In this document: positions 1-64,000 of the stretch, in pieces
Layout of the letters: the number at the start of each line of letters is the position of its first letter
Numbering within the stretch: the first letter of the stretch is position 1
Source of the DNA: Haliotis cracherodii
Taxonomy: Eukaryota
DNA length: 64,000 bases
Direction: 5' to 3'
Assembly: GCF_022045235.1 (NCBI RefSeq)
Contig: NW_027266286.1
Coordinates: forward strand, 1,255,856-1,319,855
Notes under the pieces: generated by a model
What the model saw: only the letters and a program-made list of their open reading frames with translations
Told to the model about the DNA's origin: nothing
Database searches by the model: none
Translations under genes and position numbers: made by a program

Positions 1-832
1 GGGTACCCGGGTAGGGTCGGGTCGGGGAGTGGAAGGGTGGGTACCCGGGTAGGGTCGGGTTGGGGAATGGAGGGGTGGGTACCCGGGTAGGGTCAGGCAG
101 TGGAGGGGTGGGTATCCGGGTAGGGTCATGTCGGGGAGTGGAGGGGTGGGTACCCGGGTAGGGTTGGGAGTGGAGGGGTGGGTATCCGGGTCGGGTCGGG
201 GAGTGGAGGGGTGGGTACCTGGGTAGGGTCGGGTCGGGAAATGGAGGGGTGGGTACCTGGGTGGGGTCTGGGAGTGGAGGGGTGGGTATCCGGGTAGGGT
301 TGGGGAGTGGAGGGGTGGGTACCCGGGTAGGGTCGGGTCGGGGAATGGAGGGGTGGGTACCCGGGTAGGGTCGGGGAGTGGAGGGATGGGTATCCGGGTA
401 GGGTCGGGTCGGAGAGTTGAGGGGTGGGTACCCGGGTAGGGTCGGGGAGTGGAAGGGTGGGTATCCGTGGAGGGGCGGGGAATGGAGGGGTGGGTACCCG
501 GGTAGGGTCGGGTCGGGGAATGGAGGGGTGGGTACCCGGGTAGGGTCGGGGAGTGGAGGGGTGGGTACCCGGGTAGGGTAGGGTCGGGGAATGGAGGGGT
601 GGGTACCCGGGTAGGGTTGGGTCGGGGAGTGGAGGGGTGGGTACCCGGGTAGGGTCGGGTCAGGGAATGGAGGGGTGGGTACCCGGGTAGGGTCGGGGAG
701 TGGAGGGGTGGGTACCCGGGCAGGGTCGGGGATTGGAGGAGTGGGTACCCGGGTAGGGTCGGGTAGGGGAGTGGAGGGGTGGGTATCCGGGTAGGGTCGG
801 GGAGTGGAGGGGTGGGTACCCGGGTAGTAAAT
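1..832. repeat. G-rich minisatellite, about 50-60-bp unit (gggtacccgggtagggtcgggtcggggagtggaggggtg), about 16 units, running from the window edge.
   Basis: Direct visual periodicity. Confidence 0.9.
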
Positions 833-844
833 CTGGACTCTTAC

Positions 845-1020
845 CAGCCTTAGTAGAGTTTGAGTTTGATTTTATGCCACTTTTAGCAATATTCCAGGAA
901 TATCACGGCGGGGGACACCAGAAATTGGTTCCACACATTGTACCCGTGTCGGGAATCGAACCAGGGTTTTTCAGCGTGATGAGCTCATGCTTTAACCACT
1001 AGACTACCCGACCGCCGCAC
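845..1020 (-). mobile_element. SINE family A copy. tRNA-derived head, conserved core ..CCGCCGTGATATTGCTGGAATATTGCTAAAAG.., (ACTC)n-type tail.
   Basis: Member of a 9-copy family in the window. Sense strand inferred from the A/B-box-like head (TAGTGGTTAA .. GGTTCGATTCC). Confidence 0.75.
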
Positions 1021-3624
1021 CTTGGTCGTGAACGGAACCCTTGCATCCAAAGTTGATAGGTAACCTCGCAGAACCATGGTAGAAAACAGTTTCCTTGACA
1101 CACAGTCAGCCTTAGGCTAAACCAACAATAGTCTTGGTAAGGCACCGCCCGCATCATCATAAAGTCTGCCACAAGATTCGTTTCTATTTCCATTTCCAAC
1201 AAAAAAATAATTAAAAAATTAGCATTCTAACACTGAAAAACAAGCCGATACAATATTGCACACTGTTACTTCCCTTTACATGCGTATCTCGTGTTATGGT
1301 CAAGGAGTTTGTATCCTTGTCTATGTAGGGAGGCCCTTTCCCAGGTTGATGGTACACAACTGTTTATTTGGTTTCATGCTAGTTAGAACAAGCAAAAAAA
1401 ACACACAAAAAACACCCACCCATCCGCCTGCCCGCACTATATTTTCAAAAGTCATTGATCGAGAACCAAGTGTTTTATTATTGTAAGCCTTAAATGTCAT
1501 TGTTTCACAAAAGTTCCTGGTTCCAGACAGCATTTGCTTGGCATCATCTGAGTGATATGAAAAGATAGGTTGAGTGTTGTTTAGTCACCTCAGCTTGGGA
1601 CTGCTCCTTGGTTAAATGCCTCACATGTTGCAATGCTAATGTTTTGTCCCATTTGGGGAACAAAACAAACAAAAGGAAAAGGAAACAAACTAATATTGTA
1701 AATATGATCTTCAACCTTTCATTCATCAAAGTACAATCATTTAACTCTGACATACATGAAGAAACAAACTAGCAGTGGACCACTATACAACATAATATAC
1801 ATATGTGTATACCATACAATATCAATATTTATTACCCACGTGGTGAAGATACAGGTGGTAAGATACTAAATCCGTATGTCACACGTGTGTCGTACAAGGT
1901 TGACCTTGTTTTATTCGTTTTGATTGGATAACCGTGACCTCTGTCACACCGGGACTACTTTTTTCATTCATAAAAAATTGCGAGACATCATTCATTTTGC
2001 GATTACAAGGCAGAACTGAAGAAATTCATGAGAACGAGAGATATTTACAAACACTTTATTAAACCAAACAAGATAGTCACACGCATCAAATTGGTTTGCA
2101 TTCTATATAAGTTATGCATAGAGCTCCTACAGACATATAATCCAGCTAGATCTATAAATCGATTTACAATGTACGACTGCCGATCGAGCACGTCCCTTGA
2201 GCGTGACGCACCCGACCATTTTCGCAACTTTCAATTTGATTTAACGTAAAAGGATAAGCGTGGTGAAATGAAGTCTGTTTAAACTATCTGGACAGATATC
2301 TAGACTTACTTGGGATGATCCGGTTGTGCCATCGGTGTCCCTTTTGAAGCGTATTTTATGGCGCTGTTTCGGGAGGTGTTCATGAATGAACGAACACGAC
2401 AGCACGACCAGATCACTTAAAGTTCACAGTTCCAATACAAATCATTCTAAAACCACTTGGAAGTGCGCTTGACTTCTGATTTTGTGGTCCCAAACATCCC
2501 AAATGTGAACAGTAACATTCACTATCTCTAGCGTAAAACGCTGTGAGGGGATCGCGGTTGTCTTTTCTTATTGCGGTGGCGACCTTGCCCTTCAATCGTT
2601 CGAAGCTGTCACTGACATGCAAGCAGATTTGAGTTTGTTGATTTTCACGTCTTCAGTATAGGGTGGTACAGTTAACATGAATGTCTTTGGCGAACAGTCT
2701 GATTTCCCTCTTCCAAAATTGGACGGGCATGATATAAATTCAGCTGATAGATCAAGGAAACCGAACCATTTTGATTGCACAGACGGGACCCCGGCAGTGT
2801 GATGCGTGTGACTGTTGGTCCGACATTCAAAGCGCGGCGCTAATGTGACATTTCAATTTTTCTTATCGGTGTCCTGCGTACTAACAACATGGCGCTTGAA
2901 TTACCATAAGTTGAAGACTTTCTTCCAAAAGGATCTTGAGCGTCGGTGCTGGTTTGTTTGCAAACAGAACAGCAGGCGCATGTTGTTAATGCGTATGCAT
3001 AAACATGTCAACAATGCCCATATTTGGTCTTATATCAATATTCATGCGCAACCAGATTTTGCAACCGGTTTCAGTTTGGTCTGTCAATGAACGAAAGTTG
3101 TTATGTATTTACACTTAAATATATATTTAACGTGGGTAATAAATAAAATACTACACTCATTCTCGTTAGATACCATTTTTACGAAACTTGTGAACTTTCT
3201 ATGGTATCTGACCGATCGAATAGTATCGAACGAGAATGAGTGTAGTATTCTCTATGTCTCAATCACATCACATCATATCTTAAAACAGAAATGTCAAGAC
3301 TCACTCACTCACTCACTCACTCACATCGTCAATCTCATTACAATCAGATCCTTGTTCCAACTATCACTCCACAAATGTCTGAGGACTTCCTATTACGGAA
3401 GAATGACCTTTCCTCCAACAAATCAGAGAGTGACTCACCAGATCAGGAAAGTGAAAGTCGGAATGTGTTTTCAAATCATGCATCCTCAAAAATGTTAACA
3501 TGGCGTGTTCTGAACCACAGTTGCTGGCTGTACGACTGATTTTGTCAATTTCATCGCCTAACGCTCACCTCAATGAGATATATTTTGAAACGGAAGAGAC
3601 ATTCCATAGCCCATGAGAGTTAGT

Positions 3625-3775
3625 GAGTTTGTTTTACGCCGCTTTTAGAAATATTCCAGCAATTTCACGGCGGGGGACACCAGAAATGTGCTTCACACAC
3701 TGTACCCATGTCGGGAATCTGGGTCTCAGCGTGATGAGCGAACGCTTTAGCCACTCAGCTACCTGACTACCCCCA
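3625..3775 (-). mobile_element. SINE family A copy.
   Basis: Sequence identity to the other family A copies. Confidence 0.75.
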
Positions 3776-4993
3776 TAGGCCATGAGAAGTACTGCCATTC
3801 AATATTACCAATCTACTAGAGCTTCAAGAATTTTCCTCTATTCAGTTTTCAAATTTGGAATCAATATTTTTTCAAAGGGTTGCCTGGAATGGAAGTCACT
3901 AGTTTAAGCTCAAGAAGCTTTCTCATTGGCTAATGTCGACTTCCTGCTAACTATGTCATTGGTCGGTCAAAGTTCACGAAAGGTCGTTCTGCAGTGACCT
4001 GTAATGGGATATCCTCAGATCTATGTGTAGCGGTAGCACACTGAGATCTAGTTTTAATGAGACTGGGTGTGGTCAAGCCAGGGATCCTTATCAGCGAGAA
4101 TCTGGGACCCCTCTACACTGATCACAGACACTGACAAATAAATATAGCAGAGTAGCAACTGGTTTACTTGTGAATACATGGCTGCTGATCAAATAACATC
4201 TAACATCTCGTAACAGGGATGAATTCAGTGATTCTATATTGTGTACATAAACTAATCATTTTAATCTTATTTCAGGTTTTAGTGATCTGGCAGACGACGA
4301 CTTGTCTATATATAACTTGCAATCAGTTGTCAGTCCAGCTGCCTCTTGTTGTTATGTTTCCTGGACAGTTCTGTGTCACAGGGCTGGTTCCTTTAGGTTT
4401 GTGGTATTAAGTCTACTTGGATTGATCTATTTTTATATCAGTGTGTTTGCTGTCTTAACAATAGCAGCACACTGCCCTCCAGTTGTAGTTTTGGCCAACT
4501 GAGAGGATGCCTGGCCTGCCAGCGGTTGTAGTGTTACTGTCCAACATAACATCCCTTCTAGACCATAACACAGTGGCATCATATCTTCTCCAACACTTCC
4601 ATGTTCCCTTATTATTGTCCATCAGTATCGTCGTTCTTTCAACCGAATGTCCATTTGTTTTTTTCCCTACACAACTTATATTCAAGGCACTAACGTCATA
4701 ACTAATGACATTTCATAGATAACAAAACAGGCACAATGCTTTTATCGAATTATATTCCAAAGGAATAAAAGGGTTTCCATGACAACAACGCTGATAATGG
4801 TGTAAACGATATGCATAATAAAACCATATATGCTTGTGACCTTACAGTACTTCATCAACAACACACAAAACATGTGTAACAGAGTTACGGATGACAAAAT
4901 GAAATAATATATATTATGCAGCATATACCAAAACAAAGTACAGCAAAATTAACAAAACATCCATTTTGCTGTGTATCCCCGAACACCAATCTA

Positions 4994-5427
4994 ACACACC
5001 ATAGTCTTGGTACTATTGTTTATCTTCTCCACGGTGTTTACAAGTTCTGGGAACAGAAGATGGAACATCCTTCCCAGTGTCTTCGTCTTCTGACGTTCTC
5101 CCAGATCACCCAACATCTTCGCTGCCGCAGTCAGCCAATCATCTGCCAGTTCCAGTGATTGACAGACGAGGGGGTGTTTCTTATCCATTGCTTTGCAAAA
5201 CTGGATTCCTTGACTCAGTGATAGAAATATCTCAGACACGTCCATTCTCTGAGATATGGTTGCCAACTCGATTTTACTGGAAAGAATCTTGCCCAATTCC
5301 CTTTCGCCATCTTTGAGCAGACGGTCATCTGTCAGGGGGAATAACTCTGGGCAGAGAACCTCCAAGATGACAAGAATAGTTATCACTGTAGCAACAAGAT
5401 CTTGGATGTCTCCTGTGACACTTGTGC
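4994..5427 (-). CDS. PARP4: PARP4-like terminal coding exon (..TSVTGDIQDLVATVITILVILEVLCPELFPLTDDRLLKDGERELGKILSSKIELATISQRMDVSEIFLSLSQGIQFCKAMDKKHPLVCQSLELADDWLTAAAKMLGDLGERQKTKTLGRMFHLLFPELVNTVEKINNSTKTMVC). Stop TAG at 4991-4993.
   Basis: Acceptor aaaccttttgcag|GC completes the Gly codon from the previous exon. Aligns with human PARP4 C-terminus ..ECLLDLIATMLVLQFIRTRL..PWAFEAIKQASEWVRR..CPRLELGNDWDSATKQLLG. Confidence 0.85.
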
Positions 5428-6049
5428 CTGCAAAAGGTTTGAGACAGAATTACAGCAACACAATTACAACACGTCTACCTAAGCTGAAATCAACCTGTGT
5501 ATGGTTTGAGACAGAATTACAGTAACACAATTACAACACGATGTCTACCTAAGCGGAAATCAACCTGCGTACGGTAGTAATGACAACTCAACATGCAAGG
5601 TAAGGAATCCTGTTTGAAATAGCTACAGATGCTGTGATTAGTCCATCAACTTCACTATTGTCTAAACATATACTCACCACCAAAAGAAACCTATAGAGAA
5701 GTATGTACGTAAAGAAGAGACGTTTCCAATGTGTACCACAGAACTATCAGCCACGGGTTACTGCTGAGTTACTTTATTCTTATCACGATATGCTACATGT
5801 GATTTCCAAACTTTACATCTAGAGTCACGGATCTATGACATCACATGTGATGCGTTCATGAGCGTCCATTCACACAACATAACAGTATGTTCGTTTATGC
5901 ATCGAACCAATCTAATATCTCTTGAATATGAGTAATTCTTCATATATCAACCCAAATGTATGGTATGCGTGTTTCTTTTGGCGGTGAGTATACACATGAG
6001 AACACACAGTGTGTGGCCTTAGTTTGTCATCATGGAAGAAAATAGAAGA

Positions 6050-6320
6050 CTGAGTGAGTGAGTTGGGCTTGACGCCGCTTTTAACAGTATTCCAGTCACA
6101 GCGTGTCAGCTTAATGTGTGTGTAAAGCCGGAAGTGATGCAGGTCTCAGACGTTTACCACTTCTGTGAAACCCATGAGCACAGGTATGGTGCTGACAAAC
6201 CTAGAAACATAATCAGGGCGAACCGGGATTCAAACCCACATTCATAGGTTTCTGGCGTGCCCAAGGGACACAACTCTGCACAGCGAATAGTGGTGCCTTA
6301 GACGACTTGGCCACCTGGGC
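6050..6320 (-). mobile_element. SINE family B copy, about 280 bp. Long tRNA-like head GGGGGCACAGGTGGCCCAGTCGTCTAA..GGGTTCGAATCCCGGTTCGCCC on the minus strand, the same core as family A, (GAGT)n tail.
   Basis: Further copies at 16745-17020, 42480-42765 and 45900-46195 (all minus). Partial copies at 21035-21165 (minus), 19338-19400 and 51985-52095 (plus). Confidence 0.75.
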
Positions 6321-6534
6321 CCCCAGATAATAGGAGAATATGATAGAATGCTGTTAATCCAAACCAATCTAATGACAGTGTGACATTGAATGTGTTCTTA
6401 ATACACCCTGAACAGTATTTCACTCATACGCCAGTCAAAGAAAAGTACCACTGTTAAAAGCCCATGACTACGTGTGTCTAGCCAAGGGTCGTAATCAGGG
6501 ATGCAAACCCATGACCAGCAGATCCTGCTCCATT

Positions 6535-6835
6535 AGTCTTTTGTTTGTTTGTTGTTTAACGCCCACTCAGCAATATTCCAGCTATATGACGGCGGTTTGT
6601 TAAATAATCAAGTCAGGGCCTGACAATCCAGTGATTGACATCATGAGCATGATTCATGCAATTGGGATCGATGACATGCATCAACCAAGTCAGCGAGCCT
6701 GACCACCCGATCCCGTTAGTCGCCTCTTCAGACAAACATACTCTCCTTTTGTGGCTAGCATGGGTTGCTGAAGACCTGTTCTACCCGGGATCTTCACGGT
6801 TCTCCGGGTCAGTGAGTTGTGACAACCTATACCAC
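6535..6835 (-). mobile_element. Repeat family C copy, about 290 bp. (TTGT)n at its plus-strand start, core ..ctcagcaatattccagctatatgacggcgg.., internal duplicated gtcgcctcttacgacaagcat.
   Basis: Further copies at 11200-11445, 21880-22140, 32285-32545, 58475-58770 and 63935-64000 (same orientation), and 16245-16500 (opposite). Strand call assumes the (AACA)n-type run is a 3' tail. Confidence 0.6.
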
Positions 6836-7292
6836 TCGGCCTCTGCCGTGTTACGAAGAAGGAGCACAGACAAGGTCCTTCTTCCACAAGTATATCACAG
6901 CAACAGACAGACTCCCATCATAGACCAATGACAGTCGTATACAGCCTTATGATGGCATCGTGGACTGAGACCAGGATATTTACAGGGAGCTTCGGTGAAC
7001 CAGTGCACAGTTGCTTCCCCTTGGGCATGCCAGGAACCGAGGACCATTGGTTCGAATCTTAGATCTCGCCTTCTTGGCTTGTCAGCACCCGTGCTCGTGG
7101 ATTTCACCCAAGTAGTAAATGTCTAAGACCTGCATCACTTTGGGCTTTCTTTCCACATCAAACTGACGCACTGTGAAATTGCAGACAATTAAATATTCTT
7201 TTGTTTCTTTTAAGAAATATTGTATTGAAAATTCAGTTACATTATTCTCAAAACAAGACAATAAGACTCATGAACTGTTTGGAAACCGTTAC

Positions 7293-7392
7293 CTAGAGAC
7301 CGAAGTCCAGCCTTCATCAACAGTTCCCTGTAGTCATGGCTACGGATGCACAAAGCTGTATCAAGGGCACTGCCGAATCGCCATGATCCATC
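7293..7392 (-). CDS. PARP4: PARP4-like penultimate exon (DGSWRFGSALDTALCIRSHDYRELLMKAGLRSL).
   Basis: Acceptor gtcttttgtcag|GAT, donor TAG|gtaacg (phase 1). Human has DGFWKLTPELGLILNLNTNGLHSFLKQKGIQSL. Confidence 0.8.
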
Positions 7393-7519
7393 CTGACAAA
7401 AGACATAATCACATAAAATGTTGCACACGGCAAGAAACGTAATGCACGAGTACACAGTAGAATATACTCTTCTCATAGCTGAATCAACTTGTACGGAATT
7501 ATTGTAATGACCAAGGGGA

Positions 7520-7705
7520 CAGAGAGTGATTGTGTGAGTGAGTGAGTATGGTTTTATGCTGTTTTTAGCAATATTCCAGCAATATCACAGCAGGGGACAC
7601 CAGAACTGGGCTTCACACATTGTACCCATGTTGGGATTCAAACCTGGGTCTTCTGCGTGACGAGCGAACACTTTAGCCACTAGGCTACCCGATCGCCCCC
7701 CAAGG
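7520..7705 (-). mobile_element. SINE family A copy with (GAGT)n at its plus-strand start.
   Basis: Sequence identity to the other family A copies. Confidence 0.75.
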
Positions 7706-7749
7706 GGACAGCTCAAGAGTTGTTGGAAAATGTCTTATTCTTTATTTGG

Positions 7750-8110
7750 AGGGGGGACGATGAAATTCTCATTTAAGTAAGATCTTAGTGTTCACCACTA
7801 CTAGGCAAAGTTCTGATGACATCCCATTACAGGTCACATCAGAATTCATGCAACCAACCAGAGTGTCATTTACAAGGCAGTGAAAGTGACAGCCGGAGTG
7901 TGTTTCCTAATCATGCAAACCTAAAAAATGTCAAGCGGTATGACAGATTCCGAATGCTAGACATCGTCTATCTCTTACTTGAATCGAAGTGACTTTCATG
8001 GGTAATAGTGCCATACAACCTCGGCCATTCATTTGACATTACTAAATTCTTTTGGTTCAGTTTGCAAATTTGGAATCAAGAACTTTGTCAAAATATTTTT
8101 CAAAGCATAG
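7750..8110. repeat. Dispersed repeat family F copy. The related copy is at about 3400-3900, there split by a family A SINE.
   Basis: Shared blocks gaaagtgacagccggagtgtgtttc, aatcatgca..aaaaatgt and ttcagtttgcaaatttggaatcaag. Confidence 0.5.
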
Positions 8111-8270
8111 TCTGGTAGTCATGTACAGAATTTTGTTTGATACTTCTAGCGGCATTCCATTTGTATTTAACTCAGGTGAAGTTATTGTAACGAATGTGTC
8201 GTTGGTATTGATCAAAGCTTAATGGAGAAATAATACCCTGGATTAACGAGGATGCTTGACGCCCACTCAC

Positions 8271-8827
8271 CTGATTCTGTAGTCGGAGGATGATCTGGAT
8301 ATTGTCTTGAGGTATGGGGGCCATGTAGTGGGATGCAGCAGTGGTCACATGATCCCCGAGTTCAAGTCCTGGTGGTGCCGCCCCTCCCATCCCATCTCTG
8401 AACCCTGTGGTGCTGCCACACATCAGACTGCTAGACGGAGATTGGAAGCTGACTGACATCTTTCCTCCATGGGAATCATGAGTGATGCTACTGAGGCCTG
8501 TTGTCTCTTGAGCCACATCCATCAGCTGGTCAGCAAGGGATACTAGGGATGTCCTGTTGATCCCTTGTGACGGGGAAAACAGCTGAGACGCCATGTGTGC
8601 GAAGGGACTAGGTCCCTGGGATATTCCAGAGACCACAAATTCTGCAGAGTGTTTGTTTACTGTGCTAGTCACTCCAACCGCCACTGGTGGCTTGCATATA
8701 GTTCTCGGGAAACCTGGACTGACAGATGGGGCTCCACCTCCTCCTCCAAACAGTAATGGCATTCCATCAAAGACGGGATGAGACGGAGCTGGAACATCGG
8801 CCATAGGTATCTCATCTGGATGGGGCA

Positions 8828-8858
<31 letters not shown>

Positions 8859-10055
8859 CTGTTGCTGTGGCATTCCAAAACCCCTACTCTCATATGTTTG
8901 TGGCATTGCATTCTTTGTTCCAAACAGGGAACTACTTTTCTCAGGAGATGGATATGCAAATATTGGATGAATAGGTAAATCCTGGAATCCTGGGGGTTTC
9001 TGCTTGAAGCTGTCCGTGTGAGATGGCACTTGCACATTACAACCAAATCCAGATCCAAAGGAAGATTTTTCAGCATGTTTAGACGCATCTACTGCTCCGA
9101 ATGACAAACAAGTGGAAGCCATTGTTGAACCACCAAATCCAGATCCAAAGGAGGATTTTTCAGCATGTTTAGACGCATCTACTGCTCCGAATGAGAAACC
9201 TGTTGCAGCCGTTGTTGAACCACCAAATCCAGATCCAAAGGAAGATTTTTCAGCATGTTTAGACGCATCTACTGCTCCGAATGACAAACAAGTGGAAGCC
9301 ATTGTTGAACCACCAAATCCAGACCCAAAGGAGGATTTTTCAGCATGTTTAGACGCATCTACTGCTCCGAATGAGAAACAAGTGGAAGCCGTTGTTGAAC
9401 CACCAAATCCAGATCCAAAGGAGGATTTTTCAGCATGTTTAGACGCATCTACTGCGCCGAATGAGAAACCTGTTGCAGCCGTTGTTGAACCACCAAATCC
9501 AGACCCAAAGGAGGATTTTTCAGCATGTTTAGACGCATCTACTGCTCCAAATGAGAAACCTGTTGCAGCCGTTGTTGAACCACCAAATCCAGATCCAAAG
9601 GAGGATTTTTCAGCATGTTTAGACGCATCTACTGCTCCGAATGAGAAATTTGCTGGCTTTCCCACTAGACTGTCTGCCTGCATACTCTGCGAAGCAGGTA
9701 CCACCATGCCAGAGCTCCCAAATCCAGATCCACGTGTCACATGACTGACGTGTTGGAGTCCCGGCAGTACCACTCCCTCCTTCCTGTCTGGGGGCATGCC
9801 TGAACCACCAACTGTACATCCAAGTGAAAAGTTGATTGGGAAATCCAGTTCTGCTCCACTTGGACTCACGCTCCAACCATCATATGGAGTTCGAAGTAGT
9901 TGCTTCTCTGTCCTTTTGTGCGTCATACCAGCTTGTGTTTCTTCTGCTTCTTGTTCGAGAATGTAAGAACTGTCAATGTCCATCCCGAAGAGATCTTCCT
10001 CTGGCTGTTCTCCCAAGAAGCCAAATGACTTCACGTTTTCTCCCACACCTGTCAT
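8271..10055 (-). CDS. PARP4: Giant low-complexity exon of PARP4-like. Acidic FG motif GEQPEEDLFGMDIDS at the N-terminal end. About 7 repeats of a 40-aa unit (ANFSFGAVDASKHAEKSSFGSGFGGSTTAATGFS), encoded by a 120-bp DNA tandem repeat at about 9050-9660. Q13 run from a CTG-type microsatellite at 8830-8870. Gly/Pro-rich segment. Ends ..HYMAPIPQDNIQIILRLQNQ.
   Basis: Open frame of 595 codons on the minus strand, ending at a strong donor CAG|gtgagt (8265-8270). The tail IPQDNIQIILRLQNQ plus the next exon DGSWRF aligns with human PARP4 VPWTELLSLQTE-DGFWKL. The 5' boundary is unresolved: candidate acceptor acag|GT at 10049/10048, otherwise ATG at 10053-10055. The ORF-track ORF continues artefactually to 8172. 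Confidence 0.65.
9050..9660. repeat. 120-bp coding tandem repeat, about 5 units, inside the giant PARP4-like exon. Encodes the 40-aa FG repeat.
   Basis: Near-identical 120-mers. The plus-strand ORF 9112-9744 is its antisense artefact. Confidence 0.85.
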
Positions 10056-10057
10056 AA

Positions 10058-10500
10058 CATAGCCAGCAAGGTATTATTGGTCGGTGACGATTGTACATAG
10101 CCAGCAAGGTATTATTGGTCGGTGACGATTGTACATAGCCAGCAAGGTATTATTGGTCGGTGATGATTGTACACAGCCAGGAAGGTATTATTGGTCGGTG
10201 ATGATTGTACATAGCCAGCAAGGTATTATTGGTCGGTGATGATTGTACATAGCCAGCAAGGTATTATTGGTCGGTGACGATTGTACATAGCCAGCAAGGT
10301 ATTATTGGTCGGTGATGATTGTACATAGCCAGCAAGGTATTATTGGTCGGAGACGATTGTACATAGCCAGCAAGGTATTATTGGTCGGTGACGATTGTAC
10401 ATAGCCAGCAAGGTATTATTGGTCGGTGACGATTGTACATAGCCAGCAAGGTATTATTGGTTGGTGATGATTATACATAGCCAGCAAGGTATTATTGGTC
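10058..10500. repeat. 39-bp minisatellite, about 11 units (catagccagcaaggtattattggtcggtgacgattgta), immediately upstream of the giant exon.
   Basis: Direct periodicity. Confidence 0.9.
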
Positions 10501-10739
10501 GGTAACAATTGTCCAAACTATTTGTGAAGTGGAATGTCCCGAAGTCACGAGGGCAATCGCGATGACAAATTAAATTTTAAAGTTGAAAGGGATACAGTGA
10601 TTATCTAGATACATCTACTTGTGTCAACAGTTTAAATAAAATGAAAAAAAATAGGATTATCAACACATTTAACCATATATAACTATATATTGTATGCACT
10701 TTACCAGTTTATTTACACGTCTGGCAAATGTACTGTACA

Positions 10740-10900
10740 TTGAGTGAATGAGTGAGTATGGTTTTACGTCACTTTTCGCAATATTCCAGCAATAACACGG
10801 CGGGGGACACCAGAAATGGGCATCACACATTGTCGGAAATCGAACCCGTGTTTTTGGGTGGTGAGTGAACGCTTTATCCACTAGGCTATCCGACCACCCC
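10740..10900 (-). mobile_element. SINE family A copy.
   Basis: Sequence identity to the other family A copies. Confidence 0.75.
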
Positions 10901-11689
10901 TATTGTACATTGAACATTCATGATGTGTGTTTTGTCATATAACAAACCAAGTCTTATTTATGATGTATATTAATGTACATTATTGTATATTACTATATCA
11001 TTAGACATATATCTGTATTAAAATAGTTATGGTACTGGTGGAGCCGGCTACAAGGTCAACATCAAGATACAGGATAAAGTTGATATTTCCAATACTGAAA
11101 ATCATGGGTGGTGAGTTGTACACTTGTACGTGTCACGTGGAAGTTTCCCCTCTCGGACACATTGAACATGTCAATATGTAAACATGTTTCTTTCTTTCTT
11201 TCTTTGTTGTTTAACTAGGCACTCTGCTATATTCCAACTATATGACGGCAGTCTGTAAATAATCGAGTCTGGACCAGACAATTCAGTGATTGACATCATG
11301 AGCATCGATCCACGCTATTTGGCTACGATGACATGCATCAACCAAGTCAGCAAGGCTGACTACCCGATCATATTAGTCGCTTCTTACGACAAGCATAGTC
11401 ACTTCTTACGACAAGCATGGGTTCTCTGAAAACCTATTCTACCCAGGTACATCAATCTAACCAAGCTACAGTCCACATGCAATGGTCTATCAACCATGAC
11501 CAAGATGACGGTCTATTGTTACAAGTCCAGGTACACAAGAAGTGTCAGGTCTTGATAACCCCTGGTAATCAGCATTCAACTGCTGTCAACTATTCATCTT
11601 GTCATTAAAATCTGTCGATAACTACATCACCGTTCACACTAACTGACACAATAACGTAGCCAATCTGTCCCATTCCACAGGGCAATCTA

Positions 11690-12225
11690 AGCAACGGCCA
11701 TAGGTCTATGTTAAAGTAAGGGTCTTTAGATCATCTTAGCACTCAACGGTCGTAAGTCTATGTTAAAGTAAGGGACTTCAGATCATCTTAGCACTCAACA
11801 ATCGTAAGTCTATGTTAAAGTAAGGGTCTTTAGATCATCTTAGCACTCAACAGTCGTAAGTCTATGTTAAAGTAAGGGTCTTATGATCATCTTAGCACTC
11901 AACGGTTGTAAGGCTTTGTTAAAGTAAGGGTCTTAAGATCATCTTAGCACTCAACAGTCATAAGTCTATTTTAAAGTAAGGGATTTCAGATCATCTTAGC
12001 ACTCAATGGTCATAAGTCTATTTTAAAGTAAGGGTCTTAAGATCATCTTAGCACTCAACAGTCATAAGTCTATTTTAAAGTAAGGGTCTTAAGATCATCT
12101 TAGCACTCAACGGTCATAAGTCTATGTTAAAGTAAGGGTCTTAAGATCATCTTAGCACTCAACAGTCATAAGTCTATTTTAAAGTTAGGGACTTAAGATC
12201 ATCTTAGCGCTTAGAACGCTTTGTC
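11690..12225. repeat. 60-bp minisatellite, about 9 units (agtaagggtcttaagatcatcttagcactcaacagtcataagtctattttaa).
   Basis: Direct periodicity. Confidence 0.9.
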
Positions 12226-12297
12226 AAAAAGAGTCCTGGGATCCAACTTGGCATTTTTTCTTTAAAATGTTGGTACTAAAAGCTCAAGTTATCTTAC

Positions 12298-12802
12298 CTG
12301 CCGAGTATCGACTTCTGTCTCTGTCTCTACTTTTTGATCTTGATCTTCTGTCCCTTGCATCTTCAACACTTCCAGTTGGAGGAGGCATTGTCCTGGAGGA
12401 GTCCGGAGGTGGGGGTGGAGGAATGGCAGCACTCATGTTGGCGCTCCTGGCAGCTGCCAAGGGAACTGAAGAACCACCCCTGATCAATCCACCAATTTTG
12501 GCCCCCAATAACAATGATCTAGTTTTGGTCAAAGCGTCATGTTCTATGGGAGGTGGAGGTGGTGGAATATGACTTCTGGAAGGGGGAGGCGATGGAGGGG
12601 GGGGGTACATGACTTCTAGCAGGTGTAGGGGGAGGGGGAGGCACAGACACCCCAGAAGGGGGTGCTTGTGCTGCTCCAGGGGGTGGCGGGGCCCACCTGC
12701 TATGTCTGGAAGTGGGGGGTGGTGGGGGTGGGGGCACAGCACTTCCAGTAGTTTTGGGAAGCTTTTTTGACAGCTCATTTTTTGCAAGGAATAGTTTTTC
12801 AC
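12298..12802 (-). CDS. Coding-like ORF, frame B, overlapping frame A by 266 nt. Pro-rich, then an RS/RD-rich tail (..EDARDRRSRSKSRDRDRSRYSAG). Ends at a strong donor CAG|gtaagat (12292-12297).
   Basis: Strong GTAAGA donor immediately after an open frame. Frame A and frame B overlap across G/C homopolymer runs, so either a small intron or a homopolymer indel connects them. Confidence 0.35.
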
Positions 12803-13465
12803 TCAATTCAAGCTGGGGGACACTACCCATCCGAGGATCAGGGCGTGTGTCAAATCTCCCACAAAGAAGCTGGGTTGAATATTGAGGCTGGTCAATAACC
12901 TTCTTCAGCTGTGTGCCACCACCTATTTGATTAAGCAGGGAAGCCCGACTAAAACTTCTCGTAGCTTGCATTTTTGAGCATTGGAACAGCTCCCCTACCG
13001 CAGGGAGTGGTGGTGGGGGTGGGGGTGGTGGCATTCTTCCTAATGCCGCTTTTCTGGGCATGGCCTCCTGTCTGACAGACTGCAGTGGCGGCGCAGCTCT
13101 GAAGAATGAATAGATGAATGAACATCCACCCCTACCTCTACCTCTATCCCCACCCCTACCTCTATCCCCAACCCCACCCCTACCTCTACCCCTACTCCCA
13201 CCCCCATCCCCACCTCCACCGTCATCAAACAATCCAAACCCCATATCTTCATCGTCTGACTCCTCTGACTCATCCAACTCGTCATCAAGGCAGCTGGCTG
13301 CCACGCTATCACCCAGGTTGGCTTGTACTGATTCTATGGCTGACGCAATGTCTAAGTCCCCAGTCTTAACCAACATGTCACGCATTCTACGTGGTTCCAA
13401 TTCTTCCAAATTCTCCTCAAAGGGTTCTTCTGGCAACAATTTGCCTGATAGCATATTGGTGGCAT
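12537..13465 (-). CDS. Coding-like exon or ORF, frame A. Encodes an acidic segment (..ASCLDDELDESEESDDEDMGFGLFDD), an RGG/Gly-Arg repeat, poly-Pro, a WH2-like motif (RSFSRASLLNQIGGGTQLKKV), and further poly-Pro runs.
   Basis: Excellent acceptor ttttttgttttag|AT at 13466-13467. Open frame to a stop at 12537. Same strand and inside the PARP4-like span. Could be a lineage-specific disordered PARP4 exon or a nested Pro-rich WH2-type gene. The composition partly follows C/G-rich low-complexity DNA, so the ORF may be over-extended. Confidence 0.4.
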
Positions 13466-16400
13466 CTAAAACAAAAAATGATTAAAAAAGACCATTTGTC
13501 AAGCGCTATCTCCATGCACATAACATGCTCGAAGTACAATGATAATGGGCGATCTTTTTCAATTTATCTTCCCTTCACTAACCCGCTAGGTGCGCTGACC
13601 CGGACGGTCCAACCTTAAACTGACGGCGCATGTGGTATGCGCGATACGAGCACTACTTGTTACTGTGACACCTATAGACAGTTAACTAGTATAACCTTCA
13701 CCTTTGTCGGCAACGGTCACACTTGTGTGTGGACAGCATATCTTTTCGCCTAAACAATGATTTATCTATTGCCATGTCCGGAAATATATGTTCCTTGATA
13801 TAATTATACATCAGGGATGACCACGACTGATTATATTGTATAGTTAACCACTAGATAGGCGTTCGAAGCGATGCGGTGAAATCAGCAGATCGTTCATCCC
13901 AGGTCGCTTTGTTGACGTTTTGCAATCGGCACGGAAAGTGTTGCCCTTGATGTATGAATATGAAAATTAAGTAGATTTTGTATACGTTCCTATATCTATG
14001 TTGTAGCATCGCCGAGCAGGCTACATCATATGCATGCATTTCAGTATGTACAACGGTGAGGCGATACGGTTACGCGAAATGTGAAGGTCTTATGCAACGT
14101 AAAGTTGCCCGTAGCCTCAATGTTGTGAATATTGACAGCAAGACATGTAAGTATTTGTCAGATATATAACAGAGAGCTCTGGTATTCTTTCAGGTTTGCA
14201 GAATCAATCAATTCATTGTGAAAACATTTTTAATTTCTTACATAAGTTACTTTGATCTTGATTAGATCAAAATAGATACAAATTAAATTGAGAAGATTAA
14301 ATTATGCAGTCTTATTCATTTCAGCCAGTCTCTCTAAAATCCAATCCTATTTTTCAGGCAATAATAAATGAATGAAAATTTAAGAAAAAATATACCTTGC
14401 CTGAGTGAATCAGTCAATATGCACAGTGACTAAAATCTTCAGTCAATATACATATTGGGCCTGTTTATAGACACTGACTGTAACATATGTAAGTATAATC
14501 TGTTACATGCAAAAACAAATAACATAAATAAATCCATTTATCTACTTTGAATGAATGTGGGGTTCAATTTGCATTTATTTAACCATCAGAAGATTTGATG
14601 ATAAACTTTCATATTCATATTTTCATATAAAATTCATATTTGCTATATGATAATAATATCTACAAAATATACTTTATACTACAGGTGTCTTGAAGTACTG
14701 TTGAATGAAAATCAGGATACTTAGATACAGCAGGATAGTGTGTTGGTTTGTATGGGAAATAATTTGTCAACATTAAAATAGATACAATGTTACTAAAACA
14801 AGAAAATAAAACAATGATTAAGTTCTATTTATGCATCATACACATTTTGTGGGGTAGTCAGTATAATTTGTTGTTTTTTGGGACACATCTCTGTAATTAA
14901 TTACTATTTTAAGAGCATGAGTATCAGAATTCTGTAAGAAATGATGGATCAACTAATTAACACCTGTGATGACTCAGAGCACTTAATGGTGGGACGTCAC
15001 ATGTTATAAGAGGCAGAATAATATGGGTAAATCTCTTATTTCAATGTATGATGACTGGTATGTATATTGCAACTGAGTAACTGAGTGCTTAGATCTAATA
15101 GATGCATGGTAGATGTTCATTTGGCCTATTTCTAAAAAAATAATATAAATTCAAATATTCAGATGCAACTTTAATTTTGATCTTAAAAGTAACATTTAAA
15201 ATCAGTTGTTTTATTATTTTTAACATTATTTGTTCTTAAAATATTTGTAAAGGTGCAGATGAATACTTACTATATAGATCACTGGTTAAGGCCTGTCAAA
15301 GTTGTCTGTGTGCTGCAAATGTTTGCGTATCACTAATTTTATTAAATTGAAGTCCATGGTAGTATTTGTTGAGATATGAATGCTTGAATTCTTGTGGGAA
15401 ATAACACAAAGGCTGATAAATAAAATGAGTTTGCATTATTTCATCGATGCAATATGTTAGCCCTGACTGACAGAATGCCTCGCTGTTTTCTGACGTAGAA
15501 AATACATTGGCAATATACCATTTTTCATGACCTTTTTCCCGCTATATTCCAAAGTGACAATTCGTCTTGTAGATGAAGACTCAACAGATGTTGATATTAT
15601 AAACTAATAATCACTACAAAATATGTGCTAGTTAAAAATATTCAGTTGTAAACGACCGTTTTTGAACGAAGGTGCAACAGGATAACTCTTTAGCTTGGCT
15701 CCGTCTCTACATGTCAGTAGTTGACGCAGCGTGCATAGATCCGGGAACCAGACCGGAAGCGACAGTTCGGTCCATCGCTTATATCATTTCAATAGGAGAG
15801 TTATTGCCCTTTGGAACAAAAAGATCGCCCATTATAGTAAAAAAAAACATTCCTTTAGAGGACTCAATGATGTCACTATTAAACACATTTTAAATGGAAA
15901 AATTGCCAGTGATTTCATGACATTTGAATAGCCAACCAAGAACGCCACCATACCGTTGTCTACAGTTTTGTGTGTATTTATAACTAAATGAGCATTCTGT
16001 GATGTTATAACTGTTGATTTATTTATTCAAAAGAATTGACTTCAGTTTGTGTTTTTACAGTTATGGAGGTACAACCGTAAAACCTGATGTTTGCACAGTC
16101 TGCACATCGGTTTTTATGTTTATTGCTCCATAAAAGTAAAATGAGTTTAAGTCAATTCTTAAATATCTATCTACCTCTGATAACAATATCTAGTGAGTGC
16201 TGTCTCTATATAGCGGTAGAATGAGGTTGACCCGTGAAGATCCGGGGTAGAATAGGTCTTCAGCAACCCCTACTACTTGCCGTAAAAGGCGACTATGCTT
16301 GTCGTAAGAGGCAACTAACAGGATCGGGTGTTCAGACTCACTGACTTGGTTGATGCATGTCATCGATCCTAGTTACATGGATCGATGCTCATGATGTCAA

Positions 16401-16744
16401 TCACTGGATTGTCTGGTAAAGACACGATTATTTACAGACCGCAGTCATAAAGCTGGATTATTGCTGAGAGCGGCGTTAAACAACAAACAAACGAACAAGA
16501 ATGAGGCTTTGAATGACTATAACATGACTCAAGGCACAACCAGGGATTAACCTTTCAGCTTCCACACAGGTTCATTAATCAAAAACATGATGCAGATTCT
16601 AAAAACATCAAAAACCACAATTATCACCAATTTAGAAACATATGCTTTTCAATGAATAATTCTACTTCAATGTTAAACTGAGTTCAGTGTCAGTGTTGGG
16701 AGTCCGAGACGTGATGGAGCCATGCCATGTGGGCAGTAGACTGG

Positions 16745-17020
16745 GAGTGAGTAAGTGAGTGAGGGAGGTGGGTTTAACCCCGCTTTTAACAGTATTCCAG
16801 CTTCATGTGGGAGGAAAGCCAGATGTGATGCAGGTCTCAGACGTTTACCACTTCGGTGAAACCCACGAGTACAGGTACGGTGCTGACAAACCTAGAAACA
16901 TAATCAGGGCGAACCGGGATTCGAACCCTCAATCATAGGTTTCTGGCATGCCCAAGGGATGCAATTCTGCGCAGAGAATTGCGGCACATTAGACGACTGG
17001 GCCACCTGTGCCCCCCCTAT
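16745..17020 (-). mobile_element. SINE family B copy.
   Basis: Sequence identity to the other family B copies. Confidence 0.75.
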
Positions 17021-17679
17021 TGCAATACAGCTGTCTAAAGTGTGATATATTACAACAAAAATCAACTATTACTGAGTACCCTTAGAATTGGCAAGGTCAA
17101 GGTGAGAATCAAGGTGAAGTTCAAGGTGAGGTCAAGGCAAATTAACCTCAACCATTGGGGCCTATTACAAACCGTATTGCAATGCGATAGACATTCTTGT
17201 ATGAATTTGCAACAAATAATTACCATCCTCAGTGTCTTCGGAAGTTGCATATACTCCAGCATAACCTCTTCTTCTGCAACGAAGCAAAATATTTGAGTAT
17301 ATCATGTCTCAGAATAATCAATATTGATATGTTATTGATATGTTGTGATGGATGTAAGGGTCAAGACATGAGGGACATAAATACAACATGCAAGGTCTGA
17401 TGAATTTGGATATGATGCTAGGGACATGTCCTCATCAACACTGTCATAAGGCAGTGTAATTTATTGTTAAACAATGTTGTAATTGTATAACAATGTTTCT
17501 GCTGAGATTCAGTAGAAGTTGATAGCATTGTGTTTTGACAATAATTAAATCTCAGGAATGTATTACCATCTAATGTAAGCAATGATGTGGAAGTTGCTTT
17601 ATCAGCCCAAACTGGCTCCCACAGAAAGATATCCTTGGGTGAGATCAAGTGATTTCTACATTGTAGATATCCCTGTAAT

Positions 17680-17990
17680 AAAATTGCATCACAATGCATT
17701 TACAGACCATTGTGATGTCATTGGTTACCATGACATCACAATCAAATGACATCAATAATGGCGCTGCTTAGATATAGTGAAGCTGTTAGCAGTACTTTTT
17801 ACATTAAAGACACTGCTTTTTACTGTCTACAAAACTAAAAAGTTGAAAGAATGATGTTGGGTGATAAATAAAATCTCACCCTCGTTTTTTTAATATCAAA
17901 TATATCAAAACTCGTTGATAAAAGTGGAAAAACTCCTCGGCAAGCCTTGGAGTTTTTCAAATTTTATCAACTCCCAATCTATCGGTGATT
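17680..17990. repeat. Dispersed repeat family D copy, about 300 bp with an internal palindrome atcacaatg..cattgtgat. The second copy is at 35440-35760.
   Basis: About 80 percent identity between the two copies, including flanking ..cccacag.aagatatc..gggtgagatcaag. Confidence 0.6.
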
Positions 17991-19134
17991 ATGTTAAAAC
18001 ATACTCAATAATATAATGGAAAAGAATTTTGATGATTGGAATAAATAGCATCTTAAATGACTGTTTAAATAATATATTCTGATATGGTGTTATTTCAATT
18101 GCAGGTTTTACCAAAGATCTTCTAGATAAAGATTACCATAACCAGGGCCACCTTTGTGAATTGTCGGAGACTTTTTTTTGCATTGAAAAATTTGATAAAA
18201 AAACATTAAGGTTTCGCCCGAATTCGTTATTTCCATCGCAGAAACAATTATGGTGACATTTAATTGTCAAACTACAACAAATATAACTTTTAAGAAGTCA
18301 AAGTATGGCAGTTATGTATATATCTATCCATTTTCTGTCAACTAAGGTTTGTTTCAAGGTGTCAGTAGCGGTAATATGATCGTGGTTGCTGTAAATAATG
18401 GTGAGTTGGTAAAGCAGACCTTATGGAACGGGGTAAACGGAAGTTGTAACTACCAGATGGACACCAAATTTAGTGTAAATCTTATTGAATGACAGTTTGA
18501 TAAAAATGAATAAAATGGATTACTGGGGTACGTAGATTATAAACCTGAGTCCAGATATAGAATTAAACAGTTTTTATTACTGATGGTGTAACGACAGGAT
18601 TAACTTGCGTAATTCAATACAGACTTGTTGATAATCTATTTCCGATGACAGATCATGACTAGACATAGTTTTAGGTTGGAGGTCCGGCTTATCTATAGCA
18701 CATAATATTTTGATACAGTTCTAAAGGAACCAGTTAATACCTCGGCTTATCTATGAGATCAGCTTATCTCCGGTCATATACAGTATAAAAGTGGGGCAAG
18801 AGCGTGCCTCTCTCATCTCTCGGGGCATTTATGTTGTTTTTGCAACGCTGTGTACAAGGCTGAAGATTGGAGAGGTGATCATGGCACAATGTTTCCACAT
18901 TCAGTATTTAAGGTTCTACTGGAAGTATTCATATCTCACAAATAAGTATTTGGACAAAATGGCATTGGGCAGCCATACATATTTTTCAATTATGCCTTGA
19001 ACAATGACGAAATTTCCATGAAGTTCAAGTAATCTCAACCTCTAAACCTGTTTTTCGAATCAAAGATGTCTGCCTGGCAGCCATGCTGAATACCTTGAAC
19101 ATGACCTTATTTCATCCTGTCATCCATTTCTGCA

Positions 19135-19320
19135 TAGTTCTCAGCTAAAATATGTTTACAGAGTATTGACCTGATATATACTTACAGAGTTCTGGCCTGA
19201 TGTATATTTACAGAGTATTGACCTTTTATATACTTACAGAGTATTGACCTGATATATATTTTCAGGGTATTGACCTTATATATATTTATAGAGTATTGAC
19301 CTGATTATATATACCGTAAG
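19135..19320. repeat. 30-bp minisatellite, about 6 units (gagtattgacctgatatatacttaca).
   Basis: Direct periodicity. Confidence 0.8.
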
Positions 19321-19559
19321 TTCCTGGTACATCTAAGGAAAGCTACTCTGCACGGTGAATTGTTGTGCCTTAGACAACTGGGCCAACTGGGCCCCCTACA
19401 ATAGTTAGAAGTGTGAAACAACCTGAAACGGTGTGACATGCTTGGTGGTTCCTCATCAAAAGAATCGTCGTCACATAACTCCAAGTCAAAGTCCAAATCC
19501 TCATCGCTGTTTCCCAGTCCAAAGTAGCCCCCTGACTCCTCCACAATGTCCATCTGCAC

Positions 19560-20880
19560 ATCTGTTCACACAAGATATCTCAGTCAACATCTACACATGG
19601 ATATCTCAGTCAACATCTACACATGGATATCTCAGTCAACATCTACACATGGATACTGCCTACATCCACACAGGGATATTGCCTACATCTACACATGGAT
19701 ATTGCCTACATCTACACATGGATATTGACCTACATCTACACATGGATATTGACCTACATCTACACATGGGTATTGCCTACATCTACACATGGATACTGAC
19801 CTACATCTACACATGGATATTGACCTACATCTACACATAGATACTGACCTACATCTACACAGATACTGACCTACATCTACACATGGATATTGACCTACAT
19901 CTACACATGGATATTGACCCACGTCTACACATGGATATTGACCTACATCTACAAGATATTGACCTACATCTACACATGGATATTGACCTACGTCTACACA
20001 TGGATATTGACCTACATCTACACATAGACCTTGACTTTTATCTACACATGGATATTATCCTACAGTGTTAAAGGGGATCTGTGCTTCTCACTGTCAACAT
20101 CTACATATGGATATTATCCTACAGTGTTAAAGGGGGTCTGTGCTTCTCACTATCAACATCTACATATGGATATTATCCTACAGTGTTAAAGGGGGTCTGT
20201 GCTTCTCACTGTCAACATCTACATATGGATATAATCCTACAGTGTTAAAGGGGATCTGTGCTCCTCACTGTCAACATCTACATATGGATATTATCCTACA
20301 GTGTTAAAGGGGATCTGTGGTTCTCACTGTCAACATCTACATATGGATATTATCCTATAGTGTTAAAGGGGGTCTGTGCTTCTCACTGTCAACACCTACA
20401 TATGGATATTATCCTAGTGTTAAAGGAGATCTGTGCTTCTCACTGTCAACATCTACACATGGATATTATCCTACAGTGTTAAAGGAGATCTGTGCTTCTC
20501 ACTGTCAACATCTACACATAGACCTTGACTTTTATCTACATATGGATATTATCCTACAGTGTTAAAGGGGATCTGTGCTTCTCACTGTCAACATCTACAT
20601 ATGGATATTATCCTACAGTGTTAAAGGAGATCTGTGCTTCTCACTGTCAACATCTACACATGGATATTATCCTACAGTGTTAAAGGGGATCTGTGCTTCT
20701 CACTGTCAACATCTACACATGGATATTATCCTACAGTGTAAAAGGGGGTCTGTGCTTCTCACTGTCAACATCTACACATGGATATTATCCTACAGTGTTA
20801 AAGGGGGTCTGTGCTTCTCACTGTCAACATCTACATATGGATATTATCCTACAGTGTTAAAGGGGGTCTGTGCCCTAATT
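19560..20880. repeat. Compound satellite: a 24-bp unit (atctacacatggatattgacctac), about 20 copies at 19560-20040, then a 59-bp unit (..atggatattatcctacagtgttaaaggggatctgtgcttctcactgtcaacatctac), about 14 copies.
   Basis: Direct periodicity. The plus and minus ORFs at 19433-20886 are repeat artefacts. Confidence 0.9.
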
Positions 20881-22429
20881 AATTAATGCCATTGTTTGTG
20901 TGTCATCACTAACTGCCAGACATGATTCAATACACAAACAAACAAAGAAGCAGCACCTCCAATTTGCCTTTTTTAAGGACTTATGTTCATCTTTTGAAAA
21001 AAATCAATCAACCGGGTAATACTTTCCAAATAGGAACCTAAGGAACATAATTAGGGCGAACCGGGATTTGAACCCACAATCAGAGGTTTCTGGTGTGCCC
21101 AAGGGACACAACTCTACTCAGCAAATCGCGGCGCCTTAGACAACTGGGCCACCGTGCCCCCCATTCAGTCAAAGAGAATGTACAGCATTAATGCCCTGTT
21201 CTGTAGGCCCTGGGTTTTAGGACTGCCATGCCTGAGATAGTCATGGAACCTCCACAGGCAAACACTTTTCCGTTAACGTGTGATAAACTGTTTTACTTTC
21301 TGACATTCTTAACGCAAAATGCCCATGTATTGCTTTTAAACCTTGTTTAACGGTGAATATTGATGAAACTTTAGAATTAAATCCAGGGAAGGATGTAGAT
21401 CATAATAAAAAAATGTGTTTTATGATTTTCAACACTGGCCATTATACAGGGAACACCTTAGGTCACAGCATGAATCTCTTGAGAGTATATTTGTCTATTT
21501 GTTTTTAAACACCACACTCAGCGACATTCCATAAACAGTGTTGTGTAAAAATCTTGAATTACTAGAAAAATCATGATAGGAGCAAAATATCATTACCGTG
21601 CTTTGCCAAAGGAAACGATGACTCTTCCTGGAAAGAAAATCAGTAATTATGGAAACATTCAATTTTCTCTTAACTTACAATTGAATCTCAGATTCTAAGT
21701 GGCTGAGACCCATTCTATTAGTTTCAATGTACCCCGCTAACATGTAAGGTATATTTCTTAAGTTCCCCGCTCGAATTACTAAACTGCTGACATAACATTT
21801 GCAACATGCCAACTGCTATTCCGTATCTTGAATTAATGATGTAAGACGAAATTTCTCAAAAGCAGTATGACTGTTCTGTTCTGTTTGTTATTTAACGCCC
21901 TACTTAGCAATATTCCAGCTATATGATGGCGGTCTGTAAATAATCGAGTCTGGACCAGACAATCCAGTGATTGACATCATAAGCATCAATCCACATAATT
22001 GGGTTACAAACAAGTCAGCTAGCCTGACCTCCCGATCCTGTCAGTCGCCTCTTACGACAAGCATAGTCGCCTCTTACGACAAGCATGGGTTGCTGAAGAC
22101 CTATTCATGCCCGGATCTTCACGGGTCAGTATAACTGTAAGAAAATATAACAACTGTAAAAGAGGCTTGATTGAGTGAGTTTGAATGGGCAGTGATGAAC
22201 GAAGATGGGGGGACTCTGAATTATTTTGTACTGTCTTCCATAAATAATAACTGAGAACATATAAACCTCAACAGGTCAAGTGAAAATACTGCAGAACGAG
22301 GACAAAATATTATCTGCTTGTCCTGCAGGGCACGTACGGTTTAAGACATTCTAAGAGCCCTGGTGTTACTGTTAGAAACATTTCACCAGGAATAAGGGAC
22401 CAATCTCTTGTCCTCCATATCATGTGATA

Positions 22430-23045
22430 CAGGTTTCCTACACAGAGTTGTCCCAAACAAACAACATGTAACCAGCCTGGATGGCTAGGTTCCCGACACA
22501 GAGTTGTCCCAAACAAACAACATGTAACCAGCCTGGATGGCTAGGTTCCCGACACAGAGTTGTCCCAAACAAACAACATGTAACCAGCCTGGATGGCTAG
22601 GTTCCCGACACAGAGTTGTCCCAAACAAACAACATGTAACCAGCCTGGATGGCTAGATTCCCGACACAGAGTTGTCCCAAACAAACAACATGTAACCAGC
22701 CTGGATGGCTAGGTTCCCGACACAGAGTTGTCCCAAACAAACAACATGTAACCAGCCTGGATGGCTAGGTTCCCGACACAGAGTTGTCCCAAACAAACAA
22801 CATGTAACCAGCCTGGATGGCTAGGTTCCCGACACAGAGTTGTCCCAAACAAACAACATGTAACCAGCCTGGATGGCTAGGTTCCCGACACAGAGTTGTC
22901 ACAAACAAACAACATGTAACCAGCCTGGATGGCTAGGTTCCCGACACAGAGTTGTCCCAAACAAACAACATGTAACCAGCCTGGATGGCTAGGTTCCCGA
23001 CACAGAGTTGTCACAAACAAACAACATGTAACCAGCCTGGATGGC
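22430..23045. repeat. 58-bp minisatellite, about 10.5 units (ggttcccgacacagagttgtcccaaacaaacaacatgtaaccagcctggatggcta).
   Basis: Direct periodicity. Confidence 0.9.
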
Positions 23046-23189
23046 TAGGTTTCAACTCCATCAGATTCAAGGCAAAGCTATTCTTTCAAAGTGACGTCTG
23101 GGTACAGATCACCACCATTGCCTGTTCTTTCTGTTGTTTAATCTCCGCTGGATAACCATGTCCAAGTCAGTGATTGGTTGCGGTTCTTG

Positions 23190-23520
23190 CATCAGGACCG
23201 AGGACGTCACATTCAAGATTGTCGCATCCAAGATATATAGCGACGTGTGCATGCATGTGTGCCTCACTGCTTGTACTAGTCCGGACTGATGCTGATTTTA
23301 TAGTGCTAGCTCACTGAGGTACCATGCCGCAGTTTAACATCAAAACCCCACTCATAAACAGTATACTGACTCCGAGCCGATCAGTCCTTGTTTTAGCCCC
23401 TTTATGACGATCACCAGACAGGGTAACAGCAAGTACCATTTTTTAGTGTGACATCTTTTGGTATGACGCGGCCGGCAATCGAACCCTGGACCTTCTGCTA
23501 TCCACTAGACCACGGAGGTG
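23190..23520 (-). mobile_element. Repeat family E copy, ending in a truncated tRNA-like tail (..GTGGTCTAGTGGATAGCAGAAGGTCCAGGGTTCGATTGCCGG on minus).
   Basis: About 85 percent similar to 37850-38110. tRNA D-arm and T-arm motifs are present but the anticodon arm is missing. Confidence 0.6.
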
Positions 23521-23649
23521 GTCATGTCACATTGAACATAAAGAAGTTCAAACCATACATTAACTCTGTCTTCCTCCATACTAAAGCTTCTTAAAATGCC
23601 CCAAAAGATACGGACCTTATCGTAATAGAATGGAGACATAATACACTAC

Positions 23650-23793
23650 CATCTCCATTTCCATCAACGCCTCCTCCTCCTCTGCCTCTTTGTCCACCTC
23701 CCAGCTGACGTACTCAAGGATGTCCATGCTATGACCCTCCACCAGCTCAATCATACTGGTGCCTTGTGACTTCCGCAGGCCTTTCTTCTCATC
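23650..23793 (-). CDS. PARP4: PARP4-like exon 26 (DEKKGLRKSQGTSMIELVEGHSMDILEYVSWEVDKEAEEEEALMEMEM).
   Basis: Acceptor catttgccag|GAT, donor ATG|gtagtg. Resembles human PKVSELIAKEDVDFLPYMSWQGEPQEAV. Confidence 0.7.
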
Positions 23794-24417
23794 CTGGCAA
23801 ATGACACAAAGGTTACCTCAGTCAAAACTTTACTTGTTCCAAGTTAAATTGACTGTCCAAGTCCACCAATATCAGACCCCAGAACGGTAACAAAATTGTC
23901 CCACACCCCTCTTAAGAGAAACAAAAATGGGACGATCTAGACAGACATTACGCCAATGTCAAACATGGCCACAGAATCTGCAGCAATTCTGCCAAGCTCT
24001 TCCAGCAGATTGAACAGCGATTCCACAAGATGTCAATTACAAGCTTCTTGGTTCCATGGGCAAGATGTGTCGAACTGTATGGCTGACTAAAAACTACTTT
24101 GTCTCAAACAAAGCTCCATAGTTCACCCATAATAGTAAACGGTTGGCCCCTGGATCCACTGAGGCCATAATTGTAACATTTAGATAACTGTGTGAGTGAA
24201 TGAAGTTTTTACTAGGTCTCCAGTGAGCACATGGTCTATACAGGAAGTTAGATGGGAGTAGGCTCCCTTAGATACTAGTAATACATGCACTGTCTAACAA
24301 CTGTGCCCAACACATTTAATTACCTATGAATTTCTACTGAAGTTATGCCAATTACAATTCTATAAGTACCTGAAACTACATTGCTTACTACTTATTTAAT
24401 TCAAAGAAAATACTCAC

Positions 24418-24519
24418 CTCATCTCTGGTTTCTATGGCAACAAAGCTGGTGAACTGAGTAACGATGGAGTACTGCTTGCTCAGGTCAATCACATAATTCT
24501 TCAGATTCTGTTTCAAAAT
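24418..24519 (-). CDS. PARP4: PARP4-like exon 25 (ILKQNLKNYVIDLSKQYSIVTQFTSFVAIETRDE).
   Basis: Acceptor tgttgtag|ATT, donor GAG|gtgagt. Human has MKKQTLKSLIIKLSKENSLITQFTSFVAVEKRDE. Confidence 0.9.
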
Positions 24520-25120
24520 CTACAACATATAATATTTGTCTTTGCTCAAGTTTGGGAAGAATTTCCGCACAAATTAGACAGGCGAAAGCAGCGGCCATAA
24601 AGCAGCAGCTGGATGTTGATCTTGTAAAACATTCTCTGATTGGACTATCAATATGTGCAAAAGTCCTATCCCAAGGGAGTCTGTTCTAGCACAGAAAAGT
24701 CGGCTTGAATGGGAGAGGGTGAAAAATAGACCTTGATAAAGGCGAGTGAACACTCTTGCCTTGAGAAGATGAAAGACATGTACACCTACAACAAAAGAGC
24801 TCTCCAGTGTATTTTCTTGTGTTATTAACAAGTCTTCTTAATGTTTCCAAAGTAAAACCATAATGTTCCTTAAAAAATGCAGTTTGACTTTTTGTGAAAT
24901 GTTAAATATCAAGAGGATCGTCCATAAATTTCCCTCAAAACAACTCTAATAGCATCATCTATTGTGCCTCATGTTTCTTTCCATATTCACAAAGAAATCA
25001 GTGAGAAAAATTAAACTGGTTTGGCTTTACAATGATTTGAGATGGGCTCAAAATATTAAACTAATTAGTTAATTTTTTCAGTTTTGCTGAAATGTAGTGA
25101 CAGTGCATCTTAAGACCGAC

Positions 25121-25201
25121 CTCGTGCTGGGTGCGATCTGCTGACAGCACTCCATCCTCCCAGTCCCGTATCAGGGCTCGCGCCGTGAGGCGGTGAACGA
25201 T
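25121..25201 (-). CDS. PARP4: PARP4-like exon 24 (IVHRLTARALIRDWEDGVLSADRTQHE).
   Basis: Acceptor cttgattacag|ATC, donor GAG|gtcggt. Human has MIHKLAARALIRDYEDGILHENETSHE. Confidence 0.85.
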
Positions 25202-25598
25202 CTGTAATCAAGACATAGAATGGTCAGATGATACCAGGTAAAGATGTTTTTCATTGTCGGGATACCAACAACACGTTGCATTAAGATTCTGGATCACTGG
25301 TCCAAAAAAGGGAGGCATCTCTGCACAAAAAAAGTTGCTTCTAAAGACTTTTATTTTATTTGATTGTGACATATGATAAATGATAATAATAAACAATACA
25401 ATAGTAACAGAAAAAGTAACTGTGCTTCATATAAAGTAGTGTAAATGTTATGTTATTAAAAATAACAACATAGCATTTGGTCATTAGTCTGATCAATGTT
25501 TTATAATAACAACTTCATTGACAAAGCACATTCTTAATGTCAGTTCTTAAATGAACAATTAAATTGTTTATCCAAATATCCCACAAGGAATAACATAC

Positions 25599-25682
25599 AT
25601 TGGGCCCTGTGGTCTCGATGGTCATTGCTTGCAATGGAACAAGCTGATTCAATTCAGAATGTTGTACAAATTGCAGCACCAT
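25599..25682 (-). CDS. PARP4: PARP4-like exon 23 (MVLQFVQHSELNQLVPLQAMTIETTGPN).
   Basis: Donor AAT|gtatgt is strong. The acceptor ..cgccag|ATG is weak, with a purine-rich upstream. Placement is by position and phase between exons 22 and 24; similarity to human LCALIQEKEFRTMVSTTELQKTTGTM is loose. Confidence 0.5.
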
Positions 25683-26827
25683 CTGGCGTTGGTTATTGTC
25701 AACATTGTCTTTAGCATCCTTTCGTGAGTTTTTTCTTTCATGTGGCTTCTATTTGATTTGTATTTTGACCTTTATTAGTAACATTTAATTTCTTTTTTCG
25801 TAAAATTTTAGTATTACTACAAACTTTTCATCTTTATTAAAACTGATGTATTGTTTTACCAAATGACCACCAATGAAAACCCATATCTGGTAACTCAAAT
25901 AACAACGTCATTATTGGGTGTGACCACAATTTGTCTTGATACAGGTGATGCATTGAAGACACCAGCTGGTTCTGGTCCTGTTGTAGGGGTCGTTCTATCT
26001 CATCCCAGGCATGTTCCATTGGGGAGAGGTTTGGAGAAACAGCCAAAATTGCAGTACAGCAATGTTATGCTGCCTCAAAAAGAGTCTGTTACAACACGTG
26101 CACTGCGTGGGTGGGCATTATCCAGCTGCAATGCGACGTAAGTCCCTGCATTTGCACAAAGGGTTTGTGATGGCACCCCATACCATCACACTATCACCCC
26201 AAAACTAATGATGTTGACTAAAGCAACTGTTGCTAAAATTTTCCCCTGGGCGCCTGTAGACCTTTGCACGACCATCACCATGTCCAGATAAAACTCATCT
26301 GTGACCAGAATACTGTCTCAGTCTTTACTTCTGAAAATCAGATTTTGTCTACACCAAGCTAGGCGTGGCTGACGGTGATGTGGAGGCCAAACTGGGCATA
26401 TCGGTGGGCATCAGGGCCGGATGTTGTGCTCCCTCAGCCGGAGCTAAGTATCAATCCCTAACCCTAACGAGAAATTGTCCTGGCTTTTAATGTGGCAGTT
26501 TGGTGTCAATTCTGGACAATCAAATATGGTTGTCTTGTTGACATGACGTCAAATGTGGATAACCGGCTCGTTGCAAGGCATGAGTTTTGCCCTGTTGGAG
26601 ATAATGTCTCCAAAAAGATGATATTGTGTTTTGATGAATATCAAAATGTCTGGCAACTTTGTTTTCGCTATTCGTGTTTGCAGCAAACCCACGGCATGTA
26701 AACATTGATTTTCAGCATGCCTTGACATTGTGCAAGCATAATTTACATTATTTACAGGTAAACAAAGCATTTCATGAGAACCTGACAGCTAAACAATCAT
26801 TGTGATCTGTTCACTTAACAAACAACA

Positions 26828-27620
26828 TGTGTGAGTATCAAGCCCCTATCTCACATACACGATTTAAGAAATTGCGAACACGATTTAAGAAAAGTTGAAA
26901 AATCGTGTTGATTCGTGCTCGAACTTCTTAATTTCTTAACCAAACAAGACCCTCATACGACCAAAAACAACCCTCCGATGACCCTAATACGACCTTTATA
27001 CGAGTGAACACGACACCCATACGACCGTCATAAGATATTCATACAAAACAACACGATTTAACTTCATTTAACACGACCCCAATACGACTGCCATACAACC
27101 AAACACAAATGACATACGATGCCCCTATGACTTAATAAGAATCAACACGACCGCCATACGATTAAACCCGAATCATTACGATTTCCATTCGACTACAAAA
27201 ATAAACATGATCTCCATACGACTGAGCAAGACCTTCATACGACATATTTTTGTTTATTTTGGTCACGTGGGACATGTAGTATATAAGCTGCATTACAACA
27301 GCATTCCTGTGTCAGTCTTCACTGGCGATTTTGGTGGTGGTTCAGAGGTTTCAGCTGGCTCATCTTGTCCCATGGTTGGTTGTGAAGGATGTTTCCCTTT
27401 CGAAGATTTTGCTTGAAGGAGCTTCCGTTTCGGCCGCCTGAGGTTTGGCATGGCTGTAGAATGAGCTTTCACTTTCAGGGGGTTTCCCACGTTCTCACTC
27501 AGTCACACGAATGAACACGCATGAGTGCACGACCTTCATACGTTCTAACACGATTTAAGGAAAAACGTTAAATCGTGTTCATTCGTGTTCAGATTCATGA
27601 ATGTGAGATAGGGGCTTCAA
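26828..27620. mobile_element. MITE-like non-autonomous DNA transposon, about 790 bp. Terminal inverted repeats caagcccctatctcacat (26829-26846) and atgtgagataggggcttg (27601-27618). Subterminal cacgatttaag repeats. Degenerate internal catacgac repeats.
   Basis: Perfect 18-bp TIRs found by reverse-complement comparison, with subterminal direct repeats at both ends. No coding capacity beyond short ORFs. Confidence 0.65.
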
Positions 27621-29859
27621 GCTCCCACAAAACACGCAAACATCCAAATTGTGCACCATTCTTTAACATGCAAATGGTGAATTATGACCTCAAAGTCGAG
27701 GAGATGTCTTCATGAATATGTATTGAAACATGCATTATTTAATTTTCAAACAAATTTTTAGTCAAATTTATATTGAAGCACAGTTACTTTTTGCCGTCAG
27801 TATATATATGATATTGATACATTCATTTACATTCAATGTTTAAATAATGAACACATGTCTGTCTGACAGTTTGTTAATTACAACACAGTCTGAACTTCAT
27901 GTTTATGGCTCTCAATCAAATTGCATTAATATCTCTTACCAATCCAGTTGTGATGCTGAGGTCAGAGGTCGACACGACCGTGGACACTTCTTGTCCTCCA
28001 ACAACAGCTTTCAAGGTCGCCTACATTGAAACAGTCACAATCATATTGGATGTTCATTTGCTTGTTGTTAGCAAAGCACTCGGAAATATTCTAGCAACAA
28101 TAGAAGAAGAAGATTCATCATCATTCTATAGACAATAACGTACGAGTGACAACGTATGACAGATTATCTGTCCCGAGTGAAATGAATGTTGTTAGTCCCG
28201 AGCCTTGGCAAACTTTCAACATTAATTTTACAAGGGACAGATAATCCATCATTCCTCGTCACGAGTAGTTTATTGTTTTTATTACCCATCATCAAGTCCT
28301 AAATAAGAAGCTAAAAAGACAAGAAACATTTTACTCTTAAGACAGAGGCGAGGTCGTATTTCATATTCCTATGCATGTAAAACAGCATCAATCTCATGGA
28401 ATTTTACCTGATCACATACAGTCTTTGCTCAACATTAAAATTCAGCATATGCGAAATATTTCATTTGAGCAGCAATAATTCAGCAATATAATGAATTTTG
28501 TTGATAAACATACATTTTGATTCCTGTATAATAGTACAACAATGAATTAAAAATGACTTGTCATTATTGTTGATACAAAACTCAAACACATGTTGACATG
28601 TTCTATCAGTCGCCTCAACGTCACAAGCTCTCACGATACGAAAACAAAAACAAAACTTTTACCGGTCTTCGCTTTCTCAACAACAAGCTGTGTAAACTGA
28701 TTTTCCATCAGGCAATGTTTATTTGACAGACTTAAAAGTGAGCATACGTCTTACTTTTTGAAACAACAGTCAATGTCTTTGTCTTTCGATCTTTCGCCAA
28801 ATTCATAGAATTTGTTTCATACTGTGACTACGATATTGTTTCACAATAAGGTATCCCGATATTGTTTTTACTCTTCCTGGAATGTCTTGCATTTAGTTTT
28901 AATGAGGGATGTGTCGACTCTAAAACAGTTCAATGGCGATATTTTGTTCCACAATTCTACCAAACAAATTTCCGTCAATCTTCAAAAGATCATTCACTTT
29001 TATAGGGGATTGGAATGTTGACGTTGTTTACCTGCAGGATAGCAGATGATTTAGTCAATCAAATTTACAGTAATTAGTTTGTATGTGTGAGCCATAGAGG
29101 CGTTACGATTCACTCACGTATTCGGTGAATCCAACCGTATGCATTCATGAATTCAATTCGTTATTCGTGGCAACTTGAATTGATTATTTATGAATATGCA
29201 ATCATGTGCATTTACATTCCCTGTACCTAAAAATATCCATAAGAACAAATGATATGCATAGATTTCTTGAAAGACAACACTCTTATCATTTTTAATTTGA
29301 CAGGAATGTGGTCAATGGTCATTGTCGGTTTTGAGCAGATACTAGTACCTGATAAGTGCAGTATATAAATGTATAGTATTTTAATAATTAACCAACCATG
29401 TCAAATAATTTATGTTGCTATTGTTTCACTGAATATAACAAATAATACATCAACTGCTGACTTGTTATTGTATTCGCGAATTAATATTCGTATTTGTTAC
29501 TCTATATTAGTGATACGAATCATATTCGCCTCATAGTGTATTCATTGCAGCCCACATTTTATTTGGATTAATAAAAAATATACTTTTAGAACACCTTATG
29601 CTGAAGACTATAACTGACAAATCTCATGTGGCAGAATCTTGTTTGTGGAAAAAGATGGATGAACATGGTGAATGGGAAAAAGTAGTTCCGGCAAACACCA
29701 TTAACCAATGAAGTTACAGGAAAACAGCCAATCAGCATTAAGCCACTCCGGGGCAGTGGTGACTTAGCATAACACCACATATCACGTGACGGGACTTTTC
29801 TCTTGTTTATAAACAAACACGCTTTTTCAGAAATCAGAATACAATGGACTAATGCAAGT

Positions 29860-30350
29860 ATTTGGGGGACAGTGGCCGCATGGATCTCTGGGTAGGACAG
29901 TGGTCACATGGATCTCTGGGTAGGACAGTGGCCGCATGGATCTCTGGGTAGGACAGTGGCCGCATGGATCTCTGGGTAGGACAGTGGCCACATGGAGCTC
30001 TGGGTAGGACAGTGGCCGCATGGATCTCTGGGTAGGACAGTGGTCACATGGAACTCTGGGTAGGACAGTGGTCACATGGAACTCTGGGTAGGACAGTGGC
30101 CGCATGGAACTCTGGGTAGGACAGTGGTCACATGGATCTCTGGGTAGGACAGTGGCCACATGGAACTCTGGGTAGGACAGTGGCCGCATGGAGCTCTGGG
30201 TAGGACAGTGGCCGCATGGAACTCTGGGTAGGACAGTGGCCGCATGGAGCTCTGGGTAGGACAGTGGCCGCATGGAACTCTGGGTAGGACAGTGGCTGCA
30301 TGGATCTCTGGGTAGGACAGTGGCCGCATGGAACTCTGGGTAGGACAGTG
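29860..30350. repeat. 30-bp minisatellite, about 16 units (gtaggacagtggccgcatggatctctgg), ending about 75 bp from PARP4-like exon 22.
   Basis: Direct periodicity. ORFs at 29827-30415 are artefacts. Confidence 0.9.
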
Positions 30351-30423
30351 GGAGGTGACAGGAGAACTGTGCAGCTCCCTTCCCCTATGGGTATATAACA
30401 TAGTAACACACACATCTACCTAC

Positions 30424-30594
30424 CATGGTGCAGTTCGGCACCAGTCCATACACAACTTGACGTGAGCCGTTGAACAGAGCTGTGATCTGCCGTGGTGCTT
30501 GTGGCAATGTTGCTGCATCGTTGTCAAACTGTTGCCACTCAACTGCCACGGAGGTCAGCCCCGGTTGGGAGGCCTTACTGATCTGAGACTTCAC
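30424..30594 (-). CDS. PARP4: PARP4-like exon 22 (VKSQISKASQPGLTSVAVEWQQFDNDAATLPQAPRQITALFNGSRQVVYGLVPNCTM).
   Basis: Acceptor cccctgaacag|GTG, donor ATG|gtaggt. Human has IEDQMTRLCSPSCHSVSVKWQQLNPDVPEALQAPAQVPSLFLNDRLLVYGFIPHCTQ. Confidence 0.85.
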
Positions 30595-32159
30595 CTGTTC
30601 AGGGGAGGCTTCAGTTTATTCTTTCAGAAAAATAATGTTTTCTACATTTTTTGCTTTCACATTTATTAAATACACAAATAGGGTGAACATTAAATGAAAA
30701 TATTGTTTGAGATAATGTACTGTTTTAGTCACCTCTAACTAAACGGGAGCCACTGAGGTGGATGGCTGAGAATATAATCACTGATAAATTCTGCCTGGAC
30801 AAACAGGATGTTGTCATCACAGGTTGTATATACAGTCAAGTCTTGTTAATCCGACACTCGTTAATCAGACAATCAGCTTTATCCGACACTAATGATGGGA
30901 ACTGATTAAATCAGAGCTATTTAGACCTGCTAATCCGACAGTCTTGCAACATTAGCCACAAAGAAGCAGCTTTCTTGAGCTTTGCGGTACCAATTTCAAA
31001 TTGGCGACTTCCATTCCAGACTTTGCTTTTTAAAGTATTTTGAATCAGTCCTACAGTCCATAACAGTTTTGTGTTAAGCTTCAGAGGTTGCATGATCAGA
31101 AAACATACTCTGCTCGCAATGTAATATAACAATATGCATATTTCATTTTTTTATTACGTTTTTGTTTCATTATCTATTGTGTAGTTGTCTGATTATCAAC
31201 CACGAACATTGATACTACTTAATTTTGTTTATCTGACATACTCGTTAATCCAACATAATCATATGCAACCAACCATGTCGGATTAACGGGACTTGACTGT
31301 ATGTTATTTTCTCTCGTATTTCTGTAAGTATGCTATGTTTCTAAACAGGTCGTTCTGTTTCGTTTCTGTGTGAAAACAGTTCGCACACACACTGCTTAAC
31401 TTCGCGGATACATATCTAAAAGCATGAAAAAAGCATGAATATGCGCCACGTGTCGACCACACTGTGTCGTTGTAATTTCAGTTTTGCTTGAGAGATAGGA
31501 TAGGCAACATCTTTCACCACTCTTGTCATTTTGTAATCGCTATTGTAATAGAAATTTGGGAATTAAGAAAAGTTTGTAAATGTGAATTAGAGTACCATAG
31601 TAATTGTCGTTGGTAATTGTTGCTTTAAACCAAAATAAAACTTGTGTAAATGATTTAGAGTTCTTTGCCTGCCTATTGCGCTGGTACTGTTTCTGCTGAC
31701 CACTGCCACTGATGCATGACCATCAATGGCCCATCGTCATGTGCACAGTGCACAGGTCACAAATCAGGTGAAGCTAGGCAATGTCGGTCGTGGAGAGTCC
31801 TTGGATGGGTGACCACGTGTCGGCTCCTGCCAGTTTCTCGGGCTTTGGTCCTGTCCCCCACTGAAGTACAAGTAACAAATGTGGCGTCTCCTTGGGCAAG
31901 TGACTTTGTTCGAAATGTGACTCTGTTCACCCAGCAGGGAATGGATACCATGTAGGATGAGATGGCAATGTGGGTGTTAACTTTCTAGCGCCTAACAGAC
32001 AGGTTGGGTTGTATACTCCCCAGGGAGCTGAGAATGATTCTTGAGTGCACACTGATCCAGTGACCAGGGTAATAATGGCACTTTGAACATGCCCCTGAGT
32101 GGTGTGGAAATATGGGCAAATATGAATAGTCTATTATTATTATTATGATTAAGGCCTAC

Positions 32160-32259
32160 CTTCCTCTCCCACTTGGACTTGGCTTTCCGGTCAAAGAACT
32201 CGAAGGCTCCTCCTCCAACTCTTGCAATGGCTCGCAGGAGGTGCATGTTGGCAGTGGAA
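32160..32259 (-). CDS. PARP4: PARP4-like exon 21, VWA end (STANMHLLRAIARVGGGAFEFFDRKAKSKWERK).
   Basis: Acceptor tgtttctgtag|T completes Ser codon, donor AAG|gtaggc. Human has STANRHVLRILSQCGAGVFEYFNAKSKHSWRKQ. Confidence 0.85.
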
Positions 32260-32964
32260 CTACAGAAACATAGGGAATAGTACAGGTTTTCTTTGTTTAC
32301 TTGTTGTTTTACGCCGCATTCAGCAATATTCCAGTTATATGACAGCGGTCTGTAATTAATCGAGTCTGGACCAGACAATCCAGTGATTGACATCATGAGC
32401 ATCGATCCACGAAATTGGGATACCAATGACCTGCATCAACCAAGATAGTGAGCCTGGCCACCCGATCCCAATAGTGGCCTCTTATGACAAGCATAGTTGC
32501 CTTTTACAGCAAGAATGGTTGCTGGGGACGTATTCTACCTCGGTTCCCTGACTAAATGATCCAATCTCAGAGATACAAGAAAAACCAGCAACCCTACGGA
32601 CAAAGATTGTTCGTGACATGTGTACAGCAACAAGTCCCAAGTAACTGTCGTATCTCCTCAGGGATAAAATGTAGCATTTTTTCATGATTCCATCCCCCCA
32701 CCCCTAAAAAAAGACCAGTCCTTAAATAATAGAACAAAATGGAACTGTGTCATTTTTTCATTGCCACCCCCACCCACACTCCAAATAGTTGTGATAATTA
32801 ATTTTTGGAGACCCCCATTTTGTGTCATTTTTTCCTCACCCCTTCTATCCTCCCTGCCCCACCACACCCCACCCCACCCTACCCCACCCCACCCCACCCC
32901 ACCCTATAATAAATTACCAGTCCCTTATTACGGATGAAGTAACTGCAGTTCTCTGTCTCTGTAC

Positions 32965-33152
32965 CTGACACCGAAGGTGAAGACTCGAGTGTGAGCAGCA
33001 TTGTTGAGGATGGCGTTGAGCACACTGTCCTCGTTGTTGATGTGTCCATCGCTGATGATGAAGATGTTGCGGATTGCCGAGGTGGAAGCGAGGAGGTGGT
33101 AGGAGTGGAGGGGTCTAAACACCTCTGTGTTGCCCATGTCTGCAAAGGCCGT
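32965..33152 (-). CDS. PARP4: PARP4-like exon 20, VWA core (TAFADMGNTEVFRPLHSYHLLASTSAIRNIFIISDGHINNEDSVLNAILNNAAHTRVFTFGV).
   Basis: Acceptor ttgttgtctag|ACG, donor TCAG|gtacag (phase 2). Human has TMGNTDFWKTLRYLSLLYPARGSRNILLVSDGHLQDESLTLQLVKRSRPHTRLFACGIG. Confidence 0.85.
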
Positions 33153-33943
33153 CTAGACAACAATGGTGGATGTAAGTCAAACTAAACATGTCAAGCGAAT
33201 CCTCACCCCAGTGAATGGAGGACTAACTGAACCCTAAGTGTTATTCAACCACAGAGCTTGATCATTGAAATTGGCCACAAAATATCACATGCCCTGCCAT
33301 TTCCAAGATGGATCTGTGTGCTCCCCCACTCGGAAAAAAAATCCTTCTGTTTTTAAATCCACTTACTTGACCCATAAATATTCAAGTCAATACCAAGTTC
33401 TGCAAACAAATTTCTCGATCTATCCTTCCCACAAATCCTTCCATTCAATGTTATATGTGAGGTTTATTATATTAAGTTTATAACAATTGATCGAACTGTA
33501 CATGATTGAAGTTCCTCCCCTGATGGCAAAACATCTATGGCCAGTCAAATATTAATAGTAGACATTGATGCCCATCTCGACTATCCAAAGTTTGTGTGGA
33601 CCAACAAATTCTGATAGTGAACATACCTGGTCCTAATTTATGTAGTACATTTTTGACCCGGCTCAAACCCAGGTACTTTTCTACTTCCCCAGACTACTGA
33701 AACTACAAACATAGGGACTCATATGCCTTTACAATAAAGCTAAGCACAGGTGCATTACGGGAAGACAAAGGTAACATCTTGTTTTCCAGAAACAACGGTA
33801 GTTCCATTATTGCAATAAATACCTCACATTAGTGTTTATAATTGACAGAAGTAAAAATTCCCTCCGTTGTCTCCCATTGTAAGTATCCAAGAGCTGTCAT
33901 CCCAAATAGCGCCAAGGTTGCCTGGCAACCAGACTCAACCTAC

Positions 33944-34017
33944 CTTAAGGAACTTCTCCACAGCCTGGATGCTGGTCTTTGTGTTTGGCTGGCTGGTTGG
34001 GAAGAGTTCCTGGTGGC
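33944..34017 (-). CDS. PARP4: PARP4-like exon 19, VWA (GHQELFPTSQPNTKTSIQAVEKFLK).
   Basis: Acceptor ttgtcgtgcag|GC continues phase (G+GC=Gly), donor AAG|gtaggt. Human has GYKELFSYPKHITSNTMAAEFIMSA. Confidence 0.75.
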
Positions 34018-34454
34018 CTGCACGACAACATACGACACAAGATGCCATATAGTAGGAACATAAATTGTAGAATTCAAAACTTGCTGCTTATTCCTAATCT
34101 ATGATATCTACAATACAGAAACACAGAAGCGTGATAATCTCTTCATCAGATAGCATCATTATTAAAAGCATGAAGGATCAAGGCCTGGAACTGTGTAGGA
34201 ATACAATGCCTGAGTGAACTGCCCATTCATCATATAGTGCCAAATGACTGGCAGCCATGTTTGTTGACACACATCAGGATTCCAAGGTCTACACAACCTG
34301 GTATCACATGGCTGCAGGCTGCCGCCTGGAAGTACTTCCTGTCGGGGCACCTTATTTGCATATGTATTGGACAGTGAAACAAAGAGCACTGGATTGGGTT
34401 ATTGCATCAAGACAAAACAGGGATCCTTGCAATGAAGCAGAACCAGTGGGAGGC

Positions 34455-35335
34455 AAGATTCAAGGGTGTATTTAGAGGGTATTCAGTGGTCTATCTATAG
34501 GGTATTCTGGGGTCTATTTAGAGGGTTTTCTGGGGTCTATTTAGGTGGTATTCGGGGGTCTATTTAGACGGTATTCGGGGTCTATGTAAAGAGTATCTGG
34601 GGGTCTATTTAGAAGGTATTTAGGGGTCTTTTTAGAGGGTATTCGGGGGGTCTATGTAGACGTATTCGGGGGTCTATGTAGAGGGTATTTGGGTGTCTAT
34701 TTAGAGGGTATTTGGGCGTCTATGTAGAGGGTATTCGGGGTCTATTTAGGGGGTATTTGGGGGTCTATGTAGATGTATTCGTGGAACTATTCAGATGGTA
34801 TTCGGGTGTCTATTTAGGGGGTATTCGTGGGTCTATTTAGATGGTATTCGGGGGTCTATTTAGGGGGTATTCAGTGGTCTATTTAGATGGTATTTGAGGG
34901 TCTATTTAGATGGTATTTGTGGGTCTATTAGATGGTATTCGAGGGTCTATTTAGAGGGTATTCGTGGGTCTATGCAGAGGGTATTTGTGGGGCTATGCAG
35001 AGGGTATTCGGGGGTCTATGAAGAGGTATTTGGGGGTCTATTTAGAAATTATTTGGGGGTCCATCCAGAGATCCAAAGAGTATTCCGGGGTCTATTTAGA
35101 AGGTATTTAGGGTCTATGAAGAGGGTATTTGGAGATCTATGAAGAAGGTAGTTGGGGGTCTATGAAGAGGGTAGTTGGAGGTCTATGAAGAGGGTAGTTG
35201 GGGGTCTATGAAGAGGATATTCAAGGTCTATGTAGAGGGTATTCAAGGTCTATGTAGAGGATATTCAAGGTCTATGTAGAGGGTATTCAAGGTCTATGTA
35301 GAGGGTATTCAAGGTCGATGTAGAGGATATTCAGG
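34455..35335. repeat. About 30-bp degenerate minisatellite, about 29 units (gtctatttagagggtattcgggg).
   Basis: Direct periodicity. Confidence 0.9.
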
Positions 35336-35980
35336 ACTCAGCAGTGTGATGCACAGGACACAATTAAATTTGCATTTGGTACGTAGATACAACATATAAA
35401 ATACATGGTGCTATCATCTAAAACTGGTTCCCACAGGAGATATCGCTCGGGTGAGATCAAGATATCGCTGCAATGAATTTGCATCACAATGCTTTGCAGT
35501 CCATTGTGATGTCATTGGTTACCATGATGACACAATCAAATGCCATCACTGCTACTGAAGCTGTTAACAGTACTTTTACACTTAAGACACTACTTTTTAC
35601 TGTCTACAAACTGAAAAGGTTGGAAGAATATTGTTGGATGATAAATAAAATCTCATCCTTGTGTCTTTTGATATCAAATATATCAACACTCGTTGATAAA
35701 AGTGGAAAAACTCATCGGCAAGCTTCAGAGTTTTAAACTTTTATCGACTCATGTAGATGTAGAAAACAGAAGTCACTTGGGTGAGATTCTCCATTTAAGT
35801 GGTATTCCAGATTCGAAAGCAGTGTCCGAAAAAACTGCCTGCCTGCCTGCCCATGGCCGGTAACTTTTCTGTCGGGCTGCATGAAATTTTCCTCCATCAA
35901 CTGTCTGGCAGATAATTTTAAGACTACGAATGCTGAGGGCAGAAACAGTCATGTCAAAACACTGTGTGGACGACACAGAC

Positions 35981-36167
35981 CTGTCCCGAAGCAGAGGACG
36001 TTGAAGGTGGAGTGTGGCGGCAGGCTGTGCACTGACATCATCAGCAGCTTCTTGGCGTCCAGCACTGCGTCACCTGACATGGAGTTGGAGAGGTCAAGGA
36101 TGAACACAATCTCCACGTCATCTTCCTCGTCAGCCTCGAACTCGGGGTAAAATGTCAGCATGCAGGC
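35981..36167 (-). CDS. PARP4: PARP4-like exon 18, VWA domain start (ACMLTFYPEFEADEEDDVEIVFILDLSNSMSGDAVLDAKKLLMMSVHSLPPHSTFNVLCFGT).
   Basis: Acceptor tgttctag|GCC, donor ACAG|gtctgt (phase 1). MIDAS-like DxSxS motif. Human has ACMLVFQPDLDVDLPDLASESEVIICLDCSSSMEGVTFLQAKQIALHALSLVGEKQKVNIIQFGTG. Confidence 0.85.
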
Positions 36168-36174
36168 CTAGAAC

Positions 36175-36625
36175 ACAGAGTGAAGACAGGAGTGGGCAGA
36201 GAGAACAACCCTGTATATGTGTGTCAATACAATAAACGTTGGGGACACTGTTTACAAGGGAGGATGGTGGTCGAAGGAGCCCTGACTTGCAACACAGAGT
36301 GAAGACAGGAGTGGGCAGAGAGAACAACCCTGTATATGTGTGTCAATACAATAAACGTTGGGGACACTGCTCACAAGGGAGTGTGGTGGTCGAAGGAGCC
36401 TTGACTTGCAACACAGAGTGAAGACAGAGTGGGCAGAGAGAACAACCCTGTATATGTGTGTCAATACAATAAACGTTGGGGACACTGTTTACAAGGGAGG
36501 GTGGTGGTTGAAGGAGCCTTGACTTGCAACACAGAGTGAAGACAGAGTGGGCAGAGAGAACAACCCTGTATATGTTGGCCAATACAATAAACGTTTAGGG
36601 ACACTGCTCACAAGGGAGGGTGGTG
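36175..36625. repeat. About 118-bp tandem repeat, about 3.8 units, immediately adjacent to the VWA exon acceptor (36167).
   Basis: Direct periodicity. ORFs at 36130-36671 are artefacts. Confidence 0.85.
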
Positions 36626-36889
36626 GTCGAAGGAGCCTTGACTTGCTTGCAAGGTTGCATACCTTAATCACGCCAGGATCCGCTGATCCTTGTTTTGAAT
36701 ACCAGATTCACCCCATTTATGAACCTTGGTCTGCGAGTGCTACAGCTGTGTTCGTGGATTTCACCTAAGTAATATATGTCTACACTATGCAGCTATTGGC
36801 TTTCCTCCCACATAAAGCTAACACAAATGATATTAATGAAACAAAGAATTAAGCCTGCACAAAACATAACCTAGGGAAATATGATCCGA

Positions 36890-37425
36890 GAATTATCCCA
36901 CTCTAACTGAATGTCTCTCCACCGACAAACCAGAGCATTGTTCTACCTGATGCATGTCTCTCCGACAACAATCCAGAGCATTGTTCCTACCTGATGCATG
37001 TCTCTCCGACAACAACCCAGAGCATTGTTCCTACCTGATGCATGTCTCTCCGACCACAAACCAGAGCATTGTTCCTACCTGATGCATGTCTCTCCGACCA
37101 CAAACCAGAGCATTGTTCCTACCTGATGCATGTCTCTCCGACCACAATCCAGAGCATTGTTCCTACTTGATGCATGTCTCTCCGACCACAAACCAGAGCA
37201 TTGTTCCTACCTGATGCATGTCTCTCCGACCACAATCCAGAGCATTGTTCCTACTTGATGCATGTCTCTCCGAACACAAACCAGAGCACTGTTCCTACCT
37301 GATGCATGTCTCTCCACCGACAAACCAGAGCATTGTTCCTACCTGATGCATGTCTCTCCGCCCACAATCCAGAGCATTGTTCCTACCTGGTGCATGTCTC
37401 TCTCTGGATGTCTCTCCACCCACAT
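36890..37425. repeat. 60-bp minisatellite, about 9 units (ctctccgaccacaaaccagagcattgttcctacctgatgcatgt). The first unit provides the exon 17 donor.
   Basis: Direct periodicity. Confidence 0.9.
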
Positions 37426-37524
37426 GCGGGGCACATGTATCTCAGCCAAGCCAATCAGAAGCTGGAAGCCATCTTGAATTGTCTGCCCTTGACGCATCTG
37501 CACAACAGCCTTGGCAGCAGTCCT
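37387..37524 (-). CDS. PARP4: PARP4-like exon 17 (RTAAKAVVQMRQGQTIQDGFQLLIGLAEIHVPRMWVERHPERDMHQ).
   Basis: Acceptor ttctttcag|AGG. The donor CAG|gtagga is supplied by the first unit of the 60-bp intronic minisatellite. Human has RTDCKAVISTMEGSSLDSSGFSLHIGLSAAYLPRMWVEKHPE. Confidence 0.8.
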
Positions 37525-37849
37525 CTGAAAGAACCAGAGCCGATATTGGCGGCCAGCAGCATCATGGTAGCGCTACATCACGCCGGTGTTTCACCTTCAT
37601 CAACAATGTGCATTCTGAGTCAGACAATTATTTTACATTGTTCATTTTAACACCCATAATGTCAATTCTGAGGAGAAGGCTTTTATTAATGAGTCCTATG
37701 ATGGTGCTCAACATCATATTCATCCTTCACCTTGCTAATGACAGACCAACTAACAGATGGACAGATGACTTTTGCATATAAGCTCCCTTAGACCTTGGTG
37801 ATTAAACCAACAACATCAGGTGAGGTGAAATGGGGTTTGACTTCACGTT

Positions 37850-38110
37850 CAAGATTACAGCACTTTTTATAGCGACGTGCATGCATGTGTGTGTGTGGCT
37901 GCTTGTACTAGTCCAAACAGATGCAGTTTTTTTAGTGCTAGCCAACTGAGATACCATGCTGCAGTTTAACATGAATACCCCACTAAGACACAGTATACTG
38001 ACTCAGAGCCGACCAGCCCCTTAGTGCCGAGCGCCAGGCAGGTTAATAACAAGTACCATCTGTTAATGTTTTTGGTATGACACGGCCATGAATCGAACCC
38101 TGGTGTACCG
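37850..38110 (-). mobile_element. Repeat family E copy. Its tRNA-like tail is continuous with the 39-bp minisatellite at 38110-39095.
   Basis: Similar to 23190-23520. The tail motif gacgctctaccactagaccatggaggcggtctcc is reiterated about 25 times downstream. Confidence 0.6.
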
Positions 38111-39095
38111 CTCTCAGGGCAGACGCTCTACCACTAGACCATGGAGGCGGTCTCCGAGTGGATGCTCTACCATTAGAACATGGAGGCGGTCTCCAGGCGG
38201 ACGCTCTATCACTAGACTATGGAGGCGGTCTCCAAGTGGTCGCTCTACCACTAGACTATGGAGGCGGTCTCCGGGCGGACGCTCTATCTCTAGACCATGG
38301 AGGTGGTCTCTGAATGGACGCTCTCCCACTTGACCATAGTGGCAGTCTCCGAGCAGACGCTCTACCACTAGACCATAGAGGCCGTCTCCGAGCAGACGTT
38401 CTACCACTAGACCATGGAGGCGGTCTCTGAATGGACGCTCTACCACTAGACCATGGAGGCGGTCTCCGAGCGAACTCTCTACAACTACAACATGGAGGCG
38501 GTGTCTGAATGGACGCTCTACCACTAGACCATGGAGGCGGTCTCCGAGCGAACGCTCTACAACTACAACATGAAGGCGGTGTCTGAATGGATGCTCTACC
38601 ACTAGAACAGGAAGGCGGTCTCCGAGTGGATGCTCTTCCACTAGACCATGGAGGCGGTCTCTGAGCGGACGCTCTACCACTAGACCATACAGGCGGTCTC
38701 CGAGTGGACGCCCTACCACTAGACCATGGAGGCGGCCTCTTAGCCGACGCTCTACCACTAGACGATGGAGGCGGGCTCAGAGCGGACGCTCTACCACTAG
38801 ACCTTAGAGGCGGTCTCCAAGTGGATGTTCTACCACTAGACCATGGAGGCGGTCTCGGAGCGGACGCTCTACCACTAGAAGATGGAGGCGGTCTCCGAGC
38901 AGACGCTCTACCACTAGACGATGGAGGCGGTCTCCGAGCAGACGCTCTACCACTAGACGATGGAGGCGGTCTCCGAGCAGACGCTCTACCACTAGACGAT
39001 GGAGGCGGTCTCCGAGCAGACGCTCTACCACTAGACGATGGAGGCGGTCTCCGAGCAGACGCTCTACCACTAGACCACGGAGGCGGTAACCAACA
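38110..39095. repeat. 39-bp minisatellite, about 25 units (gacgctctaccactagaccatggaggcggtctccgagcg), derived from the tRNA-like D-arm/acceptor segment of the adjacent family E element.
   Basis: The unit contains TCTACCACTAGACCATGGAGG, the reverse complement of the tRNA motif CCTCCATGGTCTAGTGGTAGA. ORF-track ORFs at 38114-39193 come from this repeat. Confidence 0.8.
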
Positions 39096-39306
39096 ACATC
39101 GGTACATGGTATAATATGTACCATCAATCTTAGGACAGCTTTATTTTGAACAGCACTGTAGCTCACCTTAGCATATATATATTCTACAGCCAAACTGTTC
39201 AGATATTTGTCAATTTCAATAGTCTGATATTAGATATTGAAACTTACCTTTATGGATAAATTTGTTCATTAGAAATAAATCAAAGATTCAAGAGAATGCT
39301 TCTTAC

Positions 39307-39420
39307 CTTGATTTTGACCTTATGTGAAGGACACTGTATTGAACGAATGTCAAAGGGCATCTCCACAGCAACCTGCAGAGTAGTGTCCCCTGATTCCACC
39401 TTGTGAGTGTCCAAGTCAGT
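39307..39420 (-). CDS. PARP4: PARP4-like exon 16 (TDLDTHKVESGDTTLQVAVEMPFDIRSIQCPSHKVKIK).
   Basis: Acceptor atggttacag|ACT, donor AAG|gtaaga. Human has SFSLTMSIEMPYVIEFIFSDTHELKQK. Confidence 0.75.
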
Positions 39421-39713
39421 CTGTAACCATTAGCAACAGCTGCCAGATGCTCAACATAACCATACAACACATTGAGCAAACAGATAGTATTTTAACAATA
39501 CTTAAAAGTGAGCGAGTGAGTGAGTTAATATTTAACATCAAACAATACTTAAAAGAAACAATAATCCACATTATAAAAACCAATCAGTATTACATAATCA
39601 AAAACATTATGAGAAAGAACAAATAAAAAGAAAATTCCCTATTTCCACTATAAATGGGAATTATTTCACAAGCACATAATTTCACTGTCAGAATTTTTCA
39701 GATCCATAGATAC

Positions 39714-39878
39714 CTGAGTGATTTCATCAGCAGCAGAGTCTTGTTTCCATGGCGCCACGCTGCCTGGCAACCGGAAGCTGATAAGTTCTGCTTCAACCTG
39801 TAGCTCAGCTACGTAAGTAATCTTGATGAGTACATGTGCACTAGGAGGAAGGTTGCCCACACTCACTGTGAACACATC
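39714..39878 (-). CDS. PARP4: PARP4-like exon 15, VIT domain part 2 (DVFTVSVGNLPPSAHVLIKITYVAELQVEAELISFRLPGSVAPWKQDSAADEITQ).
   Basis: Acceptor catatttcag|GAT, donor CAG|gtatct. Human has DVFTVSVGNLPPKAKVLIKITYITEL...ATVAPWQQDKAL. Confidence 0.9.
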
Positions 39879-39959
39879 CTGAAATATGAAACATACTTCT
39901 AGAAACTGCTTTCTTCTGACTTCAGTAATATCAATATGCTTAACAACCTTTCAAGAAGC

Positions 39960-40200
39960 CATACAATACAGAATCTCTTAATCCCTGTCAATCATTTAGG
40001 CCCATGACCTTCACTGATGACCTTCACCTCTAACTTACATCCCTGTCCATCAGATAAGCCCCATGACCTTCACTGATGACCTTCACCTCTAACTTATATC
40101 CCTGTCCATCAGATAGCCCATGACCTTCACTGATGACCTTCACCTCTAACTTACCGGCGTCTCCTCATCCCTGTCCATCAAATAGGCCCCATGACCTTCA
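39960..40200. repeat. 60-bp tandem repeat, about 4 units, overlapping the exon 14 donor region.
   Basis: Direct periodicity. Confidence 0.8.
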
Positions 40201-40379
40201 CTGACAGCCTTCTTGTACTCTTTGTGAGCCTGCTCCTTCTCTTTGACCTCGCCCACGATGTGCTTGTCATTGATGAAGGCTTCGAACCCACACACAGCCG
40301 CCATGTCGTCCAGGGGAAACACATACTTGGCCTCCACAGCAGTGTCGCTGTTGTTGAAATACTCTTGGAGCACTATCAC
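40155..40379 (-). CDS. PARP4: PARP4-like exon 14, VIT domain part 1 (VIVLQEYFNNSDTAVEAKYVFPLDDMAAVCGFEAFINDKHIVGEVKEKEQAHKEYKKAVSEGHGAYLMDRDEETP).
   Basis: Donor CCG|gtaagt. Very strong match to human VIVFQTYTNKSHVPIEAKYIFPLDDKAAVCGFEAFINGKHIVGEIKEKEEAQQEYLEAVTQGHGAYLM. The 5' boundary is ambiguous by 1 nt (ttttctgcag g GTG); see the finding at 40370-41025. Confidence 0.8.
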
Positions 40380-41018
40380 CTGCAGAAAAGTTCCACTACA
40401 CGTCAGTTGGAGTCACACAGTCCTTTATAAAGATCTTACAACACTCGGTAATAAGGAAAATTGGGCCTAAAAAGTATAGGTATACCATTTTTGGTTGTGC
40501 CTTGTTTTACAAGACAATTACACTCATTAATCTCCGCATATTAAAAGAATCCCACAGAAACAGGAATACAAACATCATTGTATTTCATTGTGTCCAGTGA
40601 TACTTATGTGGAAGATTGACAAGCAATGTTCCAGTTCCTCATCTCCAGTTGATTCACCTGAAGCAATATCATGTTGTCTTTGACTGAGCATTATAAGTAC
40701 CAGCATTTCTTCCTGAAACCCAAGCATGGGGGGTGTGCATCACAATAAAATATTGTAAACTACAATGTCCTTATAAAAGAAATTCATGCTGTATTCTGGA
40801 ATATCAAGCAAATGTCATCTTGCCAATGACACAAGTTCTACATTCATGCAGTGTTCAGACACATGGTGATTGATGTAGGTATTTACAGTATGGGATGGTA
40901 GTCGTCCTGTATTCGTGGGACTTATTAGACACATGGTGATTGATGTAGGTATTTACAGTATGGGATGGTAGTCTTCCTGTAGTCGTGGGACTTATTATAA
41001 ACAATCTGTGTACCCCAC

Positions 41019-41152
41019 CTGTGCAGCCAGATCCACCAGTTTGGCGCGGATGTGAACCCCTACCAGCTCCACGGCCATCTTGTTGCCCTCGGACACCAGA
41101 CCTGCCTCCACCTTCGACAGGGGGTCCTCCACACCCAGCACGTCAGACAAAT
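41019..41152 (-). CDS. PARP4: PARP4-like exon 13, linker before VIT (DLSDVLGVEDPLSKVEAGLVSEGNKMAVELVGVHIRAKLVDLAAQ).
   Basis: Acceptor ttcctgccacag|AT, phase continuous with exon 12 (G+AT=D). Donor CAG|gtgggg. Human has GLQDASGNLVPLEDVHIKGRIIDTVAQ. Confidence 0.7.
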
Positions 41153-41159
41153 CTGTGGC

Positions 41160-42425
41160 AGGAATAGGGAATATAGGGAACACGGTGAATATAGGGAACA
41201 CAGTGAATATAGGGAACATGGTGAATATAGGGAACACAGTGAATATAGGGAACACAGTGAATATAGGGAACACAGTGAATATAGGGAACATGGTGAATAT
41301 AGGGAACATGGTGAATATAGGGAACACAGTGAATATAGGGAACACAGTGAATATAGGGAACACAGTGAATATAGGGAACACGGTGAATATAGGGAACATG
41401 GTGAATATAGGGAACACAGTGAATATAGGGAACACAGTGAATATAGGGAACACAGTGAATATAGGGAACATGGTGAATATAGGGAACACAGTGAATATAG
41501 GGAACACGGTGAATATAGGGAACACAGTGAATATAGGGAACACGGTGAATATAGGGAACATGGTGAATATAGGGAACACAGTGAATATAGGGAACACAGT
41601 GAATATAGGGAACACGGTGAATATAGGGAACACGGTGAATATAGGGAACATGGTGAATATAGGGAACATGGTGAATATAGGGAACACGGTGAATATAGGG
41701 AACACAGTGAATATAGGGAACATGGTGAATATAGGGAACATGGTGAATATAGGGAACACAGTGAATATAGGGAACACACTTAATATAGGGAACACAGTGA
41801 ATATAGGGAACATGGTGAATATAGGGAACATGGTGAATATAGGGAACACAGTTAATATAGGGAACACAGTGAATATAGGTAACACAGTGAATATAGGGAA
41901 CACGGTGAATATAGGGAACACGGTGAATATAGGGAACACACAGTGAATATAGGGAACACAGTGAATATAGAGAACACGGTGAATATAGGGAACACAGTGA
42001 ATATAGGGAACACAGTGAATATAGGGAACACAGTGAATATAGGGAACACAGTGAATATAGGGAACACAGTTAATATAGGGAACACAGTGAATATAGGGAA
42101 AAAAGTGAATATAGGGAACACAGTGAATATAGGGAACATGGTGAATATAGGGAACACAGTTAATATAGGGAACACAGTGAATATAGGGAACACAGTGAAT
42201 ATAGGGAACACAGTGAATATAGGGAACACAGTGAATATAGGGAACATGGTGAATATAGGGAACATGGTGAATATAGGGAACACAGTGAATATAGGGAACA
42301 TGGTGAATATAGGGAACATGGTGAATATAGGGAACACAGTGAATATAGGGAACATGGTGAATATAGGGAACACACAGTGAATATAGGGAACACAGTGAAT
42401 ATAGGGAACACAGTGAATATAGAAC
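41160..42425. repeat. 21-bp minisatellite, about 60 units (gtgaatatagggaacacagtg), intronic between exons 12 and 13.
   Basis: Direct periodicity. Five large ORF-track ORFs (40995-42518 and others) are artefacts of it. Confidence 0.95.
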
Positions 42426-42479
42426 AATAAGAACTGATGAGATGAGGAGCATATTGATGGACAGCTGTAGAAACTGGTA

Positions 42480-42765
42480 GAGTGAGTGAGTGAGTGAGTG
42501 AGTTGGGTTTAATGCCACTTTAACAGATTTCCAGTTATATCACAGCGTGGGAGTATTGATGCAGGTCTGGGACGTTTACCACTTCGATGAAACCCATGAG
42601 CACAGATATGGTGTTGACAAACCTAGAAACATAATTGGGGCGAACCGGAATTTGAACCCACAATCAAAGGTTTCTGGCATGCCCAAGGGACGCAACTCTG
42701 CACAGCGAATTACGGTGCCTTCGACAACTGTGCCACCCGTGCCCCCTGCGACTGGTAGCGGCCCC
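42480..42765 (-). mobile_element. SINE family B copy, intronic, about 130 bp below PARP4-like exon 12.
   Basis: Sequence identity to the other family B copies. Confidence 0.75.
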
Positions 42766-42894
42766 ATGAGAACACAGATTGTACACAGTAACAACATACA
42801 GTTGTAGCCCTCCATACAATGACCAAAAGACAAAGGTATCTGAGTGGGTTCACAGGTGTTAGGGATAACTGAGACGAGGACCTGACATACATAC

Positions 42895-43051
42895 CCAAGT
42901 TGTCCTGTATCATGTCTGCCAGCATCGTCTGCTCCATGTCCTGCTGGCTGTCTGCCAGGCTCACGTCTCGAACCTGGTCCCCCTCCACGCTGAACTCCAC
43001 CAGGTATCTCAGACGCTGCTGGTTGACGCTGTACACAGCATACTCATCAGC
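42895..43051 (-). CDS. PARP4: PARP4-like exon 12, end of catalytic domain (ADEYAVYSVNQQRLRYLVEFSVEGDQVRDVSLADSQQDMEQTMLADMIQDNL).
   Basis: Acceptor tttactgccag|GCT, donor TTGG|gtatgt. Human has DDEFVVYKTNQVKMKYIIKFSMPGDQIKDFHPSDHTELEE. Confidence 0.85.
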
Positions 43052-43800
43052 CTGGCAGTAAAACAGTCAAACATCAGTCGACACGGTCAAACATCAGCCT
43101 GACACAGTCAAACATCAGTCAACACAGTCAAACATAGTCAAAAATCAGTTGACACAGCCAAACATACTCAAAAATCTGTTGACACTGTCAAACATCAGCC
43201 TGGTTCAGTCAAACATCAGCCTGGAAGTCAAACATAGTCAAACATCAGCCTGGAAGCCAGCCAGTCGACATTATCAAACATCAGTCTGTCTCAGTCAAAC
43301 ATCAGTCTGGCTCAGTCAAACATGGTCAAACATCAGCCTGGCTCAGTCAAACATAGTCAAACATCTGCAGGGCTAAGTCAAACATCAGCCTGGAAGTCAA
43401 ACGCAGTCAAACATCAGTCAACACAGTCAAACATCAGTCTAACTCAGTCAAATGCAGTTAAACATCAGTCTGGCTTAGTTAAACGCAGTCAAACATCAGT
43501 CTGGCTCAGTCAAACGCAGTCAAACATCAGTCTGACTCATTCAAACATCTACATGGCTCAGTTAAACATCAGCCTGGCTCAGTAAAATGCAGTCAAACAT
43601 CAATCTGGCTTAGTCAAACATAATCAAACATCTGCAAAGTTCAGTCAAACATCAGCCTGGAAGTCAAAAGCAGTCAAACGTCAGTCGACACAGTCAAACA
43701 TCAGCCTGGCTCATTCACACGTAGTCAAACATCATCCAGATACACTCATCAACAGTCAAACAGTCAAAGAGCAGCCTGACACACTCATCAACAGTCAAAC
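43040..43800. repeat. Degenerate about 21-bp repeat (tcaaacatcagcctggctcag), about 35 units.
   Basis: Direct periodicity. Confidence 0.8.
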
Positions 43801-43833
43801 AGCAGCCTGACACAAAGACTGTCAACTTCCTAC

Positions 43834-44017
43834 CCTAAACTCTGACGGAGTGTTCGGAGTGTCCTTGACACCATGGACACTGTCATACCCCTCAGGGGCA
43901 CACTTGATGGTCTTGTCATGGTGGTACAGCTCCTTACACCTGCCCAGAGCAACGTCAGCCACCAGCATCAGCCTCGTGCCCTTCGTCTTGCTCTCGCGGG
44001 AGTACTGGGCACTGGTA
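43834..44017 (-). CDS. PARP4: PARP4-like exon 11, PARP catalytic domain (TSAQYSRESKTKGTRLMLVADVALGRCKELYHHDKTIKCAPEGYDSVHGVKDTPNTPSEFR).
   Basis: Acceptor ctgttgttgcag|T, donor AGG|gtagga. Human has GTRLLLICDVALGKCMDLHEKDFSLTEAPPGYDSVHGV. Confidence 0.85.
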
Positions 44018-44039
44018 CTGCAACAACAGGGCCAGGTGA

Positions 44040-44585
44040 GCTAACTATATAACATCAACATTTCACCAGGTGAACTATTTAAATAACATCAACATTTCAC
44101 AAGGTGAACTAACTATATAACATCAACATTTCACCAGGTGAGCTAACTATATAACATTAATATTTCACTAAGTAACTGAAATAACATCATCTTGGACATT
44201 TTTCACCAGGTGAACTTACTATAAACATTATCTTGGGCACGTTTCACCAGGTGAGCTAACCATAAAAGGTTATCTTGGGCACATTCAACCAGGTGAGCTA
44301 GCCATAAAAGGTTATCTTGGTCACATTTCACCAGGTTAACTAACCATAAAAGGTAATCTTGGGCACGTTTCACCAGGTGAGCTAACCATAAAAGTAATCT
44401 TGGTCACATTCAACCAGGTGAGCTAACCAAAAAAGGTAATCTTAGACACATTCAACCAGGTGAGCTAACCATAAAAGGTTATCTTAGGCACATTCAACCA
44501 GGTGAGCTAACCATAAAAGGTTATCTTAGGCACATTCAACCAGGTGAGCTAACCATAAAAGGTAATCTTAGGCACACTTCAGGTG
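44040..44585. repeat. About 60-bp minisatellite, about 9 units (..caccaggtgagctaaccataaaaggttatcttgggcaca..).
   Basis: Direct periodicity. Confidence 0.85.
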
Positions 44586-44647
44586 ACCAAACTATATAAC
44601 ATTATGTTGGGCAACAGGGAATCAACAATGTTCTCTCCAGAGCCTAC

Positions 44648-44746
44648 CTTGCAGCGCTGGCAAAGTAGAGTCCGGCTCCCAGCATCCCGGCATCTGACCT
44701 CTGACCCCCATAGTGCTCCACTACCACCTTCGGCAACAACAAACCT
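44648..44746 (-). CDS. PARP4: PARP4-like exon 10, PARP catalytic domain (GLLLPKVVVEHYGGQRSDAGMLGAGLYFASAA).
   Basis: Acceptor gttttcag|A, donor AAG|gtaggc. Human has GLLLPKVVEDRGVQRTDVGNLGSGIYFSDS. Confidence 0.85.
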
Positions 44747-44854
44747 CTGAAAACAGGAACACACTGACAGTTGAACACCACAAACACAATAACACTCAAG
44801 ATAGTGGCAATAGTTATTTGAATAATTCCGTCATTTTACTTCAATAAAACCAAC

Positions 44855-44992
44855 CGTGATAATATTCCCACAAAGTTTTCTGGCTTGGATGCGTGGAACA
44901 GGAGCCGTTTTGGATCAATATCGTGGCGGAAGTTGGTTTCTTCGATGGGGCGTTGCACCTCATACACAGCCTTGACCTCCATCTTGACATCT
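44855..44992 (-). CDS. PARP4: PARP4-like exon 9, PARP catalytic domain (DVKMEVKAVYEVQRPIEETNFRHDIDPKRLLFHASKPENFVGILS).
   Basis: Acceptor ttgtcag|A, donor CG|gttggt (weak GT donor). Canonical PARP motif RLLxHGS..NxxGILSxGL. Confidence 0.75.
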
Positions 44993-45432
44993 CTGACAAA
45001 ACAAGGACATCATTCTCACAAGAACATCGAACTAAAATAACAATCAAATCCTGACAAATACATGCAACAGTTCCATCAACTTTTACTTAGCTCAGAACGA
45101 AACATGCATTTCATGCTAGTAATGAATATTTCCGTGTTTTCAAAGTAAGGTGTGACCCCTGGGAATTCTGGGCCAGATCTGTTCCAATGCCTTCCTACAA
45201 GAGCTGACTTATTAGAGCCGAGAAGTGGGTGGTTACAATGTCTGGCGTGGCTGATTACGTGGATTTCACAGGTAAACATTATGTGGTTTCATATTTGCAG
45301 GTTGTTTTTACTTTTCGAGGCCTGGAAATATTAGAACCAAAAACGTTAGCATAACCTAATGTCAATTGATACTGCATAACCTAATATCAATTGAATCTGT
45401 TAAAATACAAAAGTCATCTGTTATTTTTCACT

Positions 45433-45457
45433 GCTCTCTCTCTCTCTCTCTCTCTCG
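45433..45457. repeat. (CT)12 microsatellite.
   Basis: Direct. Confidence 0.9.
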
Positions 45458-45714
45458 GCAACTGGCGACTATGTTTCTCGTAAGAGTGACTATTCTTGTT
45501 CTTAGAGACGACCAATGATGTCAATCCTGGGCCCACTTGCACAAAGCGATCTTAGCGCTACAACTATTGTAAGCCTATGTTAAAGTATGGGAGTTACGAC
45601 CATCAGATTATTTACTGTGATTATTATTCCTGTGACCCTACCTATTTTTTCAAGCAGATTGCAGCACACTCACAGACCAGTGACTCAGCTGAAATAACAG
45701 CTTGTGATGCTTAC

Positions 45715-45875
45715 CCTTCCAAAGATGATTCAACAAGGTCCCGCACCAACTTGTGTTGAGGGTCATGTGACTTGAGGTGGTCGATGTTGCATCGCAGGGC
45801 TCGGTACTTGGCCTCAGCGCTGCTTCTAGTTGACCAGTTGGTGGCCTCACTCACGGAGATCATGTCACGGATCAA
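45715..45875 (-). CDS. PARP4: PARP4-like exon 8, start of PARP catalytic region (LIRDMISVSEATNWSTRSSAEAKYRALRCNIDHLKSHDPQHKLVRDLVESSLE).
   Basis: Acceptor gtttccag|TTG, donor AGG|gtaagc. AKYRALRC is identical to human PARP4; LIRDM also matches. Confidence 0.85.
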
Positions 45876-45899
45876 CTGGAAACATCAATGAATAATCAC

Positions 45900-46195
45900 C
45901 AATAGGGGGGGGAGTGAGTGAGTGAGTTAGGTTTAACAACGCTTTTAACATTGGTCCAGTTATATCACGGCGTGTCAGCTTAATGTGGGAGGAAAGCCAG
46001 AAGTGATGCAGGTCTCAGACGTTTACCACTTCGGTGAAACCCACGAGCAAGGTATGGTGATGACAAACCTAGAAACATAACCGGGGCGAACAGGAATTCG
46101 AACCCACAATGATAGGTTTCTGGCATGACCAAGAGACGCAACTCTGCACAGCGAATTGCGGCACCTGAGACGACTGGGCCACCCGTGCGCCCCTC
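45900..46195 (-). mobile_element. SINE family B copy, starting about 30 bp upstream of the PARP4-like exon 8 acceptor.
   Basis: Sequence identity to the other family B copies. Confidence 0.75.
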
Positions 46196-46639
46196 ACCAA
46201 TAGGAAAGTGTTTTTGTATGGGCTCAATGATCATTTATCTGCAAAATGACTAACATCTGTCCAACACAAATGTTTCTTCACAAATTATTAAGCAACAAAA
46301 TTGAGTTTAGTCTGTTGCCACATTATTTAACAGTAAATAAGTTCTCCACAAAATATACTACTCAAAAGAAGTAAAGAGCCAACCGATTCTCTCATATTAC
46401 GATAGTTAATCTTCCATTGCATCAGGGGGTCCTTAACTTCTTATGAGTAGTATACTTTATGTTCCTTCATATTTGTGAGGAATACATATCTGCATGATCC
46501 CACAAACAGCACATGGTTTGCCTGTAAAGTCATGTTCGCATAATGCATAGAGTGTGTTGCATGGCCGTCGCCATGGATACTATTGGAAGTGCAGACCTAT
46601 TTGCTAACTTTATCTGCCATGGTCGAAGGGTCAAACATA

Positions 46640-46930
46640 CTCCATATGTACTCCATACTCAATACTCCAGCTATATGACAGGCCTGTAAATAATCAGGTC
46701 TGGACCAGAAAAACCAGTGACTGATATTATGAGCAACAATCCAAGTTGTCGGATCATAATGACATGCAAGCAAACCAGTCAACCAGTTTTACACATTGAT
46801 GCATGTCATCCCATTGCATAGATCAATGCTCATGTCAGTCACCAGATTGTCTGTTTCAGATTTGATTACTTATTGATTGATGTCAAACAGCTGGAATATT
46901 GCTGAGTGTGGACATTAAATAACAAACAAA
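46640..46930. mobile_element. Inverted pair of two partial family C copies (46650-46800 in one orientation, 46790-46930 in the other), forming a potential long hairpin in the PARP4-like intron.
   Basis: The two halves match opposite-orientation segments of family C. Confidence 0.5.
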
Positions 46931-46984
46931 CCATGCAGCAATGTGCAACATGCACCAACTCACACACCAGGTACAGCGCGGTAG

Positions 46985-47100
46985 GATAGCCTAGTGGTTA
47001 AAGCGTTCTCTCATGACACTGACCCAGGTGAAGCCCATTTCTTGTGTCCCCTGCCGTGATATTGCTGAAATATTGCTAATAGAGGCGTAAAACCATACCA
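46985..47100 (+). mobile_element. SINE family A copy, 5' portion. Ends about 40 bp from the PARP4-like exon 7 donor.
   Basis: Sequence identity to the other family A copies. Confidence 0.7.
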
Positions 47101-47139
47101 GGTACCCCACACAGTCAGACTGAGAGTGAAGTTACCCAC

Positions 47140-47307
47140 CTGACACAGGTCGAGTTTGGTCGCCACCCACTGTTTGCTGACATCTTGTTCCGGGTGTCGG
47201 TGCGGCAGGGCTTCGTAGAAGTCGCTCTTCAGGGAGTGGAGCCGGTCAGTCTTGTTGGCCGTCAGACTCTCCTGGATCTGCATCAAGATGGCCTCCGCCT
47301 TCTCCAG
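47140..47307 (-). CDS. PARP4: PARP4-like exon 7, PARP regulatory domain (LEKAEAILMQIQESLTANKTDRLHSLKSDFYEALPHRHPEQDVSKQWVATKLDLCQ).
   Basis: Acceptor ccctgttgcag|CTG, donor CAG|gtgggt. Aligns with human AEGILLLVKAALKNGETAEQLQKMMTEFYRLIPHKGTMPKEVNLGLLAKKADLCQ. Confidence 0.8.
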
Positions 47308-48062
47308 CTGCAACAGGGACAACATGGCTGATTACTTCTCCCAGGACACAGCAGAAGGTAAGTAGGTCTCATCAGCACCCTATTGCTCCCCAACTTCTTT
47401 CAGTTTCCTTGGCACCTACCCCATATCTTTACCATGTCTTAGACACCCCACTTTTTTGGCCCTATTTCTTTGGCACCTCACCCCATTTCATTGGTACCCC
47501 ATTTCTTTGGACCCCTACCAGATTTCATTAGCACCATACTGTTTCTTTGGCAACCTGCTCTCATTGAAAGCATCCTGTTTCAATGTCTAATTTCATCCCA
47601 TCCTGCCCTCTATCTACCTGATCTGTTTGTTAATGCACCTTGAGCAAGAGAATTCCCGAAACAAATCTGAAATTCAAACCCACTATCAGTGGATCCATCA
47701 CAACGAAGGGAAGCAACTCTTCACCCAAAGTATTACTTGAACATGAAGCCTACAGGGGGATGTTTGTAGTAGCTAGATTCCCTTCAAGGTCAGAGGCGAT
47801 GTCACTATATCCATATTAATGTTTGGCAACAGAATTAATTCTTTTCTTCTAAAACCTACTGCACAACTGCACTGGATGGATTTTCTCCATGAAAACATGA
47901 AACAAAATATGCATTAAAATGTTTCTCCAGCGACTGGGTAAGTAACTAGAACTATTGTCCGAGCACTGGGTAATGTTGAACTCGTTGAAATCATTGTAAG
48001 CAAATAATAGAAGACATAAACAGATATGTCACTATGATAGAACTTCAAGTCTGGAGTCTTAC

Positions 48063-48200
48063 CTGGTCCATCTTCACTTTGTCTACTGGTGCTGTGATGA
48101 CCTCAGTTATCTCCCCTGCAACCTCACGCCACACATGTTCAACAAGGTCAGCCACATCAGGGTCAAGGTCATTACTTTCCGAAGGTAACTCTGCCAAAAT
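48063..48200 (-). CDS. PARP4: PARP4-like exon 6, PARP helical/regulatory domain (ILAELPSESNDLDPDVADLVEHVWREVAGEITEVITAPVDKVKMDQ).
   Basis: Acceptor ctgttccag|ATT, donor CAG|gtaaga. Aligns with human STLSQEVSDLVEMIWAEALGHLEHMLLKPVNRISLNDVSK. Confidence 0.75.
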
Positions 48201-48634
48201 CTGGAACAGTGTGATGAAAACAGACATTCACCTCAACCATCACAAAGAAACAAGTTGTATTTATACAAAATGCAGAATTCATCATGGCGCTCCCAACATG
48301 TTTGATGAGTCCTGATGAATACATTCGTAGACAAGACATGTACTACTCTGAGTGTTTAATGTCAAAATATATTCTCCTTTGCAGATGTTATTATTGTTAT
48401 TGTCAAAAAGATTCATTTTCGTTCAGTTTTGTATTACCGTATTCAACGTAATAAGTGCCCCCACTCCAATAAGCACCCAACTTTACCTGCTGATTACCAG
48501 TACTTCTTGGTTGGAGCGCCTTGGGCGCTTCTTATGTCGGTAATTAATGTCAAAATACATTTTACTTGTTAGTTTTCTTGTTGTTAATGTCAACATATAT
48601 TCCTCACTGTTTATGTTGGTGTGAGGTATTTCAC

Positions 48635-48799
48635 CTTTTGCAGTTTTGGAGAGCCAATATTCCTGGCGACTTTCCTCCCGGTAATGGCAGCCATCTTCTT
48701 GCTTGGCTGTGTCTGCTCCTTGTAGACATTACCAAATATGGCCAGAATTTCCTCCGATGTTTTGGCGTACCTACATTCTCTACAGCAGTTATACCCTTC
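48635..48799 (-). CDS. PARP4: PARP4-like exon 5 (EGYNCCRECRYAKTSEEILAIFGNVYKEQTQPSKKMAAITGRKVARNIGSPKLQK).
   Basis: Acceptor tgttttcag|GAA, donor AAG|gtgaaa. KTSEEILAIFGNVYKEQTQ resembles human KKTSEDASEYFENYIEELKKQ. Confidence 0.75.
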
Positions 48800-49135
48800 C
48801 TGAAAACAGACATAACACAATGACATGTCTGGAAATGTTCACAGCCCATAAAACATTCCCACTAGAAATGAAATGAATGAGGACATATTTAGAACCACAA
48901 AGTTAACACCACACACACACTCATAGCAAGATATGATAGTTACTCTAATGTCTCACAAGATCTTTTAATGGCCTATTCCAATCTATTTTTAACTACTACC
49001 TGTTAAGAGAGTGTCCTTTTGTGTAAAACCCCACATCTTCATACAGTAATGGATAACAAATGTCACTTTGGCACACGTTTTCTCCACATCAACTAGAAAC
49101 ACGACTTGACCCTCATGCATGTTACAAGTGGTCAC

Positions 49136-49273
49136 CTGTGCATCCTTGAGGCTGCCGTAGTGTGTGTACACCCTGAAGCAGGGGTCCTCCGCGTCCTTGT
49201 TCTGGTGCTGGGAGTCAGTCACGTGGATCTCCAGCACATAGAAAGTAGTCATCTCCATCTTCTTATCATAGCC
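49136..49273 (-). CDS. PARP4: PARP4-like exon 4 (GYDKKMEMTTFYVLEIHVTDSQHQNKDAEDPCFRVYTHYGSLKDAQ).
   Basis: Acceptor cttgttcag|GGC, donor CAG|gtgacc. Aligns with human VGMEGGQEAVVVELQCSRDSRDCPFLISSHFLLDDGMETRRQ. Confidence 0.75.
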
Positions 49274-49284
49274 CTGAACAAGAT

Positions 49285-50340
49285 TGAACAACATGAGACA
49301 TCATGGGACAACATAGGACAAGATTGGACAACATAGGACAAGATTGGACAACATAGGACAAGATTGGACAACATAGGACAAGATGGGACAACACAGAACA
49401 AGATTGGACAACATAGGACAAGATTGGACAACATAGGACAAGATTGGACAACATAGGACAACATAGGATGGTGACCGGGAGGGAGTGTGTGAGTGAGGGG
49501 ATTAAGTTTCATGCTGATCATGTCTGTGTTGTGAGTGGATTGTCAAATTAATGTGGGAAGAAACTACTAATGTGAGTCAAAGAAACTACTGATGTGAGTC
49601 AAGGAAACTACTGAAGTGAGTCAAGGAAACTACTGAAGTGAGTCAAGGAAACTACTAATGTGAGTCAAGGAAACTACTGATGTGAGTCAAGGAAACTACT
49701 GATGTGAGTCAAGGAAACTACTAATGTGAGTCAAGGAAACTACTGAAGTGAGTCAAGGAAACTACTGAAGTGAGTCAAGGAAACTACTGATGTGAGTCAA
49801 GGAAACTACTGATGTGAGTCAAGGAAACTACTGAAGTGAGTCAAGGAAACTACTGAAGTGAGTCAAGGAAACTACTGATGTGAGTCAAGGAAACTACTGA
49901 TGTGAGTCAAGGAAACTACTGATGTGAGTCAAGGAAACTACTGAAGTGAGTCAAGGAAACTACTGATGTGAGTCAAGGAAACTACTGATGTGAGTCAAGG
50001 AAACTACTGATGTGAGTCAACATCAGGCAATGGTAGGGGCTTTAATATCAGGCAATGGTAGGGGCTTCAATATCACTTATCAGGTAATAGTAGGGGCTTC
50101 AACATCAGGCAATGGTAGAGGCTTCAATATCAGGCAATGGTAGGGGCTTCAATATCAGGCAATGGTAGGGGCTTCAATATCAGGCATTGGTAGGGGCTTC
50201 AATATCAGGCAATGGTAGGGGCTTCAATATCAGGCAATGGTAGGGGCTTCAATATCAGGCAATGGTAGGGGCTTCAATATCACTTATCGGGCAATGGTAG
50301 GGGCTTCAATATCAGGCAATGGTTGGGACTTCAATATCAG
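49285..50340. repeat. Three consecutive 30-bp minisatellites: gattggacaacataggacaa about 6 units at 49285-49460, tgagtcaaggaaactactgatg about 15 units at 49560-50020, and atcaggcaatggtaggggcttcaat about 10 units at 50020-50340.
   Basis: Direct periodicity. Confidence 0.9.
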
Positions 50341-50486
50341 GCAATGGTAGAGTTGGCACAAATTTCATACACAGAGTTGGGCTTATCTGACAACTGAGAG
50401 TTATTCACGGTCTCATTTGATCACTGGTACTTGACTAACAACAGACCCACATCCCAGAAGAAGAACATAATCATCATCTTGCTTAC

Positions 50487-50629
50487 TTCAAACACGGCAT
50501 GTTTTGCAACTTCATATTTGTCTTCATCAAAGAACGGCGCCTTGTTGTCCCCATACTGCCATACTTTAACCCCCTTGATGCCAAAGATGGACTTGGTCTT
50601 CTTCCTCTGCTCAGTCTTTGGCTGGAGCG
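50487..50629 (-). CDS. PARP4: PARP4-like exon 3 (LQPKTEQRKKTKSIFGIKGVKVWQYGDNKAPFFDEDKYEVAKHAVFE).
   Basis: Acceptor ccag|CG, donor GAA|gtaagc. Phase continues from the previous exon (G+CG). DEDKYEVAKHAVFE resembles human PQDFEVAKYNTLEK. Confidence 0.7.
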
Positions 50630-50867
50630 CTGGAATCAAGGGTTAACATCCATATTTACAACACTAAAATACAAACATCATCATTTCTAGTAATCTAAAC
50701 TTCGATTTACATTTATTCAACTCAGTGACTACACACAGAGCATCATCAACTGTCCAGGGTATTCTATCTCATTTGCTTCCACAACTTTGTTTTAAGTCTA
50801 ATTCAAATAACATGATGTTAAAAATAGGTGTCTTATAAATTTACACTCATGAGTGTATATTAGTGAC

Positions 50868-51040
50868 AAGCGTGAGAGAGTCTGGTTTTACAGCGCTTTT
50901 AGCAATATTCCAGCCATATCACGGTGGGGGACACCAGAAATGGGCTTCACACATTATACCCCTCTGGGGAATCAAACCCGGGACTTCAGCATGATGAGCA
51001 AACGCTTTAACCACCAGACTACCCCATCACCCCAGTGACA
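50868..51040 (-). mobile_element. SINE family A copy.
   Basis: Sequence identity to the other family A copies. Confidence 0.75.
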
Positions 51041-51143
51041 CGAGAGATAGAAAGATGGCCTCACTTCAGAATAAAGTTTTGGTGACTAAAGCTTTCTGGT
51101 CACTCATGCTAGTTGATTCAATGGACAATGGAATAATTTTAAC

Positions 51144-51342
51144 CTGTAATTTTCCCTGACTTGAAATCCGATGTCTTGCTCCTCCCTCCAATGATGTACT
51201 CGTCAGTGAGAGGCAGTTTGCCATGTTTAATGGCGTCTGACACATACTCAGGGGAGACAACTGGAATGTGGTATTTGACAGCCATCCTACATTTTGATGA
51301 CACATCAAACTTCTCTGGATCATTTCCAACGACATGGGTTGT
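51144..51342 (-). CDS. PARP4: PARP4-like exon 2, BRCT domain (TTHVVGNDPEKFDVSSKCRMAVKYHIPVVSPEYVSDAIKHGKLPLTDEYIIGGRSKTSDFKSGKIT).
   Basis: Acceptor cttacttgacgcag|ACA, donor ACAG|gttaaa (phase 1). Aligns with human CTHIILDNADVLSQYQLNSIQKNHVHIANPDFIWKSIREKRLLDVKNYDPYKP. Confidence 0.7.
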
Positions 51343-51825
51343 CTGCGTCAAGTAAGAAGGAATATTGTAATTTAACAGAAAATGTAAAAAATCTGCTACA
51401 ACAGAGATAACATCTGCAACCACACTGAAAGTAATTACTTAGTTTGCAATCAAGTCCAGATGTTTTAGATAAGACAAGATTATGAAGATAAGACTTGAAG
51501 GGAAATTCATATTGCACAGTTGATTAGCAAATATATTATATAAAAATATGCACATAAGAAAATATGACACTTACTAATAAGCGCATTATCCACTTGATAC
51601 TTTTAATTATGCCTTATGCTCGGGTACGCACTACACTCCAGAAAGTATGGTACATGGCCTGATAATTTTATAAAAATTCTTGAAGAGTTTTAGATCAACT
51701 TTGATGAAATAAATATATGTACATATATGTTAATGTTTCCAATCTTTAAGTCAACTTGTTGGCTCCATCATACTACCCAGAATTCCATCAAGTCTATTTT
51801 TGTTTATGTCCAGCCAGGACAGTAC

Positions 51826-51954
51826 CTTTTTTGTGACGATGAAAGAAACAATGCCCCCGTTGTCCAGTATCTTCTTCTTTATCTCAACTTTCTTCTTGAA
51901 GCTGACGCTTGTTGTGAGATCGAGGGCAATCACACACGTAGAGAAGACACCCAT
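51826..51954 (-). CDS. PARP4: PARP4-like exon 1. Starts at ATG 51952-51954, encodes MGVFSTCVIALDLTTSVSFKKKVEIKKKILDNGGIVSFIVTKK (BRCT N-terminal part), donor AAG|gtactg.
   Basis: Kozak-like caacATGG. Resembles human PARP4 N-terminus (MVMGIFANCIFCLKVKYL..KKKLQTDIKENGGKFSFSL). Phase matches the next exon. Confidence 0.7.
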
Positions 51955-52494
51955 GTTGCCCTAGCTGAAGCAGACGTGATTACAGCCATCAGTACACATC
52001 TTCCTCATCCTACAGAGGGCACGAGTGGCCCAGTCAGTGGTGCTGCAATTTGCTGTGCAGAGTTGCGTCCCTTAGGCACGCAAGACACCCATTACCATAT
52101 TCACTGTAATAAGCGTCCTGCGCTTTTATTAAAACCGTAAGAAATGTGTTAAATTTGTTGTCTGTCATTAAGCCGTAAAGAACAAACATGCTTCAAATGA
52201 AACTGAAACGTTTGTGATAATAACTACAAGGCTATTGTATACCCTTAGTCAGTCATATCGAGTTCCAAGTTTAGCAAGAGGGACTTATAATGATCACTTA
52301 CAGATTGGTGTAAAAGTTGGACAGGGGGCACTTAATGGGGCGGGGTGCTTAATAGAGTGAATATGGTATCATGGGTTCGAATCCCAGAATCACTCGTATT
52401 GTGTTTCTAGGCTGGTCAGCAGCATATCCGTGCTTGTGGGTTTCACTACAGTGGTAAATATCTAATATCACTTTTAGCTCTCCTCCCACATGAA

Positions 52495-55400
52495 GCTGAC
52501 AAAGGTCAGGTAGTATGTAGAGTCTATTGTATGTAGAATCTGTAGTATGTAGAGTCTGTAGTATGTAGTATGTAGACTCTATAGTATGTAGTATGTAGAC
52601 TCTGTAGTATGTAGAATCTGTAGTATGTAGAGTCTGTAGTATGTAGTATGTAGAGTCTGTAGTATGTAGTATGTAGAGTTTGTTGTATGTAGAGTCTGTT
52701 GTATGTAGAGTCTGTAGTATGTAGACTCTGTAGTATGTAGAATCTGTAGTATGTAGAGTCTGTAGTATGTAGTATGTAGAGTCTGTAGTATGTAGAGTCT
52801 GTAGTATGTAGTATGTAGACTCTGTAGTATGTAGAATCTGTAGTATGTAGAGTGTAGAGTCTGTTGTATGTAGAGTCTGTAGTATGTAGAGTTTGTAATA
52901 TGTAGAGTCTGTAGTATGTAGTATGTAGAGTCTGTAGTATGTAGAGTCTGTAGTATGTAGAGTCTGTAGTATGTAGTATGTAGAGTCTGTAGTATGTAGA
53001 CTGTAGTATGTAGTATGTAGAGTCTGTAGTATGTAGTATGTAGAGTCTGTAGTATGTAGACTCTGTAGTATGTAGTATGTAGAGTCTGTAGTATGTAGTA
53101 TGTAGACTGTAGTATGTAGACTCTGTAGTATGTAGTATGTAGAGTCTGTAGTATGTAGTATGTACACTGTAGTATGTAGTATGTAGTATGTAGTCTGTAG
53201 TATGTAGTATGTAGAGTCTGTAGTATGTACTATGTAGACTGTAGTATGTACTATGTAGAGTCTGTAGTATGTAGTATGTAGAGTCTGTAGTATGTACTAT
53301 GTAGACTGTAGTATGTACTATGTAGACTCTGTAGTATGTAGTATGTAGAGTCTGTACTATGTAGAGTCTGTAGTATGTAGTATGTAGAGTCTGTACTATG
53401 TAGAGTCTGTAGTATGTAGTATGTAGAGTCTGTAGTATGTAGAGTTTGTAGTATGTACTATGTAGACTGTAGTATGTACTATGTAGAGTCTGTAGTATGT
53501 AGTATGTAGAGTCTGTAGTATGTACTATGTAGACTGTAGTATGTACTATGTAGACTCTGTAGTATGTAGTATGTAGAGTCTGTACTATGTAGAGTCTGTA
53601 GTATGTAGTATGTAGAGTCTGTACTATGTAGAGTCTGTAGTATGTAGTATGTAGAGTCTGTAGTATGTAGAGTCTGTAGTATGTAGTATGTAGAGTCTGT
53701 AGTATGCACTATGTAGACTGTAGTATGTACTATGTAGAGTCTGTAGTATGTAGAGTCTGTAGTATGTACTATGTAGACTGTAGTATGTACTATGTAGAGT
53801 CTGTAGTATGTAGTATGTAGAGTCTGTACTATGTAGAGTCTGTAGTATGTAGTATGTAGAGTCTGTACTATGTAGAGTCTGTAGTATGTAGTATGTAGAG
53901 TCTGTAGTATGTAGTATGTAGACTCTGTAGTATGTAGTATGTAGAGTCTGTAGTATGTAGTATGTAGACTGTAGTATGTAGAATCTGTAGTATGTAGTAT
54001 GTAGAGTCTGTTGTATGTAGAGTCTGTAGTATGTAGTATGTAGAGTCTGTAGTATGTAGTATGTAGACTGTAGTATGTAGAGTCTGTAGTATGTACTATG
54101 TAGAGTCTGTTGTATGTAGAGTCTGTAGTATGTAGTATGTAGAGTCTGTAGTATGTACTATGTAGACTGTAGTATGTACTATGTAGAGTCTGTAGTATGT
54201 AATATGTTGAGTCTGTAGTATGTACTATGTAGACTGTAGTATGTAGTATGTAGACTCTGTAGTATGTAGTATGTAGAGTCTGTAGTATGTAGAGTGTAGA
54301 GTCTGTTGTATGTAGAGTCTGTAGTATGTAGTATGTAGAGTCTGTAGTATGTACCATGTAGAGTCTGTAGTATGTAGAATCTGTAGTATGTACTATGTAG
54401 AGTCTGTAGTATGTACTATGTAGAGTCTGTAGTATGTAGAGTCTGTAGTATGTACTATGTAGACTCTGTAGTATGTACTATGTAGAGTCTGTAGTATGTA
54501 GTATGTAGAGTCTGTAGTATGTACTATGTAGAGTCTGTAGTATGTAGCATGTAGAGTCTGTAGTATGTAGAGTCTGTAGTATGTACTATGTAGAGTCTGT
54601 AGTATGTAGTATGTAGACTCTGTAGTATGTAGTATGTAGAATCTGTAGTATGTAGAATCTGTAGTATGTACTATGTAGAGTCTGTAGTATGTACTATGTA
54701 GAGTCTGTAGTATGTAGTATGTAGACTCTGTAGTATGTAGTATGTAGAGTCTGTAGTATGTACTATGTAGACTCTGTAGTATGTAGAATCTGTTGTATGT
54801 AGAGTCTGTACTATGTAGAGTCTGTAGTATGTACTATGTAAAGTCTGTAATATGTAGTATGTAGAGTCTGTAGTATGTACTATGTAGACTCTGTAGTATG
54901 TAGAATCTGTAGTATGTACTATGTAGAGTCTGTAGTATGTACTATGTAGAGTCTGTAGTATGTAGTATGTAGACTCTGTAGTATGTAGTATGTAGAGTCT
55001 GTAGTATGTACTATGTAGACTCTGTAGTATGTAGAATCTGTTGTATGTAGAGTCTGTACTATGTAGAGTCTGTAGTATGTACTATGTAGAGTCTGTAATA
55101 TGTAGTATGTAGAGTCTGTAGTATGTACTATGTAGACTCTGTAGTATGTAGAATCTGTAGTATGAAGAGTCTGTAGTATGTAGAGTCTGTAGTATGTACT
55201 ATGTAGAGTCTGTAGTATGTAGTATGTAGAGTCTGTAGTATGTACTATGTAGAGTCTGTAATATGTAGTATGTAAAGTCTGTAGTATGTACTATGTAGAA
55301 TCTGTAGTATGAAGAGTCTGTAGTATGAAGAGTCTGTAGTATGTACTATGTAGAGTCTGTAGTATGTAGTATGTAAAGTCTGTAGTATGTACTATGTAGA

Positions 55401-55855
55401 GTCTGTAGTATGTACTATGTAGAGTCTGTAGTATGTACTATGTAGAGTCTGTAGTATGTACTATGTAGAGTCTGTAGTATGTAGTATGTAGACTGTAGTA
55501 TGTAGAGTCTGTAGTATGTAGTATGTAGACTGTAGTATGTAGACTGTAGTATGTAGTATGTAGACTCTGTAGTATGTAGTATGTAGACTCTGTAGTATGT
55601 AGAGTCTGTAGTATGTAGACTGTAGTATGTAGACTCTGTAGTATGTAGAGTCTGTAGTATGTAGTATGTAGACTGTAGTATGTAGTATGTAGAGTCTGTA
55701 GTATGTAGTATGTAGACTGTAGTATGTAGACTGTAGAATGTAGTATGTAGAGTCTGTAGTATGTAGTATGTAGAGTCTGTAGTATGTAGTATGTAGAGTC
55801 TGTAGTATGTACTATGTAGAGTCTGTAGTATGTACTATGTACTATAGTCCTATTG
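52495..55855. repeat. About 3.3-kb satellite array of variable 21-30-bp units built from gtagtatgtagagtctgtagtatgtactat, located 0.5 kb upstream of the PARP4-like start codon.
   Basis: Direct periodicity. ORFs at 52349-54357 are artefacts. Confidence 0.95.
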
Positions 55856-56239
55856 CAATTAAATACATTTGGAATTTGAGCAGTCCTATAAAGTTTCTAT
55901 CAAGTCATAAAACAAATTTCATCTCTCTGCTTTAACACATGGTATTATTTTTATCAATCTAGCAGTTACCAATTCCCCTCAGTTTGTAGTGCCAATGTCT
56001 TGACCCAGACTTGCACCATAGAGCCTTGTCCCTCTGTGTTTCCTGCACGACCATGTTTCCCTACTAGAAGCCCTGTACCTACAAGCTGCTTCTGACAAAC
56101 AAGCCAGGTCAGGCAAAGAGGAAATGAATGATCCTTTTCAGACACCAAATAATGAAGTTCACCAGTGCTGCACTGTGCATGAAGAACGAGACAACGGGTG
56201 TCAAACAAACATTCCTTATAGTGTGCCAAGAAACAATGT

Positions 56240-56410
56240 GTGAGTTTGGTTTTACACAGCTTTCAGCAATATTCCAGCATTATTACAGCGGGGGACACCA
56301 GAAATGGGCTTCACACATTGTACCCATGTGGGGAATCGAACCGGGTCTTCGGTGTGACGAGGAACCACATTAACCACTAGGCTACGAGTGAGTGAGTGAG
56401 TGAGCGAGTG
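56240..56410 (-). mobile_element. SINE family A copy with a long (GAGT)n tail.
   Basis: Sequence identity to the other family A copies. Confidence 0.75.
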
Positions 56411-57291
56411 AGTGAGTGAGGTTTTAAATTTGTAACTGACACCTTCTGCAGACTCGGGGTCGAGTATCAGCCTCTGAGTAGGTCCAGACAAATCCATGTA
56501 CACATAAAAAGAAAAGACCTAAATCCTGCTGTGTGACCTGAATGGCACAAGTTCTGCTCCAGTCAGTGTTCACACATATTCCCGAGGAAAGAGAGTTAAC
56601 TGACTATAAAAGTCTAGTTTCCAACCTTGCCAAATTAGGCTGGTATAATGGAGTTACATTTTGGCTGGACTAACGAGTCTATGCATAGTTTAAACAAAAT
56701 TGCCCAACAAAATCCAAATCCGGTTCATAAACTGTCATGCAGTTTTCGGTCGATTGCAGAATTTGCAAAGCATGTGCGTTGTCAACAGATCTTTTCTAAA
56801 TCTTTTCATGTTTTTAATCAAGATGCTCACATGATTTGATGCACTTCGCTATATAAGACTTGTTTTATCACAACATAGATCTTGATTATCGATCAGATCG
56901 TATTGACTGGGCGCCGCCATTTTGTTTGAAGAAAATGCAAGTGTTACGAGAGGTTGAATCTTATTGGTCCATAGGAGAGGCATGGAAGGGACATAACTCG
57001 TAATAGCCACAAGTGGCGCTACGATCGAGTCAAGGAAGTCCAGCCTAGTTCGGCAAGGGTGGAAACTGGACTTTTATAGTCAATTAACTCACTTGCCTCA
57101 GGAAGATGGGTACTTACAGCTGACATGCTTTTAACCATAACAACAGTTCTTCTTTCAGTAACTTGTACAGTGGCGCCAATTTTATTGACAGGTTTTCTAA
57201 AACACTACCATAGTAGTTCACCCTAACCATAATCTGAGATATCACTGTGGTTACTTGGAGAAGAGTCATCCTTCAAAGCTGAGTCCTCATC

Positions 57292-57801
57292 CTAAGTAGT
57301 GAATGCCTTGAGTCCCAGCTCAGTAACGCGAGGTACCTTTAACTCACATTTCAACCTCATGAGTTGAACACCATAGCTCTCCAGGTGGCTCGTGAATGTC
57401 TCTATGATACGATCGTGATCAGCCTTTTCTATTCCTCGTATCAGGATATCATCCAAGTTACACATAACACACTCTTTACCCTGTAAAATCTGGTCCATCG
57501 TCTTTGGGAATATGGCAGGTGCAGTGGGAACTCCATACATCTTTACCTTGTACAATCCACAGCGTGTATTAATGGTAAGGAAGACTTGTGCGTCCGGATC
57601 TAACTCCAGCTGTTGGTTAGCATGTGAAAGGTCCAACTTTGTGAACGCTTCTCTGTAGAATGCTTCTGGAGTAAAGGAAACAACAGCTCCTGTGTCCATG
57701 TCAATTTTGAGTGATTGGTTTTCAAGAAGATATGTAGCTTGGCATGCTTTGGACCCAGCATTTACAGCTGAATATACATAAAATAGGTCAAGGCCATTCA
57801 A
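57292..57801 (-). mobile_element. LTR-retrotransposon (Ty3/gypsy-like) reverse-transcriptase fragment: ..FTKLDLSHANQQLELDPDAQVFLTINTRCGLYKVKMYGVPTAPAIF..CVMCNLDDILIRG..HDRIIETFTSHLESYGVQLMRLKCELKVPRVTELGL.
   Basis: RT motifs FxKLDLxxxYHQ, FGLxNAPAxF, YxDDILI and KCxF. No LTRs or other pol domains detected nearby, so this is a decayed fragment. Confidence 0.7.
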
Positions 57802-58894
57802 ATCCTAAGTTATTCCAAGGTCACCCCGATCGTCTACACTATCCACTTGTTCACCCACAAACAAGTTTATCAGGAAGCACTTCATTCTGAAAAGCAATGA
57901 CATCACACGTGCTAGCCAAATGACATCGCTCAACAACATAGACTGCAACAGCTTCCCCTACTTCTTGGTCTCATTTCCAAAACTGGTATCTCTCAGCAAT
58001 CATCGATTGCAATGGCTTAGGGCAGTATTTTTCCAACCTGCGACTAGTTCTACATACGTCCTTGTTGACGGTTTATCAGACAAGAGAAGGCTTCTTAAAA
58101 CCCTGTATAGCTCGGCTCCTGCAACACTGAGAAACGTTTCTCTGGGTTGTCTACGGAATTCCCCTCCATAAACTGGTCCAAACACTCAATGTAGCACTCA
58201 CAAGTTTCCCTTACGGGTGAGAAAGCATCCTTGCATCTATCAATGCCATGTCAGCCTGATCCTTGTCCGGCATTTGAAGAGAGTACCCAGGGTTACTCAA
58301 CACACAACCCAAGTGAAAGATGGCGGTCCAAATGCACTTGTATTTTCACAAAGTTCTGCCGTGCTTGGCCAGGGGAAATAACTCTAATTCCAATATGCGG
58401 TAATATTTACCAAACAACATGACACAAGGGAATTTCTGGAACCAGTTGTGGGGACATGATGATCCCTTCATAAGATTTGTTTGTTTGTTTGTTTGTTTGT
58501 TTGTTTGTTGTTTAATGCCACACTCAGCAATATTCCAGCTATATGACAACGGTCTGTAAATAATCAAGTCTGGACCAGACAATCCAGTGACTGATATCAT
58601 GAGCATCGATCCACGCAAAAGGGATACGATGACATGCATCAACCAAGTCAGCGAGTCTGACCACCCCATCCCATTAGTCGCCTCTTATGACCAGCATAGT
58701 CTCCTTTTAGGGCAAGCAAGGGTTGCAGAAGACCGTATTCTACCCCGGATCTTCACAGGGTTTGTTCATGAGAACAACTTGTGCTGGCCCTATGTAATCA
58801 GTGCAGTGGCGATGTCCCCCTTAGGTGTCAGGAGGGGAAAGATATATGCCGACTGACCAGCAGAAGCTGTGGCTGTCATATTAACATGAACTGA

Positions 58895-59300
58895 TCATGC
58901 AGATGTAGCGGCCATAAAATTTTCGAGTCCCTTGATGGGATTCGAGCAGAGGTCGGACACCTTGTCTACATGACCAAAGATGTTAACCCCATCAGCAAGC
59001 TGACAAGGTAAGGATGTCATCTGTGGGATGACTCCATGCCCTGATACATACTCCCCCGTCAACAGAAGGCACGTCTCGGGGCGCATAGTATGGTACTGAG
59101 GCTTATCTTGCTCAAATTTAATATGAACATGCTCAGCCCCACGTTGGGCGCCAATGTAACGGCCAAAAACTTTACGAGTGCCGTGATGTGATTCGAACCA
59201 ACCACGGACCTTCTGACCAGAGGTCGGACGCCTTGTCCACATGACCAAAGAGGTTAACCCTGTCAGCAAGCAGACAAGGTAAGGATGTCATCTGTGGGAT
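58895..59300. repeat. Two direct copies (58895-59060 and 59130-59300) of a tRNA-related about 130-bp element (..GGTCAGAAGGTCCGTGGTTGGTTCGAATCACATCACGGCA on minus).
   Basis: Two copies at about 85 percent identity with B-box-like GGTTCGAATC. Confidence 0.55.
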
Positions 59301-61536
59301 GACTCCACGCCCTGCTACACAGACACAGAGATCAATAGAGAACTATTACAGGCCAAGCCAGTGACCAACCCAGACACAAACTGAGGCCTGAATGAACATA
59401 ATAACACCGGAATACCTTTATATATAGCTGCACAAATAAGAAATAGAGATATTGAGTGATGTATCCTACAAGGCGGAAGGCAGTGCGTAAGCAGATAATG
59501 TCTCTACATTTTTTTCTTTGCTTTTTGTCACAGCTACGTATTCCTGTGATGATACGGAGACAAAATGTATGTTTCCATTGGCCACTGTTGGCCGATGCAT
59601 GATTTGCTTCTTTTATGAATTTGTGACACAGCATGGCAGAATGTATGACATTTATTGTTGGTGTTAGATTTGCTGAGCTGACTTGTATGAGAACCGTAAC
59701 ATGAATTTGAGAGGGGAGGGTGTACGTCATGATTCATATAGCTGTGTATATACATTGCTCAATACATCATGCAGCTTCTCAGGAAGAGAATTTATGGATG
59801 TCAACTTCTTTATTATGAGGAACACAACGTTTACTGATTAGTGTTGGCTTCCATTTGTCCACTGCTAATCACCTATCAGCGCCAATTATCTGTTGACTTC
59901 CTTGTTAAGTTCAAGCTTTGTTACCTTATTCCATTTGTTGTTCTTAAAATTACAGGTAAATTTTATATATATGTATTTGTTTTCTGCCTCATGGCATTTT
60001 TCACCTGATGAAGGAGTAAGTATATACTCCAAAGCGTTGTGTTCTTCATAATAAAGAAGTTGACATCCATAAATTCTCTTCCTTATGTGTATCACTTCTA
60101 AATGCCTTTCAAAGACTTGATCAGCTTGTATATTGCTCTCTGTGAGAGCGGTTGGGCAACGTATGAACACATTGGAGCTGTTATCGGGCATTTCTCACTA
60201 TTTAAAACTACAAAGGAGATTTCTAATAACAATATATTATTTGATAGTCATAAGTACTAAAACTGATCGTCAGCATATTTCACCTATTGACTTAGATTCT
60301 ACTTCCTATTCCGGAAGGCGAATCTACATTGGAGACTGCTAGAGAAAGTTGTTTATACCTGCTGAATTCCCAACATTCACAATGTCATGTGATACAAAAG
60401 CAGATATATGTTACTGACTGTAGAACAATACCTTTTTTGTCGATGAACAAGTTAAAAGCTAATTGCTTTCATCAAACAACTGCATCATAAGATACCACTT
60501 CATCGAAGCTTCATGCGTAAACATGCTATACATAGTAACATAGTCGATACATACTCCGCTACAGCACTAACAATGTGGTGCAGTGGCATATGTTAATCGG
60601 TTGCCGAACCCTTTTACGCCCCCGAATCCCGGCAGGGAGTTTACATGTATTAACTAATGAGAAAAAAGCATACATTTACTCCGCTATGTACCTTTCAAAA
60701 TGGCGTCTTCTTCAAAGACGAAGCATGGTGATATTGACTGGCTTTATCCTGAATTACTGACGAAAGATGGACTTCTGTATATACTTGAGCAGGTGAAGAT
60801 ATGCGGTTGTGCTTTTATGGCATCTTTAAGTTATCTTTTCCGTTTGCCAATCCTTCTGTGTTAAGGAGACATGAAAAGTTACGCGTGTCGAGAAATGTGC
60901 CATGATCGGTGTGGCTCACACCTTCCAAACATTGCATCAGTCTGGGTAGGCTGAGATCATGTCAGATGTAGGTCTTGGGCTTATACACGAACGTCGATCT
61001 TCTAGGAAGATGGGCGGGCGACCTTGCTTAATGTGGCCTAAGCAATCCAGTTGTAAGCAAGAACTCGGAATGAAGTTGGACCAAGAATTAGTTCGTCTCA
61101 ACTGACAATAATGAGTACTGCATTTACCACTTTTCCTTGTTTACCAGTTGCGCTTTAGTCCCACTTTTAAGATTCAAATTAGGGGAAAGGTGCACTTTTC
61201 AGGGTACAAGACAGTTGGGCAGGTGACCCATAAGTGTTGCCTGCCCATCTTCAAAGTTACCGGCACGCATTCAGACATTCTAAATATTGAAAAATCGCGA
61301 AAAAAGTAGACACACATAGCATCTGGATTACGTTGAAATAATGCAAAACCATCACTTTAGAATCTACAAGGAGTTATGAGTAAGGAATACGTAAGTAGTC
61401 TTAAAATCATCTCCCAGATAGTCAGGCAGGTATAGGAACAATTTATGCAGGAGCACCTTTAGAATACAGTACCACAACTTCTTGTGAGGACGATCTCTGC
61501 CGTAGGTCACATGTCTCAAGACAAGCAACCAGTTTT

Positions 61537-61612
61537 TGTGAGAATCCGTCGGACGCGAACCCGCGACCTTCGGATTGTTAGCCTGACAGCTAACCGACTG
61601 AGCTACGCCCAC
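61537..61612 (-). tRNA. tRNA-like sequence, probable pseudogene or SINE seed. Ile-type backbone (AGCTCAGTCGGTTAGC .. AGGTCGCGGGTTCG) with an AAC (Val-type) anticodon loop CTAACAA and imperfect acceptor and T stems.
   Basis: Minus-strand read GGGCGTAGCTCAGTCGGTTAGCTGTCAGGCTAACAATCCGAAGGTCGCGGGTTCGCGTCCGACGG. A/B-box-like motifs are present but the stems are imperfect and there is no 3' T-run. Confidence 0.4.
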
Positions 61613-61997
61613 ACTGTTAAAATTAGTGCAAATTTACCTAGGCATGCCTATAACGTTACGGAACTGAACGAAAAGGGTCGAATAGGTGACGGACACTTAC
61701 GAAGGTTACGGGTAGGCATGGTGTCTCGTGACTCTAGTCTACGGACACTTACAAATGATCCCGATGCCATTTGGCACACTCGTCCCATTCTGTAATCTAC
61801 AAGATACCGAGTGGTGAGGGATGAGCCGATATGCCGCGAAATGAAAACGGCTCCAGGCGTCAGACGTCGAACTCGCGAGTACGCATGAATGATATGGTAT
61901 TTAATAATTCGTCAGGTTTTTTTTGTGACAGAAAAGTGTGGTAGGGAACACTGTAAGGATAATGTGGATAATAGTGAGGAACGAGGGAGGAATAAGC

Positions 61998-62018
61998 ATG
62001 ACTAGTGACGACACAACG
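61998..62018 (+). CDS. Ashwin-like gene, first coding exon (MTSDDTT) followed by donor gtgagt at 62019.
   Basis: ATG with A at -3, immediately followed by a consensus GTGAGT donor. Phase 0 matches the next exon. Confidence 0.5.
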
Positions 62019-62139
62019 GTGAGTTTTTTTTAATCAGTACTGAAAATAGATCTTGTAGAAAAATGCATTATGGTCATACTGCTTTTTATAGAATAATATA
62101 ATAGTATAGTATGTTGGTTTTAATAAAATATTGGGGGTG

Positions 62140-62285
62140 GTGGGGTCGTGGTTGAAGCGTTCACGTGCCAGGCCAAGGATCCGGGTTCGATTCCCCACAT
62201 GGGTACAATGTGTGAAGCCCATTTTCTGGTGTCCCCTATATTGCTGGAATATTGCTAAAACTAACTCACTCACTCACTAATAAAA
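62140..62285 (+). mobile_element. SINE family A copy, sense on plus with (ACTC)n tail, in ashwin-like intron 1.
   Basis: Sequence identity to the other family A copies. Confidence 0.75.
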
Positions 62286-62508
62286 TATTGACAAAGGCTA
62301 ACAACCCAACAATGACAGTTGACAGCTTTGAAAAGGCCTTGAATTATAGTGTTCCATATCTGTTTGAACCTTGTATTAATATGTGTCATGATCAACACGG
62401 TCAAAGTTAAAGTGAGTATGATCATTTAGGACAAATAAGTTAAATGGACAGTAAATCTCTGTTGCTGCTCCTGAATCAGATGTAATGGAGTCATGATGTG
62501 TTGTACAG

Positions 62509-62703
62509 AGGTACATCCAGATCCCAGACCTGCAGAGTCTGGACAAGGAAGAACTCCTCCAGCTCTACTACAAGTACATCCTGCCACTCCCCCAACGCCG
62601 CTACCGCCAGAACCGTCGTGGACGTGACCTCACCAAGAAACAGGTCCTTATGGCCAAGAAGAGACGCATCACAGCACCTGACATGGATGAACCTCCTCTA
62701 AAG
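62509..62703 (+). CDS. Ashwin-like exon 2 (RYIQIPDLQSLDKEELLQLYYKYILPLPQRRYRQNRRGRDLTKKQVLMAKKRRITAPDMDEPPLK).
   Basis: Acceptor ttgtacag|AGG, donor AAG|gtatgt. Resembles vertebrate ashwin (C2orf49 family): LLHPELLSQEFLLLTL...LYVQHAIPLPQRDLPK..WGKMMEKKRE. Confidence 0.7.
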
Positions 62704-62924
62704 TATGTCATCTTACTTATGTTACATCTTCACGATATTGCTGCAATACTGCTGATGTGATGTTAAATCTTATTTCCCTCACCGCTTATATTATGTCAAC
62801 TTGAGCTGAGATTCTGTTGGTTTCCTTACCTGGGTAACCATGGTTACAGAAGCTTAAGCCTTATCATATGTATGATTCACTGTTCAGTTTTCAGTCATTA
62901 GTTTGTCATGTTGCGTGGAGAGTT

Positions 62925-63140
62925 GAGTCCCAGTCAGTGATGAGTTGAGTCCAGTCAGTGATGAGTTGAGTTCCAGGCAGTGATGAGTTGAGTCCAGCCA
63001 GTGATGAGTTGAGTCCAGCCAGTGATGAGTTGAGTCCAGTCAGTGATGAGATGAGTCCAGTCTGTGATGAGATTGGTCCAGTCAGTGATGAGTTGAGTCC
63101 AGTCAGTGATGAGTTGAGTTCAGTCAGTGATGAGTTGAGT
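62925..63140. repeat. 21-bp minisatellite, about 10 units (cagtgatgagttgagtccagt), in ashwin-like intron 2.
   Basis: Direct periodicity. Confidence 0.9.
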
Positions 63141-63224
63141 TCCAGAGTTTAAATATTGCAAACCAGAGCAATGTTTTGGTCATATGTTATGTTTAAGTAC
63201 CTGTTCCCAATTGTGTTCTGGAGG

Positions 63225-63370
63225 GTTGGTGGGATAGCCTAGTGGTTTAGCATTTGCTTGTTGCGTCGAAGACCCGGGTTCGATTCCCCACATGGGTCCA
63301 ATGTGTGAAGCCCATTTCTGGTGTCCCCAATTATTACTGGAATGTTGCTAAAAGCAGTGTAAAATCATAC
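63225..63370 (+). mobile_element. SINE family A copy, sense on plus, in ashwin-like intron 2.
   Basis: Sequence identity to the other family A copies. Confidence 0.75.
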
Positions 63371-63446
63371 ACACTTGTGTTCTGGAAATATCATTACGGA
63401 CTATTACAATATTTATGTTCATAATCTCCTGTATTTCAGAAAACAG

Positions 63447-63827
63447 AACATGGATGGGTCAGATTCCTCGTCTTCTCGTTTCTTGACATCCTTCAGTGAT
63501 CCCAGCAAGGGAGGCGGTGACCGTCTGAAGCCGCCACCATCTTGTATTGATACGAGTAGGAAGGTTATCAAACTCGGGTCAGGGTCCAAGTCCACCACGC
63601 CAGCTTCCCCAACCAAGTCAACATCTCAAGACGTTTCCACTCTGTCCAAGAAGATTGTGAAAATCACAATGTCTGCCACATCAGATTCTGAAGAAAAGAA
63701 ACAAAGTAGAAATAGTACTATTAAGTTAATTAACAAACATTTAGAGTCCCCGAGTCAGGGGAAGCTCTCAAAGGTGGAGGAGAATGGAGATGTTGAAATG
63801 AAGGATGTACAGGATGATAAAACCAAG
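63447..63827 (+). CDS. Ashwin-like exon 3 (NMDGSDSSSSRFLTSFSDPSKGGGDRLKPPPSCIDTSRKV...KDVQDDKTK). The gene continues past the window end.
   Basis: Acceptor ttcagaaaacag|AAC. A second AG lies 8 nt upstream at 63438-63439, but only this one keeps the frame. Donor AAG|gtaacc. NDRLKPPP matches human ashwin NDRLKPPPQASF. Confidence 0.7.
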
Positions 63828-64000
63828 GTAACCATGGTAACATAGCTGGAATGTAATATTAATACAAGTCCGATTCCATGGACTGGATCAGTGTTCAAAA
63901 GTAGTAGAGTAAGATTTGTTCCAGTTGCATTTGATTTGTTTGTTTGTTTGTTGTTTAATGCTGCACTCAGCAATATTCCAGGTATATGACGGCGGTCTGT

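Follow-up and report, generated by a model that had tools for sequence, protein, structure and literature searches.

Positions 26840-27617 of the window, by which we mean the whole 64,000-nucleotide stretch of DNA analyzed here, very probably hold one copy of a non-autonomous class II cut-and-paste DNA transposon family bounded by terminal inverted repeats (TIRs), as judged from sequence comparison. We found two independent insertions, one in the window and one at a locus of ENA assembly ERZ26222911, that lie in unrelated flanking DNA and share exactly the same fixed ends, indicating that the element is mobile and upholding the initial annotation in its description of a TIR-bounded, non-coding, mobile element. 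The label "MITE" given there is borderline: the TIRs and the lack of coding capacity agree with it, but the 778-bp copy derives from a 1267/1291-bp form, which makes a small, homogeneous size doubtful. With two loci found and a parent form of 1.27 kb, the label stays unproven.

Ends of the element and its second insertion

The element and its ends are placed as follows:

26840..27617, plus strand: probable 778-bp copy of a non-autonomous TIR DNA transposon, an internally deleted derivative, delimited by homology to L011 and L012 (the two contig loci of the second insertion)
26840..26856, plus strand: left TIR, AAGCCCCTATCTCACAT, with identical sequence in L011 and L012
27601..27617, minus strand: right TIR, perfect reverse complement of the left TIR, identical in L011 and L012

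A perfect TIR of 18 bp had been reported at these ends. The repeat itself is real, but it measures 17 bp (AAGCCCCTATCTCACAT at 26840-26856 and its exact reverse complement at 27601-27617), since the "c" at 26839 needs a "g" at 27618 and meets a "c" there. The limits first given to the element, 26828-27620 (about 790 bp), start 12 bp too far to the left and end 3 bp too far to the right when set against the second copy: homology between the window and L011/L012 covers exactly 26840 to 27617, and the sequence beyond is unrelated (BLAST). The inverted repeat is non-random, with chance ruled out by both shuffles and simulations. Matches to the TIR 17-mer at three or fewer mismatches are expected 0.22 times in shuffled sequence, which never gave two, and the window has two with no mismatch; furthermore, 100 Markov-1 simulations of the window produced no perfect inverted repeat of at least 17 bp within 3 kb, and the real window has such repeats at five places.

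Immediately outside the TIRs, the Tc1 sequence that flanks the insertion is inverted-complementary at 8 of 12 positions (26828-26839 versus 27618-27629, TGTG.GAG / CTC.CACA). This 12-bp imperfect extension of the inverted repeat on each side (TGTG...CACA, 26828/27629) is, by comparison with the second copy, host Tc1 sequence, because the similarity of that copy to the window is confined to 26840-27617. A partly palindromic target site around the element could reflect either chance or a target preference.

The second insertion was recovered by a full phmmer search (1.84 billion representatives) with a 65-aa minus-strand open reading frame (ORF) of the element, which retrieved P0026, a protein of 228 aa that is 89% identical over the ORF and whose 90% cluster has one member. 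The ends of P0026 translate the element's own CATACGAC repeats ("VVWRSCS..."), so we regard it as the product of an ORF prediction that ran across another copy of the element. It is encoded on two contigs of ERZ26222911 (L011 and L012), and the copies at these loci are 85-94% identical to the window copy (BLAST). The flanks of L011 and L012 are the same, being 99.7-100% identical over 300 bp per side, and we accordingly count the two as a single insertion locus, present as alleles or as a recent duplicate.

With respect to its surroundings, the L011 insertion is nested in a different small TIR element (about 190 bp, CAGGGGCCCGTTTCAC) that is not a Tc1. This host, with TIRs CAGGGGCCCGTTTCACTAAG / CTTAGTGAAACGGGCTCCTG, lies at 9590-11050 in L011 and at 9580-11065 in L012, and a different element with the same TIR start is present near position 5028 of L011. 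An empty site for the L011 insertion was sought by way of the roughly 190-bp host, and no other host copy was found in the sequences examined.

Two readings that dispense with a TIR transposon can be weighed against these ends. The unit might not be mobile at all and might instead be a chance or local inverted repeat, a fragment of a segmental duplication or a part of the surrounding Tc1, which would agree with its single copy in the 64-kb window and with the lack of a clean duplication common to both loci; we consider this very improbable, given the complete absence of 17-bp inverted repeats from the simulations and the recurrence of the same ends in unrelated flanks of another assembly, and the Tc1 has separate TIRs of its own and, with the 778 bp subtracted, comes to about 1.6 kb, the length usual for it. 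A solo LTR is hardly credible at all; an LTR retrotransposon would have left it at 26828-27629, with TG...CA ends and short inverted termini, a TATA box in its interior and CAACA/AAACA as a 5-bp duplication. The imperfect inverted match does reach TGTG...CACA at 26828/27629, four of the five flanking positions match and TATATAAG lies inside the element, but the second copy places the real ends at AAG...CTT rather than TG...CA, and no LTR-retrotransposon sequence is found nearby.

Returning to the TIR transposon, we searched for further copies and for an autonomous partner. The rest of the window holds no other copy of the element, nor do four loci of 20 kb and a contig of 1.3 kb (about 80 kb together) taken from assemblies with relatives of the PARP4-like gene, and exact-pattern TIR scans of metagenome contigs and viral contigs yielded nothing. 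Eight matches to the 17-mer in prokaryotic metagenome-assembled genomes were rejected as chance, none of them having the subterminal motif. A Micrarchaeota metagenome-assembled contig (L006) has the 17-mer twice on the same strand (6640-6656 and 7250-7266), 610 bp apart and without the subterminal motif; the pair is probably a direct repeat of that contig's own, unrelated to the element. Likewise, no longer element with these TIRs, as an autonomous partner would be, was found in the scanned metagenome and viral contigs or in the fetched loci, and a full-text literature search for TIR and subterminal k-mers returned only two chance matches of primer type.

Internal anatomy, coding capacity and age

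Between its TIRs, the window copy is built as follows:

26857..26920, plus strand: left subterminal block with two ACACGATTTAAG repeats (26857 and 26878) and a small hairpin (AACACGATTT / AAATCGTGTT, 26877-26909)
26955..27243, plus strand: array of 14 same-strand, CpG-rich ACGA-core motifs (CATACGAC / AACACGAC), phased at 10.5 bp
27260..27504: unique central segment, GC 0.49, with TATATAAG at about 27283 and a 65-aa low-complexity ORF (minus strand, 27490..27293)
27305..27323: deletion junction, with about 120 bp of the L011/L012 copies missing in the window
27505..27506: deletion junction, with about 365 bp missing in the window, which in L011/L012 comprise a block of inverted motifs, another ACGA array and a palindrome (stem about 34 bp)
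27505..27600, plus strand: right subterminal block with ACACGATTTAAG (27548), a hairpin with 12-bp arms (27547-27579) and a 15-bp perfect inverted pair (27505-19 / 27574-88)

The long copies at L011 and L012 measure 1267 and 1291 bp, are non-coding and differ from each other by 11- to 13-bp units. Their left part runs from the 17-bp TIR through two ACACGATTTAAG repeats and a small hairpin into the roughly 19 ACGA-core motifs of array A (CATACGAC / AACACGAC); the middle is made up of a unique central segment, poor in CpG, and a short inverted-motif block; and the right part begins with the roughly 15 motifs of array B, followed by a palindrome (stem about 34 bp), a ACACGATTTAAG hairpin and the TIR. 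In addition to the two large deletions, the window copy is without a further 24 bp beyond the 27305/27323 junction, and its central segment is 97-100% identical to the L011 copy outside the two deletions. With about 500 bp lost relative to the 1.27-1.29 kb form, the window copy is thus read as a deletion derivative.

The ACGA motifs of arrays A and B have the same orientation in the long copy, and both arrays show a period of 10.5 bp. Phasing of the window array reaches a Rayleigh R of 0.86 at 10.5 bp, with 0.81 as the maximum among 2000 random position sets, and Tandem Repeats Finder reports a period of 11 for the same array; the 10.5-bp phasing may reflect nothing more than a degenerate tandem repeat of 10 + 11 bp. 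Exact copies of ACACGATTTAAG stand at 26857, 26878 and 27548, and one-mismatch copies at 27051 and 27567 (minus strand). These five matches, versus 0.25 expected, confirm the subterminal cacgatttaag direct repeats that had been noted earlier, whereas the AT-rich interior described along with them is not found: the GC content of the element (0.42) equals that of the window, with 0.38 in the left part and 0.49 in the middle.

Repeat-containing MITE-like elements of invertebrates are TIR elements with internal short tandem arrays. The element appears to resemble this class in its TIRs, its lack of coding sequence and an internal short degenerate array that varies in unit number between copies, but differs in that its repeat unit is very short (10-11 bp) and CpG-centered.

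Coding capacity was examined through the two internal ORFs of the element, of 65 and 69 aa. Neither has a match in Pfam and neither is on record by exact look-up; a word-indexed protein search with the 65-aa ORF gave nothing, and its only real relative by phmmer is P0026, which has no Pfam match of its own. The earlier statement that the element has no transposase therefore stands on two internal ORFs that have no Pfam match, the 69-aa ORF having been checked by Pfam and exact look-up only. Rfam and tRNA scans returned nothing relevant.

The window as a whole has the composition of animal-type genomic DNA (GC 0.42, CpG observed/expected 0.49). The element departs from it with a CpG observed/expected ratio of 1.14-1.19 overall and 1.82 in its left part, the highest of any 800-bp stretch of the window; the ratio in the surrounding Tc1 is 0.44. 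Between the window and L011 copies, divergence amounts to 3.9% at non-CpG sites and 16.7% at CpG sites, and this low non-CpG divergence, coupled with a higher CpG divergence, indicates a fairly young family that is decaying mainly by CpG loss. The comparison points to fairly recent activity of this DNA transposon family in the lineage.

Nesting in a Tc1 relic within a PARP4-like gene

The element is inserted directly into a degraded Tc1-like transposon, which is in turn intronic; this nesting is absent from the initial annotation. The features concerned are these:

25402..27802, minus strand: insertion host, a degraded Tc1-like element with TIRs at 25411-25465 and 27739-27792 (about 55 bp) and frameshifted transposase remnants at 25837-26705
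27936..28033, minus strand: upstream flanking exon of the PARP4-like gene, conserved in DNA (80%) and protein with the colinear locus L009, AG/GT splice sites visible
25119..25189, minus strand: downstream flanking exon of the PARP4-like gene, conserved with L009

Identification of the host as a Tc1 rests on the nearest database relatives of its stitched ORF, which are 44% identical and carry the Tc1-type domains PF01498 and PF13358; the stitched ORF itself is too decayed to give a Pfam hit. The Tc1 alone, minus the 778-bp insertion, measures about 1.6 kb, as is usual, and its two ends do not align past about 90 bp. The order of nesting is clear from the state of the two sequences: the element inserted into an already decayed Tc1, because the host is frameshifted and CpG-depleted, while the element keeps its CpG and shows only 3.9% non-CpG divergence. 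A paralogous empty site was sought via the host, and no other copy of this Tc1 was found in the window or in the fetched loci, the closest relatives being those 44% identical.

The PARP4-like intron named in the initial annotation is borne out by a minus-strand gene whose upstream exons have Pfam matches to BRCT, the PARP catalytic domain and VWA_3, which is the PARP4 domain order, and whose exons flanking the insertion are conserved with L009 (ENA ERZ25071447). A third exon, at 24412-24489, is likewise conserved with L009 in DNA and protein. The intron that holds the insertion measures 2746 bp in the window versus 964 bp in L009.

Several other repeats were observed in the window. A 303-bp unit at 59781-60083 has 38-bp perfect TIRs (AGGAAGAGAATTTATGGATGTCAACTTCTTTATTATGA) and the flanks ...cttctc / tatgtg..., and its size and the quality of its TIRs make it a stronger MITE candidate than 26840-27617. 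At 13542-15835, an 18-bp perfect inverted repeat (ATAATGGGCGATCTTTTT) has arms spanning 2294 bp and a raised CpG observed/expected ratio; this stretch is unrelated to the Tc1 at 25.4-27.8 kb and may be another TIR element. A 21-bp perfect hairpin pair at 3147-3249 (span 103 bp) and perfect inverted repeats of 16 bp at 1826-3145 and 15 bp at 6132-7140, which span 1.3 and 1.0 kb, may be further small TIR elements, since simulated sequence gives almost none. Long minisatellite arrays are located at about 52000-56000, 19850-20900, 29800-30450 and 22300-23000, within introns of the PARP4-like gene or adjoining it, and the array at 52-56 kb shows a GC skew of +0.45 to +0.51 and repetitive pseudo-ORFs on both strands.

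Target site, superfamily and mode of movement

With a slash marking the edges of the 17-bp TIRs, the flanks read gtaTC/AAGCCCC...GGGGCTT/CAagc in the window and gagTT/AAGCCCC...GGGGCTT/AAgac in L011. Two duplication models were compared at these sites, the first of them with its candidate copies in the window:

3-bp duplication model, ends AGCCCC...GGGGCT: TCA/TCA in the window (perfect), TTA/TAA in L011
4-bp TTAA duplication model, ends GCCCC...GGGGC: TCAA/TTCA in the window, TTAA/TTAA in L011 (perfect)
26838..26840: left copy of the candidate TCA duplication, its last base overlapping the first base of the 17-bp TIR (element then taken as 26841-27616, with a 16-bp TIR)
27617..27619: right copy of the candidate TCA duplication

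No boundary gives a perfect duplication at both loci, the window and L011. A target-site duplication had been named as a check in the initial annotation, and its outcome is divided: the window offers a perfect TCA/TCA, but the second locus, with TTA/TAA, fits TTAA better. All four flanks at the two loci read T-N-A. We prefer the 3-bp model over a strict TTAA because one change is more plausible than two at a copy divergence of about 4%.

Three other classes of element were considered and rejected. For Tc1/mariner (Stowaway-like) elements, the flanks TC/../CA and TT/../AA contain no TA duplication, and the TIR is unrelated to that of the host Tc1; for hAT, no 8-bp direct match exists at any TIR-compatible boundary. 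Helitrons and Helentrons have 5'-TC...CTRR-3' ends, lack TIR-defined ends and insert at A/T or T/T without a duplication, and the element has AAGC...GCTT ends with symmetric TIRs and the flanks TC/CA and TT/AA.

As to superfamily, PIF/Harbinger-like is our leading guess, a tentative one drawn from two insertion sites. Non-autonomous PIF/Harbinger elements have TIRs of 14-50 bp, 3-bp TTA/TAA duplications, subterminal tandem repeats and deletion derivatives of 0.8-0.9 kb (PMC2213677, PMC9179366). Like such elements (Tourist-like MITEs and internally deleted derivatives), the element has short TIRs, a candidate 3-bp duplication with T and A at its outer positions, subterminal arrays, a size in keeping with 0.8-0.9 kb derivatives and no transposase of its own. 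It differs from them in that the candidate duplication is TCA here rather than TTA/TAA and the second locus has an unequal TTA/TAA, in that the sequences examined contained no partner encoding an IS5-like DDE transposase together with a Myb-like ORF, and in that the arrays at the two ends are direct and not inverted. Furthermore, the TIR reads (A)AGCCCCTATCTC, without the G(N)5GTT motif found at the TIR start in plant PIF lineages (PMC2213677), a motif that is of plants and may not apply to animals.

The termini of piggyBac elements are usually CCC...GGG. A non-autonomous TIR transposon of a TTAA-inserting superfamily, piggyBac- or Kolobok-like, with GCCCC...GGGGC ends and a duplicated TTAA, is possible but in our view rather unlikely. 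It shares with such elements the short TIRs and the TTAA at the second locus, where the L011/L012 insertion has a perfect TTAA/TTAA under these boundaries, and both Kolobok and piggyBac produce TTAA-specific 4-bp duplications, Kolobok being common in marine invertebrates and having 5'-RR...YY-3' termini (PMC9587614). However, the window flanks are TCAA and TTCA rather than the TTAA of piggyBac, which requires two independent substitutions in 8 bp even though the copies are only about 4% diverged (non-CpG), and the termini then become GC...GC, neither the RR...YY of Kolobok nor the CCC...GGG of piggyBac. An RR...YY terminus (AG...CT) holds here only with the 3-bp boundaries.

Under the class II transposon reading preferred here, the element would be mobilized in trans by a DDE-type transposase encoded elsewhere. 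After binding to the 16-17 bp TIRs, this enzyme would cut the element out and insert it anew at a T-N-A (or TTAA) target opened by a short staggered cut; a PIF/Harbinger-like system would leave a 3-bp T-N-A duplication. The phased ACGA arrays and the ACACGATTTAAG hairpins are putative binding sites for the transposase or for an accessory DNA-binding protein, but the direct orientation of the ACGA arrays at both ends of the long copy counts against a symmetric (inverted) layout of transposase-binding sites. A transposase lineage with unusual target handling (T-N-A/TTAA-ambiguous or without duplication), for which the 10.5-bp-phased, CpG-centered ACGA arrays would be more than a degenerate tandem repeat and serve as a dedicated loading platform for an undescribed, sequence-specific and possibly methylation-sensitive accessory protein, strikes us as improbable.

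The element is an ordinary component of an animal genome and not a new kind of system; its family may already be catalogued in repeat libraries, and in its present place it is most likely inert intronic DNA. In practical terms, modeling of the PARP4-like gene calls for masking this stretch as a nested transposon, with a non-autonomous TIR element lying in a Tc1 relic. The four-fold faster decay of CpG inside the element offers a small, clean read-out of methylation-driven mutation. An autonomous partner of the family could be worth finding; otherwise, the significance of the element lies mainly in annotation.

Follow-up and report, generated by a model that had tools for sequence, protein, structure and literature searches.

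The window, by which we mean the whole 64-kb stretch of DNA analysed here, carries on its minus strand a PARP4-like gene whose best protein matches are PARP4-like proteins of molluscs (Lottia, Candidula and Saccostrea, at 50-55% identity); the host is probably a mollusc or another lophotrochozoan. The concatenated minus-strand exons of this gene match the PARP catalytic, VIT and VWA domains of Pfam (E=1e-25, 1e-35 and 2e-11, respectively). Between the exons at ~39283-39429 and 35952-36167 lies an intron that holds a tRNA-derived SINE, in the same sense as the gene, with a long tandem array at one end. To place this element within its family we relied on a sample of four copies, two of them in the window and two on unrelated metagenome contigs (L001 and L002). 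The features on which the following paragraphs draw are these:

~30388 to 45009, minus strand: PARP4-like gene, with PARP catalytic exons at ~43825-45009, VIT at 39283-41150 and VWA at 31995-36167

37805 to 37817, no strand assigned: TSD copy on the 3' (tail) side, the 13-mer AACCAACAACATC, adjoining the SINE tail

37818 to 37838, minus strand: SINE 3' tail, AAACCCCATTTCACCTCACCT on the minus strand, a short (CACCT)2 repeat, aligned with AAAACCCCAAATCAACCAACCAACCA in the L002 copy, where the tail is (AACC)n

37839 to 38077, minus strand: SINE body and 3' region, 77% identical to 23236-23489 and 74% identical to the L002 and L001 copies, and covered by a four-way alignment

38078 to 38112, minus strand: the 3' portion of the tRNA-like head that was not duplicated, tRNA positions ~38-73, with the B-box-like GGTTCGATTCA at 38089-38099, placed by pattern match and by the Rfam tRNA alignment of L002

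38113 to 39087, minus strand: tandem array, 25 copies of SINE nt 1-39, defined by TRF, a table of in-phase units and a pairwise difference matrix

38113 to 38151, minus strand: innermost unit, continuous with the remaining SINE and keeping the C at unit position 34 that is found in the L001 and L002 heads

39049 to 39087, minus strand: outermost unit, adjoining the TSD; alone among the units it reads CCGTGG, with the G at unit position 10 that the other three family copies share

39088 to 39100, no strand assigned: TSD copy on the 5' (head) side, the 13-mer AACCAACAACATC, adjoining nt 1 of the outermost unit

23174 to 23516, minus strand: second family copy, without an array and with a ~15-nt internal deletion in its head, identified by BLAST, the four-copy profile and alignment

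The two window copies share 77% identity over 256 bp (23236-23489 versus 37868-38103; BLAST), and the four-copy profile recovers them with E=1e-102 and 2e-99 (nhmmer). When metagenome contigs were scanned with a body motif common to both, two loci emerged, L001 and L002, each with a family member at 74-79% identity. The L002 copy is complete (5116-5463, plus orientation) and starts ACCGGCTCCGTGG. The whole Rfam tRNA model aligns to its first ~75 nt, scoring 26.6 bits where the gathering score is 29 (E=0.048 over 11 kb, 5.6e-4 in a local search); its tail is (AACC)n, and it is flanked by a TSD of 12 bp, AGTCACGTGGTC, which is perfect. A tRNA-like part at the 5' end, together with the tail and TSD in L002, gives the family the anatomy of a tRNA-derived SINE. 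Its members are short (334, 343 and 348 bp), non-coding and dispersed. The three copies whose 5' end falls within the alignment begin ACCG or ACCA after unrelated flanks; a block, AATCTTGAA.GTGA, is conserved ahead of the tail in the family alignment; and the tails are simple repeats, (AACC)n in L002 and (CACCT)2 in the array-bearing copy. The heads of the two window copies are called neither by ARAGORN, which returned nothing, nor by Rfam, which gave no tRNA match at gathering thresholds or at E<=10, and these heads are thus degenerate. Literature searches with sequence strings of the family returned no match to a named family.

Since the window copies align to the plus-strand L002 copy in reverse complement, both lie on the minus strand, and the orientation of the element follows the tRNA-like part. 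An earlier, sequence-only reading of this DNA had derived the array unit from the tRNA-like tail of a SINE, described as a degenerate tRNA 3' half. That the unit comes from the terminal tRNA-like segment was correct, but three lines of evidence identify this segment as the 5' head: firstly, the tRNA covariance-model match lies on the plus strand of L002, which was aligned to the reverse-complemented window copies; secondly, the simple-repeat tails, as well as the TSDs of L002 and of the array-bearing copy, mark the opposite end; thirdly, the units are followed, in the minus-strand direction, by the B-box-like GGTTCGATTCA. The segment consists of the acceptor 5' strand, the D-arm, which holds the A box, and the anticodon stem-loop on its 5' side, and is not a 3' half. 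Within it, CCTCCATGGTCTAGTGGTAGA corresponds to the acceptor 5' strand and D-arm and includes the A-box-like TGGTCTAGTGG, which agrees with the A-box consensus at 10/11 positions; the B-box-like GGTTCGATTCA, further downstream on the minus strand, agrees with its consensus equally well (10/11), and the two boxes measure 51 nt end to end. The array-bearing copy is a minus-strand, tRNA-derived SINE whose 5' head supplied the array.

The boundaries of this copy are unusually legible. Across the 64 kb of the window there are just two occurrences of the 13-mer AACCAACAACATC, at 37805 and 39088, which form a perfect 13-bp TSD that encloses the tail, the body and all 25 units. Read along the minus strand, the order is flank GATGTTGTTGGTT, ACCGCCTCCGTGG (nt 1, in the outermost unit), the 25 units, AGCGGTACACCAGGGTTCGATTCATGGCC, the body, the tail AAACCCCATTTCACCTCACCT and GATGTTGTTGGTT once more. 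Immediately next to the TSD, the outermost unit starts with ACCGCCTCC, and the innermost passes without interruption into SINE nt 40 and onward, through to the tail. Because the TSD encloses element and array together, the array lies inside the retroposed unit and is not a satellite set beside it. The TSD-bounded insertion (37818-39087) is 1270 bp long, of which the 24 extra units make up 936 bp; without them the copy measures 334 bp, close to the L002 copy (348 bp) and to the second window copy (~343 bp). The sequence-only reading had begun its feature at 37850, which cuts off the tail of an element whose TSD-bounded extent is 37818-39087, and had let the array follow almost at once; the array begins at 38113.

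Its estimate of about 25 tandem copies of a 39-bp unit, on the other hand, agrees with ours. TRF reports a single array at 38122-39087, with period 39, 24.8 copies, 85% matches, 0% indels and a score of 1316, and in the phase of the SINE the interval 38113-39087 resolves into exactly 25 units of 39 bp, all in register; the in-register listing displays a rigid 39-bp period across the array. On the minus strand the unit consensus is ACCGCCTCCATGGTCTAGTGGTAGAGCGTCCGCTCGGAG. The unit contains the motif TCTACCACTAGACCATGGAGG, as had been noticed earlier. The A-box-like TGGTCTAGTGG is found in each unit and the B box in none of the 25. The unit equals SINE nt 1-39, of which nt 1-3 form a leader and nt 4-39 correspond to tRNA positions 1-37, as numbered by the Rfam alignment of the L002 copy and carried over through the four-copy family alignment. 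The internal joint thus separates tRNA positions 37 and 38 of the anticodon loop. Units meet as GAG|ACC, and nt 40 is also an A, so that the duplicated segment is either 1-39 or 2-40 and the microhomology at the joint amounts to 1 nt (A1/A40). Both boundaries of the unit coincide with landmarks of the RNA, one with the 5' terminus of the SINE and the other with the anticodon loop, and this is the sole unusual detail of the array.

The second window copy had been cited as sharing the same terminal segment while having no array. It is indeed a genuine, array-free copy, ending in ccactagaccacggaggtggt, but what it has in common with the unit is only the first ~21 nt, since ~15 nt matching unit positions ~22-39 are missing; its TSD is at best degenerate. 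The 3' block of this copy (23200-23220) reads GAATGTGACGTC on the minus strand, and AAGTGACGTC is found on the plus strand at 23078-23100, ~100 bp from its tail. The latter may be a remnant of another element with the same LINE-like 3' block in the opposite orientation.

Two other readings of the array were considered and rejected. A tandem array of genuine tRNA genes would not have units of 39 nt that stop in the anticodon loop and have neither T-arm nor B box, and across the array ARAGORN found no tRNA genes and Rfam no tRNA match. A coding function was rejected as well, the 283-aa ORF in the array having no protein match; long ORFs arise here because the 39-bp unit amounts to 13 codons without stops.

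The pattern of differences among the units records how the array has turned over. Units 2-5 from the outer end are identical. Units 14 and 16 differ by 2 positions and units 15 and 17 by 1 in the pairwise matrix, indicating a duplicated 78-bp dimer, and units two places apart differ less on average (5.13, lag 2) than immediate neighbours do (5.92, lag 1). Only the outermost of the 25 units has G at position 10 (CCGTGG), the state of the other three family copies, and the C at unit position 34, the state of the L001 and L002 heads, occurs in units 21, 23 and 25, the last of these being the innermost. Of 91 differences from the consensus, 39 fall at the 8 CpG positions, and 32 of those 39 are changes of CpG to TpG or CpA. 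The array has thus gone on duplicating locally while decaying at CpGs. Outside CpGs, divergence from the consensus is ~6.7%, from which we estimate that ~1.7 changes would be expected in the 26 bp of TSD (P about 0.17); a perfect TSD is therefore compatible with diversification in place.

Taken as a whole, the locus is best explained by an ordinary SINE insertion, followed by duplication of nt 1-39 and growth of the array in place, an account that we regard as probably correct. A tRNA-derived SINE of ~334 bp would have been retrotransposed with the help of a LINE into the PARP4-like intron, in the sense of the gene, making the 13-bp TSD. Its first 39 nt, the 3-nt leader and tRNA positions 1-37, would then have been duplicated in tandem, and the array would have expanded inside the element to 25 copies by replication slippage, unequal sister-chromatid exchange or both, adding 936 bp to the intron. 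In support of growth in place, minisatellites evidently form often in this region: 33 arrays with a period of at least 10 occupy 24.5% of the 64-kb window, with units of 18-119 bp and most with 4-80 copies. We infer that the founding duplication, too, was made at the DNA level. The array itself is presumably a neutral by-product, comprising 25 A-box-like motifs but only one B box.

The founding duplication is the uncertain step of this account, against which several observations count. Microhomology at the joint is limited to 1 nt, and the flanking direct repeats of 5-20 bp expected under the Haber-Louis slippage model are absent; the duplicated segment starts at the terminal nucleotide of the SINE, as would roughly 1% of 39-bp segments placed at random in a 334-bp element; and the account draws on four family copies and on a head that is itself too degenerate to be recognised by ARAGORN or Rfam. 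Slippage driven by hairpins is not indicated either, as trimers of the unit fold as single-stranded DNA no more stably than shuffled sequences (z = -0.75 and -0.74). The overall pattern does permit nick-stimulated recombination at the 5' junction of the element, as Ahmed and Liang proposed for human loci.

These same details raise the alternative that the founding duplication was made during retrotransposition. Here, on reaching the 5' end of the SINE RNA, the LINE reverse transcriptase would have jumped. Its landing site would have been the anticodon-loop region, either in that molecule or in another SINE RNA, or else the 3' end of a '5' half' fragment of 39 nt, yielding at least two copies of nt 1-39 inside one TSD-bounded insertion, with later expansion to 25 at the DNA level. 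Non-LTR reverse transcriptases, R2 among them, can jump end to end between templates. A jump of this kind would account for an outer unit boundary at the exact SINE 5' terminus and an inner one at tRNA 37/38, within the anticodon loop, and for a joint whose microhomology is a single nt; the G at position 10 of the outermost unit, as against the 24 others, would fit a different template molecule; and partial 5' duplications beside full-length Alus recur in human (PMC3389668). Each of these points has its counterweight, however. The match to the landmarks was noticed post hoc at a single locus, and any tandem array seems integral in its own phase; the G and A at position 10 are related by a CpG transition, a change that recurs easily; non-templated nucleotides are not seen at the joints; and Ahmed and Liang ascribed the human cases to recombination at the endonuclease site (PMC3389668). 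We accordingly consider a reverse transcriptase jump unlikely, albeit worth pursuing: the locus offers a lead on a possible RNA-level origin of duplications at SINE 5' ends, and if the jump were true, template jumping would be a general and unrecognised source of minisatellites from SINE heads, including the partial 5' Alu duplications of human.

It is considerably less plausible that a master SINE gene had the array, in full or shorter, beforehand and that the whole was retrotransposed, as a member of a multi-A-box subfamily. A retrocopy of such a gene would be surrounded by a TSD, array included, and would begin at unit nt 1, a Pol III start expected relative to the A box, as is seen; runs of at least 4 T, at which Pol III terminates, are absent from the sense strand of both array and body; and the units are fairly diverged while the TSD is perfect. 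The last point loses its force at ~6.7% non-CpG divergence, where a perfect TSD is unremarkable. Moreover, the outermost A box lies ~950 bp from the sole B box, a spacing far over what TFIIIC tolerates in type 2 promoters; the four identical outer units speak for growth in place; and no second array-bearing copy was found in the window by profile search or in metagenome, viral and prokaryotic sequence by exact-pattern scans. The alternative that the sequence-only reading had itself named, an independent 39-bp satellite beside the SINE or inserted next to it, is the least credible of all, since the unit and SINE nt 1-39 are collinear, nt 40 follows without a break on the innermost unit, the outermost unit directly adjoins a perfect 13-bp TSD that surrounds element and array, and the one other place in the window with unit-like sequence is the head of the second family copy. 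Neither the unit nor the unit junction had an exact match in metagenome, viral and prokaryotic contigs, a weak negative given how little eukaryotic DNA these hold, and the SINE body pattern had no matches in two further viral scans.

Tandem repeats derived from SINEs have been described before, and the locus adds nothing new in kind; 23% of human minisatellites and satellites are derived from transposable elements. The nearest relatives are the sSats of squamates, satellites built from parts of SINEs with a long terminal unit that reaches the SINE terminus (Vassetzky et al., 2023; PMC10702118). Like these, the present array repeats part of a tRNA-derived SINE, has one longer terminal unit extending out to the SINE terminus and contains alternating dimeric subvariants, and in both the longer or younger stretches are more homogeneous. 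The major units of sSats, however, are 67-215 nt long, mostly from box-B, body or LINE-derived regions, and their loci, which number in the hundreds to thousands, show a tendency towards subtelomeric positions, whereas the present unit consists of the 39 nt at the very 5' end, has box A only and sits in an intron, at one locus known from a 64-kb window.

In human, 136 loci carry a partial 5' Alu beside a full-length Alu, the segment averaging 88.6 bp (Ahmed and Liang, 2012; PMC3389668), and Alu-derived minisatellites have been reported (Jurka and Gentles, 2006, as cited in PMC9659126). In these cases, as here, a SINE seeds a minisatellite that local duplication then expands, but Alu is 7SL-derived and most cases have two units, in contrast to 25 units of 39 bp from a tRNA-like head. 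Amphibian genomes contain tandem families related to tRNA and Pol III, namely Xenopus satellite 1/OAX, Hy/PolIII, PolIII/TAN and Rana/polIII, which, as reviewed in PMC10702118 and PMC9659126, likewise contain a tRNA-related promoter segment. Their units are ~200-750 bp long, they are highly abundant and their parental SINE is mostly unidentified, whereas here the parent SINE and its TSD are visible at the locus. Bivalves, finally, have tandem-like arrays of whole SINEs, with 2-15 units of at least 150 bp (PMC11481361). These too stem from tRNA-derived SINEs and are often intronic, in a probably related host group, but they consist of whole elements instead of a 39-nt fragment. Their authors note that bivalve tandem repeats from SINE fragments are still unscreened (PMC11481361), which makes the present locus an entry into a class of repeat that is unsurveyed in the host group.

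What sets the locus apart is a very short, 5'-terminal unit with box A only, combined with intact boundary markers. Parent SINE, TSD, an outermost unit that has the G of the family and young identical units are all displayed at one place, as a record of the birth of a minisatellite from a mobile element. In practical terms, the array should be masked as SINE-derived in annotation.

Other arrays and dispersed repeats surround this element. Several introns of the PARP4-like gene are filled with minisatellites, for example at 41169-42422, where 69 copies of an 18-bp unit directly adjoin the VIT exon. Among the ~22 other larger arrays of the window, none has a dispersed homologue within it. The 627-aa ORF at 8172-10055 (minus strand) contains an in-frame 90-bp minisatellite (9042-9648; 6.7 copies, 94% identical) that encodes FG-rich repeats of 30 aa, SFGAVDASKHAEKSSFGSGFGGSTTAATGF, and a protein search found no homologue of this ORF. 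A reverse transcriptase ORF fragment at 57292-57801 (minus strand; Pfam RVT_1, E=3e-9) could belong to a candidate partner retroelement. On the L002 contig, a long hairpin-forming inverted repeat at 6705-6880 matches the plant miRNA model MIR898 with 36 bits against a gathering score of 75, and is probably a MITE-like palindrome and not a miRNA gene.

Two further dispersed families are present in the window, with copies at the following positions:

840 to 1016 (minus strand), 3616 to 3767, 7543 to 7697, 10753 to 10898, 47028 to 47098, 50878 to 51024 (minus strand), 56238 to 56385, 62181 to 62260 and 63228 to 63373: second tRNA-like SINE family

6565 to 6802, 11226 to 11447, 16228 to 16468 (minus strand), 21900 to 22128, 32322 to 32539 and 58522 to 58759: dispersed ~220-bp family with a tandemly duplicated 22-mer, TAGTCGCCTCTTACGACAAGCA

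The second tRNA-like SINE family is the commoner of the two SINE families, with at least nine copies that have the head GGGTAGTCTAGTGGTTAAAGC...GGTTCGATTCCC and the conserved body CCCATTTCTGGTGTCCCCCGCCGTGATAT..GGAATATTGCTAAAAG. An array derived from the head accompanies none of these nine or more copies. One of them (56238-56385) adjoins an ACTC/GAGT tetranucleotide run at 56386-56420, a possible tail, and another (840-1016) lies ~40 bp from a G-rich array at 1-827. In the ~220-bp family, two copies have unrelated minisatellites 250-300 bp downstream, at 11692-12208 (52 bp x 10) and 22431-23051 (56 bp x 11); this family may represent the end of a mobile element that carries arrays, or the association may be a coincidence in an array-rich region.
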